DNA of 64,000 nt, from contig NMRA01000132.1 in NCBI GenBank assembly GCA_002633005.1, positions 740,585-804,584 on the forward strand. The letters are read 5' to 3'. Below are positions 1-64,000 of this stretch, piece by piece (within the stretch, counting starts at the first letter, position 1; each line of letters starts with the position of its first letter). The position numbers were made by a program, and so were the translations under genes. This DNA comes from Phoronis australis. Lineage: Eukaryota > Animalia > Phoronida. Under the pieces are notes generated by a model that saw only the letters and a program-made list of their open reading frames with translations, was not told where the DNA came from and searched no databases.

Positions 1-901
1 CTAGCTCAATTTTTGTACCCTGTATATGTTCGTCTGGCGGGTAGTCCCCACCACTGAAATTGTCTGGCAGTGGCCAATTTTGATACAGTGGATTACGTAG
101 TAGGTATTCAAGGCAGTTTGAAGTGGTTACCAGAAAAGTTGATCTAGCTCAATTTTCGAGTGTCATTCTCTTGGCTCCCCTGACCACACCCACCAGAGCG
201 AACCTGCCAGACGGCCATTTCCAAGCATCAGGATACCCATAGAGCACTGTGGCACCAAAGAAAATTGGTTACCTTTTCATGCCCAAAAAAGCTCTGGGAT
301 CCCGGTCTATGTAGCCAGCCCCCTATGGTCCGCCACCCATGAATCACCAACTGATTCTGAAGGTTTTACAGTTTTTGAATTATCAAACATTATGTTTTAA
401 ACGGACATTAAACTCCTGCTTTCTAATACTGCTATTAAAATATCGGTTATTAAATGGTTTCGTTTTATTTATTACTCCAACGGCGTCAAGCAGCAATTAC
501 CACTTCCTGCCGCCGCAAGCAACCGCGGCTGTCACCACTGGAAGCGGCCGCCTCAGATTGCCATGGCCCGCAATGGCTGCGGTAGGCGGACTCGGGCGGT
601 CGCTGCAGGCGCAGAGAGTCGTAGGTGCAGACAGCCGGCACAGGCGGCCGCTGCAAGCGTGGACGGCCGCAGGCGGCCGGCACAAGCACCGGCAACCGTT
701 GCTCAACCCTAGAATGAGGACATCGTCTTCTGTTTACCTACTATTCTAGTGGCACGAACCGCACGCATACTAAGACACTAGCTTTAGGATCTATGGAAAC
801 TTCAGAGCGGATCCAGGATTTTGAGTTAAGGTGGGGTCCAGGGCACAGGAATAATCAGAGTTTCGCCACATGCGCTCGCCCAGCATAAAATGTAGGGGTT
901 T

Positions 902-3114
902 TTGGCGTCCAATTTCACTATTGAATATTACTTACAGAATTTCGTCTGGTTGTATTGCAAGATGCCTAAAAAGCGACATCGGACCCCTTATTCACGAGAA
1001 CCAGCAAGGTTTCATGAAAGGCTGATATATTGGGGAAAAGAATTTTATATGATGTAATTCAATTCTTAGACTGTAAACCCTTTCCCAGACTCCTCTTAAT
1101 GATCGATTTTGAAAAAGCTTTCGACTCGGTTTCCTGGTCTTTCATCCTCAAGGCATTATCATACTTTAACTTCGGCCCAAGGTTCATTGACAAGGGTAAA
1201 ACACTTTACAACAAATCTTGTCTTTGTATTCTCCAGCATGGATTTTTCTCTTTTGAAATGGGGAGAGGTTGTCGTCAAGGAGACCCTGTTTCTCCTTACC
1301 TTTTTGTATTTGCGTAGAAATATTGGGTAATTTAATTCATCGGGATGGTGGCATCACTGGGATCAGGATAAGTGTTTCTGAGTTTAAATCAATCCAGTAC
1401 GCTGACGACGCTTGTTTAATTTTGGACGGTTCTGAGTTAACTCTTAGATCATCTTTGAATTTAATTGACCAAGTTGCGAAATTTTCTGGTTTGAAGCCAA
1501 ACATCGAGAAAACAAGATGTGTTTGGATTGGTTCAAAAAAAAACTCTGACGAAAAACTTTGTGTCAATGAGAACCTATTACGAACCAACAAACCGTTCAT
1601 GTTTTTGGGAACCATCTTCTCCACTGATTATAATGCAATGGCGGGTATTAACTATAGTTGCAGGCTTTTGGAAATTAAGAAAATGGTGAGCTCTTGGTCA
1701 AGAAGAATTCTTACTGTTTTAGGTAAAATAACGGTGGTTAAGACTCTTTTATTGCCCAAGATTGTTCATTTTCTTCAATCTCTTTCAAGCTCCTCCTTTG
1801 ACATCATTAAAGAATTAGAGCGAGTTTTCTTTGGCTTCATTTGGAATGGGAAGAATGACAGAGTTAGCCGAAATGAAATTGTACAAAATCAGGATCATGG
1901 TGGTTTAAAAATGGTTCATGTTAGTTTTTTATTAAGTCTTTGAAAATATCGTGGCTTCGTAAACTATTCACCTCAAATGCCATACGTGACCTTGCAGGGG
2001 CAGTTTTGGGTTGTAAAGTTGATAATTTTTTTAAAATGGGAGACGCTTTCCTTAACAAATAGCTGAAGGAACCGACAATCTATTCTGGAAGGAAGTTTTA
2101 AGCGATGTTGTGCTCCTGTTTCAAATGTGTGACAAAAATGAAAATACTATTTACTCTCCCCTGTGGTATAATTCAAAGATTAAAGTTGGTAGAAAATCTA
2201 TTTTCTACAAGTCCTGGTATGAAAGGGGAGTCTATCGTGTGTGTCATTTGCTTAATGCTGAAGGTTCTTTTATGTCATACGAACAACTTTGTAATAGTTA
2301 TAACTTTCAACCTCCAATACTAGAATTTTATGGATTAAGAAGTGAAACCTTTGCAGCGTACAGGGGTCTTAATAATAGACAAGACAATATCTTTTTACCA
2401 AATTTTCCAAGTTATATTTATAAAATTTTACATGATAAATCCCAAGCGGTAAATATTCCTGACACCTTAATACGTCTCTTCAGACAGCCTGTAAATATAA
2501 AAACAAATGGTTATCTGAGATAGATATAAACGATGTTATGAATAATGTAAATTTTAGTGACTCTGATACATGGTGGAGAAAAGTAAATAAACTCCCCTTA
2601 AATTGTACAAAAGATACAAAATTGCGTTGGTTTCAATACCGCTTAATTCACAAAATATTACCAACTTATAATTATTTACATAAAATTAAAATAAAACAAG
2701 TGATGTATGGCTCTTTCTGTGGTGAACAAAGTGAAACTTTTCTCCATCTCTTTTGGGAATGTCGTCTTGTCTTCGGTTTCTGGCTCCTGTTTGCTGAGTG
2801 GTTAAAATAAACATTTCATGTAAATTTTTATGTGAACAAGATAGAAGTGTTTTTTTTTGGTTTTTTGGGAAACATTCAGTCAGAAAATTGTAACATTAAT
2901 CTGTTGATCATGATAGCAAAAATTACATATTTAGCCAAAAGTTTGTTAAAAAAAATCTTAATTTCCAATTGTTCATTAACTTTATTAAATTACATCCTGA
3001 AGGAAATACGGTACTTGTTGACTAATGTTTTAATGTTATTCTTTGTAAACGATGTATACTGTATTGTTTTATGTGACATGTAATTATCATGGTAGAGCAA
3101 AATAAAAGTATGAA
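902..3114 (+). mobile_element. 5'-truncated, frameshifted L1/Tx1-clade non-LTR retrotransposon (ORF2 RT plus C-terminal Cys/His region)
   Basis: RT motifs split across frames: IHENQQGF, IDFEKAFDSV, GCRQGDPVSPYLF, QYADD, GLKPNIEKT, FIWNGK, GGLK, FQYRLIHKILPT, FCGEQSETFLHLFWEC. AATAAA and an A-rich 3' end near 3100-3118. Direct repeat AAAATGTAGGGGTTT at 887-901 and 3115-3129 (15-bp TSD). Confidence 0.92.
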
Positions 3115-4620
3115 AAAATGTAGGGGTTTGTGGACCTTATACTAAAAAAAAACTGTAAACGGGGTTTGTTCGAGGCCTATGCATTGTGCATTTCGGCCCC
3201 CCCGAGCCCCCCAGGGTGCGCGCATATATTAGTCAGCAATTCGCACCCCGAACTGCCAGATGGTATCTGGGAGACTTTTAGGGGGGGGGGGGGGGCATTT
3301 GTAACTGAACACGCCAAGTTGTCGATAAATGATGAGAGTCACGGAAAAATCGGACTAGAGTTCTCAGGTAAAGTTATGCGCGGATTGTTTCGTACTACTG
3401 AAACAAAACTATTCTGGTGTCAGATATATGACTTGCACCATAATGAGGAAACTCCCAATCGTTATCATTGAGAAAAGCGTCGCTTTATGGAACAGTAATT
3501 TTTGTTCATCAAGGTAGTTTCATTAGTATTCACCGACCCTCATAGCAGGGTAATGAAGGCTTAATGACCTGCATACAAAGAAATATTCACCTGTATTCGT
3601 TTCCATAAATGGAATTGCATAAGGGAGATTATGGTATTAATTACGAAATGTAATTCACTGCTTCAATTGCGCGACGTGGGTTAACTCTAAACTAATGGAT
3701 GGTAAATTGCACTCAGAGCCCGATGAAGACTTGGGAGGGGGGCTTTTGGACTTCATCAAGAGAAATGAAACTAATTGTATATACATAAAATTAAAACCCG
3801 GTTTTGATGATTTCAACCAATCCTCGTTCTGTCTCCTCCTCATTCATCATTGGCGACTGAAAACTCATACTCCCTATCTCACCAATTGGACATTATGATC
3901 TTTGGGGGGTGTTTTTCCCACAATTGCCGTGTAAATCGCTAACAGCGTATAGATTACGCTTGTCCGTTTAGCAGACTTTGAAGGGAGTTCTCAAATTTCC
4001 CTCCTAACATTTGATGGTTGTCAAGGCTTACACAGCAATTCAGAAAACTGGATGGGAAAGTCGTTTTTTAGTATCTGTTAATAGGCCAAAACCGGGTTAG
4101 GTATCCTTTTAACATGACGCACCCACCGTAACTGGCAGAGGTTGACAGTGATCCCACTCAGCCGTGGACGTGGAAACGACTGCGTCACTCAAAACTGCAT
4201 GTCGCAGTATACATACTTAAAAACTAAAATCGAATTGAACCTTTCACTCTCATAAACGCCGTGACATAATATCCAACAAAGTGATAAAGTTCCATTTCCG
4301 TTACCAACTCTAGACATCGGCAAAGCGTAGGTGCGCCATTTGTAAAGATCTACTGCAGGGGGCGCTTCAAAAATGTATTTTGCGAAAAGAGCAAACTCAA
4401 GATGCCAGAATGAAGCAGGCGATAAAAATATATTGAAGACACCGACTTACAACTAACAAAAATTTTCGCCGTTTTTAATCCGTCCTTTTCGAAAAATGCG
4501 GATTAATAAGGCTCATTTTACTTTGTTTCGTTTAACGGAATACAGCACGTCAAAAATGGTGGCTTATAAGAAAAATCTGATTTCGGACGAATAGAATTAT
4601 TTGCCGTTGATGAGACAAGA

Positions 4621-4868
4621 GGCCCGTTCCAAGAAAACTGACTTAGCTAAGACAAACCTTAAATTTCAGTCAATTTTAAGATAAAAGTAAAATTTGTCTC
4701 AAGTTCGTTTTAAGGAAAAGATCTTAAGTTTGACTTAAAATTTTTTGACTTAAGTTTTGTTTTGGTTTTGAGTATCTCTCCGGATGAGAAAGTTTCAAAA
4801 TTTGGAAGTTGAGACAAATCTTAAACTTACGTCAACAATGAACTTAAGTCAGTTTCTTGGAACGGGCC
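4621..4868. mobile_element. MITE (non-autonomous DNA transposon) with ~25-bp TIRs
   Basis: Left end GGCCCGTTCCAAGAAAACTGACTTAG; right end CTTAAGTCAGTTTCTTGGAACGGGCC. CAAGA lies on both flanks. A degenerate relative occurs at ~42634-42787. Confidence 0.8.
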
Positions 4869-5037
4869 CAAGAGCTGTAATTCACAAGACCCACACTTAT
4901 GATTAAGATACGACGTTACTGGGAAACGCCCGTGTTATTAGAACCCGTATGTAAACGTTGAGTTGTCTCTTATTTATTTCAAAGACGTTGTGTTTCATGC
5001 ATTGTACTGACTGGTGCTGAAGGCCATAGCTGCAAAA

Positions 5038-5101
5038 ATGTTGATGAAGTGCTTCTTATTCAGTTTCGTGTTGGTAGCTTGTGTTTGCTTTGCGGAGTGT
5101 G
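5038..5101 (+). CDS. Signal-peptide exon of the microexon gene
   Basis: AAAAATG start context. Basic n-region (K), hydrophobic core FLFSFVLVACVCF, small residues A-x-C at -3/-1. Ends G|GTAAGG in phase 1, which matches the phase of the microexons. Confidence 0.85.
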
Positions 5102-8100
5102 GTAAGGGGTTATTTTCTATTTCTGCCTTTAAGGTACAAGGGCCTACCACATGTTAGAGTTGGCTTACGTGGTAAATGGATTGTTTTCGTTGCATCTCGT
5201 AAAGGTGGGGGAAGGGCAACCACAGTATATGTCCGCGTAAGCCCTATGCTGCTTTGTTGTAGTTACTTTGCGAAATGAATTGTTATCGAGTATGTTGCTA
5301 TGTTCTGACGTTTGTTCGTTTGCCGTTTATATATTCGTTAGTACCCAAGCTACCCACCACGTGTATTGTCTGATGGACATAAAATTAACATAACAGGCAT
5401 CTCATTAATGTATCAAAAAGCCTGTAGTTTTTGTGGAAATCGGCCTCAAAATTGGGCTGTATGGGCCAATTTTCAATTTTTCACTTGTGGTTCTCTGAGG
5501 GATTCCTTTGAGGGACTCTGAAATTTAATAGGCCTATATGTAAAAGAGGCAGCGCGATTAAAAGGAATCGTCGGGGACTTTCACGATGTAATTCTTTCTT
5601 GGTGGTTTTTCCACTTAATTTAATTCGTTTATAAGTTATACACCCAACACAATGCTTATTTATTGAATTAAATTTGAAAAATATATTCAAAGTTACTGAT
5701 AACAATACACCTAGAAACGGACCTTTTGCAGTCAAGAGCGTTCTTTGGTAGCAAATCTGGCGTCGACTCAAATCAGCACGTCCGAAATACGCCCATGTTA
5801 TGAGACCGATCCAATATAAACCAACCAGCCAAATTAGAACTTCTACGTACTTGAATTAATATTCTGCCACCACTCCAACAATAAAACCCAAAATTTTAAT
5901 TCCCCACCCAACATAATGTCATCAAGATCACACATCCGATTTGCCATCCCCAGTCTTATTTTGATAGTTTTAAAAAACTACAACTACAGATGTTAAAGCA
6001 AAATATTGAATGACAATTACTCAAAGTACGTAATGGTAGTAGCGCTAGTTCTACAGCGAGTTCAAAGTTGAATTCATTGTAACGATTTTCAACCGATATA
6101 TTGAGTTGTTAATTATTTGCGACGACTTCAAATTCATTGTAATGTGTTCTCAACTCTTGATTGGGATCTGGAAAGCATTATAATAACGTTATAATTGAAT
6201 TCGAAAAAAATTTCAATTCTGTACTTTCTTGATATGGTGACATTTGTCTTTCAGCAACAATTGCCTCACGATTCAGTAACGGTGAGTAGCTTGCACATGT
6301 TGGCATCTCGTAGACAAAAATGATTGCTTTGATACAGCGTTGATCCCTATCTAACACCTTCATGGGTTTTAACTAAGATTCGCCTGAAGTGCGCCTCCCG
6401 TTTTGTTCGTTTTTACCGCATATTTGATCTATCGGCATTCGAAGAAATATATAGAAATTGTCAGTGTTCGCTAGTGGTTCTAGTAGAGGCAGTTGGTAGT
6501 TGAAGCAGAATATTTCATTAAAATATTTCACTTTTTTCTGACAATAGTAGCTATAGTATGAAACTTAGTAGGAGCTGCTGAGCCAATAACTCAAATTTGA
6601 GGTCCTATGAACATCTGACCCATAATAGTCGGTACAGTTACTTCAAATTTGCTAAATTGATCCGCGAACTCGTTGCAATGAGATGTGAATTCCTTACTTT
6701 GATTTGTCAATTCATAACATTCAATTTAACATTAGCATTGTAAACTGATTATTACGATTTAAAACTCTTTATGAGCTGTTCTCATTTTAGTGAGTTTGAA
6801 ATTGTTATAAAGTTATAACTTGAGTGAACGGCAGCGTTGGCTTTTGTATTATAGTAGTATATGCTTTGTTTGCTTCGAAGTATAAAAATTATGAATTTAG
6901 TTATTTCCCATAAGATGGCATTTAAATTTCTGTTTCAGCAACGTTTGCCAAACGCCTGAGTAACGGTAAGTCTTTTGTTAGGTTTATCGTAAGTTGGCAG
7001 ATGATAGATTAAGCTTTATTGAGCTCTGACAACGCTTATAAGTTTTGATAATTAATATCCCCTTTCGGATTGACAACCGCTCTCGTGAATGCGACGTCGT
7101 CTTCCTAATAAATATCTGTTTGCATAATTTTATTAAAATCCGTTCAAGAACTCGGAAGATACATCAGTAGATAACCGTGAGAAAATTCGCTCATGCCGTC
7201 CCATCCATGAAAGGAACATATCTGTAAAAATTTCATGAACATACATGAAGGGGTTTTAGAAATACACTGGAAGGCGGTGGACGCCGGACACCGGAAGGAA
7301 GGACGGACGGGAATTGACGGACAGACAGACGGACGGACGGGCGGACGGACGGACGGACGGACGGACGGACAGAGATAACGGCATAATGCGGCCACAAATT
7401 AACATATGGGCTTATAACAATGAGTTGTGAACTCTTTATACTGACTTAGAAGTCATTGGAATCAGTTCATATCAGATCTCGCAGCACTGTTGGGCAGATT
7501 CACATCCGTATTCAAAACTATAATGCTGCATTTGATGTTAAAAACCTGACGATCGCCGCATTTGATGTGAAATGTATATTGTTAATTCAGTCCTTTCATC
7601 ATGGTCCCATTTGGATTTCAGTAACAATTGCCAAAATATTCTCTAACGGTAAGTTTGTCATCAGATAGCCAAACATCGTTGCCTTGTTACAACGATGACC
7701 TCTGTCAAACGCCTCCATTCTTGTTTATTAATACCCGCCCTTGGTGTACCTGCCGTTTTCGTCGCGTTTACCGCATGCCCTATCTATGGCCCACCAACGC
7801 GGTTTCCAAGAAAAAAATTAAAAAGTGTTCGTGGTTGCTGGTGGCTCTAGCGAAAGTAATTGACAATTGAAGCAAAATATTTCATAAGGAATATTTCACT
7901 TTACTCTAATAACACTACGGAAACTTTAGTAGGATCAGCTGTGCCATGAACTCAAATTTAAAGTCATCTTAATAACTTCTGACACATAACGACAAGTTGC
8001 ATAGTCGGTATATTTGCTTCCATCTGACACTACTGCGAACTAGTTGTAATGAGTTGAATATTCATAACATGGAGTTGTCAATTCATTATATGAAGCTTAA

Positions 8101-11100
8101 GACGTGAAATGTGAGCGGATTATTATGACACAGAAACTCGATATAACAAGTTCTCATTATCGTGAGTTGGAAGTCATTATAAATAATTCTAATTTTAAGT
8201 TAAGGGCAGAGCTCACGTCACTACCTTCCTTAATATAGCGTTGATGGTCTGTCTTATTGGAAGTAAGAACTTCCCAATTCATTATTTTTCCATAACTTTT
8301 ATGTTTCAGCAACGATTGCTAAACGACTGAGTAACGGTAAGTCTTTTGCTTGGCTTATGACAGATTGCCAGCTGACAGGTTTGATACGAAGTTGACCTCT
8401 GGCAACGCTTATTCGTTCTAATTTATTTCTCCTTTCGCGTCAATGACTGCTCTCGTTTCTTTCTACTGCAGTAATTAAAACAGAATATACAATAACTATG
8501 ACTCCGACAATTGCGAGAAGATTCACAAACGGTAACTTGTTTGCAAAGTTTGGCATGTGATAGCCAAAACTTGTTGCCTTGTTTCAGCGTTGACCTTTGT
8601 CCAACGCCTCCATGTTTGTTGATTTTTATCTTATCGAAATACCTCCCCTTTAGTGTGTATGGCGTTTTCGTCGTTTTTATCGCATCTTCCACCCCTGGTT
8701 AAACAATGTGATTTCCAAGGAATAACTTAAAAGTGAAAATGTTTGCTGGTGGTCCTAGAGGAGAAATTGGTAGCACAATATTTCGTCACTTAACAACATC
8801 TAACAAATAATAACGAGTTGCGCATTCTGCTTCAATACAGTGAGATGCAAACTCGCTGTAATGAGTTGTGAATTCATAAAATTTAGTTGTCAATTAATTA
8901 AACTGAATTTAACACTTAAAATGTAAACGGATTATTATGGCTTGAAACTCGATATCAGAAGTAAGAACTCTTCAATTCATTCTTTTTCAATAAGACCGCA
9001 ATTAAATCTATATCTTAACAACTTTTGCTAAACGACTGAGTAACGATAAGCCTTTTGCATGACTTGGCAGCTGATACGTTTGATACAATGTTGACCTCTG
9101 GCAACGCTAGTTCGTTTTAATAATTAATATCTGCTTTCGGATTAACGACAACTTTCTTTTGTTTTTACCACAGTAAGTAAAGCAAAATATTCAATAACAA
9201 TAAGTCCGACTAAGGGTTCATTAGTTGCAAAATTTACTGCACGTTGAAGTTTGAAGTTTTTGGAACGATTTAAAACTGATAAATTGAGCTTCAAAGCATA
9301 ACCATGAGTTGAAAAATGTTTACGAAGACTTCATATTCATTGTACTGACTTCTCAACTCTTATACTAAGTTGGAAGCCTTTATAATAACTTAAAAACTGG
9401 TATCATATTTGGAGCACATCCACTTCCGTACTGGGACTACAATGCTGCAATTGATGAGAAGTGAAATTTTTCAATTCAGTTCTTTCCTGATACGGTTGCA
9501 TTTGTGTTTCAGCAACTATTGCCAGAAGATTCACCAACGGTAAGTTGTTTGCACAATTTGTGGCATGTGATAGCCAAAAAGTGTTGCCTTGTTTCAGCGT
9601 TGACCTTTGTGCAACGCCTCCATGTTTGTTGATTAATGCCGCCCTTTAGTGTGTATGGCGTTTTTGTTGTTTTTATAGCATCGTCCACCCCTGCTTAAAC
9701 AATGTGATTTTCAAGGAATAACTTAAAAGTGACAATGTTTGCTGGCGGTCCTAAGGGAGGAATTGGTAGCACAATATTTCGTCACTTAACAGCATCTGAC
9801 AATAAATAACGAGTTGTGTTCTCGGCTTCTAAACAGTGAGAATCGAACTCGTTGTAATGAGTTGTGAATTCATAACATTTAGTTGTCAATTCATTACACT
9901 GAATTTAACACGTGAAATGTGAACCGATTATTATGACTTGAAACTCGATATGAGGAGTTCTAATTGTGCTGAGATGGTAATACTTGTAGACAATTACAAT
10001 TTTGAGTTAATGGCAGAGTTGACGCCATTACACGTCCTCATTATAGCATTGATACTCCGTTTTCTTCGAAGTAAAAACTTCTCAATTCATTCCTTTCCAA
10101 TAAGATGGTATCTAAATTTTTGTTTCATCAACTTTTGCGAAACGATTGAGTAATGGTAAGTCTTTTGCTTGGCTTATAATAAGTTAGCAGCTGATAGAAC
10201 ATAAATAGCTTTGCTGCGATGTTGACTTCTGTCAATGCTAATAATTAATATCTCCTTTCATGTTAACGACCGCTGTAGTTTGCTTTTACGGCTCTAATTA
10301 AAGCAGAATATTCAATAACAATAACTCCCACGAAGGAATCGTAGTATTGAAAACTTTATTGAAAGTTCAGATTTGAAGGTTTCGGAATGATTTAAAACGC
10401 ATTGATTGAGTTTGAAAGCCTCATAATGAGTTGCCAATTATATTGGATGACTTTAAATCCACTGTACTAAGTTTTCAACTCTTTAAACTGAGTTGGAAGT
10501 AGTTATGTTAAGTTAGTATTTGAATTAACAGTTTTTTGGAGCACGAACACTTCAGTATTCGAACGATAATGCTTCATTTGATATGAAATAAAATTTGCCA
10601 ATTCAGTCATTTCCTGATATGGTTGCATTTGTGTTTCAGCAACAATTGCCAAAAGATTCACTAACGGTAAATTGTTTGGACACTTTGGCCTCCGATAGCC
10701 AAAAACTGTTGCGTTAATTGTTACAATGTTCACACCTGTCTAGCGCCTCCATGCTTGTCAATTATGACCCGCCTGTAGTGTGTCTCCCGTTTTCGTCGTT
10801 TTCTACCACATGCTCTATCTATGGTCAACCAACGTGATTTCCAATGAATAACTGAAAAGTGCCAGTGGTGGTTCTAGAGGAAGTAATTGGTAGTTGAAGC
10901 AGAATATTTCATAAAAAATCTCACTTAACTCTAATAACAGTAGTTATAATACGGCAAATTTAGTAGGACTAGCTGTGCCAAAAACTCAATATTTGAAGCC
11001 ATTTTAACGACTTCTGACACATATTGAAGAGTTGTCGGCATATTTGTTTCAAACTGGTACTACAGCGAGCAGCGAACACGATGTAATAAGTTGTGAATTC

Positions 11101-14100
11101 AAAACATTGGAGTTTTAATTAATTGCTTTGAATTTAACACGTGAAATGTGAACGGATTATTATGACCTGGAACTCGATATAAGAAGTAAGAACTCCTCAA
11201 TTCATTCTTTTTCAATAAGACCGCATTTAAATCTATATCTTAGCAACTTTTGCTAAACGACTGAGTAACGATAAGCCTTTTGCATGACTTGGCAGCTGAT
11301 ACGTTTCATACGATGTTGACCTCTGGCAACGCTAGTTCGTTTTGATAATTAATATCTCCTTTCGGATTAACGACAACTTTCTTTTGTTTTTACTACAGTA
11401 AGTAAAGCAAAATATTCAATAACAATAAGTCCGACTAAGGGTTCATTAGTTGCAAAATTTACTGCAAGTTGAAGTTTGAAGTTTTTGGAACGATTTAAAA
11501 CTGATAAATTGAGATTCAAAGCATAACCATGAGTTGAAAAATGTTTACGAAGACTTCAGATTCATTGTACTGACTTCTCAACTCTTATACTAAGTTGGGA
11601 GCCTTTATAATAACTTTAAAACTAGAATCATATTTGGAGCAGATTCACTTCCTTATTAAAATTACAATGCTGCATTTGATGTGAAGTGAAATTTTTCAAT
11701 TCACTTCTTTCCTGATATGGTTGCATTTGTGTTTCAGCAACTATTGCCAGAAGATTCACCAACGGTAAGTTGTTTGCACAATTTGGCATGTGATAGCCAA
11801 AAAGTGTTGCCTTGTTTCAGCGTTGACCTTTGTGCAATGCCTCCGTGTTTGTTGATTAAGGCCCCCCTTTAGTGTGTCTGGCGTTTTTGTTGTTTTTATC
11901 GCATCCTCCACCCCTGCTTAAACAATGTGATTTTCAAGGAATAACTTAAAAATGACAATGTTTGCTGGCGGTCCTAGAGGAGGAATTGGTAGCACAATAT
12001 TTCGTCACTCAAAGGCATCTGACAATAAATAACGAGTTGCGTTCTCGGCTTCTAAACAGTGAGATGCGAACTCGTTGTAATGAGTTGTGAATTCATAACA
12101 TTTAGTTGTCAATTCATTACACTGAATTTAACACGTGAAAAGTGAACCGATTATTATGACTTGAAAATCGATATGAGGAGTTCTAATTGTGCTGAGATGG
12201 TAATACTTGTAGAGAATTACAATTTTAAGTTAATGACAGAGTTGACGCCATTCCACGTCCTCATTATAGCATTGATTCTCCGTTTTCTTCGAAGTAAAAA
12301 CTTCTCAATTCATTCCTTTCCAATAAGATGGTAACTAAATTTTTGTTTCAGCAACTTTTGCGAAACGATTGAGTAATTGTAAGACTTTTGCTTGGCTTAT
12401 TATATGTTAGCAGCTGATAGAAAATAAATAGCTTTGATGCGATGTTGACTTCTGGCAATGCTAACAATTAATATCTCCTTTCGGGTTAACGATCGCTGTA
12501 GTTTGCTTTTACGGCTATAATTAAAGCAGAATATTCAATAACAATAACTCCGACGAAGGAATCGTAGTATTGAAAACTTTATTGAAAGTTCAGATTTGAA
12601 GGTTTCGGAACGATTTAAAACGCATTGATTGAGTTTGAAAGCGTCATAATGAGTTGCCAATTATATTGGATGACTTTAAATCCACTGTACTAAGTTTTCA
12701 ACTCTTAAAACTGAGTTGGAAGTAATTATGTTAAGTTAGTAATTGAATTAACAATTTCTTGGAGCACGCGCACTTCAGTATTCGAACGACAATGCTTCAT
12801 TTGATGTGAAATAAAATTTGCCAATTCAGTCATTTCATGATATGGTTGCATTTGTGTTTCAGCAACAATTGCCAAAATATTCACTAACGGTAAGTTGTTT
12901 GGACACTTTGGCCTCCGATAGCCAAAAACGGTTGCGTTAATTGTTATAATGTTCACCCCTGTCTAGCGAGTCCACGTTTGTTAATTAAGACCCGCCTGTA
13001 GTGTGTCTCCCGTTTTCGTCGTTTTTACCACATGCTCTATCTATGGTCAACCAACGTGATTTCCAATGAAAAACTGAAAAGTGCCAGTGGTGGTTCTAGA
13101 GGAAGTAGTTGGTAGTTGAAGCAGAATATTTTATAAAAATATCGCACTTTACTGTAATAACAGTAGTTATAGTACGGCAAATATGGCAGGACTAGCTGTG
13201 CCAAAAACACAAATTTTGAAGTCATTTTAACGACTTCTGGCACACAATGAAGAGTTGTCGGCATATTTGTTTCAAACTGGCACTACAGCGAGCTGCAAAC
13301 ACGATGTAATGAATTGCGAATTCAAAACATTGGAGTTTTAATTAATTGCTTTGAGTATAACACGTGAAATGTCAACGGATTGTTATGACCTGGAACTCGA
13401 TATCAGAAGTAAGAACTCCTCAATTCATGCTTTTTCAATAATATCGCAATTAAACTTATATTTCAGCAACGTTTGCTAAACGACTGAGTAACAGTAAGCC
13501 TTTTGCATGACTTGACAGCTGATAAGTTTGATACGATGTTGACCTCTGGCAACGCTTATTCCTTTTAAGAATTAATATCTCCTTTCGGATTATGGACCAC
13601 TTTCTGTTTTTTTTTACTGCAGTAATTAAAGCAAAATATTTAATAACAATAAGTCCGACTAGGGAATCAATGAATTCAAAAAATTACTGCACGTTGAATT
13701 TTGAAGTTTTTGGAACGATTTGAAACTTATTCATTGAGCTTCAAAGCATAATCATGAGTTGCCAAATGTTTACAAAGACTTCATATTCATTGTACTGACT
13801 TCTCAACTCTTACACTAAGTTGGAAGCCTTTATAATAACTTTAAAACTAGAATCATATTTGGAGCCCATGCACTTCCGTATTGGAACTACAATGCAGCAT
13901 TTGATGTGAAGTGAATTTTTTCAATTCAGTTCTTTCCTGATATGGCTGCATTTGTGTTTCAGCAACTATTGCCAGAAGATTCACCAACGGTAAGTTCTTT
14001 GCACAATTTGGCATGTGATAGCCAGATAGTGTTGCCGGATTTCAGCGTTGACCTTTATGCAACGCCTCCGTGTATGTTGAGTAATGCCGCCCTTTATTGT

Positions 14101-17100
14101 GTCTGGCGTTTTTGTTGTTTTTATCGCATCCTCCACCCCTGCTTAAACAATGTGATTTTCAAGGAATAACATAAAAGTGACAATGTTTGCTGGCGGTCCT
14201 AGAGGAGGAATTGGTAGCACAATATTTCGTCGCTTAGTCACTTACGGCATCTGACAATAAATAACGAGTTGCGTTCTCGGCTTCTAAACAGTGAGAATCG
14301 AACTCGTTGTAATGAGTTGTGAATTCATTACATTTAGTTGTCAATCCATTACACTGAATTTAACACGTGAAATGTGAACCGATTATTATGACTTGAAAAT
14401 CGATACGAGGAGATCTAATTGTGCTGAGATGGTAATACTTGCAGAGAATTACAATTTTGAGTTAATGGCAGAGTTGACGCCTTTACACGTCCTCATCATA
14501 GCATTGATTCTCCGTTTTCTTCGAAGTAAAAACTTCTCAATTCATTCCTTTCCAATAAGATGGTATCTAAATTTTTGTTTCAGCAACTTTTGCGAAACGA
14601 TTGAGTAATGGTAAGTCTTTTGCTTGGCTTATAATAAGTTAGCAGCTGATAGAAAATAAATAGCTTTGCTGCGATGTTGACTTCTGGCAATGTTAACAAT
14701 TAATATCTCCTTTCGGGTTAACGACCGCTGTAGTTTGCTTTTACGGCTATAATTAAAGCAGAATATTCAATAACAATAACTCCGACGAAGGAATCGTAGT
14801 ATTGAAAACTTTATTGAAAGTTCAGATTTGAAGGTTTCGGAACGATTTAAAACGCATTGATTGAGTTTGAAAGCGTCATAATGAGTTGCCAATTATATTG
14901 GATGACTTTAAATCCACTGTACTAAGTTTTCAACTCTTAAAACTGAGTTGGAAGTAATTATGTTAAGTTAGTAATTGAATTAACAATTTCTTGGAGCACG
15001 CGCACTTCAGTATTCGAACGACAATGCTTCATTTGATGTGAAATAAAATTTGCCAATTCAGTCATTTCATGATATGGTTGCATTTGTGTTTCAGCAACAA
15101 TTGCCAAAATATTCACTAACGGTAAGTTGTTTGGACACTTTGGCCTCCGATAGCCAAAAACTGTTGCGTTAATTGTTACAATGTTCACCCCTGTCTAGCG
15201 CGTCCACGTTTGTTAATTAAGACCCGCCTGTAGTGTGTCTCCCGTTTTCGTCGTTTTTACCACATGCTCTATCTATGGTCAACCAACGTGATTTCCAATG
15301 AAAAACTGAAAAGTGCCAGTGGTGGTTCTAGAGGAAGTAGTTGGTAGTTGAAGCAGAGTATTTCATAAAAATATCGCACTTTACTCTAATAACAGTAGTT
15401 ATAGTACGGCAAATATGGTAGGACTAGCTGTGCCAAAAACTCAAATTTTGAAGTCATTTTAACGACTTCTGACACACAATGAAGAGTTGTCGGCATATTT
15501 GTTTCAAACTGGCACTACAGCGAGCTGCAAACACGATGTAATGAATTGCGAATTCAAAACATTGGAGTTTTAATTAATTGCTTTGAGTATAACACGTGAA
15601 ATGTCAACGGATTGTTATGACCTGGAACTCGATATCAGAAGTAAGAACTCCTCAATTCATTCTTTTTCAATAATATCGCAATTAAACTTATATTTCAGCA
15701 ACGTTTGCTAAACGACTGAGTAACAGTAAGCCTTTTGCATGACTTGGCAGCTGATAAGTTTGATACGATGTTGACCTCTGGCAACGCTTATTCCTTTTAA
15801 GAATTAATATCTCCTTTCGGATTATGGACCACTTTCTGTTTTTTTTACTGCAGTAATTAAAGCAAAATATTTAATAACAATAAGTCCGACTAGGGAATCA
15901 ATGAATTCAAAAAATTACTGCACGTTGAATTTTGAAGTTTTTGGAACGATTTCAAACTTATTCATTGAGTTTCAAAGCATAATCATGAGTTGCCAATTGT
16001 TTACAAAGACTTCATGTTCATTGTCCTGACTTCTCAACTATTACACTAAGTTGGAAGCCTTTATAATAACTTTAAAACTAGAATCATATTTGGAACCCAT
16101 GCACTTCCGTATTGGAACTACAATGCTGCATTTGATGGGAAGTGAATTTTTTCAATTCAGTTCTTTCCTGATATGGCTGTATTTGTGTTTCAGCAACTAT
16201 TGCCAGAAGATTCACCAACGGTAAGTTCTTTGCACAATTTGGCATGTGATAGCCAGATAGTGTTGCCTTGTTTCAGCGTTGACCTTTATGCAACGCCTCC
16301 GTGTATGTTGAGTAATGCCGCCCTTTAGTGTGTCTGGCGTTTTTGTTGTTTTGATCGCATCCTCCACCCCTGCTTAAACAATGTGATTTTCAAGGAATAA
16401 CATAAAAGTGACAATGTTTGCTGGCGGTCCTAGAGGAGGAATTGGTAGCACAATATTTCGTCGCTTAGTCACTTAACGGCATCTGACAATAAATAACGAG
16501 TTGCGTTCTCGGCTTCTAAACAGTGAGAATCGAACTCGTTGTAATGAGTTGTGAATTCATTACATTTAGTTGTCAATCCATTACACTGAATTTAACAAGT
16601 GAAATGTGAACCGATTATTATGACTTGAAAATCGATACGAGGAGTTCTAATTGTGCTGAGATGGTAATACTTGTAGAGAATAACAATTTTGAGTTAATGG
16701 CAGAGTTGACGCCATTAAACGTCCTCATTATAGCAATGATTCTCCGTTTTCTTCGAAGTAAAAACTTCTCAATTCATTCCTTTCCAATAAGATGGTATCT
16801 AAATTTTTGTTTCAGCAACTTTTGCGAAACGACTGGGTAATGGTAAGTCTTTTGCATGGCTTATAATAAGTTAGCAGCTGATCGAAAATAAATAGCTTTG
16901 CTGCGATGTTGACTTCTGGCAATGTTAACAATTAATATCTCCTTTCGGGTTAACCACCGCTGTAGGTTGCTTTTACTGCTATAATTAAAGCAGAATATTC
17001 AATAACAATAACTCCGACGAAGAAATCGTAGAATTGAAAAGTTTACTGAAAGTTCAGATTTGAAGGTTTCGGTACGATTTATAACGCATAGATTGAGTTT

Positions 17101-20100
17101 CAAAGCGTCCTAATGAGTTGTCAATTATATTCTATGAATTTAAATCCACTGTATTAAGTTTTCAACTCTTTACACTGAATTGGAAGTAATCATGTTAAGT
17201 TTATAATTGAAATCGCAGTATATTTGGAGCACGTTTACTTCCGCATTGGAACTATCGTTCTGCATTTGATATGAAATAAAATTTGCCAATTCAGTCTTTT
17301 CCTGATATGATTGCATTTGTATTTCAGGAACAATTGCCAAAAGATTCAGTAACGGTAATTTGTTTGGACACTTTGGCATCCAATAACCAAAAACTGTCGT
17401 GTCGTTACAATGTTTACCTCTAGCGAATGGCTCCATGCTTGTTAATTAAGACCCGCCTGTAGTATGTCTCCCGTTTTCGTCGTTTTTACCACATGCTCCA
17501 TCTATGGTCAACCAACGTGACTTCCAATGAATAACTAAAAAGGGCCAGTGGTTGTTCTAGCGGAAGTATTTGGTGTTTGAAGCAGAATATTTTATAAAAA
17601 ATATCTCACTTACTTTAATAACAGTAGTTATAGTACGGAAACTTTAGTAGGACCAGCTGTGCCAAAAACTCAAACTTTGAAGTCATTTCAACGATTTCTG
17701 ACACATAATGAAGAGTTGCATAGTCGTTGTATTTGTTTCAAACTGGCACTACAGCGAGCTGCGAACTCGATGTAATGAGTTGGGAATTCAAAACATTGGA
17801 GTTTTCAATTAATTGTTTTGAATTTAACACGTGAAATGTGAACGGTTTATTATGACTTGTAACTCGATACTAGGAGTTCTAATTATACTGAGATGGGAAT
17901 CCTTGTAGAGAATTATGAATTTGAGTTAACCGCAGAGTTGAGGCCACTACGCGTCCTCATTATAGCGTTGATTCTCCATTTTCTTCGAAATAAGAACTTT
18001 TCAACTCATTCCTTTCCCATAAGATCGTAAATAAATTTCTGTTTCAGCAACGTTGGCCAAACGACTAAGTAACGGTAAGTCTTTTGCTTTGTTTGCAATA
18101 AGTTAGCAGCTGATAGAATGTAGATAGCTGTGATACGATGTTGACTTCTGGCAATGCTAATAATTAATATCTCCTTTCGGGTTAACGACCACTCTCGTTT
18201 GGTTTTACGGCAGCAATTTAAAGCAGAATATTCAATAACAATTTCTGCGACGAAGAAATCGTAGAATGGAAAACTTTACAGCAACTTCAAGTTTAAAGTT
18301 TTTGGAACGATCTGAAACTTATAGATTGAATTTCGAAGCAGTATAATGACTTTAAAATTATATGCAATGACTTCAAACCCATTGTACGAAGTTCTCAACA
18401 CTTTACACTGAGCTGGAAATAATTATGTTCAGTTAATAATTGAATTCCCAGTTTATTTGGAGCACGCGCACTTCAGTATTCGAACGATAATATTTCATTT
18501 GATGTGAAAAAAATCTGCCAATTCATTCTTTTCCTGATATGGTTGCATTTGTGTTTCAGCAACAATTGCCAAAAGATTCAGTAACGGTAAGTTGCTTGGA
18601 CTGTTTGTCCTCCGATAGCCAAAAATTGTTGCGTTAATTGTTACAATGTTCACCTCTTTCTAGCGCCTCCATGCTTGTTCATTAAACCCGCCTGTAGTGT
18701 GTCTCCCGTTTTCGTCGTTTTTACCACATGCTCTATATATAGTAAACCAACGTAATTTCCAATGAATAACTAAAACTGCCAGTGGTGGTTCTAGAGGAAG
18801 TAATTGGTAGTTGAAGCAGAATATTTCATAAAAATATCTCACTTTACTCTAATAACAGGAACTTTAGTAGGACCAGCTGTGCCAAGTACTCAAACTTTGA
18901 AGTCATTTCAACGATTTCTGACACACAGTGAAGAGTTGCAGTCGGTGTATTTGTTTCAAACTGGCACTATAATGAGCCGCAAACGTGATGTAATGAGTTG
19001 TGAATTCAAAACATTGGAGTCTTTAATTCATTAAAATGAATTTAACATGTGAAATGTGAACGGACTTGAAACTCGATATCAGGAGTTCTCACTATCGTCA
19101 ATTGGAAGTCACCATAAATTATTCTAATTTTGAGTTAAGGGCAGAGTTGACACCACTGCCTTCCTTAGTTGATGGTCTGTTTTCTTCGAAGTAAGAACTT
19201 CTCAATTCATTCGTTTTCCATAAGATCGCACTTTTGAAATTTATGTTTCAGCAACGTTTGCTAAACGACTGAGCAACGGTAAGCCTTTTGCTTGACTTAT
19301 GTTAGATTGGCAGCCAATAGGTTTGATACGATGCTGACCTGTGGCAACGCTCATTCGATTTGATAATTGATATCTACTTTCTGTTTAATTACCGCTTTCG
19401 TTTGTTTTTACTGCAGCAATTAAAGCAGATTATTCAGTAAGTAACTCTACTGCAAGTTCAAACTTGAAGTTTTCTGAATAATTTGAAACTTATATATTGA
19501 GCTTCAAAGCAATGTAATGAGTTGCCAATTGTTAACGAAGAGTTCATACCCATTGTACTGTGTTCTCAACTCTTTATGCTAAGTTGGAAGACCTTATAAA
19601 AAGTTTAAAGTTGAATTCGCGGCATATTTGAAGCTTGCACACTTCCGTATTCGAACCATAACAGTGCATTTGATGTAAAATAAAGTTTGTCAAGTCTTTC
19701 CTGATATGGTTGCTTTTATGTTTCAGCAACAATTGCCAAAAGATTCATTAACGGTAAGTTGTGTGCACACTTTCGCATCTGATAGCCAAAATCTTTGCCT
19801 TGCTGGAACGTTGAGCTCTATCTAACACCTCCATGTTTGTTCATTGATTCCTACCTCACGCGTGTCTGGGATTTTCATCGTTTTTAGCGCATGCTCTATG
19901 GTCAACCAGCGTGATTTCCAAGGTCATAACTAAAACTTTTCACTTTCCTCTGGTGATTCTTGTGGAAATATGTAGTTGAAGCAGAATATTTCGTCATTTA
20001 ACAGCTACTGATAGATAATAACAAGCCGCATAATCGGTATATTTTTTTCAAAATCGCTACAGTGAGCTGCAAACTCGTTGTAATCAGCTTTGAATTCATC

Positions 20101-23100
20101 ACATTGAGTTGTCAATTAATTACATTGAATTGAACACGAGATTACTGTAAACGAATTGTTATGACGTGAAAACTCGATCTGAGGAAGCGTGTTTTAAATC
20201 ATGTGCAGATTTGTAATTTTGAGTTAACGGCAAAGTTGACGCCACTACGCATCCGTAATATGGCGTTGATGCTTTGTTTTCTTCAAAGTAAAAACTTCTC
20301 AATTCATTCCATTTCCATAAGTTCGCAATTAAATTTGATTAACGGTAAGTCTTTTGCTTGGCTTATGACAGATTGGCAGCTGATAGGTTTGATACGATGT
20401 TGACCTCTGGCAACGCTTATTCGTTTTGATAATTGATATCTTCTTTCGGGTTAATGACCCCTCTAGACTGTCTTTGCCGCGGTAATTAAAGGAGAATATT
20501 CAAAAACACTAATTACAACTGTGGAATCGTAGAATTGCAAACTCTACTCCTAGTTCAAATTTGAATTTTTTTTGGAACAAATTGATGCTCGAAAATTGAG
20601 TTTCAAAGTATTATAATGAGTTGCCAATTGTTAACAAAGACTTCATATTCATTGTTCTAAGGTCTCACTCTCAGCTCTTTATACCGAGTTGGAAATCACT
20701 GTAATAAGATGAAAATTAAATTCGCAGCACATTTGAATCACTTGCACTTCCGTATACGAACCACAATCCAGTTCTTTCCTGATATGGTTGCATTTGTGTT
20801 TCAGGAACAATTGCCAAAAGATTCACTAACGGTAAGTTATTTGCACAATTTGGCACCTGATAGCCAAAAATGGTTGCCTCTTACAGCGTTGACCTCTGTC
20901 TAACGCCTCCATGTTTGTTAATCCACATCCGGCTGTAGCGTGTCTGCCGTTTCTGTTGTTTTTTTACAGCATGCTCTACCTGTGGCCAACCAAAGTGATT
21001 GCAAAAAAAATAATCAAAAAGTTCAGTGTTCGAATGTGGTTCTAGCCGAAGTAGTTGAACCAGAATAGTTAAGAACTTTATATTTCAGCACCAATTGCCA
21101 AAAGATTCACTAAGGGTAATTTTCTAACACACTGTGAAATCTGATAGCCAAAAATTGTTGTTTTTTCAAGACGTTAAACTCTGTATAACGCCTTCAAGCT
21201 TGTAGGAGTGTTAAGACCACGCTTTCATTCTGTGACACTTTATTGAATCTAAGTCGCTTGTGCCCTGACATACAGAAAGCAATTACAACTCTTTCTGCAA
21301 CATATGTCAATGGTCATCCTGTCGCTTGCACTCAAGCAATGATTCTTCGAATGGGCAATGTGTCAAAGTCGTGGACCAAGTAGGTCAACCGACTTGGTCG
21401 GGTGACTAATTGGTCTACGACATCAACATACAGAAATGAACAGTACATCACATGGATACTCAGGCTGGATGGGCCATAGAAGTTACTCAACAGAAAACAA
21501 AGCAAGTTGACATATCTGAAATCTTTTGTTGTGCTAACGTAAAAGTAAATCCAAAATGAACAGTTATTCAATATAAAGAGACAACTTAGTCAACTAAGAG
21601 ATAACAAGACCAATTTGAAAACCATGTCATTCCTGGCATCAACACAGGGTCCGAGTGATTTTTTGAGCGATGACAGGCAGACCAATAGACCAAAACAAAC
21701 CCAAACAAATGGACAATTATGACGCAATTACAAGATATTGTAGTACTGCACAATTTTGATGAAAATGCAGAAGAATCTGGCCTATATAGATGACTTTGTG
21801 TCCGAATAACCGAGGAACTTATTTTTACGCTTGAATAATCTGATTAATTTGTTCACGTTTCATATAGAGTGGAGTATTCTTTTTCTTCAACAACAAGATT
21901 TTTAAATGTCGCCTGTAAATTATTATTTTTTTGCTCTCATTCATAAGGTGATGAAGTGTTTAGTGTTGGAATTTTGACATTTCCTTTGAAATTCTATTTA
22001 GTCCGTTCAGTTAATGTTATTAGTGAAATGAACATTTTCCCATAGCCAAATTGTTTTCATTGATAGAAAGCTCTTTAGAAACTTCAGAGTTCAGCTTTTT
22101 TCAGAGTAATGTTGCTTTGCAGATTTTACGTGTGTTCTCTGCAACAATCTAAAATAAAAGAGTAGGAAACAACCACATGACCACCTGGGATTGCCACTTT
22201 TAAGGCCAGGGGATACCTTGATTTGCTGTTATAAGAATCAAACAAAAGTACGATTTTATAGTTGATCAAGACTTAGTGAGAGAGGATATAATTCTTTGGG
22301 AGTTTGCCACCATTTCTTGTCATTATAGCGTGGACCTCATTTTGCGTTACTGATCCTCTTCTCTGTGTGATAAAATCTCCTTGAGAAAGAATTAAGTTTC
22401 ACGTACCGGTAGGCAAAGTGTTGTTTACAGCTATATTTGCTTTTTGTTGTCTTCAATCCATTAACCACAGAAAATAAATCAAATACATTGGGTGATTTAG
22501 AACAGACACTAACAAAACACAAATGAATTACCAAGTAGTGATTGCACACTCAGTTGTTAAGTAAACTTAATTGAAGAGCATTTATTTATAGGTACCTTGG
22601 GTACATGCTTAGCTACTTTCTCTTCTCTTAATGGCGGAGCTTTAATGTGTTGGAGGGGTATTTTGGTGCTGTCTTGGGACTTAAGTTCCCTTATCTAGTT
22701 CTCTTGATTTTATCTCTGCTGTCACATGGGGTTCTAAGAACTGAAGCAATACACAATTACGGCCATATAAATGACTCAACTGTGTATCTGACTGTAAATG
22801 TTGTTGACCAAGCATATGTGGAACGTTTGACTGAACATGTATAGCCAAAACATAGTCTGAGATCGAACACAATGATGATGGTTTCAACAAAACGCCCTTA
22901 ATTGTCAAATGGATTAAGAGGTTGCACTCTGCCATGACAAAAGAATAGTTTAATAAAATTGTGACATCAGCGTATTTCTAAACCGCAAGGTCACCTTGGT
23001 TAGCTTCAGTCTCCTTTTGGGATGCATATAAAGTGAACAGTAAGCTTGTCCAGAGTGTTTCTTTTAATATTTGTACGAAAATGGAGAATAAGTTCACTTT

Positions 23101-26100
23101 GGTTAAATTCAATGTAGTGACCAGTTTTAGTTTACACATTCAAATGAAAAACTACAAATAATGAATAAACGAGATTGCTTATTTAGGTTAATAATGTCTA
23201 AGGTTCTCTTGACAACAGTTGCCAACTTTATTAAAGTCTGCCATTATCTTGTGTCTTGTTCTACTCACAGGTGTTCATTTAAATGGATGACACCAGTGAC
23301 GTCTGCATAACCAAATTACACAAGTACATATAATTGCGCAACTGAAATAGTTCTCAATACATGATATAGCTGTAGAGTTATTATATCCACTATTACGAAA
23401 ATATCATGACGTTCTCGAAAGTGCATGAATGAAACTGAAAGCTTGTATTAAATCACCAAAGTCTGTAAAGAAAATCACAACAAGTTTTGTATTCATATAC
23501 CACCTTCACATCAACGTATTATTTTGTAAAATAATAAATATTGGATGTAGAAAAAATCGGTGTCATCTCATACACTGTTTTTTGTGTTGTTTTTGTATAG
23601 TTTAACGAAAAGTCTTCAATTATTTTATGAAAATTCATTTATAGCGTGCACAGAATACTAGGCTGGGTGTTAAGTTCCAATGGTTACTATTACTAATAGT
23701 AGTGATAATGAGGGTGTCGGTAAGTTGACACTTTCTAAGTTATAAACATATTAGCTGTCCGAGATCTGTACTGCTGAAGTTAGAGACCAAGCGAGTTTTC
23801 TCATGACTAAAAAGCGTCCGCGTATGCAAGTGGTTCTAATCGATATAACACGAAGTTGAAGCAGAATATTTCATCAAAGTAACTCACTTTACTCTAGTAG
23901 TTATAGCACGGAAATACAGTGGGACCAGCCTTGCCAGGAACGCAAATTTGAAGTCATTACAAAAACTTCCGACGCATTGTAATTCCTGTGAACTAATTCC
24001 AGTGAGTTACAAACTAATTGTAATGAGACGTCAATTCAGTACATGGAATTTGAAACTCACAATGCATTGTGAACTGTTTATAATGACTTGAAATTCATTC
24101 AGTGTATTTAGTAGTAAATCATTACAAGTGCGATTTGATTTGCAGTTTAAGTGAACGTCAGAGTTGGCTCCGCTACGTTCCCGTATTTGAGCCCTGGTGC
24201 TCTGTTTGCTTCGAAGTATAATGGTTCTCAATTAGGTCCTTTTGCTAAAAGATCTCAATTAAATTTCTGTTTCAGCAACCTTTGCTAAACGACTGAGTAA
24301 CGGTAAGTCTTTTTGTTTGGCAGCTGACAGAAAAAAAAAAACTAGTTTTAAAACGACGTTGGTATCTTCCAGAGCTTATATCTTTTGATAATTAATATTC
24401 CACTTCTGATTAACGAGCCCTTTGTTTATTTGTACCGCATTAATTAAAGCAGAATATTCATTCAGCAATAATTCAAGAGTACGATCAAAGTAGCACCAAG
24501 TCTGCTGCGGGTCGATTTTCAACTCGTCGAGTTTCAAAGCATTATAGTGAGTTTCCAATTATTTACAATGTATGTAAATTCAATCTAATGAGTTGTCAAT
24601 TCTTTATACTGATTTAGAAGTCATTATAATAATTTTATATTTGAGCTCGCACCAAAGTTGGAGCAGGTAAATCTCGTATTAGATCTATAAAATGCGCTTG
24701 ATGTGATTGCTTTCCTGATATGGTCGCATTTGTGTTTCAGCAACAATTGCGAAAAGATTCCCTAACCGTAAGTTGTTTGCACGTCTGATAGCCAAAATGG
24801 TTTGCTTTGCTACAACGTTGACCTCTGTCTAACCCCCGTTGTTTGTTTATAATACCCGTCTTTAGTGTGTCTGCCGTTTTCGTCGTTTTTACCACAAGCT
24901 CTATCTATGGTCAACCAACACGGTTTCCAAGGAGTAATTAATCGTTACATTGAGTTTAAAAATTCACAATGCATGCTGAAACTCATTATGTTGAGTTAGA
25001 AGTTGTTATGAAGAGTTCCAATTTGAGTGAACGGCAGAGTTAGCTCCGCTACGCCTCCGTATTAGAACACTTATGCTCTATTTGCTTCGAAGCATAACAA
25101 TTATCAACTGAGTTCTTTCTCATAAGAACGCTTTTAAATTTCTGTTTCAGCAACGATTTCCCTACGACTGGCTAACGGTAGGTCTTGGTTTATGGTTAAT
25201 TGGCGGCTGATGGAAAAAGGTAGCTGTGATACGATATTGTCCAACAGCAACGCTGATACGTTTTGATAATTCATTATAATGAGTCGTCAAATTTTTATAC
25301 TGAGTTAGAAGTCATTATAGGTATTTAATATTTAAACTCGCAGCAATGTTAGAGCACGTAACTTCCATGATAGAACCTTAATACTGCATTTGATCTGAAA
25401 TGAAATTAGTCAATTCTTTACTTTCCTGATGTGGTCACACTTGTGTTCCAGCAACAATTGCCAAACGATTCAGTAATGGTAAGTTTTTACACACTTTGGC
25501 ATCTGATAACCAAAAACATGGCAGTATATTGAGTTGGAAATCATCACAAAGAGTTCCAATCTGAGTGAACGGCAGATTTGGCTCCGCTGCGTTTCCATAT
25601 TTGAGCTCTGATGCTCTGTTTGCTTCGAAGTATAATGGTTCTCAAGTAGGTCCTTTGCTATAAGATCTCAATTAAATTTCTGTTTCAGCAACCTTTACTA
25701 AACGACTGAGTAATGGTAAGTGTTTTTGCTTGGCTTACGATAAATTGGCAGATGACAGAAAAAAGCTATCTTTGATATGACGTTGACCTCTTCCAAAGCT
25801 TTTGATATTAATATTCAAACTCAGATTAACGAGCCCTTTTGTTTGTTTGTAATGTGTTTCACGTGTAATGTGCTTCACGTGTAATGTGCTTCACGTGTAA
25901 TGTGCTTCACGTGTAATGCGCTTCACGTGTAATGTGCTTCACGTTACCGCATCTTTTATCTATCAGCAACCAATGTGGTTTCCACTGAATTATTAAAAAA
26001 TGGTCAGTTTTGGTAGTGGTTCTGGCCGAAGGATTTCGTAGTTGAAGCTTTCAGTAAATAATTAATCAAAATAACTCACTTTACTGTAACAAGAGTAGTT

Positions 26101-27559
26101 ATAGTGCGGAAACTTTAGTAGGACCCGCTGTGCTATGAACTCAAATTTGAAATCATGTTAACAATTTCTGACACATTATAACGAGTTGCATAGTCGGTCT
26201 AATTTTTTCAAACTCCCTACAATGATCTGCGAACTCGTAATAAGTTTTCAATTGACATCATTGAGCAGATTAATATGACTTGAAACTTATTACGATGTGT
26301 TGTCATATTGTACTTAGTTGGAATGTATTATAAAGACTACCAGAGCAGAGCTGGTAGCACTACATTTTAATCCTTTCCCTTGAGATCGCATTTAAATTTC
26401 TGTTTCAGCAACAGTTACCAAACGGTAAATCTTTTGCTTGGTTATGATAAGTTGGCAGCTGATAGAAAAAAGAGATCTTTGATACTGTTGTCCTCTGGCA
26501 AGCGCTTACAGTATAAGTTTTGATAATGAATATCCACTTTCCGGTTAACGACCGCTCTCGTTTGTTTTACAATAATTTTAAGTAGAATATTCAATTACAA
26601 GAAATCAAAATACGGAATCCTAGTAGCACCAACCCCACTGCGAATCCAAATTTGAAATAATTTTAACGATTTCCAACTCATAGATTGAGTTTCAAAGCAT
26701 TATAATGCGTTTCCAATTATCTATAATGACTTGAAACTCCTGAAGTCATTATATTAACGAGTTCGCAGTAGAGTTGGAGCATGTTACATATTTGAAATGT
26801 AGAGCGCTAATGGTGTGTTTGCAGTAAATTAAAGTTCTCAATTCATTTATTTCCTCATGTAATCGGAACCAGTTTTACTTTTTCAGCGACTGTTGCCTTG
26901 ACGACTGAGTAACGGTAAGTCTTTTACATGCTTCACATTGGAAGTTAATTGACACGAAGTGTTGATCCGCATCTAAAGCATCCAAGTCGTGGTAAAGTTG
27001 CATTTTGCTTTGTTTAGCTTTCTAATTTCAAAGTCGGTGTCGAACAATGGTGTACCAGGTTTAACCGTTCCTCAGTTTTCTTCGCCTTTTCACTAATTTT
27101 TGGCAACCTTCCTAATATTCCACCTCTACCAAGAACAATTTTCGTACCTCCTACAATTTTCATTTTCGCTCATCGTCTGAAATATTACCCAGGAGTACGT
27201 GCCACCCATTGCCCCCAAAGGCACCTCTCGATGCTTTGCTACAGCAGGCAAAACCTTTCAAAAATATCATCCTTAGGCACATTTTTAACAAGCCGACCAG
27301 TCTTCAACAGCGGCGGGTAATTTTTCTCAGGTTAAATTTTTTTTGCACGTAAAAGTTAGACCCCACGGGGTCAAAATTAAATGATATACGGGGTTGAATA
27401 CGTTCAACTTAGATTAAAAATCACTTGTGGTGTTTAGTAAATAAATATCTATCTGTTTCAGATCTACCATACAGAACACACAAGCAGAAGCCCGACGATA
27501 TGGCATTTACAAATACAAGTAGTTCAGAAAAAGAAGGAATTAAAGCATTTCAGTTGTAA
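5038..27559 (+). CDS. Novel secreted repeat polyprotein encoded by a 27-nt microexon array (candidate glycopeptide/prohormone precursor), ~300 aa
   Basis: Exon 1 is 5038-5101 (MLMKCFLFSFVLVACVCFAEC, phase-1 donor GTAAGG). Intact 27-nt exons start at 6255, 6939, 7622, 8310, 9513, 10640, 11738, 12352, 12863, 13467, 13963, 14584, 15095, 15699, 16194, 16816, 17328, 18048, 18560, 19252, 19727, 20805, 21089, 24276, 24741, 25151, 25452 and 25689. Translation: ATIASRFSN ATFAKRLSN VTIAKIFSN ATIAKRLSN ATIARRFTN ATIAKRFTN ATIARRFTN ATFAKRLSN STIAKIFTN ATFAKRLSN TTIARRFTN ATFAKRLSN ATIAKIFTN ATFAKRLSN TTIARRFTN ATFAKRLGN GTIAKRFSN ATLAKRLSN ATIAKRFSN ATFAKRLSN ATIAKRFIN GTIAKRFTN APIAKRFTK ATFAKRLSN ATIAKRFPN PTISLRLAN ATIAKRFSN ATFTKRLSN. 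Putative last exon from 27462; the 3' end is uncertain. Confidence 0.85.
7095..7420. repeat. Insertion containing a (GGAC)n microsatellite within an intron of the array
   Basis: GGAC/GACA run at ~7300-7370, embedded in sequence absent from the other monomers. Boundaries approximate. Confidence 0.65.
21201..23820 (-). mobile_element. ~2.6 kb foreign insertion interrupting the array; decayed coding remnant with a BRCT-like segment
   Basis: Array homology stops near 21203 and resumes near 23830. The minus-strand frame at ~22440-22126 reads NLILSQGDF..TQNEVHAIMTRNGGK..SH*VLI..LKVAIPGGHVVVSYSFILDCC, with stops. Element class not identified. Confidence 0.5.
25849..25944. repeat. 16-bp minisatellite GTAATGTGCTTCACGT x6
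   Basis: Six directly visible tandem copies. Confidence 0.95.
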
Positions 27560-30500
27560 CAACTTGGTTTTGGGATATAAATAAGAACATATTGTCGATT
27601 ACTTGTTTTTATACACGTACTGACGGATGTTTGATCGGACCGCCGATCGGACCGCCGATCGAACCTCTCGGTCACGCCGACCTTGGAAGAACAACGAGCT
27701 GATTTCGAAAACGCAGCACTTGGAGTTTTTTGTTTTTACATCGAGCTGGTCTTATTTTTTCTAATATACACCTCAACCTTAAAGTACAAATCCCGGGATT
27801 TTTGGTGCAACGTAATGTCTTACTAAGTCCTAATTAGGATATACTTTTATAATTAATAGCAACTTGAACTTCAGCGACACCCGACGACCTTGTCTAGTAA
27901 CGTCTGAGTCACTTGTCTCGTGATCAGAGTCCCAGTTCTCCCAACTCAGCAAGAGAACATTTCAAGCAGTAATCACCAGTTTTATTTACCATGAGCCAAC
28001 ACTGGGTGATATATCCGATTTACGAACGAACTCGGGCGCTTTTAAAGTGAACAGTGCGATTTGTCTGACTAAAGAGATGGCAAAGAAGTTGACGGCAGTG
28101 AACTGGAGCAAGTGATGTTTAAAAGTACGCTTGTACAGTCGTGTGCAGAATGGCGGCTGGGCGACAAGTTGAGCATATACACTATCTCGATAAGAAGCTG
28201 ACCTCTTTGTGCCTCACCACGCCAATGTGCGGTACATGACGAGTATACGTCCTATTTGTCACATTGTAACACCGTTGGGAGGGGGGGGGGGGNGGGGGGG
28301 GGAGTATTCACACGACCAACATCGCATCATGAGTCGCGTAATAAATGCCGTTCGTTGTGAAGCTTTACACGTTTGTTCGACTTAAATCTAAACAGAAATA
28401 ACAGGACCTTTCATGCGTTTTTGCGGCACCCGCAATTTCCCATTCAACTATAAAACAACAACAACGACAACAAATGCTGTCGGGCATTTTTGGATGTTAC
28501 ATCTCCCGTTCGACAAAAAAACGCTGTCGGTACGTCTTTGTGTGCTGCAGAGAACATTTCACCCGGCTTAGACCCAGATGTCCCGCTTTTTATCCTGAAG
28601 TCCCGCTTTTCAATCCAGTTTTTTCGTTCTTGAATGTTAACCGTGACAACTATGCAACAATTGTTCAAAATAACACTTTTATTGTTATTTTACAGAGTAC
28701 GCTTTCTTTAGTCACATAGCAATCGTAAAAATGTGTCCGAATGTCACTTGTTTACGGTAAGTTACCCTACATGTATCAGGAACACTAACTTTTACTTGCT
28801 GAAGAAAAAATATTTCTAAACGTTTATGGAAAATCCTACACTGCAACCATTGTGATCAGCTATCCACAGTGCATTTCAAAGCTACGTGATAGATGTTTGC
28901 TCATTTTTGTCTATCAGAAAACCTTTATCTGCAAATTTCGGATAGATGCTTGGAGTAGTTTATCGCATTTTTCGTAAATGTCAGTGTATTCTAAGTTTTT
29001 ACTGAATAATGTAATTGTATCAAACGGTAACAAAGGTCAAATTAATTGTAATATATAAAGATGTTTAATTTTGGATGAATTCCAGTCTCCACAGGAAGTG
29101 TATGGGATACATTTTCTAAATTTATAAAACCTTTGTCTTTAAAGTGGAGAAATCTTTTGAATTACTGAAATTATTTTCCTAGCAGCTTAACTAGTTATTT
29201 ATATAACCTCTCTGGTTCATTACATTACTATTTCACACTGTTATTTTTCGCATTTTGGTAACAGTCAGGTATGCTCTTGAATTAAATCATTTATCTTTTG
29301 CTTCTGGTATCATCATCAAGAACTGACAAAGGGCTTTCTTATGACGTGGCTTGTACGCAATTCGGTAGAAAAACGGCGGGGTTGCGGAAAGTTTTAATGA
29401 GAGTAAACTGCATAGCGAATACACACACCGAAACAAACGAATGCCAACAACTCTCACGCATGCGCGGCGCAACCTCAGCGGCCGCGAGATCGGAGTTGGC
29501 ATTCCAGGGCTAGAGTTCTATATTGAATGTGATTCTCTGCCACAGAAGTCAAACTGTTCACCAGGTATTTTTATGGTTTGTTCGTAAAGATATTGAATTT
29601 CTGTTGCTTTCAAAACATTTTCCTTTATAATTTCAAATTTAAAAAAGCGATCTGTCAACTGCTCGTCACTTCGTTCATTTTTCTCCCACTCGACAAAGCA
29701 CGTCTCCTTAATTTTTTATTTGGTATGGCAAGTCATAAACGTAGCACTTTCCTTTATATGGAAAATGTGTCTTTTGACCTTTCATGTAGCAAAACAATGG
29801 AGATTTCAAACAGCAGCCAGTCCGACTTCTTTGAATGCATGCGCGCATATATATTAGTGGCAGGGATTTTGAAAACTGTATTGGGATTAAAAAAGTTTTT
29901 ATTTCGTATATGTCTCACAAAAAGTGAATTGGGCGTTCTTTTTTCTAAAAAGTCGTGCAGTATTCGAAGTGAATAACTCTTACGTTATTAGCATCCCCAA
30001 GAAATAGATTCTCCGCGATCTGTTTGCAATGTGTTTTTACGAGTTTTCGCGGTCCATGAATCTTTAACGAAACTCTCACTGTAGACTCAAGAATGGTTAG
30101 AAATCAATGAATGCCTGTCGCCTTGGGAAGTCTCTACACGTTTAGCGGCCCGAGGTTTCTTGTGCGCACGCTTAAGATTTGAGCAGCACTACTACCTTGC
30201 TTACTGACACTCCGCAGCCTTGATCCTACACATATTGAAAATGACGGCGCCCCTACACAAACTTTCTAAATCGAGTTCGCATCACCTGAGGTCAGTGTTC
30301 CTGTAGGCGTAGAAAGATCAGCGTACGATTACGCTATTGGTGCCCCCAAAATGCTGTAAGCGTGAGGCACCAAAAAGCGCGTTGTCTGTAGCATAGGCTA
30401 ATTCCGCTATATTGTTAACCCGCCACTGTAGTATTTATACAGCTTTTACAACAAAGTTATCTGTGGGTGACATTCTTGAGGGTTTATGGCAGGCCTAAGC

Positions 30501-30781
30501 CAGAGTGTATTTTGTCCGTTATAGACTATTTAATGATCACTGGCGTATACTCTATCATATGAAATTGTTTTTTTGTGGTACCTGGAATGCTAAATTGTCG
30601 TGGATCCTTTGAGTTTCTGGCGGCAACTTTCCAGAGTGCTAAGTGTGGAACGGTTGTACAGCACCTCGAATCTCTAATCTAGCTCAATCCCCCCTCATAA
30701 GGTCCCCAGGGGTCACATCCGTATGCAAAAAACGGCAGACAGCCATCTTTCTGGACAGTATTATACTGTTGTGCACTGTAA

Positions 30782-32482
30782 GTGGTCTTGGGGTCAGAAT
30801 CTGAACCTCTCGAAACAATCTTCAAGAAGCCTCTTCATTCTGCTCCCCAAAGACTTCAGCGAATGATGATGAGACTCCAACGATATAATCTCAGAGTTGT
30901 TCATAAAAAGGGGTCCACGATGTACATTGCAGATACCCTTTCAAGGGCAGTATTAGACACTGTCAATGATTATACACAAACCAATCTTGAGGTGTTTCGC
31001 CTCAACCTAGAAGAAGACGCAATGAGCACAATTGCTTGTTTTAAATCACAAACATTCGATGAAATAAAACGTCACACCTCAACAGACCCTGTTATGATGT
31101 CCCTTACCAGAACAATTATCACAGGCTGGCCAGACCAAAAGTCGTTGTTAGAGACTGGTCTTTCCCCCTTTTGGACGTTCAGGGACGAACTGAGCGTTTT
31201 TGACTGAGTTGTCTATCGAGGGTCTCAGATAGTTATACCACAACCTCTTCGTAAACAGATGCTCAACAAGATTCACATTGCACATTTTGGTCCAGAGTCC
31301 AACATACGCATGTGTAAGGACATTTTGTTCTGGCCTGGAATGAAGAGCGAAATACACGACATGGCTGAAGCATGTGGTAAATGTGCACAGTTCAAAGCAC
31401 AGAACACTAAAGACCCCATGATGACCCAACCTGTTCCATCCCATCCCTGGCAGTTTGTTAGCCAAGACCTGTGTACTTTCGAGTCAAACAATTATCTCAT
31501 AACAGTAGACCATTATTCAGACTTCATTGAAGTCGATGACCTAGACAACACCTTAGCTAGTACAATAGTAGACAAAACGGAAGCACATCTAGCACGTCAT
31601 GGGATACCTGAAATTTTATTGACAGATAATGGCCCTCAGTTCATTGCGTGTGATTTTGAAGCCATGTGTTACAAACACAACATACAACATATAACTAGCT
31701 CTCCTTACTGGCCTCAGGGCAACGCGAAGGCTGAAGCCTCTGTCAAAATTATCAAATCAATGCTGAAAAAGGCTGGAAAGCCCAACTTGCAACTGGCATT
31801 GCTCAATCATAGGAACACACCACCGCAGGGCCACTCCCTTAGCCCGGCACAGCGTAGCATGGGAAGACGCACTCGAGGTCTTTTGCCCATATCCCGTAAG
31901 CAGCTCCTACCCACTTGCCACGACCAGTCGCAAGTCCCTGACATTATAGCTAAAAAAAAGGCCCAGGCTAAGACCTCATATGACAAACGTTTGGGAACCA
32001 ACAGATCCGAGAATGACTTCGTGAGTGTTGGCGACTTTGTCTACGTCAAACCACCGCCTCCCAAAAAGTCACAACCGTGGCAATATGGTGTCGTGACGGA
32101 AATTCCAACCCCACGGTCTTACATTGTAGACACGCCAACCGGCATTTCGCGACGGAACAGACGTCATGTAAGATTAGCGGCTCCTCCACCACAAGGAACA
32201 CTTGTTCCTAAATCATGGAACCCGCAAGCATCCAACACACATACGCCACAACCAACCTCACCCGCTACACAAAAAGAGCCCCAAATGCCAAACCTAACGT
32301 CTGTTCCTCGTCCACCTTCCCCACCCATTACCAACCCCTTACTACTTTCTGGAGCCACCTATGATTCTGTCAAGGCCTGTCAGCCCATGCCAGATTCATC
32401 ATCTCCAATCTTCAAGGAACCCAATACGACCAGGTCCGGGCGTGTCTCCAAACCTCCACGACGGCTGATAGAGACAATGTAG
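30782..32482 (+). pseudogene. Ty3/Gypsy pol 3' fragment (end of RNase H, integrase Zn finger and core), one in-frame stop
   Basis: PLETIFKKPL..APQRLQRMMMRLQRY..IADTLSR; HIAHFG..FWPGM..CGKC; DLCTF..TVDHYS..TDNGPQF..SSPYWPQGNAKAEASVK. TGA at 31205-31207 sits in FD*VVYRG. Confidence 0.93.
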
Positions 32483-32567
32483 CATTCTTAGTGTTTTAAG
32501 TACGCGTAGTATTTTAAGTGACTTTCTATACATAAGCAACTTTTCTTTTTTTTTAAAGGAAAGGGGA

Positions 32568-33032
32568 TGTTGAGAGCCTCACTCTGTATACGTTAGAGGG
32601 CGACACGATCGTCCGCCATTATTGGAATAAACGACTTGAACGCAGTGTTGTAGTTGTCGGAACAAAAGCCAAACTCACGGCTTAACTGAACCTCATTCAC
32701 CTATTCTAAGGGCTTTGGGCTGCCCGTCTATATCGCGTACATATACAGGCTTGCATGAACACAGTCATCCAATTTTGCCGAAGGTCCGTCGGATGCCATT
32801 ACAACACGACAGCATATATTGTCGTACTCGACAAATAGGCCTATTGTGCCGACAGCATATGTACAATATGTGACTGAACGATGATTAGCCAGGCTACATG
32901 AACGCCGCCATGCTATCGCCCGGGCGACAATAAAATGGGTAGATGTTGACGGACTATATTGCTGCACTCTGACACATATTGTCGCCCGGCAGACAATATG
33001 TGTCGAGGGGTATAACCCTGAGTGTCTCAACA
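32568..33032 (+). mobile_element. 3' LTR of the Gypsy element
   Basis: Polypurine tract AAAGGAAAGGGGA (32555-32567) immediately precedes TGTTGAGA. The inverted terminus TCTCAACA ends at 33032. AATAAA at ~32626. Confidence 0.8.
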
Positions 33033-33401
33033 CTCAGTGATTGCGGACTTTTTCAGTATCAACACTGTCTCTCACTAGCTAGTACACGTCCGATCCTTGA
33101 TAGTAAATGTTTTGCCGGTTTATCGTCTTTTTACCATCGCTTTTACTGTTGTGTGATCACGTGCCTCTCTTGTATTACGTAGCGATATACTGCGGGGTCT
33201 TGCGTTTTCGCCAGGTTCCCACGTCTTCGGTACACACGCCTATCGTGGCGTCGACATGTGCAGCCACATTCAGGCCACACGAGGGCGCTGAAAAAAGAAC
33301 GTTGGGTTGTTATTGCGAGACTAATAACTATAAGCCACTGAACCCGTAGTGGTATTTTCATTATTGGCGCTTCCGCAGTGGGCTTCTAGCCGACCTGATC
33401 A

Positions 33402-36400
33402 ATGGATATAGACGCCATTTACAAAGAGCTTGGGGACCCTGGACGTTTTCATGTTTTGGTCTACGCACTACTCTTTCTAGACTGGGTGCCGGTGAATAAT
33501 AATCACTTGATTATGACTTTCTATGGAGCTGTTCCTGCCCACCACTGCAAGGTGCCTGATGGCATGTTAGTCAATGAGACTATACCTCGTTCGGGCGACG
33601 AAGAGAGCCTAGACAAGTGCCTCATGTACTACAATACATCTGCCGATTATCATTCGAATGTTTCCCTGATTAAATGCGTAGACGGATGGACATACTACAC
33701 TCAACCTGGAGAAGTAACCATAGTAACAGAGGTAAGAATATTTCAGTGACTTTACTGCGAGTGTTAGTGTCTTGTTCAAGTGTTAGGCATGCATTTTCAT
33801 TGACCTAATGTAGGCCATCGGCCAGTGTTACACGTGTGTATAAAGCAAACACATAACAAGCATACGTCTCGCATCACATTAGGTACTCAGTCCAGTATTC
33901 AATAGAGAGGTCACACTATTGATTCATTGTCCCTCATACAAACACACGGCTGCACAAAAACTAACCTTGCGAAACAGCGACAATGAGTTACGCAGAACAA
34001 GACGTATAGACAAAATAATGTTGCTTAGTATTCTGATGCCGACGCCCCCCGGGTTACCCCTCGACTATACCCTTGTTATGACTGACTCGTTCTGTGATGA
34101 CGTTTGAAAGGTGACGTTTTTGCTCACAAGGGTAATTATTGGAAAAATTCTGTGATATAAAGCCTTTTCTGTCAATGTGAAATGAACAACTCACGTGTGT
34201 CACTTACTTCAATATGAGGTTTACTTTTCGAAATGAGGTACAATCCCATTTTTTCTATTGCCGAATTCTGAATTCTCCTAGGTTACTTGGAACCAATGTC
34301 CTTAGGTTGGCATTTGAATTGCATAATATACTGGTGCTTTATTTTTCTAGGAATATTAAGTTTCCATATAGCTGACTGAAATCTGCATGTCTTGAGTTTT
34401 GACCGACAATTCACTAGGTGAGCGGCATGAAATGACCCGATGTACTAAAATAAGCGCAGCTGGATAGAGCGTAAGACGTTATCGAACAATCGAAGTGACA
34501 ATTTATAGGTCAACGTGCTTACCTTCAGTTCGAAAAACTTGCGATTTAACTAAGAGGCTTGAAGTTTCCTTAAATTCAAACGAAGAAAATGTCCCAAAAT
34601 TGTCATTTTTTGGACCTTTCAAACGCTCACTGTATTGTCAAAATGTTCGAAATTGCATCTTGTGTTCTTTGGTGGCAGCCGTACAATATGGAATTTTTAA
34701 ATAAAATGGTCTACTTGTATATTCTTGTTGAAAATTTGGATTAAATAAAATTTGACTGTTCCGTCATACCGTGTTCCAATTTTAAGAACATTATTGTAAT
34801 ACGAAAGCAAGGTTAAAGAATCCTAGCATATTTAATGTCATAATAAAAAAATAACAACATTGCAAAACAAGCTCACAACGTAAATTCCATCCCCTGCAAA
34901 ATATTAACACGCTTGTTCCTGGACGTCCTGATCATGGTCTAATGCGCAAAGCCACAGTGTTACAGATTCACAGTGTCACTAAATTGTGAATACGCAAATG
35001 AAGTACTAATTTACAAACAACCTCGAGTCCCCCAGTATATGCAGGAAACCATCCGAAAGCCAGTTAACATTACACTCTCGCAAAAGTCTCGTTTTGCGAG
35101 ACTACTTATATTAACGGTTGCGTAATGTTTGGAATTAATAGGGTTTATATGTGTTCACACTTGTTTCGTCAGTTGTGGTGTTTTCTTAAAAAACATTTTA
35201 ATAAAACATAGTATCTCTAATAATCAGTGATAGGTTTAGGCAGTGATGGAGTGGCGCTGTCGTTCGTCTGTGTACTTTTTGGTAATGTAAGTGCATTGAA
35301 ATATGATCAACTCTTGCCGGAAGCGTGAAACGATGGGTACGTCCTGGTTTTGGAATTAATTAATTCCGCTAGAAGGTGAACCCGACAGTTTCCTATGAAG
35401 CGTCAAAGGGTTCTTAAACGAGTACTTTTCTGCGCTTTGAGATGTGCTTAATGAACGCGTACTACTTTTAGTTCTTAAACGATCATCGATCTGCTCTTAT
35501 TCCACGCGCGTGGTTTTACTTAATCAACGCGTACATTTCAATCAGATCCTACAGGCCAATCACGCCCGTGCTCTCAAATCTTAACATAGCGGAAGACTTT
35601 CAACATGGGTGCAAGGCAACTTTTGAATAATGTTGCAGCTCCTTATCAAGTGACCACGTAAATGATGGCGCCGTCACGTACTGCAAGTAATACTTGTCTT
35701 TGATTGGACATAACGAATGACTAATTCAGCGAGATGATTTAGTAAAACTACGGGTTGATTAAGACATTAAAAGTTAATTTACTACGCAAATATTTTATTT
35801 GCGCTGCAAATAATTACTGTTTGCCTTTAACAAGAATTTTTATCTAAACATCATTCAACAAAGAATGGACTCACCGGAGACAGCCCAAGAGTTGTTATCT
35901 CTGCGGCGAAAGATGTTAAAGTTGAGTCCCGATGAGTTGCCAGCAGTCACTGGTACGGTGCGCGGCTTTAGACGCTCTGCGGCTGGGTTAAAGATCTTTT
36001 ATAGGCCTAACTATCCCCAATTCCCGTACCAGGATGAATTTCAAAAAATAACTCGTGTAATTTAAATTTCAAATAATACTCGTGTAATTTAGGTGCGTAA
36101 CGTTCACCCATTTGGCCTATTACAGAAAAGAGCTCAGCTGTTAAAAGTTCGTCGTTTTCTACAGCGAGCAAGTTCAGCTAGTGCTTTGTGTACAGGGTGA
36201 TCTGAAATTTGTTGAGTTTAGTCTCCAGCCGGACTGTCAGTTATTTCGAAGCACAGAAGTCACATACAATTTGATGATATTTGCACCTATGTTCCTATGA
36301 TCAATTAGTTTAATGAAATCAGTTTGTATGGTGTTGTATGATAAATTTACATAATTAATGCAAATTTTAAAGGCCACCATTATTCAAAATTATATTTTCG

Positions 36401-39400
36401 CTCATAACTCCCTTACCAAGCACTACAAACAGGTGACTTTAATGTTTTCACCCATGCTTCCATGGTCAGTGAATTTATCGGAGCTCGTTTGCTGGTGTAT
36501 ACATCGTGAATTTGCATGATATATACAAATTAAGTCTGTCATTACTCAAATTCTACTTTTGTTTATGGCTGAAGTACATGTTCCAGGCACTCCACGTTAA
36601 CTATTTTAACGTCTGCACCCATGTTTCTATGGTCAAAAAATTTAATGAAATCAGTTTGCAAGTTGCTGCACGATGAATTTGCATAATTTATACAAATAAG
36701 GGACACCATTATTCTAAATGCTGTTTCTGCTAATAATTTCCTTATGAGCAGGTTCAGCTAGTGCTTTCAGTGTGTACAGAGTGATCTGAAATTTGTTGAG
36801 TTGAGTCTCAAGCCGAAACTGTCAGTTCCTTCGAAGTACTTACAATTTGACTTAGAAAAAATTTAGGTTCATTTCATACTGTTTACCTAAAAGCCACAAA
36901 GTGTTCAATTTTTGGTAAAAGCATAATGTTAGGAATGCTTTTACTCAGGCATATATAGAATCAAATAAAGCTTAGTACATAGCGCTATCTTTATGACAAC
37001 GTCCCGGCTGTCTTGGATTCAAAGTTGGATGACTCTTTCAGGATTTTGCCGATTTGGGCTGAGTCTCGCGATGTTTCGCGACGTCTTGTGTACTCTTGGG
37101 TTTTTGAAACATTATTGACTACTGGCAAGGTTTTTCACAGATTTTTTGCTTGTGCTAAGCGAGGCACTAAAGTTTATTTCAGCACTGGCGTGGGCATTGA
37201 ACAGAGGGTGGAAAGTGACGAAAACAATTAAAACAATATAGCAAATTCAAAATAATCGACATTTTCGTCTCAAGAATTCCGAGAAGAAAATTATTGGGAA
37301 AGCATTGTTTATGAAGGGGAATATTTTTGCGACACTCAGTGAACGGTTCAGATTTTCGTGATACTGTGGCGGCCGTGTACTTGTCTTGTCTAACTACGTG
37401 TCAGTTTCAGATTTTCATGGTGCTTCAATGCACCGGCAGCCGTTTCCAACAAAATTCGTGATATTTGAAATACTAATGTGTTTCTGAAATCACTGGCTCG
37501 TATTCCATCTAAAAATTTATTGGGGCCTGCACCCCGAACCAGAGCACGGAAGAATATCCTCCTGACTATCATGCTCTACCCAGGAAGCACAAACCTCATT
37601 AGAAACTTGATTTCAAAAATGGAATTCAGTAATGACCTGCAGAAACTCAAAAGGCGCGTTTTTGTGCATTCAGTAGGCTACTCAATATTCACTAGGTGTT
37701 GTCAATGGACAGATCATAACGCTTTTCCCCATTCAAATTTTACTGCATTCTTGGTGGTAATAAGATCACCCAGATAAGCGAAGTCAAGCCTGGCTCAGAC
37801 AGGTCACACAACAGTTGGAGCATGTCAACAAAGGAACTGCAGTTGCATTCAGCACCTTATTTGTTTTTCTTCTGTTGTAGATAACAGATTTTTGCCGTTC
37901 AAACAATTAAAAAGTTGGATTTTCAATAGAGGAATTAGCAGTTTTTATAGTCCACACTGTCTAAAATAGGCGGGAAAATAGTGTTGCTTATTAAATGCCA
38001 GGATCGTTGTCTCACTAACCTAATGAACTTTTAATCGACCATATTGTGTTGAAATGTACTGAAGCTATGATTGGTCAGTAATAATAAATTACTGTTCCCC
38101 ACTCGTTCGATTACGTAATCTCAGTATTTTATCGCATAGTGGTCCTATGACCCTCTGACCGGCATGGATTTTTTCAGTGTGGGGGGAGTTGATGATCAAG
38201 TTGATAGACTCCGGCTGCCGGCCTCGAATTGCTTGGAAAATGGATTGAGTATTCGAATCGACTCTCAGTTACAAATGAATCTTGAAGAAATTGTTATTTC
38301 ATTGGATTTTGATGTAGGTTGAAAGCTGGGAGTAATAGTCTTAGGTTGAAAGTAACCACTCAAACAGATAGTACACGCACGAGCTGCTTGAATGACTAAC
38401 AAAAAAGTAGGCGTATGTTGATGAAATCCTGGTCAAACTATATCTTTCGTCTTTGGTTCAATTATTTTAGCAACGGTTTTGAAATCAACCATGTGTGTTG
38501 TATGGACAATTGTTAAAAGTATGCCAATCTAAAAATATACGATGGCGAAATTACCGAGTCAGCATTTTTAAAATCTATGATGACGGCTAGTTCCTCATCC
38601 AAGATGGCGGCTAGTCACCATGATGATATCGATTTATACCTAACCTTATTTTGATAACCACATCAAAACTGACTACTACATCAATTTTCATGCTTTTGTC
38701 AAAAACTGAACAATGTTGGTCCTTAATTTTTCGGGTTCAAAGAAATAAACTGTAGCGCGAAATCGAACCCTCTACCTTCGCATTGGCAGCCGAACGCTCT
38801 GCTGCTGAGTCAAATCCCATGAAGTATTTTATGTATGTGTGTATGTATGTATGTATGTTTGTATGTATGTATGTATGTATGTATGTATGTATATATGTGT
38901 GTATGTATGTATGTATGTATTATCAGGAAGAGATAACCATTTCCTGGTATTATGTATCTTCGTATGTATGGATATGTGTATGTGTGTATGCATGTTTGTA
39001 CGTCTGTATGCGTGTATGTGTTTATGTATGCATGTATGTATATAATGTATTTACATATGTTTGCATGCTTGTATGTATGTATGTGTGAATGTATGTATGA
39101 ATGTGTGTGTGTGTTTGCATGCATGTGTGTATGTGTTTACGTATGTATGTATGTATTTATGCTTACATGTTTTTGTATATTTATGTGTATGCCATTATGT
39201 ATTGTAAGTGTAAGCACGTATGTTTGCATGCATGTATGTATGAACGTATGTATATGTAAGAGTGTCGGCCAACATGTATACATAAGAAAAACACAACGAC
39301 AGAAACAAGTACAGACTGACCACAAAAATGTCAGCAACTTTTTCACTATTAATTTGTTTTTTCATGACAGGAACAGAATAAAGATCATCAAAAATGAAAA

Positions 39401-42400
39401 GTACCGTGTGTGCAACGGAGTTTGCGCTATCCAGGTACAGTAATTGTACACTGATATGTATGCATTTATTTGCGAATGTATACGTACGTATATGCTTATA
39501 TAAGAAAAACGTAACGATAAGTACCAGCATCAAATTAAAAGTATGACCCTATTCTCTTTCCAGTGGAATCTTGTCTGCAACCATGCCTATTTGGCCAACC
39601 TCGCTACGACTATTTACTTCGCAGGTGTGATGGTTGGAGGGATCGTATTCGGGGCACTAGCTGACTACTACGGTCGTCGACCCATGCTGCTGATTACGTT
39701 GTATATTCCTATCGGCCTGGGTGCCTCTCTCTATTTCGTCCACAATTACGTCGTGTTTGTTGTTATTCGGTTTATAATGGGAGCTTTTCTGCAGGTACGT
39801 AATGAACATGGCATAAAAAAAATGTTGGCACACTTTTAGAAGTAAAAAATTCAACATACAGTGAAATAAGTTTGAAACTGTGAGGTAGGCGAAAAATGCG
39901 GCAAACTCCGTACATTTTCAGTGGACGAAGTCTGTGATTTTACGCATAAGCAGTGACGTCATTATTCACTAGCGACACCTGGCACAATTAGCAAGTTTTA
40001 CTTCCGGCAAGTACGTCGTTTGCTAATTGTGGTCGGCTGTTGTGTGGTAGGGAATCAAAGTACTTTCGATACCCACAGTTCTGCTATGGGAGGACTTTGA
40101 ACAGCGTTTCAATGCCGAAATTATTGTTTTTTGTTCTACTGGACAGTAAAATAGATGCGAGAATTTCCCGTCACAGTACAGCCGGAAACTGAAATTGGTA
40201 ATTTAGGAGAGTGGCGCCTCTTCTAGGAACTGATAACTTGACTTATTCAGTGGCATGAATTATTTCTTCTCAGTTATCAGAAATGTCGCCACCGAGTTAG
40301 GATTGCTGTTGACCCTATAGAATTTTCGGGCCAATTGTCACAATGTAAGTTGATTCAGTGGAATATTCCAGCTTCGGTGATGGAAAGTTTCACCTAAAAG
40401 ACACCCCACAATATAAACATTCGCAAGTTTAAGCTCGGCAGTAAGAACAGTCGGCAATATAGTCAATAGTGCCGTTTACACTTACAAAGTTGACACGAAT
40501 CAGCTGACACGGAACAAGTTGTTCCAATGTGTAAACGGACTGACACGGCGCAAATTGACACCGCTGTGGCAAATTTTTGCCACCCGTTTGTGTGGAGTAA
40601 TTTGCGCCCGAACATCTTGCGCCGTGTCAATTACTATAAGTCTGAACGCGAAATTGGAGTAAGGCGGAAAGGATCATCTCTACTACGCTTGTGCAATGAC
40701 CTACATACGGGTTCTTTGTCTCTGTAACTGTCGTCGTTTGTAAACCTGCGCATGTGTGATATAGTCTCTCCAGCCTTTAATTTCCGTCTTGCCACGGTTA
40801 GTGAGTTGTGTGTGTAAACGGCCGCTTGTCACGGATCAATTTGCTCCGTGTCAGTTGCGCCGGGCCAAAAGATGATGTCTAAACGGGACTAATGTGAGGT
40901 TAACATAATGAATCGATATTTCCGATGCAACCCAGATAATGCACACGATCAACACAGCATTTGTAAAATGGTTTCTATTACCGTAAAACCTCGTAACTGA
41001 GCGCATGCGCCTAATTTTGGAGATGAGCATAATTGTTGAGGTAAGGCACATGAACCTGTATGCGGGACAGAGCAGAAAAATCATTTGCGAAACCTAACAG
41101 GTTACACACTTCCACTGCATGCGATCCCACCGTACAAGGATACCCAGACATCTCTGACCGTGTATAAAACTCCTCTCCGGGACGCTATTCCTGCGTTAAG
41201 GACATATATTCTGCCTCACTTCTCGCCAGGCTGGGAATGATGTGCAGGGATAAGGCGAATGAAAACACCCTTAAGAAAGGAATAGCTTCCTAGATCTACG
41301 CGCGGACACGGAAGTCTGTGTGTTCTGGAGTAATGTATTGTTCGCTTTCTTAGGTGGCTGTGACACCGTATACCCTGGTGACAACTGTACCTAATGTCAA
41401 ACATTTGAAACGTTTCAGAAATCCATGGAAATTTTGCGGCGTCCTTCATTTTCTTCATTAATCAGATCAGTCAAGCAAATCACCTTTCAGACAGGTTAAG
41501 AACGCTCCCCAAAAGCCGTTCGTTGTTTCGGGATATTACATAAACCGTGGAGGGCACAGAAAAGGAAATTTTCGGTACGAAAGGAACTGGAAATGATAAC
41601 ACATTATAATTCTTGAGGCAGTAAAAAAAACTTGCACAATTGAACGTTTTACTGTACGTAAAATCATCCTGCCTACTAGTAATTCAGTACGCCATGAATA
41701 CAAAGCAAAGAACAGGAAAAATTTAGCCTGGCCTTATACCCGAAGTAACGTTACACTTTAAAAAAGGTCTTCAGAAAATGCATTACTTCGCCTATGAGTC
41801 CATTGGCTTTTAGCCCATAAGCGTTGAATAAGTTGAGTGCAATACGGCCACGCGATAATGTTTTCCGTATTGCACTCTCGGGATTACTTTAACAGTGCCC
41901 TCTGACATGGAAAGTTCAAAATGTAGGTCAATGTCGACTCGACAATGGCACAGGCAGACGAATTTTCCCGATGACTCATAACCACATCAGAAACTTGTTT
42001 TATTGGTAGTGAGTGACGTCAGTGGTGATCGAGGAACTCCAGCGCCTGTGGACGTCGGTAGCTGGTTCGATCATCAAACTTTCCCAAATTAGTTTAAAGT
42101 AATAAAATTGAAGCAGTATAAATAACACTCAACATGCAATCAGGCCCCAAAAATAACACCTGGTACAAATTTTTTAATTATATCAATGACACTTCTGTCT
42201 CAGTTTTATTTGCTAAATATTATTTCGTCTGCAACTCAGGCGTCGATTCCTCGGTAACCCCAATGTTACTCGAAAATGTTCCGGGTATCGACCTCAACCT
42301 TTGATACTCGGAATAAAGTCTGGTGGGATATTACTTCATCTAAGCGGCCACTCTTCGGATTATCACTTCACCCTTCGCGATTATGCAATATGCATGATCG

Positions 42401-45400
42401 CTAGATTGGAATAAAATGAAGTTAAACAGAACAAGTTTTAATAAGAGCGAGTCCTATTCATGCATAAAAACAAAAACACATATACAGGATAATTCTCCCG
42501 AAACAGGTCTCAAACTTTTGCTAATATTGTTTTCGAACAAAGATAAGAACTTCAGACTTTGCAGACTGTCAATTTGCTTGTTGTATTTAGTCCAATGAAA
42601 CACGGGGTAGTCATAAATAACGTTTGTAAAGCTGGGGCCCCTTTCAAGTACTTAGCTATGCCAATTTTAAGTTGTCTTAAATCCGTTCAAAGAAAATGAT
42701 TGAGTGTGAAAGCTTCAAAGTTTGGAGGTTGAGGCAAATCTTAGACTTGAGTAAAAATGACCTCAAACTCGTGTCTTGGAACGGGGCTATAGTCTGTTTG
42801 AGCTGACAAGAAAGTAATTGAAAGAAAAGTCTTTCAACAATTTAAACCCTGTTACAGCAGGTGCTGGAAATGTCCCCCCACATAATTTGAGCACAACTGG
42901 ATGCGCCTTTCCATATTGAAAACTGTGCTGCGTCGAGCGTGAAATTAACGCAAAAACAAGCCACATTGAATAATCTTTTCGCAACGCGTGCCACAGCGTT
43001 TGCTGGCAATAGAACTGTGCAGGCCTGTACAAAGTTTCGGTTTTTAACTCAAGAAGAAATATGGAGTCTGTTTCGGGAAAATCGCCCTGTAATAAACTCG
43101 TATCCAGTCACATATTACTAAATCCAAACTGGTGACTTTTTATGTATGAAAACAGTGTGCGATTTTGTTAGTCGCTCAGATTAAACTTTCCCAGGGCGTA
43201 TGATGACCCAAACTCGCAAAACATAAATCCGTTAAAGGCTTTCTTTTTGAATTCTGTTGCGTAACGCGAGTGATTTTAGGGTAGATACTGTTGGCGATAA
43301 GAGGTAGCGATCAGATCGAAAAACGACGGCATCAGCGAAAGGGTGACACTGTTCTCATGGGCGGATCCATGATTTTGAGATGTGGGGGGAGACAGGGCTG
43401 CGTATTAGCCAGGATTTTGCCCGTCAAACACTCGAATTCCCGAACTGCTAAATGGAATGTGAGAGAATTTTTGGGGTCTACGACCCACTTGCCACCTCCA
43501 CAGTACGTGTTTTTGTTGTTTTCCAGGGACTCGAGATCTCATCGTTTGTCCTGGTGATGGAGTTGTTCCAACCTAGACAGAGGACAGTTGTAGGATGCGT
43601 CATCATGCTGAGCTACGCTTTCGGAAACATGTGGATATCTCTGCTCAGCCATTTATTGAAAAACTGGCACTACATTCAACTGGCAATCTCGCTTCCAACT
43701 CTCTTGATGCTGTGCCAGATATGGTAAAATGTCCATTTCTAAGCCAACGAGTGGCTCGCATGTTTTACTAATGCCATGTTAACTTTCATGGCCACTTCAA
43801 CCCCTTGTGTAAGAAGTCAAGTGTATCGATACATCTGATGCGCGTTTAGTCTAGTTGAGCACTCAACACAATTTGAAATAGTCACCCAAACGAAAGATCT
43901 TTAGCTGCTCTACAGTATATTTGCAAAACACATTTTTCTAGTGCCAGGGGGGACAATTGGGCTCTATGCATACTCAGATGCTAGACGCTATCTGTGTTTT
44001 TAGTTCTCTAAATATTAACACAATACATTGTTGTAATAATATAAGAACTTAGGCGTAATATAAGACCAGAATGTATTTATGTTCAGTACATGATAAATCC
44101 CATCGCATCCAATTTCTTATATTATCACAGTATAGTTGTACTGTGCTAGTATTTCGAGAGGTAATATCACAGATAACATCCGGGTATGTGCAAGGCCAAA
44201 CTGTTCCACCGTCGACTATAAAGAGGTGATGCAATAATTAGATTTTCTTAGACTTTTGATTTTTATAGAGCTTTCATTTGGTATAAAACGTATCGTCTTG
44301 CAATTTGCTTTGGGTTATGCCACATTTGTGCTGAAATCATCTAATCCTAATAATTCCGATCTCATTCGCACTTCAAATCTCTAAACTTCATCTAAATGCC
44401 ATGCTCTTACTATTTTCCTATTCACCTGTTCTCTTGTACCGCCATAAGTAAAACATGTTTAAACTCCTTTTTTATATAGGATCGTGCCAGAGTCTCCTCG
44501 TTGGCTTCTTGCAAACCGAAGATTTCCGGAGTTAAGAGCAATTTGTCGAAGAATTGCAAAATTCAACAAAAAAGACTTACCTGAGCAGCTGTTAACAGAG
44601 CAGAAAGCTGTACTTCTGCAACATGAGAAAGAAATTGAAGTAACCGAGAGCCGGTCCAAAACGTATACTTTAGTGGACCTCTTCAGAACTCCGCGACTGC
44701 GGAAGAGGTCTGCAATATTGTTCTTCATATGGTGAGTTCAAGAAAACGTGTATAATTTGTCGCTCAATGGGTGCCGACAGTGACAGTATGGAAGGCTTGA
44801 TGAAATGAACACAGTGCTTGTTTTTCTCTAAAAGACCAGTACAGCTGGCTTAATAAACAGGGAGGGAGTGAGAGAGGCTGAGAAACAGGAAGACAGCTGG
44901 TGGAGGGGGGGGGGGGGAAGGAAGTATTTGCAATTTTTAACATAGAATTTAACTGAGTTCCTCCCAAGGAGCAATCTTAGTAGACTACTTTCCGCTATAT
45001 AATTCCTTTGTTAAGATGAGATTTTGAAGGACCAACAATTCGAAATGCATTGAGGCCATGCTCAGCATGTAAATTGACACGCCTTGACAAGCCAAGTTGT
45101 AAAGCTTGGTCTCAAACATTTCAAAGGCATGAAATTAACCTTTAATTTGATTTAGGAACAATTTGAGGTCAATTTCATAAAGTTAAGTGATCCAAATCAA
45201 GTTTTGTGGTGGAAGGCCGGTTGAAAGCCGATTTAAGGAAACTTTCAAAAGCGTGAACCCACTTCATTGTAAATCAGCGAAATCTCAGTAAGCAACCTAT
45301 AGGAGTCAACGGTTTCGAGATTGGCATGCGTAACGCATGCGCAGTGGCGTAGTAGAGAGCTGGTTAGTTATCCTCGTTCCTATGAACCTTCAAAGGGTTC

Positions 45401-48400
45401 TTAAACTAATACATTTCTGTGCATTGAAAGGTGCTTAATCCACGCGTTTTTTGCTTAATCTTTTAGTCCATAAACAATCATCGTTCTGCTCTTATTCCAC
45501 GCGCGTAGTTTTACTTAATCAACGCGTACATTTTAATAAGGTCATCTAGGTCAATCACGCCCGTGCTCTCAAGTCTCAAAATAGCGGAAGACTTTGGGTG
45601 CAAGGCAACTTTTGAAGAATGTTGCAGATTCTTGTCAAATAACCACGTAAATGATAGCGGCCCGGTACACACTGAATGTAAACTTGTCTTTGATTGGATA
45701 TAACGAATAACTAATTCAGCGCGTTGATTAAGTAAAACTACGCATTGATTAAACAAAAATGCGCGTTGAATAAGACCAGAACTACGATCGCTTAAGAACT
45801 AAAAGTACGCGTTGATTAAGCAAAACTATGCGTTGATTAAGCTCATGTCAACGCGCAGAAAGGCACTCGTTCAAGAACCCTTTGGCGTTTCATACTTTCC
45901 AGGCTCCAGCGCTCAGTCGGCTTCGTGCAAGCTGAAAACACAGTCAAGTTCCTGACTGTATTAACTTCCTTATTTGGAAAGTCACATTTCTTGTCGCTAC
46001 ATTACTGCACATTACTACGAAGTACACCAGGGGACTTTCATTGCGACAGTGAGATTCTAAATGAGTTGCAACAAACCCTTCTGCAGACATCAACATGAAA
46101 TCAAAACAAAACCGAAAGAGAATTATTGTGAGCAAAGAGGGTACCAATCTGTGCCCTTGTTGGGAGGGCCAACATTCGCCACAATCAGTCATGATTCAGA
46201 AGAAATCGGAGCCGTTTAGTAAACATGAACCTGGTTTTTACATTGCGCTCTACGGAGACCCGGCAATAAAATGCAGATTTCTCTTGAAATAACATGTAAA
46301 CAGGGCAGTCCCGAATTAGACAGTGATAGAACTCTCTTTTGACTCGGAGATAAGAAAGCGCGTGACCTGTCATTGATGTAGGGAAGGTGAAGAATTTCAA
46401 ATTATTCTTCCACGGGTATTTGTCCACGTTATAAAACCTTTTCGCGTTAGAGTTGCAACCCACAACAAAGCAGCAATATTTCGTTGGCATTGGAATGATA
46501 AATAGTGTTATGCAACATAGAAAAATTTGTAAAGAATCAGACAATTACAAATAACATGTGAAACTCCGGTGGCACGAAAACGAGGCAACAAATATGCCTG
46601 ACGGATGTTTAAGGCATTGTGGGTAAACACAGCGATATTCGAGTGTCGCTGTGTATTCCGGGACGGCCCTATTGCGAAAACAACGCTCGATAATACATTT
46701 ATGGCACCAGTATGCGAAAGCTGCAGAAACTTTCAGACTATTCATAAGCCTAGCTTTTGTCCCTCCAATCTCGGTCTGCTGGTTAAACGATGTCGGAGTG
46801 ATCAGTGATGGAAAAATATGCGATAATAACGATGCCAGGGGTTGACATAATTTGCAAACTTGTATAATTNAGTGCGTACGCGTCCAGTAGCACTTTGAGC
46901 GCGTGCTCGGATTTGTGCGTGGCGACCTCGTTCGTGGTGACATTATTTTTACCAGGTCGTCAAGCACAAATTTGAGGTCGCTATAAATACTTAGAAAGTT
47001 GTTTAAGAAATTTGATCCTTGGTTACGAGGTAGTACAGATAAAAGTGCCTAGAGCATAGGATTAAGGCCCATGAACAACAAGGGCATTAGTTAATTCACA
47101 CTCAGCTTACAATGTGATGAATAATTTAAGGAAATTCGAAAACCTGAAGTGAATGCATTGTGATCATTCTTAGAATCATTGACGAATTACCATTGTTATG
47201 GATTGTTTTGGTAATTAGGTATCTTGAACAATTTTCAGTTAATTGATATTAATTAATTATTGTGATGTAAAAAAACAAACTGGAGATTGCTGAAACATAA
47301 GTGGCCGGATCGTACTGCAGACCACTTTGAACTCAAAAAATCATCTTTGTGGAGGATTAAATTGGGGAAATGTTGAGATTAGTTCGTTGATGATCTTGCA
47401 AAGAAATTCCAAACTGACAAACTATTTGGAAAAACAAATTTATTCAACACAAGAAAATTACAAATCAATGACTGTTTTTAAATTACTTTTTATGTGGATT
47501 TTGATTACAGGTTTGTGATGAATCTAGGCTATTATGGACTTTCGTTCAACATAAGTGCATTGGCCGGCAATAAGTATTTAAACTTCTTCATCGGGGCCCT
47601 TATAGAAGTTCCTGCCTATGGTGTAGCGTCGGTTACAACTTTAAAGTAAGAGCCAAGTCTTGTCGCACATGTTATGTTTACTTGGTTGCTAGGTCGGCTT
47701 AGATTGTCACTGATCGGAAATGATTTCCGTACTATCTAGCTCACCGAGGTGGTCAATCTTCCCCGCAGAGAGTGATCGCAAACCGTGTGCTCTGCTTTTA
47801 CCCACCGTTGGTCACGATTCACGCATAAATCATGGCACCGGGCTGAATCGCCCTCGGGTATTCACCTCAAAGATTGGCTCTATTTGCAATATAGTGCGAA
47901 ATTTGAGTTTATTGGTTATGGTTTACAATCTACAAATTGTCACCCAGGAGGCGATTCGGTTGTGCCTGTTTCAAACTACAGGTTGTGAGAATAAGACGAT
48001 CTTTCATAACCGATGACCGATTATAATCGATAATTAACGAAGGAGGCTGCTATTATAAAAATAATAGACTGGGTCCATCGTTGCCAAAAATTAAGTTTTC
48101 TTCACTCAAAGTCTCCAGGGTCGTAGAAACGTATTTTTGTACACAGAAATAAGACATGGATGTAAAATGGCGCCAGTTGTCACTAGACTTATATGACTAT
48201 CCTCGAAAAATGATTATTACCACCGTGTCTACTAATCCGTCGAGGTGCACGGTGCGAGGTGACGCATTTTCAGAATTTTAGATGGAGTGCGCATGCTCGA
48301 CCGAGGCACTGCCGGGATCGAATATTCAATAACTGTCTCGCGGCAAGAAAAATCTGACCAACTCGCTTCCTCTCATTGAAAATACACGGAGATATCTCAC

Positions 48401-51392
48401 GAAATGTCACGAGACCTTGCTTCTCCACTGAGACACTAGCGTTACTGAACTCGACCCAGACTTTAAGGTAAACTTCCTGCGCCCTCTTGTTTCAAGAAAG
48501 AAAACTTTTGCCAGTGACAAAATGGCGACTCATCGGCATGTGGGTATTATATCGTATTGCTAATGCAACAACACTGATCATGCCACTCCCGCGATATCTT
48601 AAAACATGGCAAAAATTTGGCATTTCTATTTGTGAGCCAATTTTTAACTTTGTGTCATATTTTGGTTTCACGAGATCATCAGTCCCTCACAAAACCTTTG
48701 TCTTGCTAGTCGTGCCTCAGTCATTCACACTTTCTGACTCAAGGCCGGAAATTAAATGGTTTGCGGTATTCGCGACGATTCTGTAACTTCTCGCGTGAAG
48801 TTTTAGAGCTTTTTTAGACTTTGCGACTAACGTGGTATTTTTATTTTTGGAACTCCCTCGCAATTGCAATTTGTCGCCAATAATGTCAGCTCACTGAGAA
48901 AGTGATTTTTGCCTGGCCATCTTGACTCACTCCTTTATGGATTCTCATTATTTTGTGCCGCGAATGGTGATGATCTGAACTGATGCAAGGGTTTGTGGAC
49001 TGTCTTATCTCCGTCATTTTAAATTTTATAACTTCTCATATTGCCTTTAATTCTATCTAGTATGTTTGTATGTTTGCGTATTTTGATTATAGTCAATAAA
49101 TTTCGTTGCCATCTGGTCCGTGTTAGTGTGATCCCGGGCCGTAAAATTGAGAATGTCAATGTCCTCCGAAATAAACCTTAAACGTATTATTGCCAGAACA
49201 GACGCTTTCGATATGAATGCTTCGCGTTTGACTTTATTTTATCACAAAAAAACAACTCAAATTCATGATTTGCACAATAGTCTTGTATTTTTAGCTGACG
49301 AGCGACGAATATTTTTTTACGAAACTGTATCACACTGGATTTAAAATGCTCCTTATTTTCGTTTTTACAATTTCAGATTGGGTCGAAGGCGCCCTCTATG
49401 TGCCTATTTAGTGATCGGCGGAGTCAGCTGCATTTTGTCTGGGAGCATTCCGTCCGTTACACGTGAGGCATTTTAAAGACATTAGTGCTTAAAACCATCA
49501 TTTACCTTGCTTTGACAAGTGACTACATTGTCAGCATCAGCAAATCTTTCTTTGTAGAACTGCATATCACAACCGTGAACTCAATATCTCAAAAAACACA
49601 CGATAAACTAGAAAAAAAACGACATTAAATTGAAAACCTTATAACTCCACTGACATGAATGTGGCGTGTGAACGTACCCAGCGCCAGTGTTTCATTTTCA
49701 TTGTACACACTTGTGCCATATCCACGCCTCTTATTACATAAGTTTCGTAAGAACAATTCTTTTTCATGAACACAATAATTTTACTAAAGAGCTGTTAGTA
49801 TTTCAGTTTCTTGTACGCGTTGAAATTATGCTGTACACAAATTTCTTTTCTTATGGACCCATCTTCCTGCGAACGGTGTTCTTTTCTCATCCACAATTCC
49901 CTACACCCTGTTACATCATGTGGTGCTGTGGCATTTCGTCGTAAAAAGATTCATAACAATTAATTAATGCCTGTTTCCTATTTTGCCAGATGAGGGTACC
50001 AACATCGAGTGGCTACGCACTTCATTTGCCCTCCTCGGCAGATTTGGAATGGCGTCCGTCGTTTGTGTCATGTTTCTTTACACCTCGGAGCTATTTCCCA
50101 CCGTAGTGAGGTAAGTAACGTGATTCGATTTTAGTCTAAAATCGTAATAGTATAATTTGTTTCGTTTTCGGATTTTGCTGGCGAAGAAGCAACTTGCCCC
50201 ACTTGTGACAACTTACTCCACCTTATCGAGGGAGGGTAACTTGTTCTAGGGCAGCTTGCGCCACTTCTATTTGCCGTGTGTGCCGTTGCGAACCCGTTCT
50301 TAATCGATTAAGGTTATAGAAGCGGTGATTGTCGCCAAGTTGCCTGGCTACTTTGTTCAAAAATACCACCTTAGATACGGTCGTGTAGCTTTCGAAAAAT
50401 TCTCTAAAATGACGTAGATAACATTCATTTAAAAAAACTTGGAAAAGGGATCCTTTACCAAAGTTCTGAGCTATCAAAGTGAACCATTTTGTGAGGGCTT
50501 ANAGTAACGACACAAGTTAGCTCGTAATAACTCGTGCGCCGGTAGCAATGGGTGTCGTAAAATGCGATTGTTTGAATTTGTCATCAGCGTATGGTATTTC
50601 TTTCATTTTAGAAACATTGGTGTTGGATGTTGTGCCTTTTTTACTCGCTTTGGTGGTGTGGTGGCTCCGCAGATATTAAATTTGGTAAGTACATTTCTGG
50701 ACTAATATGTTTCCAGTCCTTAAAATACTGTTGTCACATCTTTGCACTTATGTAACACTTTAATATTAAAAAGTTAAGCGAGGGTCACACTATGGGAACT
50801 GATTTCGCTGCGTTTTGAACCCTGCGTATTCACGTGTGCGGTAATGGAAACCTTACCATGAGCCGCAGGACACTTACCACGAAGTGGAATCCTTACCACT
50901 TCCACGAAGTTCTTAAAATGTCTCCACCACGTTGGCGGATATTCAGGACTCCCTCTACAGGCGAGACCAAAACCAGCATCGACGTGCTTATGAAGATAAT
51001 TTTCCTTCGAAAATTTTGGTTGCTTCCCTCCCCATGCAATTTTTAAAAGGTTCAATAACCCGGATGCGTGGCAAGTGTGCCTGAGATTAGAGGTCAAACG
51101 AGCGTATGTGAGTGATTTTTTTCAAGAGGTGTACCAGACATCATATGTGGCTTAATTTGTCCTTAACTGTATTATGATTTTTCAGAGATACGTTACCTAT
51201 CAAGAAATTCCAGTAATCATGATTGGTTGTCTCGCTCTTGTGGCAGCCTCTATTTCTCTCTTTCTGCCAGAGACAATGGGGCGACACCTGCCAGACACTA
51301 TAGAAGACGCAGAAAGTTTTGGTATCCATAGCAATATGGGAAAAGATAGAGAGGAGATCGTAATCGAAGAAAGCGCACAATCCATGTTATGA
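33402..51392 (+). CDS. SLC22-family (organic cation transporter-like, MFS) gene, 9 exons, ~543 aa
   Basis: Exons 33402-33731, 39564-39794, 43527-43723, 44480-44731, 47511-47645, 49377-49462, 49990-50110, 50612-50684 and 51186-51392. All introns are GT-AG with consistent phases (1632 nt in total). Motifs: TIVTEWNLVC, LADYYGRRP, MELF, VPESPRWL, DLFRTPRLRK, YYGLS, LGRR, YTSELFPTVVRN, LPETMG. Confidence 0.95.
35394..35780. mobile_element. Partial copy of the fold-back MITE found at 45381-45895
   Basis: Shares TATGAA..TCAAAGGGTTCTTAAAC, CTGCTCTTATTCCACGCGCGT and CAATCACGCCCGTGCTCTCAA with the 45.4 kb copy. Confidence 0.7.
36166..36850. repeat. ~100-bp direct repeats (36166-36270, 36746-36850) bracketing degenerate tandem units
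   Basis: GAGCA(A/G)GTTCAGCTAGTGCTTT..GTGATCTGAAATTTGTTGAGTT occurs twice. Internal recurring motifs CACCCATG..TGGTCA and TTTGCAT. Confidence 0.6.
38750..38818 (-). mobile_element. tRNA-derived SINE head or tRNA pseudogene (GCC anticodon-like)
   Basis: Minus strand reads GGGATTTGACTCAGCAGCAGAGCGTTCGGCTGCCAATGCGAAGGTAGAGGGTTCGATTTCGCGCTACAG. It has an A-box-like motif, an anticodon stem-loop and a GGTTCGA B box, but the acceptor stem does not pair. Confidence 0.6.
38830..39260. repeat. Degenerate (TATG)n/(TG)n microsatellite
   Basis: Directly visible; it accounts for the spurious MYVC/HTYI ORFs. Confidence 0.95.
40469..40890. mobile_element. Probable MITE with imperfect TIRs
   Basis: Left end AGTGCCGTTTACAC; right end GTCTAAACGGGACT. 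Internal CTGACACGG / CCGTGTCAG inverted motifs. Confidence 0.5.
45381..45895. mobile_element. Fold-back MITE with long imperfect TIRs
   Basis: Left end TATGAACCTTCAAAGGGTTCTTAAAC; right end GTTCAAGAACCCTTTGGCGTTTTCATA. Repeated TTAATCAACGCG / CGCGTTGATTAA subunits. Confidence 0.75.
46380..46500 (-). pseudogene. THAP zinc-finger N-terminal remnant (DNA transposon-derived)
   Basis: MPTKYCCFVVGCNSNAKRFYNVDKYPWKNNLKFFTFPT matches the THAP M-P-x-C-x-V-x-G-C...F-x-x-F-P pattern; the remainder is degraded. Confidence 0.65.
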
Positions 51393-51816
51393 ATCAAATC
51401 CATGACGTTGTTTAAATTGGACATAGAGAGGAGATCGTGATGGAAGAAAGCGCACAATCCATGTTATGAATCGAATCCATGACGTTGTTTAAATTGGACA
51501 TATTTTCTGCGACACAAATCACTTCGTGGAAGGTGAAATATGGCAAGCCTGTACATTTTGTAGGCTAGAGCACAAGCAAATGATACTCAACGAAATACGA
51601 ATTTGAGAGTCTGATATTTTACACCCTGATGGTGACTGCCCATAACGCTTAATTGGCGACTCTATCCTATTAGACAACCTACCAATATGTTACGAGTGTC
51701 TAAAACATTACAATTTGGGGCAACCAAATGTATCACTATTATAATTATCGTTCGCGTATGCTTAGTGTTGTGGCAACACAATCACTTTAAATTTCACGAA
51801 ACAGACCCCTGTCGTG

Positions 51817-51945
51817 CGTTCAGTAACGCTAGGACCAAGCTAAAATCTAACCAAAGTCACATGTTCTCATTTAAAATACACGACAATATATCACGTAATC
51901 TCGAGAAGTCTTGCTTTTTAGCGACGTCCTAGCGTTACTGAACGG
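51817..51945. mobile_element. Small MITE/hairpin with a 19-bp TIR
   Basis: CGTTCAGTAACGCTAGGAC ... GTCCTAGCGTTACTGAACG. A similar end occurs at ~48437. Confidence 0.7.
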
Positions 51946-51972
51946 GAGGCTGTGCTTAGAAAGAACCTTCTT

Positions 51973-52225
51973 GTTGGCTTGTCACTGCTGCTCTACAAGT
52001 TGGCTTGCCACTGCGGCTCTACTAGTTGGCTTGTCACTGCGGATCTACTAGTCGGCTTGTCACTGCTGCTCTACAAGTTGGCTTGTCACTGCTGCTCTAC
52101 AAGTTGGCTTGTCACTGCGGCTCCACCAGTTGGGTTGTCACTGCTGCTCTACAAGTTGGGTTGTCACTGCGGCTCTACAAGTTGGGTTGTCACTGCTGCT
52201 CTACAAGTTGGCTTGTCACCGCGGC
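51973..52225. repeat. 26-bp minisatellite GTTGGCTTGTCACTGCTGCTCTACAA, ~9.5 copies
   Basis: Directly visible tandem copies with no unique spacers. Confidence 0.95.
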
Positions 52226-54664
52226 TCATGTTTTGCGCGGGGCATGGGCTCAAGCGAAAACGAACGGTCAATTGTTTTGCAAGAGTAAAACTCTTTTCTC
52301 ATTTAAGTAAGTAATAAATAGAGAGTAAGTTTATAGTGGCGAGTGCTCTTAGTCAAAACTTGTTTCTTAAACGGAACGCTGGTTTATAGCCGCTGTAAAA
52401 CTCTGTTTAATATTACAATAATAAGGAGGCCCAGAACGCAGAAAACAAACTAAATTGCACTATTCAAAGTGGTTCTCACTGAAACAGAATTCAACGTGCT
52501 AACCACCTATTTGTACAGTTTGCTCGTAAAAACTTTGAATTTCAGTTGATGTTAAAGCGTTTTTCTTTTAGTTTCAAATTTCAAAAAACCGTCTATCAAC
52601 TGCTCGTTACTTCGTTAATTTTTGGTGGTACTTTCGTCAAGAATTGTTTGAAACATGTTTTTGGCGACCTTTCGCGTTCCATGCCTCTTTAACGAAGACA
52701 TTTGAGGAGTTTTCTGGGTCTCGTTCCATGAAAGTGACTTAAGACTCAAGGTCGAAATTTGGTCTTTTTGCTGAAAAAGTTTGGCGAAGTAATTCTGAAC
52801 GCTCACACTTGTAGAAGTTATCAGTAATTAGCTGTTATGCATATATTCTCAGAGATTGCACATTTGCTCAAGTGAGATTGGATTACTTTTTGGAAATATA
52901 ATGAATGGAGCATAAGATCAATTTTCTGACTTAAGTCTTCAAGTCATTTTTTTCATGAACAAGACCCATGTACTGAAAATAAAACACTTGTTGAATTGAG
53001 AAGACTGATTCTTAAAGTTCTTGAACCTGCTTGATTTTGACTATATTTTTTTTTCAACGCTCCGGTGCTGAACTTTATAAGACTATGGTTATTATACGTG
53101 TTTTATATGCTATTATTCGTTGTTATTTATTTATATATTCGAGTATGTAATGTAGAATTCTAAGCCTGTCAGATGCTAACGCGTAAGGGTTCGCGTTAAC
53201 GCTTAAACATGAATGTACTAAATAACGCGTTAATTCACTGCCTTAACTCTAAAACGCGACATGCTACACGCATCTGGAAAGTATGGAATTGCAGGTCTGT
53301 TGTTAACACTGCGTATGTGTTTTACACACTAAATAAAACGCTAATCTATAACTAGTTTTGGTTTTATGTCAAGTCAATACAAGAAAACAAGTAATAAACG
53401 CTAACGAACAAGCTCATATCTACAGCACCACAAACTACATACAGAGTCCAGACGTTTCTTTTTATTATTTACTGAATGTAAACGTGTATTACAGAAAACT
53501 CGTCTGCAATAACGTAGCATTCTAAATACCACAAGAATGCAAATCATACATTACCTTACAACGTCAGATGATTGTTATTAAAAATCTGACACTCCTTTCA
53601 AAATGTTCTTTGTTTCCATTATTCGTGATTACACTCCAGATTTTCTAAATAATTTGTTAATTCAACTTCAAAATTTGCGATACATGGTAAATGATTTAGT
53701 ATTCGACGGCAAGAGTATGATATTAGCTAGAGTGATAAAAACAGTCAGTGACCAGTGCTTTAATGGGGCGTAGGTGCACGTGGGCGCAGCCAACCACCTT
53801 TTGGCATTTGAACGTATAGCGCCTACGCACCGTAAGTTACTTTCAGTGCTCAAGGTGATACGATGGGCTTTGGGCGCCTACTTATACCTCTAATTTTACC
53901 ACTACAGCACTGACGGTGACTTAAAGCTGCACCCACTGCATCAAAATGTGACATCGAAATTAGTGCTTGCATATTTCGCTATGAAAAAGAAGTTCGGATT
54001 CCCTATCCCAAAATCTTATGACTAAAGAACAGTAAAAAGTGAACAATACCCGCCGACTACGCTTGACAGAATCTGCATAAATCAGAATCTCCAGCCCCTA
54101 TTTGTAACAATAACGTAGTTGTTCCTATTATTCTATGGGCAATTCTCATCTGCAGCCATTCTAAATATACGTCGTTAAATCATAGTGGGCGTTCTATAAA
54201 ATTGTAATGTTTTGTGGAGAGAGGAGTGAAGAAGACGTCTTTACTTGAACACTACTTTATTGCGGACTGACTAACTACTGCACAACAACAACTAATTGTG
54301 CCATATAAGCAAAGTGTAGTTCCAGTACAAACCACAACACTATTACAAAAATGACTTGCCATTTAAATAACTTGCCATTTAAATAACTTGCCATTTGGCG
54401 TTTGACTTTTTAACTCTAAAATCATATACCTATTTTAGTAAAAATTTAGTTTTTATCAATAAATAATCCACTGAAAAGCGTCGTGTAAAATATCCGAATT
54501 CCCCTATCATACCTGACATCAATGGAAAAAGTGGAAAGTTTGTTAGAAGAAATCCCTTTACATTTAAATAGTTGTCGCACACTTCCCAAAGGCTGTAAAA
54601 CTCAAATTGAATTTGGTGCAAAACTGGGTGTAAGATAAGAATTTCTAGTCTCACATCACAAACT

Positions 54665-54812
54665 CATGGGCGGCGCAGCACTGAAAAACGTGGGGGGAGG
54701 GGGGAAGCCCCCTCAGCCCCCCTGTGGTGCACCGCCTATAGATCACGTGCGGCGTAGCACTGAGTGAAAAAAGTGGGGGCTGGCCCCAGCCCCCTATAGT
54801 ACGCCGCCCATG
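54665..54812. mobile_element. Short GC-rich inverted-repeat element (two tandem subunits)
   Basis: CATGGGCGGCG ... CGCCGCCCATG termini with G-run/C-run internal hairpins. Similar starts at ~803 and ~43356. Confidence 0.6.
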
Positions 54813-55574
54813 AAACTGAATGTCTTTTTAATTCCAAGAACGGTGAATGCACTGAAGTTCATGTGCTATCAGGATGTTAAAGCCTGACAGTGAGTAGAGT
54901 ATTTGTTAGCAATAAACAATGAATTCGAACGGAATGCTGATTGAATACACCTCTGCTGCTTAAAACAAGCACCCCCATCGGACTGAAAGTGAAATGCACT
55001 TCAGATAGCGTTTCTTTCTAGGCCGCACAGTGGGAAATAAAGCTTCTTATACAGTTATTTTCAGTGATATAACGAATGAGTCTTTGTATCATATTTGGAG
55101 AAATTTTGACATAAGATTGCCGTCGGGAGATTTTTTCAATTTCATATCCCTAAAGAAATTTGTGAAAAACATGCATTGTTTCGCTGAAGCGGACCTTTTT
55201 GCCCAATTCGCCAAATTGGATTGCTCATTCGAGCCTCCCCCTGGCCGGTGCCGCACCCATGGACTTGATTGGCTGCCTTGATTTGCTGACTTGATTGGCT
55301 TAGGCCTACGGGCCACACGGGACTAGGCCCTCTTTGATCTCTGTTTATGTTTTGAAATATAGAGTTAAAGCCACGGTTAAGGGCTTTTAATTAAAGAATG
55401 AAAACAATAACATGTGTTACATTTTTTAGAAACTCTACAAGATACAGAGAGAGTAAAAGCCACAAATGGGATTGAGAGTCTTTTAAAATTGGTTTGAATG
55501 AATGAAATGTACGGCCTATGAATTTGGCCTTTCTTCTGTTCTACCTGGAGAGTCCGTAACCAACCCATAGACAT

Positions 55575-55876
55575 GCGAAAAGGCCACGCTTCTTTTCCCT
55601 ACTACACCCGGAAGAGCTGGGATCTGTGCGCGCGCAGGGAGGTCAACCTACCGGATGCTCTATGTGACCTCCTTCTGCTTTCCGACTGAGACAGAAAGTC
55701 AACTGCGATTTCAAGCGATTATTTAGCGAAAATCTACCTGCCTTACTACTTCTACTGCAAAATTACTCGATTGTGCTCATTGTTCACGTGTTTAGGATTC
55801 CTGTTGTGTAGTTGTAATCACTTTGTTGTGTATCATCTTTCAGTTTGAACGTNGAAAAGAAGCGTGGCCTTTTCGC
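55575..55876. mobile_element. Mutator-like MITE, 23-bp TIR, 9-bp TSD
   Basis: GCGAAAAGGCCACGCTTCTTTTC ... GAAAAGAAGCGTGGCCTTTTCGC, flanked by CATAGACAT at 55566-55574 and 55877-55885. Confidence 0.88.
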
Positions 55877-56346
55877 CATAGACATTGATCAACCAACGTG
55901 AAATGTTTGCTGCAAACTACAGGTACCTTGAGTTGAATGGGAATTGGATAAAATTAGGCTGACAGTGTCATATTTTAATATGAACTTTCGCATGGAAGAG
56001 CACTTGGATTCGTCTTTGTACTCTGAGCCCGGGGCTACATGCACTGTCCAGGCAGACGAATTTCCCACGACTCAGCCATGGCATAACTCCATAAGATATA
56101 AGAAACATATGTTTATTAAACTTTTGCCTTAGAGGGCCTTAGGTGTTAGCGTGCCAGTTCCGTATCACTGATCAAACCTACTTTCAGTGATAAATTAAGC
56201 ATAGTCCTAGTACTAGGCTACCACTGATACAAGTAAAGAAGGAAGTGATTGCGTAGGCCATAACATTGCTACGGCTTCGTAGTCAGACGAGGTTTGCAAC
56301 CTTGCTGTAATTACAACATGACGCTCGTGTCAGTCATTGTAATTGG

Positions 56347-57398
56347 TAGCCTTGGTACAAAGCTGTATATATATATAAATATACAGCTTTGCACCGATGT
56401 GGGTAAAAACGGGCAAGGTGAGTGTCGGTTGACTCCCAGATTTTGCATGCACACCGTCCGGTCTTTAGCTTTACATGTTGATACAAGTTTCACAGCGCGA
56501 TGACGAGCAGAACTACACTGGCTGCGTGCAATTTCGGGGTCTACGGAAGAAATAAACGCAGTGGGACCTAGCCAGCAAGCTAGCTGTATGAAGACTGTCG
56601 TCAAAATACAGCTAGGTCCCACTGCGTGTATTTCTTCCGTAGACACCGAAATTGCATGCAGCCAGTGTAGTTCTGCTCGTCACCGCGCCGTGAAACTCGT
56701 ATCAACATGTAAAGCTAAAGACCGGACGGTGTGCATGCAAAATCTGGGAGTCAACCGACACTCACCTTGCCCGTTACAGCCGTTTAAGTGAAAAGCAATG
56801 CAATAAACGTCATTTTCTTGCGTAACTCTCTGCCTTTTCTAACAATGAAACGTATTTCGTCGTTTTGAAAACAGTACGCTCGTGTCACGCGCACGCGCCA
56901 TTTCCTAAATTTTTGCGACATCTCTCGGGAGATAATGATAGCTTGGAAGCAACAAAATTTCTTCTGAAATTCGATTTTTCGGTACCAAAATTCTAAAAAC
57001 TTTTAATGAGGTGAAACCAGTTCTGATAATTTGTTGTGACGTGTACGCAACCTAGTGAAAGAACAACAGTTGATTGAAGAATCGGCGAAAAAATAAACTG
57101 GCCAATAGGTGACGCAAAATTTCATGGCGCTGAAAGCGATCGCTAAAGATCACTCCACAACTTAAGCAGCAGAATAACGGCAGAACGCCATTTTTGCCAA
57201 CACCGTTAAATAATTTAAATTTCTCAAGGAAGACTGTAGTTTTTAACGACGCTAATTTTGTGTCAGTTTTTATCTTACCACTTTTTTACCCGCATCGGTG
57301 CAAAGCTGTATATTTATATATATACAGCTTTGTACCAAGGCTAAGTGGGACCTAGCTGTATTTTGACGACAGTCTTCATACAGCTAGCTGGCTGGCTA
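56347..57398 (+). mobile_element. Academ(H)-like non-autonomous element, outer copy
   Basis: Ends TAGCCTTGGTAC...GCTGGCTGGCTA (5-bp TIR TAGCC). 9-bp TSD TGTAATTGG at 56338-56346 and 57399-57407. Strand is relative orientation only. Confidence 0.8.
56569..57343 (-). mobile_element. Second copy of the same family nested in inverted orientation
   Basis: TAGCCAGC...GTACCAAGGCTA, flanked by 9-bp TSD AGTGGGACC at 56560-56568 and 57344-57352. Confidence 0.85.
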
Positions 57399-58337
57399 TG
57401 TAATTGGCTGCTGCTTGACCTTTCATCAGGTTCACTTATTGTCTTACCCTGATCGAATGTCAAGCAACAGGTAATCATGTGCGTCACGACGTAGTGGATT
57501 GAAAACCTCAATAGACTGGTGCATCTGTGTAGCTGTGTTAAAATGTAAAAAGCATATGCAATTACTTGATCCCTTATTTGCTTACAGTGTATACTACAAG
57601 GTATATTCTAAAAGATCAGACTTTATAAGCTTCCATGCTTTTTCGCAAGTTCTAGTATTCGACAAATCATGGGTATACTTTACCTGGTTGAAAATTTCTT
57701 CTTTTTTCTGTGTTTCAAAAATTAGTGGATAATTTTTGCATTTTTCTTCACTCCTTCAATGTCGGTTCCTGATCATTGAAGCTTCAGATCACAGGTTTAT
57801 AAAGCAGCTGATGAAGTCTATTATAGTTTAGGCAATGGCACATCGTAATCCAGTGTTTACTGGAAGATTTTCTGAAAATTGCACTCAACTGTAGCTAAAC
57901 TCTCAAAGTCACATTATTATTTGTATCCTTCGAGTGTAGAAGACTTAGTGGATACCTTTCGATGAAGTTAAAGTCTTTAACATAATTGTTATGAGGCGTG
58001 ATTCTAGTGCCTGTGATTTGTATGAATGTGCTAAACACAGCTTTGCACCGACATGGGTAAACAGTGAGTATTTCTGACACTGCTCTTTTAGTAAACTGAA
58101 TTGGTTACCGGTGACGATCAGAATTACCCTGACGGTATATAATTTTGAAAGTTTCATAAACTTATACTGCTAGTTGGCTGGCTAGGACTGGGATAGTCGT
58201 GAATTTGTGATTTTGGGGGAAAAATCGTAAAGTTGCATTTCTTGGTGAATTTTTTGGCACGTCTATTTTTTCCTGTGAATATAGCAAAGCAAACAGACAA
58301 GGCTGGATTTGATCATCCTTGAGAAATACCATCGAGT

Positions 58338-58400
58338 TAGCCAGCTAGCTAGGTGGCTGAACGTGACAGAACACAGCTATACAGGATTGTACCAAGGCTA
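58338..58400 (-). mobile_element. 63-bp minimal copy of the same Academ-like family
   Basis: TAGCCAGCTAGC...TGTACCAAGGCTA, flanked by CCATCGAGT / CCATTGAGT (9-bp TSD, 1 mismatch). Confidence 0.75.
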
Positions 58401-58692
58401 CCATTGAGTGTGCTCCTTTATGTTATGCGATTTTTTAGCATCTTGAGAAAAAGTGAAAACAAGGGGTTTTGTAGGCACCTAGTCAAATATAACTGGAATC
58501 ACTGAATAATGGGACCATTATTCAGTGGATGGAATTGGCTCTAAATCAAGGATTGCTCTATTCAACTAGTGTCAAGATCAGCTACTCAATCTGTGGTCTT
58601 TGCCTTTGACAACTAGGACATTTTTCATGCTCAAACTCATTTACAGGTTTCATTCACAAAGCTGAAGTTGCTTAAAGACATGGTAAGGTGCT

Positions 58693-61600
58693 ATGTTGGC
58701 GCCAGAGAGACAGCGCTTGAGCGATGACGAAAAACGTGTGAAAAACTGGAAGAGGTGGGGTCCATATTTGTCAGAACGCCAGTGGGGTACAGTTAGAGAA
58801 GACTACTCTGAGGACGGCTCGTGGTGAGGCTTGTCACCTACGTAACTCACTTCATTGAGTGATGATAAGTTGTTTACGGCTGATTAGTCCACTTTCACAC
58901 ATTGCTGGTTCACAGCGGTTCGGTAAGGAACGTAGATAATCCAGTGTTTATTTTTTGTGTTAAGGTACGGCATTTATTTACTTTGGCAATGATATTGACT
59001 GTTTAAAAAATTTCAGCCTGTGACACTTTATAAAACTGCTGTGAAACTTATCCCAGGCAAAAGGTGTGTCATTACACTATAGTATACTTGAACATGATGT
59101 GAACTCATTAGCAACTTGGTGCAAGTTTAACATTACAGTCACTGTAGTAACTTTAAGGTGTTGGGAGTCAGTATAGATACACCACGGAGCCACACCGTGG
59201 CGCTGGGGTTAAAGCCAAGCATTCTTGCACATTCTTGTAAATTTTTGTGGAGTGCTTACAATCATCACACTCAACTGGTAAGATGGTCATTAATATTTCA
59301 GTCCTCACCGAGGCTTAGATAGTTCGTGGATTACTTTGTTTGGAGAAGTAAACCTGTGCTCTTTCCTTCAGTTCCACGATAATAAAGCAAAAAATTTTTA
59401 AGTACACAGAGCATCTATTGGAAGAACTTTTCTGAAAAGTCTTGACCTGAAAGTTAGGCCATGTCAACTAGAGAATGGGTTGAGATCCATTCTAGCCTAT
59501 ATAATTGTGTGCTTGCAACTACTCCAAAATTTAATGGTTTGTTTCTTCCAGCTGGGACTATTTTTCACATGATCAGTCACGTAGTCGGGCCTACAGATGG
59601 GGCGAGGATGGGTTACTGGGTATATCCGACCGGCAGTGCAGACTGTGTTTAAGTCTGGCCTTATGGAATGGATCTGACCCCATCCTGAAAGAGAGGCTAT
59701 ATGGTTTGACAGGTCCTCAGGTACGTAGTTAAAAATAATCGTGTGTATTCTGTTTGGTTCTATAGTGCCTCATTCAAATGTTATTCAAGTCTTCTAGACC
59801 TTTCCTATATCTTTGAGACCGACCAGCACATTTCTCTATGAATTCACTAAATAAATCTTTTTGTATCATTACTAGTAAATGTGTACATTGTACTCTCAGT
59901 TTTACACGACTTGTAGATAAGTGAATTTTACTTCTTTGTCAACTACATGACAGCTGCACTATAGCAAAAATGACCTGTTTTTATTAATGAACTTTAATAA
60001 CAATTCAAATTTGCCAGAGACAATAGCAAGTCACCATGTACCCACTGAAATAATATTGTATATTAGGTTTTCATTCTGGACAAGTTATACTATTGTTATA
60101 CAAAACATGATGAGATCCCTTGTCGTTTGAGACATTCTTTGTTAATGACAGTTTCAGATGGTATAAACCCAATTTCTGTCAGAAAAATCACTTTTAATTT
60201 CGACTGCTTGAAGCTGATTTCAAGTTGATCATTACTGTGATGGTATTTGAACTCTGGGCAATAGTCTGGTATAACGTGCCCGTATTTTGAGAACCAGTTT
60301 GATCAGAAAACTCGTTCTCAAAATTTGGGCACGTTATATCAGACCTGACCTCTGAGGTTGGGAGGAACTGACAGTTTGTTGCTGCTTGAGACAATGCTTG
60401 TCACATAGAGTCACTTTACTGGCCGAACTGACGTGCATGCAGATCTTAAACTTCAACAAACTGTCTGCTCTTTCCAAAGCCAAAAATTCTGACTGAGTAA
60501 GAAACAAGTTGTGACCAGTTTTAAAGCTCTAAGTAGTCTAAATCAAAAGTTATAATTTATTTGACCTTCGCATGTTACTTGACAGAGTAATAGTCTGATA
60601 TAATGTGCCTGCATTTGAGAACCAGTTTTCTACACTGAATATCAGGCATCAACCCGTTCTCAAAATGTGAGTATGTTATACCAGATTACTGCTCTTTACA
60701 GTGTAGAACAAAAATGCAGGTGAGAACTGGTGCAGTTTTGCTTGTCTCAGGGAAACCATGGTGAAGATGTGAAGGAACTGTATTACTATTTGGACTCGAC
60801 TCCAACTCACTCATACATGAAGGCAGTGTACAAGTACCCCCAGCAGCAGTACCCCTACAGTCAGTTGGAGTCAGAGAACAGGAGGAGAACTGTACGACAA
60901 CGAGAGTATGAGATTGAAGACACAGGTATTAAAGCATTGACATGTTATCTTGCGTTGACATGCTTTTTTGTACTGACATGATATCTTGAATTGACATCAT
61001 GATATTTTGAATTGACATGCTATCTTGCACTGACATGCTTTTTTGTACTGACATGATATCTTGAATTGACATCATGATATTTTGAATTGACATGCTAATC
61101 TTGCACTGACATGCTCTTTTGTACTGACATGATATCTTGAATTGACATCATGATATTTTGAATTAACATCATGATATTTTGAATTGACATGCTATCTTGC
61201 TCTGACATGCTGTGTTGTACTGACATGATATCATTGTCTTGCCGTGTTATCCTGAATTGACATGTTATGTTACATTGACATACTATCTTGAAGCGACATG
61301 TTATCTTATTATAGGAAATTAATGATCAAAATGCCCAGTAAGATGATGAAAAATTATAATGACTAGTTAACTGCTTATCGGTTGTCGTATTTACGATAAA
61401 ATTTTATTTTGACTTTTTAATTACTCCTGCTAGTACTGTTGGTATATTAGTGCATAGATGCATTATAATTAGGATTAAATTTGATTTGATGTCAGTTTTG
61501 ATTGTAAGGATGTTTTGTGTGATCTATTTTTGAAGTATTTTCTGAAAAAATGGGGACCCAGTTTCCAACCAGTTTTATTTATTCGCTTGACTAATTCAGT

Positions 61601-63550
61601 TTAATTTTTTCATTTTTGTTATCCTTTAATTGATGTTATTCTCCCATTGAGCTGGTAAACTTTATAAAATGAAGCACTCGGGCTTTAGTATTGTACAAAG
61701 ACCATTTGAATAATTTGAGTTTTGACATGATTCTGCTACTAAATATTACCTACTGTGCTCTTATTTCAGACTTGAACAATTTTTCAAGAAATGGCGGCCA
61801 GTCTTAGTTGCAAAGATATGTCTGTATTCAGGTAATTTTTTATTTTGCTTTCAGGTGTGTTTGATGGTGACCGTTATTGGGACGTGGTGGCGGAGTATGC
61901 CAAGAGATCGCCCAATGATATCTTGTGTAAATACACGGTGTACAACCGGGGCCAAGACGAGGCAACAATACACGTTATACCACAGCTCTGGTATCGTAAC
62001 ACATGGATATGGGGATGTAAACATGAGGTGAGTGTCTACTCTACAAGTTCTACCTTGAAATTGGTTTATCCGTAATCACTGTGGGTTTGGTCATTTTGTT
62101 AACAATCAACTAAATAATTTGACATTGATGTAAAAATTTGTAAACAATCCGAATAATGCCTTAGGTTCATAAGTTAGTGAGAGGGCACTTAATCTGAACC
62201 ACACAGTCGCCTGGGTCACCTATGACCTTCAAAATTGAAATCCACCGACCGAAAATTTAAACAATTTGTCACAAGGCTAGTTTCTGATGCTGACGCGAAA
62301 GTTAAATCAGTGCTCTCTTACTGGCATGTGTATTCTGGGAGCTAAGAAATTAAACTCGAGAAAGGAGAAAATAAGTAAGTGTTGAAAAAATATCAGCCAC
62401 CCTTTAAGACTGACACTTCATCTGGTGGACATCAAAGTCATTGAAGATGCAATGTTAGATAAATCTAAGAACAAACTCCGTCCTTTCATCCAGATTTTAC
62501 GTCTCAGATGGTTGAAAAAATCTGGTTGTGTGTTTCTTTTTCAGGGCTGCACTATGAAGCCAAGAATGAAAGCTGTAAATAAATATCTTGTAAACTGTAG
62601 TCATGAAACGTTAGGTGAGCTAAATTTTGTGCTTGCAATCTTTGTTTTGATTAAAAAATTGTTGAAATTTTGTTTTCTTATTATGGATTTTGATTTGGCT
62701 ATGGTAAAAGCTACGTCACTGGAAAAGTAAATTTAAATCCTCAAGAAAGTAGCTAAAATTAATTTTTGTGCTGTGAAATGTTGGCAATTTTTTAACAAGA
62801 AGATGTTTTTTAAGCAAAGTAGTTGACGATGTGAGATCACTTTTCCATTCTTAATTTGAGAGTCTCTGCCAAATCTCTTTGAAACATTACTTTTATCCTG
62901 AGGCTCCTGGCTATTGGATTAATTTTGGTTACACTTTGTTTGTGTGAAGTTTTCTCTTTGATTAGAAGTCATTCTCCAATTCCATTGCCATTTAGCTTAG
63001 AGGTGATCCCCATAGAGGCTTAGAATTTTGGGGATGGTTGTAAGTCATGGGTGTTGTTCACAAACAATAAGCCTTTGGAAATTATGAAAGTAGTTCTTTG
63101 TTAACCTTGCCTTAACCACACAGCTGTTTCAGTTGGGCTGTGTAACTACTAAACAAAGCTTAACATTGGGTTATGGTCTTGGCTGAGGAGACAATTGATT
63201 TATTACCTGGGAATGGGGATTGTTCCACAAATTTGTTGAATGTGTCATGATTGGGAGCATCGGAACTGAAATATCCAGTTGTTTTGTGCTGAATGTTGTG
63301 AGCTGAAATATAAGTACTGTATAGAATTTTTTATTTTATTTACTTCTGGGTTTTTTGTGGCTGGCTTGAACCTTTTCTAGCTTTCACCCATTTGTTGTAG
63401 GTAAAACCTCATGGGCTCTGTCTGAGGCATCTAACGGTACTAAACCAAAGTTGATATTCACTGAGAATGAGACAAACTCAAAGAAGTTATTTGGTGTTGA
63501 CAACTATACTACTTATACTAAAGACGCATTCCACAGGCATGTGATTGATG
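58693..63550 (+). CDS. GH63-type / YMR196W-like (MGH1-like) glycoside hydrolase, 5' part; the gene continues past the window
   Basis: Exons 58693-58823, 59552-59720, 60751-60925, 61855-62027, 62545-62614 and 63401-63550, all GT-AG with consistent phases. Motifs: [98 protein letters not shown]. Confidence 0.92.
60261..60690. repeat. Two copies of a ~90-bp palindromic mini-element (60261-60347, 60589-60690)
   Basis: AGTCTG(G/A)TATAA.GTGCC..TTTGAGAAC / GTTCTCAAAA..GTTATA.CAGA hairpin occurs twice in one intron. Confidence 0.65.
60935..61305. repeat. TGACATG-based degenerate minisatellite with higher-order structure
   Basis: Units of ~17-20 bp starting TGACAT, repeated in blocks directly after a splice donor. 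Confidence 0.9.
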
Positions 63551-63834
63551 GTTAGTAATCAGCTTTACTGTTAGACAATGTTAAATCACCCACATCTCTT
63601 CCATCCGTCATCTATTCGCACATCTGTCATTACCTTTGCTTGTCTGGTAATTTTATCATAAATCAGTTGATTTTTGAAATAGCTGTGCCATATTGAAATT
63701 CACTATCCCGCCAGATGGCAATTAAGTCTTTTTTGGACAGGCATTCAGCACCACCTACAGATCCCATGTAATAGTAATGATAGGTTTCAACCTGTGGGTG
63801 CAAAAATCGTTTGAATGCCTTTCCTGCTATCATA

Positions 63835-63993
63835 ATGCCGGCAAATTTTCACTGCTGTGTGTTGGGATGTAATAAGGCAAACCTTCTGAAATACCAATGG
63901 ATGAACAGGGACATGTTTCATACATTTCCCACTGTGAAGAAGAATCCGCGACAAAGCCAGTGGCTGCCTCTGATTCAGCGGGAGAATATTTGA
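63835..63993 (+). pseudogene. THAP domain remnant (DNA transposon-derived) in an intron
   Basis: MPANFHCCVLGCNK..KYQWMNRDMFHTFPTVKKNPRQSQWLPLIQREN contains C-x-V-x-G-C, F-H-x-F-P and the conserved W; it resembles the 46.4 kb remnant. Confidence 0.7.
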
Positions 63994-64000
63994 TCCTGCC

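Follow-up and report, generated by a model that had tools for sequence, protein, structure and literature searches.

A satellite-like array of 27-nt microexons in Phoronis australis is a spliced, expressed gene with a predicted signal peptide and candidate N-glycosylation sites at its exon joints

Can 21 kb of DNA that looks like a satellite be a gene, and if so, what would it make? Contig NMRA01000132.1 of Phoronis australis (assembly GCA_002633005.1) raises this question, and we analysed a stretch of 64,000 nucleotides of it (the window). A fuzzy scan detected 32 exon-like units of 27 nt, all on the forward strand, like every exon described here, and within 6255-25715. Both the AG acceptor and the GT donor are intact in 28 of the 32; the four splice-defective units have lost AG (at 8505, 9019 and 10129) or GT (at 9019 and 11244). 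The 21.3-kb array contains the pattern TTYCAG-N27-GTRA 27 times, against two occurrences in the remaining 42.7 kb of the window, and a motif count with 23-26, 29 or 30 nt between the same acceptor and donor returned no matches. Across the 28 intact units, phase 1 contains no internal stop, compared with 11 in phase 0 (in 10 of the 12 L-type units and in unit 7622) and 24 in phase 2. The monomers consist of exon plus intron, F-type alternating with L-type, with intact units spaced mostly 475-720 nt apart. Identity is about 70-75% between ordinary monomers and 89-94% in a younger four-unit repeat of about 2.23 kb; the 21-kb array was not reported by TRF, where the longest period was 500. The array probably expanded as exon and intron were duplicated together in tandem, at first as an F/L pair and later as a four-unit block. 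All this agrees with a preliminary description of the locus, which had claimed AG, exactly 27 nt and GT in nearly every monomer, phase 1 as the only open phase, an intron amplified together with its exon and a phase-1 signal-peptide exon about 1.15 kb upstream (ATG at 5038 and donor after 5101, 1,153 nt before unit 1). The neighbour of the microexon gene is an SLC22-like gene, for which no match at E<=1e-5 turned up among 35 candidates and the Atlas gave only clusters of mixed eukaryotes.

RNA evidence came from assembled contigs (X1; their RNA status is presumed, and the contigs are spliced) and from three raw RNA runs (X2, X3 and X4), representing two studies. Three of the four runs, from both studies, show stranded GT..AG joints that connect the signal-peptide exon with unit 1 and unit with unit and that lead into the terminal exon; the fourth run, X4, is nearly silent at this gene. 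Exon 1 (5015-5101) comprises the 5' UTR, with RNA 5' ends at 5015-5017, and a 21-codon predicted signal peptide that starts at ATG 5038 (a second ATG lies at 5044) and runs into a phase-1 donor, GTAAGG. Upstream of it, X1 has 27 letters that do not align. Its GT..AG joint to unit 1, 5101→6255, was covered by 49 reads (27 starts) in X2 and 65 reads (33 starts) in X3, with a contig depth of 137 in X1. Among the 15 joints listed in the body of the array, 11 are GT..AG and all 15 fall at exon borders, with every read first mate minus. The terminal joint, 26914→27462, was found in 104 reads of X2, 90 of X3 and none of X4, and at a depth of 387 in X1; reads over the 3' region differ strongly among the runs of one study (494, 416 and 9). 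The preliminary description had let the case for a gene hang on spliced reads joining exon 1 to unit 1 or unit to unit; such GT..AG joints are present in RNA, and the message extends to the 27462 exon. The 21 kb of satellite-like DNA is a spliced, expressed gene, and its expression is sample-specific.

The dominant message omits several units with intact-looking splice sites. Unit 1 (6255-6281; F-type, TIASRFSN, with a single basic residue) is joined in RNA to exon 1 and to the L-type unit TIAKRLSN at 8310-8336; this dominant joint, 6281→8310, bypasses an L-type unit (6939-6965) and an F-type unit in which KI replaces KR (7622-7648), both with AG and GT intact. The joint 8336→9513 then passes over two broken units, one without acceptor AG (8505-8531) and one with acceptor and donor gone (9019-9045), to reach the F-type unit TIARRFTN (9513-9539), which by sequence comparison is identical to the F-type units at 11738-11764, 13963-13989 and 16194-16220. 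Further broken units lie at 10129-10155 (no acceptor AG in this assembly) and 11244-11270 (no donor GT), and between them is an intact F-type unit, TIAKRFTN (10640-10666), to which none of the joints listed can be cleanly assigned. Joints lead into and out of the L-type unit TFAKRLSN (12352-12378), where mapping is common to near-identical copies. The F-type sequence TIAKIFTN, which has no dibasic site, occurs in two identical units (12863-12889 and 15095-15121). The second of these is reached from the L-type unit at 14584-14610 (14610→15095; 147 reads in X2, 125 in X3 and 3 in X4) and left by a joint placed at 15121→16194, which bypasses the intact L-type unit at 15699-15725 or one of its type; the identical unit at 13467-13493, also L-type and intact, is touched by none of the joints listed.

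Further along, L-type units at 16816-16842, 18048-18074 and 19252-19278 alternate with F-type units at 17328-17354, 18560-18586 and 19727-19753, connected by the joints 16842→17328, 17354→18048, 18586→19252 and 19278→19727. Only the exon end and donor survive of a deleted unit at 20325-20352. The F-type unit at 20805-20831 provides the letters immediately before 24276 in X1, X2 and X3 RNA, and reads joining the two bypass a diverged F-type unit, PIAKRFTK (21089-21115), from which Thr and Asn are gone. From the L-type unit at 24276-24302, alternative joints inside one run lead to 24741 (80 reads) or 25151 (7 reads), a split in which only matched DNA would separate haplotypes. The F-type unit TIAKRFPN (24741-24767) is in the X2 and X3 message and bypassed in X1; it is joined (24767→25151) to a diverged L-type unit, TISLRLAN, with a single basic residue (25151-25177), and this in turn (25177→25689) to the last 27-nt unit, TFTKRLSN (25689-25715), which is found in an X1 contig. 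Between these two, an intact F-type unit at 25452-25478 has weak support for its own use, and most reads placed there derive from other units (252 of 263 X2 reads differ at 25466). X2 and X3 RNA also include end-of-array units missing from the window, with which an allele and a paralog are both compatible. Long-skip and go-back joints (e.g. 9539→12352) were left out of the skipping counts; their placement is ambiguous because the exons are identical. Unit skipping or haplotype variation is present in the message, so that the proposed product, a signal peptide followed by 28 spliced units, stands as regards the splicing of exon 1 and units seen in RNA, but the dominant message uses fewer than 28.

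The message does not end as first proposed either. In RNA, the last 27-nt unit is joined (25715→26887) to a penultimate exon of 28 nt (26887-26914), which is in use in three samples from two studies. Its extra base shifts the frame to a TAA at 26910-26912, 2 bases before the last junction, and the terminal exon (27462-27582) is therefore 3' UTR from 27462 to about 27580, with ATTAAA at 27539-27544 and RNA 3' ends at 27574-27582. The protein terminates at this TAA rather than at 27559, where the coding end had been placed. A coding C-terminus at 27462-27559 was rejected: RNA inserts the 28-nt exon, and the direct joint 25715→27462 is absent among the 15 of 19 joints listed. In some X2 reads the 28-nt exon follows a shortened unit of 16 nt with AG and GT (26409-26424), whose use would yield an alternative C-terminus. 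By an established rule, a stop close upstream of the last junction should escape nonsense-mediated decay.

At nearly every joint, the terminal Asn of one exon and the initial Thr of the next form an N-x-T sequon. Purifying selection acts on the coding frame, in which pooled pN/pS is 0.29 (range 0.17-0.39); the other two frames give 0.92 and 2.40. Over the 28 intact units, Thr is conserved in 27, Asn in 27, Arg in 25 and the Lys or Arg before it in 26, and the adjacent dibasic pair (K/R-R) is retained in 23 and missing from 5. On a tree made from the flanking introns only, the Thr codon changed five times and the Asn codon three times, always without amino-acid change, while the residue between Asn and Thr varies (A, G, S, T, V or P). 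The splice consensus favours A at donor position -2, where the Asn codon places C or T; given this opposition, splicing alone is insufficient to explain the Asn. The KR site is less conserved than the sequon, since five of the 28 units have no dibasic pair and such units are spliced in (the 147 reads of 14610→15095; unit 1).

The product of exon 1 has a basic n-region and a hydrophobic core (its KD hydropathy over 11 aa reaches 2.9), and the chain is likely secreted via this predicted signal peptide. A model including all units predicts a polyprotein with 25 sequons and 23 KR/RR sites, whose mature chain begins directly with the repeat and contains neither Cys nor Trp; Pro occupies 2 of 224 fully exon-encoded positions. 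The KR site is located in the middle of the exon, so that every predicted peptide draws on two exons; the commonest pieces between dibasic sites are LSNATIA (four copies) and FTNATFA (three). No dibasic site in the model is preceded by Gly, and the predicted peptides would therefore not be amidated, unlike many neuropeptides. An amphipathic antimicrobial helix was considered and rejected, the helical hydrophobic moment being only 0.11 at 100 degrees.

We give an even chance to the reading that this chain is a precursor which is N-glycosylated and from which a convertase releases 7-residue glycopeptides of the F/L-S/T-N*-A-T-I/F-A type. The predicted signal peptide would bring the chain into the ER, oligosaccharyltransferase would glycosylate the splice-built sequons, a protease of the prohormone-convertase type would cleave after KR or RR, and carboxypeptidase E would then trim the basic pair. 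Convertase cleavage followed by carboxypeptidase E trimming is textbook secretory-pathway processing. Because all exons are phase 1-1, with Asn and Thr at their edges and the dibasic pair inside, skipping or copy-number change would spare sequon and cut site; all that would change is how many peptides are made, and in what mix. Glycans spaced nine residues apart could keep a convertase from cutting. N-glycosylated secreted peptides exist: a lobster glyconeuropeptide survey reports a SIFamide glycoform (10.1101/2025.06.26.661634). N-linked forms are the exception there, and the glycopeptide reading, if true, would place an N-glycan on nearly every released peptide. More tentatively, the gene may represent a new family of secreted signalling N-glycopeptides, in which splicing creates each glycosylation site and joins two half-exons into each mature peptide, skipping and copy number set dose and mix, and such genes are systematically hidden as satellite DNA.

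The chain might instead remain uncut, as a basic (pI about 12), densely N-glycosylated secreted polymer with a structural, mucous, adhesive or egg-coat role and a length set by exon skipping. The better conservation of each sequon residue (27 of 28 units) than of the dibasic pair would fit such a polymer, as would the expression of KI, SR and LR units, a hyosophorin- or mucin-like density of one sequon per nine residues, and a product with neither acidic spacers nor amidation glycines. We nevertheless consider it doubtful, given that an adjacent K/R-R pair stays in one and the same place in 23 units on both sides of the old F/L split, as is usual for convertase sites, and that junctions are covered by only about 50-150 reads per 11-13 million records, a modest depth for a structural material made in bulk, though dilution by other tissues may contribute. 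It also seems unlikely that the precursor is cut into plain, non-glycosylated peptides (neuropeptides, pheromones or defence peptides) with N-x-T as part of the active sequence. A signal peptide followed by numerous similar peptides, with KR sites separating them, is how proneuropeptides are usually laid out, as described in a phoronid, brachiopod and nemertean survey (PMC8557429), but six of our motifs are absent from one supplement file of that survey. The strong expression difference among runs of one study would suit such peptides; however, they would be uncharged after KR trimming, unlike cationic antimicrobials, and their middle residue varies while N and T stay, as in a sequon. Moreover, the ER normally glycosylates N-A-T when it lies in an unfolded chain. 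A transcribed decaying repeat or non-coding RNA that keeps its splice sites and makes no useful protein would account for the four broken units, the deleted, 16-nt and frameshifted 28-nt units and the skipping of intact ones, but it is very improbable in view of the stop-free spliced frame of 28 units, the pN/pS range, the clean bypassing of broken units, a stop 2 nt before the last junction that should avoid nonsense-mediated decay, and a 28-nt exon common to three samples from two studies.

We searched for relatives with a protein profile built from 20 stretches of the window. Among 1.84 billion representative proteins it gave four matches at E<=0.001, all of which were rejected: the best, a Nematostella predicted protein, is compositional (its 15-residue repeat is a different one, and a signal peptide is not evident), and the other three aligned mainly to the intron-derived flank of the profile. 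Of 833 candidates 75-2000 aa long, none matched at E<=1, and of three short candidates none matched at E<=10. As controls, the profile recovered the spliced product (E 8e-24) and six units (E 3e-5), and of 20 simulated relatives at each level it recovered 9 at 20% divergence, 3 at 33%, 2 at 45% and none at 55%; with this low recovery, diverged relatives may escape it. Two degenerate exon-plus-splice-site patterns had no matches in metagenome contigs, and Pfam had none for exon 1 or for the earlier-proposed terminal frame. Rfam had none over 4000-28500, so the introns host no known small RNA. Six peptide motifs and the gene concept were not found in the open-access literature searched. By these sequence comparisons, whose reach is limited, the peptide family appears to have no relative in the databases searched.

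RNA thus reveals a gene, under purifying selection, in a 21-kb repeat nearly devoid of open reading frames. Invertebrate annotations may therefore miss similar secreted-peptide genes, and a scan of long-period tandem repeats for AG-N(3k)-GT could reveal more of them. If the glycopeptide reading is true, the gene would show in a clear-cut way how a splice junction can generate a site of post-translational modification, and glycopeptidomics could test that reading directly through the predicted 7-mers.

In Xenopus FIM-B.1, repeat cassettes are distributed among repeated exons, and cassette splicing varies the length. The PTS region of chicken MUC2 (PMC3549977) also has glycoprotein repeat cassettes over repeated exons, defeating annotation. 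Unlike these two, in which O-glycosylated Pro/Thr/Ser repeats lie inside large domain proteins, N-x-T/KR units make up the whole of the present chain. It resembles the multi-copy proneuropeptides of spiralians (PMC8557429) in placing short peptides that are alike, and separated by dibasic sites, after a predicted signal peptide. It differs in having neither an amidation glycine (common, not obligatory) nor acidic spacers, in the sequon that nearly every peptide carries and in having one microexon per unit. Schistosome MEGs combine a signal peptide with many very short multiple-of-three exons and alternative splicing, and are hard for automatic annotation; they have 10-20 exons, mostly of 15 nt, and a post-signal hydrophobic/aromatic motif ending in Trp-polar-basic (PMC10526429). 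The present gene likewise has most of its coding sequence in very short multiple-of-three exons (28 of 27 nt, phase 1-1, spliced in RNA), but lacks the hydrophobic/aromatic Trp motif, and every exon copies one 9-residue unit with its intron co-amplified and with dibasic sites and sequons. Hyosophorins, or polysialoglycoproteins, are fish-egg cortical-alveolus proteins, cut at fertilisation, whose tandem short units each carry a glycan (N-linked in flounder and medaka) and are proteolysed into glycopeptides (PMC3528131 and PMC12753239); 80-90% of a hyosophorin is carbohydrate. The short tandem repeats with a predicted glycosylation site (25 sequons in 28 near-identical units) recall them in product type, with no sequence relationship seen; the present units are basic, with KR sites and one microexon each. 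In the honey bee apidaecin gene, a conserved N-terminus precedes tandem exons of one repeat unit each, exon number and sequence vary by haplotype, and splice variation has been proposed to tune output (PMC1847501). There, a single exon codes for one whole 28-aa unit of a proline-rich antimicrobial peptide, with 4-11 per haplotype; the present gene shares the N-terminal part followed by tandem one-unit exons, but has about 28 exons of 27 nt, and each of its predicted peptides combines two half-exons, carries a sequon and lacks a proline-rich motif. The gene layout has precedents in apidaecin and in schistosome MEGs; the MEG parallel drawn in the preliminary description holds for layout and not beyond it, and apidaecin in layout and hyosophorin in product type come closer.

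The hidden gene proposed in the preliminary description is real and is verified by RNA. Motif scanning of the two strands, exact and fuzzy, gave 32 exon-like units of 27 nt from 6255 to 25715, all on the + strand. Both the AG and the GT are intact in 28, while the units starting at 8505, 9019, 10129 and 11244 are broken, so the tandem array of about 28 microexons is present as claimed. The pattern TTYCAG-N27-GTRA occurs 27 times inside the array versus twice in the other 42.7 kb of the window. None of the 28 intact units has an internal stop in phase 1, versus 11 in phase 0 and 24 in phase 2, in agreement with the proposal that only phase 1 is open. Every unit is part of an exon-plus-intron monomer. 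By self-BLAST, ordinary monomers are about 70–75% identical to each other, and copies of a larger block, which spans four units and about 2.23 kb, are 89–94% identical. A tree from the flanking introns alone (30 units; 8505 and 21089 have no homologous flanks and were excluded) gave two clades, F and L, named for the residue after K/R-R, which alternate along the array. Besides the 27-nt units there are the remnant of a deleted unit near 20340, a 16-nt unit (26409–26424) and a 28-nt unit (26887–26914). Thirteen units, including 6939, 8310 and 24276, have an internal GTAA after base 21, a potential cryptic donor that could yield frame-keeping 21-nt exons; none of the joints listed uses it. The array is interrupted at 21180–23830 by about 2.65 kb unrelated to it. 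This segment occurs only once in the window, is matched on both strands by divergent RNA reads and is probably a dispersed repeat.

Expression was assessed in a contig set (X1, presumed to be RNA) and in X2, X3 and X4, raw runs of stranded RNA that share its species label; about 18–19% of each raw run was covered. The joint 5101->6255, from exon 1 to unit 1 (6255–6281), has a depth of 137 in X1, 49 reads with 27 starts in X2 and 65 reads with 33 starts in X3, and was not found in X4. Fifteen of the 72 joints in 4400–24390 were listed, all at exon borders and 11 of them GT..AG; their first mates map to the minus strand, so the RNA comes from the + strand. Further joints, with X2/X3 reads, are 6281->8310 (48/66), 8336->9513 (31/29), 14610->15095 (147/125), 15121->16194 (112/90), 16842->17328 (56/32), 17354->18048 (15/2), 18586->19252 (77/53) and 19278->19727 (70/63). 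Splicing of exon 1 to unit 1 and of unit to unit, which the preliminary description had named as the check on the gene, is thus present in RNA. X4, at similar read depth, gave 9 reads in 24200–28250 versus 494 in X2 and 416 in X3, and 2–5 reads on each of six internal joints; this near-silence indicates that expression depends on tissue or stage.

The 3′ end required correction. In 24200–28250 (15 of 19 joints listed), joint 26914->27462 has 104, 90 and 0 reads in X2, X3 and X4, and a single X1 contig covers 25689–25715, 26887–26914 and 27462–27582 gap-free. The 28-nt exon changes the frame and places a TAA stop at 26910–26912, 2 bases 5′ of the last junction. Coding had been taken to end in an exon at 27462–27559, but the exon from 27462 is 3′ UTR; it contains ATTAAA at 27539, and the RNA terminates at 27574–27582. 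At the other end, RNA in X2 and X3 ends at 5015–5017, and the alignment of an X1 contig starts at 5022, leaving 27 letters upstream of it unaligned, possibly an upstream exon, a leader or an allele difference.

Although 28 units are intact, not all are ordinarily used. Dominant joints bypass the 13467/15699 type as well as 6939, 7622 and 21089; in X1, 24741 and 25452 are bypassed too. With several units bypassed in this way, the usual product probably comes closer to 23 units (about 236 aa) than to the proposed 28 (281 aa); minor forms could be found among the 57 further joints of 4400–24390. Near 25452–25715, X2 and X3 reads contain, besides the window's version, end-of-array units absent from the window, which differ from the window's own units at 3–6 of every 27 nt. 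Most simply, these probably come from a second haplotype whose repeat content differs. The bypassed units may reflect exon skipping or haplotype difference. In some X2 reads, the 16-nt unit precedes the 28-nt exon, an arrangement that would yield a second short C-terminus.

The 21 residues encoded by exon 1 (5015–5101) start basic and include a hydrophobic core; we read them as a signal peptide. Each unit encodes x-T-(I/F)-A-(K/R)-R-(F/L)-(S/T)-N, the codon for x being split by the junction; Thr and Asn are each conserved in 27 of the 28 units and the dibasic pair in 23. The all-unit model has 25 N-x-S/T sequons, a pI of about 12, one acidic residue, a mature chain without Cys, no Gly ahead of a dibasic site and no amphipathic helix. 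All sequons span splice junctions and all cut sites are exon-internal. Cutting at KR/RR would release mainly 7-mers (LSNATIA and FTNATFA, for example), and units with KI or LR would leave some 16-mers. Judging from the standard secretory pathway, we see an even chance that the chain would enter the ER, be N-glycosylated at its sequons, be cleaved by convertase and trimmed, and be released as small uncharged glycopeptides. An uncut basic glycopolymer is possible but less probable; in its favour, KR is less well conserved than the residues of the sequon, and units without KR are expressed. It is unlikely that the products are signalling or defence peptides free of glycans.

Purifying selection acts on the coding frame. 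Comparing 30 units in all pairs, which are not independent, gives a pN/pS of 0.29 in this frame versus values of 0.92 and 2.40 in the two others; by class, it is 0.39 for F-F, 0.17 for L-L and 0.31 for F-L. Within types, exons are 85–87% identical, whereas flanking introns are 72–77% identical. On the intron tree, exons show 51 changes over 27 sites (1.9 per site) versus 3.3 in each ungapped column of the introns. Amino-acid changes number 18, against 45 at the nucleotide level, with 76% of sites nonsynonymous (binomial p 2e-7, which exaggerates the significance, multi-base changes being counted once), and the Thr codon changed five times and the Asn codon three times, silently every time. Set beside these values, a decaying non-coding repeat is a very improbable reading of the locus.

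The gene is flanked by a broken LINE-type reverse transcriptase (960–2810) and an LTR-type integrase ORF (30782–32482). Downstream, on the + strand, lie exons of an SLC22-like MFS transporter (MFS/sugar-transporter; 33399–39839), and together these neighbours fit an animal genome. A short distance upstream of exon 1, at 4615–4875, is a 260-nt MITE-like element with terminal inverted repeats, also found in many other transcripts.

Two word-seeded profile searches, with a profile built from 20 window stretches, found no relatives of the product; against 1.84 billion representatives, there were four unrelated-looking matches. In a control, the profile detected the product itself and missed most simulated relatives beyond 20–30% divergence. 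Two DNA patterns had no matches in metagenome contigs, nor were there matches in Rfam, and no description of this peptide or of a junction-built sequon array was found in open-licence PMC/bioRxiv texts. The peptide family is apparently undescribed.

The gene belongs to a kind already known, the multi-unit precursor on tandem microexons, here with predicted secretion. Its layout works like that of apidaecin, whose tandem exons hold one unit each and differ between haplotypes (PMC1847501), and like that of schistosome micro-exon genes (MEGs; PMC10526429), but it lacks defining features of both. The predicted product works like hyosophorin, a polyprotein of tandem glycopeptides that undergoes proteolysis (PMC3528131 and PMC12753239), or alternatively like a multi-copy proneuropeptide (PMC8557429). 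We assign the gene to none of these four groups, the likeness to hyosophorin concerning the predicted product only; its unusual property is that each sequon is built by splicing.

Follow-up and report, generated by a model that had tools for sequence, protein, structure and literature searches.

A tandem array of 27-nucleotide microexons in Phoronis australis encodes a candidate multi-copy precursor of probably N-glycosylated heptapeptides

Precedents for secreted proteins encoded by small duplicated exons exist, by analogy of architecture, in the schistosome SmPoMuc mucins and the bee apidaecins. SmPoMuc of Schistosoma mansoni is a glycosylated multigene family of variable repeat number, in which a 22-residue signal peptide precedes repeats of 9 residues, with one 27-bp exon per repeat in tandem genomic units of ~1 kb (PMC2576457). 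The honeybee apidaecin precursor is secreted and multi-peptide and arose from duplicated exons; both the number and the sequence of its exons vary among haplotypes, and splice variation has been proposed to tune the peptide mix (PMC1847501). The schistosome micro-exon genes (MEGs) give rise to secreted proteins through 10-20 tiny in-frame exons, which range from 6 to 81 bp with most at 15 bp, and exon skipping makes the products vary (PMC10526429). Among processed peptides, the multi-copy proneuropeptides of Platynereis and other lophotrochozoans combine a signal peptide with tandem short peptides between KR/RR and have no other domain (PMC3890597), and PC1/3 and PC2 cleave C-terminal to dibasic pairs (PMC9070308). 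N-linked glycoforms of neuropeptides are known but uncommon, accounting for one of 24 glycosylated peptides in lobster; the lobster Val1-SIFamide glycoform and the Drosophila sex-peptide pheromone are single cases, each a short secreted peptide glycosylated on Asn (bioRxiv 10.1101/2025.06.26.661634).

Here we describe a gene in a 64,000-nucleotide stretch of the Phoronis australis genome (hereafter the window; Table 1) that shares elements with each of these systems, as far as the available portions of the cited accounts extend. Like SmPoMuc, it places 27-bp exons in genomic repeats and 9-residue repeats behind a signal peptide-like leader. However, SmPoMuc is acidic (pI 4.3-5), with predicted O-glycosylated S/T/P repeats and 15 exons, of which exons 3-15 encode a C-terminal part after the repeats, whereas the protein described here is basic, carries N-sequons and ends in a tail of 8-12 residues; dibasic processing is not described in the available portion of the SmPoMuc account (PMC2576457). 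SmPoMuc is, judged by architecture, an analogue and not a homologue. Whereas a whole 28-residue unit is contained in each apidaecin exon, the 9-residue exon here is centred on the predicted cleavage site, and the peptides straddle exon junctions and are not proline-rich (PMC1847501). Unlike the MEGs, a single 27-nt exon has been tandemly repeated; the model lacks the MEG post-signal motif, and the source is not a schistosome (PMC10526429). The precursor anatomy, as read from the sequence, matches the usual prohormone criteria of a signal peptide, basic sites, conserved repeated peptides and no other domain; unlike the lophotrochozoan proneuropeptides, it has no sequence match, devotes one microexon to each repeat, places a sequon in nearly every peptide, lacks amidation and is known from gene and RNA (PMC3890597). 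Likewise, in contrast to the single N-glycosylated peptides of lobster and Drosophila, nearly every copy holds a sequon, the glycan here being predicted (bioRxiv 10.1101/2025.06.26.661634).

Table 1. Features of the microexon gene, in coordinates of the window
Feature	Position	Strand	Basis or remark
Exon 1	5015..5101	+	Short 5' UTR and 21-codon signal-peptide-like CDS; ATG at 5038; phase-1 donor
Array of 28 intact 27-nt phase-1 microexons	6255..25715	+	Unit scan; GT..AG joints in RNA reads
Starts of microexons 1-14	6255, 6939, 7622, 8310, 9513, 10640, 11738, 12352, 12863, 13467, 13963, 14584, 15095, 15699	+	
Starts of microexons 15-28	16194, 16816, 17328, 18048, 18560, 19252, 19727, 20805, 21089, 24276, 24741, 25151, 25452, 25689	+	
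Pseudo-exon, acceptor lost	8505..8531	+	Unit scan; bypassed by joint 8336->9513
Pseudo-exon, acceptor and donor lost	9019..9045	+	Unit scan
Unit with acceptor AT in place of AG in the assembly	10129..10155	+	Unit scan and reads
Pseudo-exon, donor lost	11244..11270	+	Unit scan
A-type unit remnant, exon mostly deleted	20330..20350	+	A-type flank match, 20034-20671
Optional 16-nt exon (A-type unit minus 11 nt)	26409..26424	+	RNA reads
28-nt degenerate unit exon with stop in both frames	26887..26914	+	RNA joints
Last exon, 3' UTR in the isoforms seen	27462..27600	+	Read depth

The locus is transcribed on the + strand, and the gene is spliced and expressed. The reads, from which aligned reads alone serve as evidence, include three raw RNA runs chosen by species label. 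The gene spans ~5015 to ~27600, extending at both ends beyond the interval given in the preliminary description (6255..25715). Read ends at 5015-5017 set the 5' limit of exon 1, whose coding sequence joins the array in frame and reaches a hydropathy peak of 3.2 over 9 residues; the signal-peptide call is a judgement from this hydropathy and not from SignalP. Reads splice exon 1 to the array (joint 5101->6255: 49 reads in X2 and 65 in X3, none listed for X4). Downstream, the array is joined to either two or three 3' exons, with the joint 26914->27462 present in 104 and 90 reads. Multi-copy junction reads, summed over three joints, number 849 in X2, 666 in X3 and 26 in X4 (11-13 million reads each); expression is thus sample-specific, being ~25-fold higher in two samples than in the third. 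For the last exon, the X1 contig spans 27461-27582 at a depth of 387, and molecules end at 27533 and 27574; read depth at 27876 is almost nil, and the candidate last exon there was therefore dropped. A run-index search with 27400-28285 matched no run recorded as RNA and one guessed-RNA run, which shared 0.07 of the words. The optional exon is carried by 7 X2 reads joining 25715 and 26887 and skipped by 8 X2 and 15 X3 reads. With it, the protein ends in ..KR-DCCLDD at a TGA (26906-26908); without it, the stop is a TAA (26910-26912). The spliced model amounts to 281-285 aa, consists past residue 21 of repeats only up to its short tail, and has no later hydrophobic segment (maximum 19-residue hydropathy 0.59). 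Scans of three gene pieces against Pfam and of 4000-29000 against Rfam returned no families and no matches, respectively. The closest protein to the neighbouring transporter gene comes from a snail.

A position-weight scan between 6255 and 25715 located 32 units of 27 nt, all on the + strand, with scores of 18.5-74.4 against a best minus-strand score of -9.2. AG..GT ends are retained in 28 of the 32, the exceptions being those at 8505, 9019, 10129 and 11244. At position 10128, intronic reads carry G in 5/5 and 8/8 cases; this unit may be intact in other alleles, or the G reads may derive from paralogous copies. Each microexon corresponds to a 9-residue unit with the consensus ATIAKRFSN. The units fall into two old classes, Leu-type A and Phe-type B, which mostly alternate at a spacing of 0.5-0.7 kb; the resulting AB pairs (~1.1 kb) were re-duplicated as 2.2-kb blocks. 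The repeats probably vary between alleles, and RNA reads include repeat variants absent from the window, though short reads cannot count exons. The preliminary description anticipated that exon skipping would alter the peptide mix. Some 3' exons are indeed skipped in reads, but with exons so similar to one another, skipping would shift the mix only a little. Joints that go back by 27 were dropped as signs of exon repetition, being accounted for by near-identical neighbouring exons, and skipping was not read from the joint 6281->8310, since the alleles of 6939 and 8310 are indistinguishable.

The description of the peptides themselves survived recounting exactly: 23 of the 28 intact exons encode a dibasic pair (19 KR, 4 RR), the remainder having KI (3), SR (1) or LR (1), and the preceding residue is A (26), S (1) or T (1), but never the G needed for amidation. 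Further, each predicted heptapeptide straddles an exon junction, with the intron within the codon of its fourth residue. Cutting the model in silico at KR/RR yields 24 pieces, among them the proposed LSNATIA (four copies), FTNATFA (three) and LSNTTIA (two), along with two of FTNATIA. A KI unit occurs in expressed mRNA, and acidic spacers and an amidation signal are both absent from the precursor model, which has 52 K/R against one acidic residue (computed pI at the program ceiling of 12). When the consensus unit was shuffled and placed in tandem, KR/RR arose in 12.5% and KR/RR together with a sequon in 3% of 200,000 shuffles. The copies are paralogues, and so 23 of 28 overstates the number of independent cases: the unit tree needs just 3-4 changes of dibasic state, the site having been lost independently on 3-4 occasions.

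On the unit tree, 21 synonymous and 27 nonsynonymous changes (dN/dS ~0.40, p=0.002) indicate purifying selection, the counts being parsimony estimates over paralogues possibly subject to gene conversion. The residue R6 changed twice against ~10.6 changes expected from the intron rate (silent codon changes, 2-4), and K5 changed three times, once to R; these counts support purifying selection on KR/RR. An R to K replacement at position 6 is never seen in the 28 units, and Arg at P1 without Lys replacement suits the convertase rule, though the numbers are tiny. The third bases of the K5 and A1 codons show no change; therefore, part of the conservation may be a splicing constraint. An N-x-T sequon, a point absent from the preliminary description, arises across nearly every exon junction (25 in the model, within 260 residues) and is as constrained as the dibasic pair. 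One change is counted at its N and one at its T, where 14 and 10.5 were expected, while the middle residue drifts (6 changes versus 1+1, p=0.011), with identical counts on 50/50 bootstrap trees. Hence, glycopeptides would be likelier products than the plain heptapeptides originally proposed, and an uncut glycoprotein stays a serious rival; the selection on KR/RR and the repeats-only anatomy support the original proposal in part.

We lean, with modest confidence, towards a multi-copy precursor whose cleavage at KR/RR would release heptapeptides that lack amidation and are probably N-glycosylated. Briefly, we advance the following mechanism. The mRNA would be translated into a signal-peptide-like leader and a run of 9-residue repeats, and the product would be secreted. 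The N-x-T sites are predicted to be N-glycosylated in the ER, after which a prohormone convertase would likely cut following Lys-Arg or Arg-Arg and the ends would be trimmed. The products would be non-amidated peptides of the form [F/L]-[S/T]-N-x-T-[I/F]-A, mostly with a glycan on the central Asn, possibly acting in signalling or as gland-secreted (glyco)peptides. The duplicated unit would be an exon centred on the cleavage site; thus, any two joined exons would restore a complete peptide and sequon, and so the array may grow, shrink or skip exons with the frame kept. Against cutting, glycans would flank each cut, 3 residues downstream and 7 upstream of it, and might impede a convertase. The constraint on N and T matches that on K and R, which would suit an uncut glycan scaffold just as well. 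The 3-4 independent losses of the site, the KI unit in mRNA and the lack of acidic spacers and of an amidation signal also count against cutting.

The strongest alternative, which we regard as possible but tentative, is a strongly basic bottle-brush N-glycoprotein, secreted uncut or only partly cut, that would serve in mucus, matrix or the coat of eggs or tubes, in adhesion, or in the binding of microbes. Its K-R would be retained for charge, and its repeat number and glycan load would vary by allele or splice form, as in SmPoMuc. The density of sequons, the status of N and T as the least-changed positions, the extreme basicity and the absence of KR from 5 of 28 units are all consistent with it, as is the yield of a glycosylated, polymorphic Schistosoma mucin from the same architecture of 27-bp exon, 9-residue repeat and ~1-kb units (PMC2576457, available portion). 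However, charge alone would permit the R to K replacement that is never seen; an anchoring or cross-linking domain is absent; the hydrophobic positions are constrained too, as in a recognised peptide; and 49-65 junction reads per 11-13 million look modest for bulk secretion in these coded samples.

It is rather improbable that the peptides are cut at KR/RR but unglycosylated, with N and T needed for receptor binding in an orphan family of neuropeptides or pheromones. The anatomy and the selection on KR fit this equally, and species-specific repetitive precursors are common among lophotrochozoans in the available part of the survey (PMC3890597); yet the drift of x while N and T hold is a sequon signature. 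Moreover, N-x-T sites are normally glycosylated when the secreted chain around them is unstructured. A beta-solenoid or amyloid-like fibre of 9- or 18-residue period, or a structural coat self-assembled from released peptides, is very unlikely: the regular period, alternating A/B units and conserved Asn, Thr and aromatic/aliphatic positions would suit it, but the hydrophobic moment is low (0.21-0.63 at 160-180 degrees for beta, 0.27 at 100 degrees for alpha), and stacked K-R and bulky glycans would work against an Asn ladder.

The profile with which relatives were sought was built from the in-frame genomic translations of 25 of the 28 intact exons. It scored none of 480 candidates, and among 1.84 billion proteins it gave only two matches, both spurious: the hypothetical proteins, from a pigeon and a bacterium, lack the repeat on reading and were rejected as homologues. 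The profile gives 80 bits for its own gene model and is significant for only 1/9 diverged decoys; it would therefore pass over distant relatives. JGI metagenomes gave no match to a degenerate exon pattern, and six peptide motifs matched no paper in the literature. The comparison with neuropeptide collections suggested in the preliminary description returned no KR-flanked motif in four supplement sets, namely those of PMC8557429 (1 file), PMC5996578 (6), PMC9793003 (7) and PMC3890597 (11 of its 16 files); four NATIA/NATFA matches there all lie in unrelated proteins. Likewise, no orthologue in which to follow dibasic conservation was found in the protein and metagenome searches, where the profile finds near-identical repeats only, and homology to a known prohormone family did not emerge from these weak searches.

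More speculatively, the glycopeptide precursor might be a dedicated factory of N-glycosylated heptapeptides, a doubtful but attractive extension in which the evolving module would be a 27-nt exon with a convertase site at its centre. Every junction would make a peptide and a sequon, and peptide halves would be shuffled by duplication, allelic differences and skipping. A glycan of ~2x the mass of its peptide carrier would then form the signal, secreted in ~20 copies per precursor. Genes of such design, with no protein match in two large libraries, are easily overlooked in annotation. If it is cut and glycosylated as predicted, the gene would represent a peptide-precursor design without a match in the literature searched; nearly all its products would be tiny N-glycopeptides, missed by standard peptidomics; and it would offer a tractable case in which to ask whether convertases are blocked by N-glycans placed close to the cut. 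Even if the protein stays uncut, the locus would mark an independent origin of a SmPoMuc-style array of 27-nt exons.

A position-weight scan of both strands recovered 32 units of 27 nt, all on the plus strand, of which 28 keep the AG..GT ends of microexons. The preliminary description, which had proposed a precursor cut at KR/RR into peptides of about seven residues, was exact in its tally of these intact units (19 KR, 4 RR, 3 KI, 1 SR and 1 LR) and in that Gly never precedes the dibasic pair. It also rightly had each peptide encoded by two exons: the units being all phase-1 exons, the junction falls inside the codon for the fourth residue of every predicted heptapeptide. Intron-flank trees separate two old classes, Leu-type and Phe-type. 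These alternate for the most part and were duplicated again as ~2.2 kb blocks; hence, the 23 dibasic units are not independent, and the unit tree shows 3-4 changes in dibasic state.

We compared four public runs under one species label (X1, contigs guessed to be RNA; X2-X4, reads) with 17900-28285 and 4500-11150. In the former, 10 of the 15 joints listed, out of 43, have GT..AG at predicted exon ends, the other five being as expected from near-identical exons and allelic variants placed on the best-fitting copy; in the latter, GT..AG marks 5 of the 15 listed, among them the joint of exon 1 with 6255 (49 X2 reads, 65 X3 reads and none among the joints listed for X4). Nearly all junction reads have their first mate on the minus strand, implying plus-strand RNA given the usual stranded protocol. 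Three multi-copy joints together draw 849, 666 and 26 reads in X2, X3 and X4 (12.75, 11.31 and 11.05 million reads, respectively), placing expression in X4 ~25-fold lower, and X1 holds a spliced contig of depth 387. The gene is a real, expressed orphan, with a defined exon structure, splicing and sample-specific expression.

With all 28 units the predicted protein has 281 or 285 residues, namely a signal, the repeats and an 8-12-residue tail; the 260 residues after the signal include 52 K/R and one acidic residue. When the 16-nt exon is included (joined to 26887-26908), the protein ends in KR plus a hexapeptide that is acidic, has vicinal cysteines and does not resemble the repeats, possibly a second product. 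Read in phase 1, the last exon (27462-27560) gives 32 residues, including a repeat-like F-T-N-T-S sequon, and matches no Pfam family; it may once have been the coding tail, which the frameshifted 28-nt exon now cuts off.

Features of the gene and its neighborhood
Feature	Position	Strand	Remarks
LINE-type reverse transcriptase	1000-2900	+	decayed; weak RVT_1 match (E=8e-4)
MITE-like element	4621-4868		perfect 16-bp terminal inverted repeats
Upstream exon	ATG 5038, donor after 5101		21 residues, mostly hydrophobic
Array of 27-nt units	6255-25715	+	
Insertion in array intron	21200-23750		~2.5 kb
16-nt exon	26409-26424		damaged repeat unit
28-nt exon	26887-26914		damaged repeat unit; stop codon in either frame
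Last exon	begins 27462		
Retrotransposon remnant	30782-32482	+	Integrase_H2C2 and rve domains; Gypsy-like
SLC22/organic cation transporter-type gene	33402-51400	+	multi-exon; MFS_1, Sugar_tr
Further MITE arm match	42772-42787		
Coding-looking exons	58690-62075	+	

CpG is not depleted (observed/expected 0.94-0.98). The MITE-like element, which precedes the transcript start by ~150 nt, is multi-copy, with reads of unrelated flanks in all four runs. The intronic insertion is dispersed-repeat-like, drawing both-strand reads with many differences in X2, X3 and X4, and has no long ORF. An exon of the SLC22-type gene shares 57-59% identity with two Bulinus proteins (best Bulinus truncatus), the others among 21 matches reaching at most 45%, which weakly assigns this invertebrate host to the lophotrochozoans. 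Four pieces of the coding-looking exons matched no Pfam or NCBIfam family; we see in these exons a likeness to the yeast YMR196W-like glycoside hydrolase family.

On a tree inferred solely from intron flanks (length 5.25 substitutions per site), parsimony places 21 synonymous and 27 nonsynonymous changes in codons 2-9, a per-site ratio of 0.40 (binomial p=0.002), although gene conversion can distort such counts. Against expectations derived from the flank rate, nonsynonymous changes number 1/10.5 at T2, 4/12.8 at I/F3, 2/10.5 at A4, 5/13.4 at K5 (three events), 2/10.6 at R6, 1/12.0 at F/L7, 11/12.3 at S/T8 and 1/14.0 at N9; residue-change counts are the same on 50/50 bootstrap trees, except at S/T8 (6-9). 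Thus, K-R is constrained, and so are N9 and T2: across the junction N9 and the following T2 form an N-x-T sequon, 25 of which occur in the protein model, and selection acts on it as on KR. The middle residue changed 6 times as against 2 changes in N and T combined (p=0.011), drifting despite a codon that supplies both the donor -1 and the acceptor +1 base. Two silent positions are also invariant, indicating that RNA-level constraint contributes to the conservation.

Junction reads and X1 contigs favor real exon skipping. A 24276-type exon joins 24741 (78 and 74 reads) or 25151 directly (7 and 4); from exon 25151, reads lead to a Phe-type exon (64 and 75) or straight to 25689 (16 and 19); and 25689 joins 26887 directly (8 and 15) or via the 16-nt exon (7 X2 reads). 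The main X1 contig omits both the 25452 and 26409 exons, which unspliced X1 contigs cover (depths 34 and 17). Haplotype differences or contig simplification could possibly mimic skipping. Repeat variants absent from the window occur among reads, and exon 25151 carries three linked differences in 88/124 X2 reads and none in X1. The earlier suggestion that exon use alters the peptide mix is therefore plausible, but the effect would be small because the peptide halves are so alike.

With a reach confined to near-identical repeats, searches found no protein relatives and no DNA match in metagenomes, and neither the papers searched nor four neuropeptide supplement sets contained any of the peptide motifs. 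The gene shares the anatomy of repetitive prohormones and would work alike, going by the criteria in PMC3890597; with homology searches negative and the evidence coming from gene and transcripts, it is a prohormone candidate rather than a member of a named family. The architecture of SmPoMuc (PMC2576457) is nearly identical (27-bp exon, 9-residue repeat, ~1-kb units), while charge, glycan type and C-terminus are unlike. In apidaecin (PMC1847501), a duplicated exon is one whole peptide, whereas here the exon is centered on the cut site; MEGs (PMC10526429) have secretion and microexon skipping in common with it.

In an unfolded secreted chain N-x-T is normally glycosylated in the ER, and basic residues are trimmed by carboxypeptidase. 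PC1/3 and PC2 cleave after dibasic pairs (PMC9070308). In this chain the N-x-T sites would be glycosylated in the ER, with PC-type cleavage after KR/RR and carboxypeptidase trimming of the basic residues. We accordingly lean, by a modest degree, towards a product of ~20 non-amidated heptapeptides per precursor, most glycosylated at the central Asn, together with a few longer products of 13-16 residues from places lacking KR. N-linked glycoforms of peptides have been described, though they are uncommon (1 of 24 glycosylated peptides in lobster; bioRxiv 10.1101/2025.06.26.661634). Against such cutting, the dibasic site was repeatedly lost, with the loss tolerated, and the predicted glycans would closely flank every cut. 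An uncut basic glycan scaffold is a serious if distinctly less probable alternative. Plain unglycosylated peptides, with the same cuts and conserved but unoccupied sequons, appear improbable, and a fibre highly so. The sequon changes the predicted nature of the products relative to the dibasic reading.

Follow-up and report, generated by a model that had tools for sequence, protein, structure and literature searches.

An Animal Gene Built from 27-nt Microexons Encodes a Predicted Secreted Chain of Nine-Residue Repeats, a Candidate N-Glycopeptide Precursor

Introduction

What does an animal gene make when it is a string of 27-nt microexons whose junctions complete N-glycosylation sequons? The question arises from a locus within the window analysed here, a DNA stretch of 64,000 nucleotides. 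The original prediction for this locus proposed that Asn-x-Thr is created only by splicing, that it is held by selection, and that the product supplies either glycopeptide signals or a heavily glycosylated mucus, egg-coat or adhesive protein. As set out below, we favour the glycopeptide-signal option over its alternatives, with evenly balanced confidence.

Results

Gene Structure and Transcription

The gene lies on the plus strand and is spliced to a predicted secreted chain of nine-residue repeats. RNA supports a first exon (5015..5101, RNA 5' ends at 5015 and 5017) that carries a short 5'UTR, the ATG at 5038 and 21 codons of predicted signal peptide, its coding part (5038-5101) ending in a phase-1 donor. 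Hydropathy is 2.0-2.9 in every 11-residue window of this exon, signal-peptide cleavage presumably follows Ala-Glu-Cys by the -3,-1 rule, and a Pfam search with exon 1 alone gave no match. The joint 5101>6255 was found in RNA run X1 and is covered by 49 reads in X2, 65 in X3 and 0 in X4. Microexon 1 (6255..6281), which has a single Arg (SR) and directly follows the signal peptide, has RNA joints on both sides. The next two microexons, 6939-6965 and 7622-7648 (6939..7648), keep intact splice sites and are bypassed by the main RNA joint, 6281>8310 (found in X1; 48 reads in X2, 66 in X3), for which exon skipping and allelic absence are indistinguishable.

The core array (8310..20831), defined from a listing of copies, intron clades and RNA, holds 19 intact exons of 27 nt, in which type A, ending F-[ST]-N, alternates with type B, ending L-S-N; the two types match two intron clades. 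A super-unit of four exons and 2.23 kb occurs four times in the array (about 8790-17877; periods 2223-2232), and the RNA runs through the array as a three-exon cycle. Dead exon copies lie at 8505..11270 (8505, no AG; 9019, no AG and an AT donor; 10129, a CAT acceptor; 11244, an AT donor), with an additional deleted copy near 20330. The exon at 21089..21115 has neither half-sequon (Pro for Thr, Lys for Asn) and is absent from RNA: a 20805-type exon is joined to a 24276-type exon in the X1 contig and by 59 reads in X2 and 48 in X3. RNA also covers the 3' microexons (24276..25715), namely 24276, 24741 (ending in C, which gives N-P-T), 25151 (LR), 25452 and 25689. The X1 contig follows the path 24276>25151>25689, and X2 and X3 take 24767>25151 (73 and 58 reads).

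The last coding exon (26887..26914) is 28 nt long, a repeat copy with one added base, and both completes the last sequon and supplies the stop (TAA, 26910-26912); the X1 contig supports it with no alternative letters, no gap and no indel row. The original prediction described neither this stop exon nor the signal-peptide exon. A 16-nt shortened copy (26409..26424), recognised by translation, would if used shift the frame to a different short C-terminus with two Cys, and a loose-end consensus before 26886 (agreement 0.73 in X2, 0.71 in X3) suggests such use. The 3'UTR exon (27462..27582, ATTAAA at 27539) ends with the X1 contig at 27582, and its joint 26914>27462 has a depth of 387 in X1, 104 reads in X2, 90 in X3 and 0 in X4. 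A coding role for 27462 was ruled out, as RNA confirms the stop within the 28-nt exon. Altogether, 756 of 843 coding nucleotides (90%) lie in symmetrical 27-nt phase-1 microexons.

The gene is transcribed and spliced; its RNA is present in X1-X3 and nearly absent from X4. Expression is moderate, roughly 50-100 reads per kb per million as estimated from the 104 and 90 junction reads. Self-BLAST gave no second gene copy within the window, and Rfam gave 0 matches over 4000-29000. Three metagenome matches to a DNA pattern were rejected as chance, each being single and inside a long bacterial-type ORF that we take to resemble biotin carboxylase; a second pattern search gave 0 matches.

Sequons at the Exon Junctions

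The predicted count of usable N-x-S/T sequons, 24 at 27 junctions, is exactly reproduced across the 28 AG..GT exons of 27 nt, the junction tripeptides in genomic order being NAT (18), NTT (2), NGT (2) and NVT, NST, NAP, KAT and NPT (1 each). The exons of the predicted span, 6278..25693, are real, but the array extends from 6255 to 25715, and 25693 falls inside the last exon. Phase 1 gives the sole open frame (0 stops, vs 11 and 29 in the other two). The Thr codon is kept in 27 of 28 exons (ACA 11, ACG 7, ACT 7, ACC 2; one CCA), as is the Asn codon (AAC 22, AAT 5; one AAG), and both exceptions lie in exon 21089. As a control for chance, both half-sequon ends are present in 27 of 98 AG-27nt-GT windows within the gene region, compared with 0 of 155 on the plus strand outside the gene and 3 of 199 on the whole minus strand.

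RNA joints show the spliced junctions directly, which bears out the claim that the sequon exists only after splicing. Of 81 joints, 15 are listed, and the listed joints between microexons give N-A-T or N-G-T in 13 of 13 cases. Junctions that lack a sequon are expressed in X2 and X3, as N-P-T (73 and 58 reads) and as an allelic D-A-T (35 and 22). Exon skipping was expected to regenerate the sequon, and 348 of 378 possible forward joins yield one. Within X2, alternative joints lead from 25177 to 25452, 25689 or 26887 (8, 17 and 11 reads), counts that alleles, or mis-assignment between near-identical copies, could also explain. Variation at x with fixed Asn and Thr is seen in RNA (A, G and V), but part of the genomic variation is donor decay in exons that the RNA skips: S and T at x arise from donor position -1 changes in exons 12352, 13467 and 15699, the listed RNA joints skip 13467 and 15699 and have the 12352-type exon ending in G rather than T.

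Selection on the Repeat Unit

Purifying selection acts on Asn and Thr at the protein level, a claim that passes comparison with splice-adjacent intron bases. Their four non-degenerate columns account for 1 parsimony step vs 15 expected, with intron columns at 3.76 each; the splice-adjacent columns took 24 steps at 13 acceptor columns and 17 at 6 donor columns. At the wobble bases of the Asn and Thr codons we count 4 steps each, about the intron rate, and fourfold sites took 10 vs 11.3 expected. Three third-codon positions, not all of them fourfold, are unusually constant (2 steps vs 11.3), so part of the constraint may act on the RNA sequence, for example as a splicing enhancer.

Neutral simulation (4 settings, 1500 runs each) was carried out on the intron tree, which gene conversion between units could distort, and predicts 5.9-9.0 amino-acid changes where we count 1 for Thr, 1 for Asn, 1 for Phe/Leu, 2 for Ala, 2 for Arg and 3 for Lys (P 0.000-0.020 for the constrained residues; for Lys 0.001-0.069, non-significant under the most conservative setting). 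No constraint shows at the residue that precedes Asn, with 7 changes vs 6.5-8.8 expected in the simulation. Protein-level constraint covers Asn, Thr, Phe/Leu, Ala, Arg and Lys, beyond the sequon alone.

Placement of the sequon at the junction finds no support as a selected device: any phase-1 nine-codon unit must split one codon, a split at x is 1 of 9 possible choices, and a split anywhere inside the sequon is 3 of 9. Whole-unit skipping keeps sequon density wherever the sequon lies, so the skipping argument does not favour the junction, whose position is probably the mere register of the duplicated unit. With the donor G at -1, only A, G, V, D or E can stand at x, and splicing selection would thereby also exclude Pro from the sequon. 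The splice donor as a guard against Pro is a testable coupling.

The Basic Pair and Predicted Cutting

A KR or RR pair, which the original prediction did not mention, is present in 23 of 28 exons, with Arg always second and never as RK. Five of 28 exons have KI, SR or LR instead, vs 17.8-22.8 expected under neutrality (P<=0.005), and the residue before the pair is Ala in 26 of 28 units, Ser in 1 and Thr in 1. The KI exon belongs to the RNA cycle of highest abundance (139 and 147 reads in X2). In-silico cutting of all 28 exons gives 24 products, of which 18 are 7-mers and 19 have exactly one sequon; leaving out the 7 exons bypassed in RNA gives 18 products, 13 of them 7-mers and 15 with one sequon. 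The predicted products are mostly neutral 7-mers, [FL]-[ST]-N-x-T-[IF]-A, with 16-mers bearing two sequons where Arg became Ile; the uncut chain has a net charge of +37 to +51. A continuous amphipathic helix of the uncut chain was considered and rejected (over stretches of 18-36 residues, the mean moment at 100 degrees is 0.07-0.10). Position -2 is Phe in 13 of the 25 sequons and Leu in the other 12, and an aromatic residue at this position increases glycosylation efficiency, according to the available part of PMC6683751.

Discussion

We see about an even chance that the gene is a convertase-cut, multi-copy precursor of N-glycopeptides. The chain would enter the ER by means of the predicted exon-1 signal peptide, and an N-glycan would be transferred to each splice-made N-x-T, for which the Phe at -2 in about half should help. 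A prohormone-convertase-type enzyme would then cut after Lys-Arg or Arg-Arg, followed by carboxypeptidase trimming, to yield 18-24 pieces, mostly 7-mers with one glycan, plus two-glycan 16-mers. The basic pair lies mid-exon, so each peptide would consist of the tail of one exon and the head of the next, and because such peptides straddle exons, exon skipping or a change in copy number would shift the peptide mix. The weakest step is the role, most likely that of a secreted ligand or cue, akin to a hormone, pheromone or gamete cue, which copy number would amplify.

The splicing of the signal-peptide exon in frame onto the array speaks for such a precursor, and the combination of signal peptide, repeats, dibasic processing and one exon per repeat has a precedent in apidaecin, as described in the available text of PMC3415428. 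Against it, about one unit in three of the main RNA cycle can do without the pair. An amidation Gly and acidic spacers are common in convertase-processed precursors; here a Gly precedes the basic site in 0 of 28 units, and no acidic residue occurs in the 28 genomic units. The glycan, three residues past the cut, might hinder the convertase. N-linked glycans are rare among neuropeptides; in a lobster study, 1 of 24 glycosylated neuropeptides was N-linked (bioRxiv 10.1101/2025.06.26.661634, as far as its available text goes).

It is possible, and we hold the idea tentatively, that the chain stays uncut as a cationic bottle-brush glycopolymer of about 200-260 residues with one N-glycan per 9, for mucus, egg jelly, cement or matrix, in which Lys-Arg would serve to bind mineral or acidic polysaccharide, and self-association would rest on the hydrophobic residues. 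A polymer would be compatible with free copy-number change and with the tolerated KI, SR and LR units (5/28), of which KI is abundantly expressed, and the sequon is kept more strictly than the basic pair (1 vs 5 exons without). Nine residues would make three polyproline-II-type turns with the glycans on one face, a geometric argument only, and the mean hydrophobic moment is 0.44 at 120 degrees. However, the basic residues are always adjacent rather than scattered, in the order K/R-R that convertases prefer; the main product has neither Cys nor a cross-linking domain; and moderate expression is low for bulk structural secretion, although whole-animal samples would dilute it.

An unlikely alternative is that the chain is cut into ordinary short peptides whose sequons are mostly unoccupied, with Asn and Thr serving as receptor contacts. 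Constraint on Phe/Leu and Ala is indeed similar to that on Asn and Thr, X2 and X3 express both Pro at x and Asn-to-Asp, and neuropeptide glycoforms are usually minor species, in the available text of bioRxiv 10.1101/2025.06.26.661634. Yet an unfolded secretory chain whose N-x-T has an aromatic or aliphatic residue at -2 is a favourable substrate, x varies (A, G and V in RNA) while N and T are constant, and an unconstrained residue before Asn would be odd for a short receptor epitope. Very unlikely is a variation generator like the schistosome micro-exon genes (MEGs), in which regulated skipping would make a diverse secreted mixture for an interface with a host or microbes or for allorecognition, glycosylation and cutting being secondary: symmetrical microexons make up 90% of the coding sequence, one run has several alternative joints and alleles differ between RNA runs, but the units are homogenised and under purifying rather than diversifying selection, and the joints can be told from alleles or mis-assignment only with DNA of the same animal.

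If the convertase-cut precursor is correct, about 20 convertase-bounded 7-mers, each with one N-glycan site kept by selection, would offer a clean test of the glycan in a peptide signal; the glycoforms of invertebrate neuropeptides are mostly O-linked minor forms (bioRxiv 10.1101/2025.06.26.661634, available text). A search of the literature on N-glycosylated dibasic precursors, convertase processing in molluscs or of pheromones, sequon junctions and the unit motifs gave no match among the papers listed, and catalogues in supplements or behind subscription could hold one. We are doubtful that the gene represents a signalling precursor of a class new for animals, one that releases nothing but obligate N-glycopeptides and whose peptide set is written combinatorially by splicing; on the same speculative reading, with the cut mid-exon and the glycan at the junction, exon choice would set the ratio of ligand types. 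The locus also displays how a microexon array arises and decays: exons were duplicated together with their introns, each of the four super-unit copies has a dead or weakened first exon, and the stop exon is a recruited repeat copy with one extra base.

Comparison with Known Systems

Alpha-s caseins are phosphorylated, not N-glycosylated, and are not cut into unit peptides; their phospho-motifs straddle exon ends. CSN1S1 and CSN1S2 are, like the product predicted here, secreted, with duplicated 21-27-nt exons, skipping through weak splice sites and modification sites on small exons, as described in the available parts of PMC12470106 and PMC6437144. In schistosome MEGs, a signal-peptide exon is likewise followed by symmetrical microexons that make up most of the coding sequence (PMC4015677 and PMC4671649, available text). 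The skipping of MEG exons has a possible counterpart in the alternative joints seen here, and gland-like restricted expression is plausible. Unlike MEG exons, the exons here are near-identical recent tandem duplicates that include their introns, are under purifying selection and carry a fixed sequon and dibasic motif, and the genes nearby give no sign of a flatworm. The named animal matches of those genes are all invertebrate, with snail at 58-59% (best of 21) and crinoid, bivalve and starfish among the 120 listed; they lean against a fish and towards an invertebrate bilaterian, perhaps a lophotrochozoan.

The unit glycopeptides of hyosophorins are released at fertilisation, and the units are acidic and cut otherwise than at dibasic sites. 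Here basic and hydrophobic residues and dibasic sites mark the units, the host looks like an invertebrate, and the repeats are near-identical, of two alternating types with variants, whereas those of hyosophorin are identical. Hyosophorin is 80-90% carbohydrate. The shared feature is an array of tandem short units, predicted to be glycopeptides here, which in the hyosophorins or polysialoglycoproteins of fish egg cortical alveoli carry, in flounder, one N-glycan per unit (PMC3528131, available text).

Amidated neuropeptides differ in having a Gly before the basic site. A similar organisation is that of honeybee apidaecin, which, in the available text of PMC3415428, shares the signal peptide, tandem units, dibasic sites and exon-encoded repeats of variable number. 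Unlike apidaecin, with its EAEP-type acidic spacer after the dibasic site (PMC3415428, available text), the present gene lacks such a spacer, and its predicted peptides are neutral 7-mers, each with N-x-T. One exon encodes a whole peptide in apidaecin and hymenoptaecin, in the part of their description available, whereas here the basic pair lies mid-exon and each predicted peptide spans two exons.

An Expressed Array of 27-nt Exons

The window, with a GC content of 35-47%, is animal genomic DNA, and between 6255 and 25715 on its forward strand lie 28 microexons of 27 nt each, bounded by AG and GT. Phase 1 alone is open (0 stops vs 11 and 29 in the other two) and gives the consensus x-T-[IF]-A-K-R-[FL]-[ST]-N, in which the intron interrupts the x codon. 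As the original prediction held, a usable N-glycosylation sequon (N-x-S/T) forms at 24 of the 27 junctions in genomic order, the exceptions being NAP, KAT, and NPT, and exon skipping mostly regenerates it, at 348 of the 378 possible forward joins. Both half-sequon ends (Thr first, Asn last) are present in 27 of the 98 AG-27-GT windows of the gene region, compared with 0 of 155 across the rest of the forward strand and 3 of 199 for the reverse strand. The introns are mutual copies, and unit types A and B fall into two clades in the intron tree. A 2.23-kb super-unit of four exons occurs four times at 8790-17877, with copies 89-94% identical; its first exon (9019, 11244, 13467, 15699, named by start position) is dead or donor-weakened in all four. 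Dead copies on the forward strand of the array lie at 8505, 9019, 10129, 11244, and near 20330.

Four RNA runs under one species label (X1, seen as contigs, and X2-X4) were compared with the window over 4300-24299 and 24200-28280, with 15 joints listed out of 81 in the first interval and 15 out of 19 in the second. The RNA animals are not the window's animal, as differing letters reveal, and near-identical copies are indistinguishable, so a jump may represent either skipping or an allele. RNA 5′ ends fall at 5015-5017, and exon 1 carries an ATG at 5038 followed by 21 hydrophobic codons; its joint to 6255 is present in X1, is supported by 49 reads in X2 and 65 in X3, and has none in X4. Among the joints listed for 4300-24299, all 13 between microexons encode N-A-T or N-G-T. 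Along these joints, exons 6939 and 7622 are absent from the main path, which runs through a three-exon cycle, with joints 2-3 times as deep as the first junction, that bypasses 13467 and 15699. The X1 3′ contig runs from a type A exon through a 20805-type exon, 24276, 25151, 25689, and 26887 to 27462, omitting both sequon-breaking exons. Exon 21089 is jumped in X2 and X3 too (59 and 48 reads), and these runs use 24741, giving N-P-T (73 and 58 reads, the C inferred from joint placement), and contain an allele encoding N-V-T then D-A-T (35 and 22 reads). RNA confirms the 28-nt exon 26887-26914 and shows no indel in it, and thus the frame stops within this exon; the 3′UTR exon follows at 27462-27582 on the forward strand (104 reads in X2, 90 in X3, 0 in X4). 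Expression is restricted by sample, with no joint exceeding 5 reads in X4. Sense-strand intronic reads of X2 and X3 extend across 5000-27600, mostly at depth 1-12, with X4 near 0 outside repeats, which suggests abundant unspliced precursor RNA in X2 and X3.

The predicted product has 281 residues and 25 sequons with all 28 exons, or 218 residues and 21 sequons without the seven jumped exons, the latter being a composite model rather than a read-through transcript. The last coding exon, 26887-26914, is a length-variant repeat copy whose stop lies 2 nt 5′ of the last junction; a stop so near should escape nonsense-mediated decay. Another length variant, the optional 16-nt copy at 26409-26424, would on inclusion produce a tail containing an adjacent pair of Cys residues.

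Selection on the Repeat Unit

Change was counted as parsimony steps on a tree constructed solely from 221 columns of intron sequence; intron columns average 3.76 steps. The four nondegenerate Asn and Thr columns show 1 step in total vs 15.0 expected (P 1.5e-5), bearing out the proposal that these residues are under selection; the three fourfold columns show 10 vs 11.3 expected, and the Thr and Asn wobble bases 4 each. Splice-adjacent intron columns vary (acceptor, 24 steps over 13 columns; donor, 17 over 6) whereas the Asn/Thr columns scarcely do, and the proposal therefore withstands the comparison on which it could have failed. The Asn wobble base coincides with donor position -2, for which the consensus favours A; here 27 of the 28 exons have C or T and none has A.

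In neutral simulations (four settings, 1500 runs each), to be read with gene conversion and the choice of exons by intact splice sites in mind, Thr, Asn, Phe/Leu, Ala, and Arg are constrained (P ≤0.02), Lys more weakly (P 0.001-0.069), and Ile/Phe at the borderline (P 0.04-0.26) with an invariant second base; the Ser/Thr preceding Asn shows no constraint. Five exons lack the mid-exon basic pair (KR/RR) vs 18-23 expected, and the absence of stop codons alone is not significant (P 0.04-0.17). The Lys, Arg, and Ile/Phe codons are unusually constant at their third positions (2 steps), which may reflect a splicing signal. The gene is real, expressed, and under selection.

Position of the Junction

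The sequon is indeed assembled by splicing, but its spanning of the junction is probably not a device, because a nine-codon unit in phase 1 must split one codon, x being one of nine choices, and whole-unit skipping preserves sequon density wherever the sequon sits. The claim that x varies holds for the expressed variants A, G, V, and P; the S/T variants stem from donor -1 changes in exons that the listed joints either bypass or show with a G at that position. When donor -1 is G, x can be only A, D, E, G, or V, so that Pro is kept out while the donor is at consensus. With KR mid-exon, any peptide cut there would combine one exon's tail with the next exon's head.

Genomic Neighbourhood

The gene is flanked by a broken LINE-type reverse transcriptase (1018-2810, forward strand; weak RVT_1 match) and an LTR-retrotransposon integrase fragment (30782-32482, forward strand; Integrase_H2C2, rve). 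An insertion unlike the repeat unit (∼21200-23600), inside the 3.2-kb intron 3′ of exon 21089, is probably a multi-copy element, since divergent reads cover both strands. Domain and protein matches place a multi-exon SLC22/organic cation transporter-like gene at 33402-∼51400 on the forward strand; its exon 39564-39797 matches MFS_1 and Sugar_tr, and Bulinus proteins (58-59%) are the best named relatives among the matches listed. A Cys-rich ORF start at 46188-46544 on the reverse strand, which we take to resemble a THAP zinc finger, has no Pfam match at E 0.01, and a palindromic or inverted repeat at 56311-57400, with near-identical ORFs on both strands, is probably a non-autonomous DNA element. 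From 58693 to 64000 on the forward strand, protein relatives indicate the start of a YMR196W-like/MGH1-like glycoside hydrolase gene; PF03200 and PF22422 are found in these relatives, and the matches listed contain crinoid, bivalve, and starfish proteins. The closeness of a glycan-processing gene to the putative glycopeptide gene may be coincidence.

Proposed Function

We favour, at about an even chance, a multi-copy N-glycopeptide precursor cut by a convertase, for which we infer all steps after translation. The signal peptide would bring the chain into the ER, where each N-x-T site would be glycosylated; Phe occupies position -2 in 13 of the 25 sequons, and aromatic residues there increase glycosylation efficiency (PMC6683751). 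A convertase would then cleave after KR/RR and a carboxypeptidase trim the ends; in-silico cutting yields 18-24 pieces, mostly neutral 7-mers with one glycan site and 16-mers with two. The released glycopeptides could act as a secreted ligand or cue, amplified by copy number. The boldest form, in which the ligands are obligate N-glycopeptides whose mix is set by splicing, seems doubtful, at roughly one chance in five.

An uncut cationic glycopolymer is the most tenable rival, although still clearly behind an even chance. Three points count against the favoured reading: the KI unit, with its single basic residue, sits in the commonest RNA cycle among the joints listed; the units lack both an amidation Gly and an acidic spacer; and sequon-less junctions are expressed near the C-terminus. 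Basic pairs are present in 23 of the 28 exons. That the peptides are cut and unglycosylated is unlikely; x varies, and the Asn/Thr columns scarcely change. A MEG-like generator of variation is very improbable for units so constrained.

Comparison with Known Systems

Neither the repeat motifs nor the combination of features found a match in the literature searched, which covered few subscription journals; a public model for the gene may exist. Hyosophorin differs in unit chemistry, and the host here looks invertebrate from the relatives of the neighbouring genes. It does carry one glycan per short unit, as predicted here (PMC3528131). N-linked glyco-neuropeptides are rare in lobster (bioRxiv 10.1101/2025.06.26.661634). 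The gene layout is shared with schistosome MEGs (PMC4015677, PMC4671649) and alpha-s caseins (PMC6437144, PMC12470106). In apidaecin (PMC3415428), as in the precursor proposed here, exons encode the repeats of a multi-copy precursor that is processed at dibasic sites; apidaecin has a spacer and a whole peptide per exon, features that the gene here lacks.
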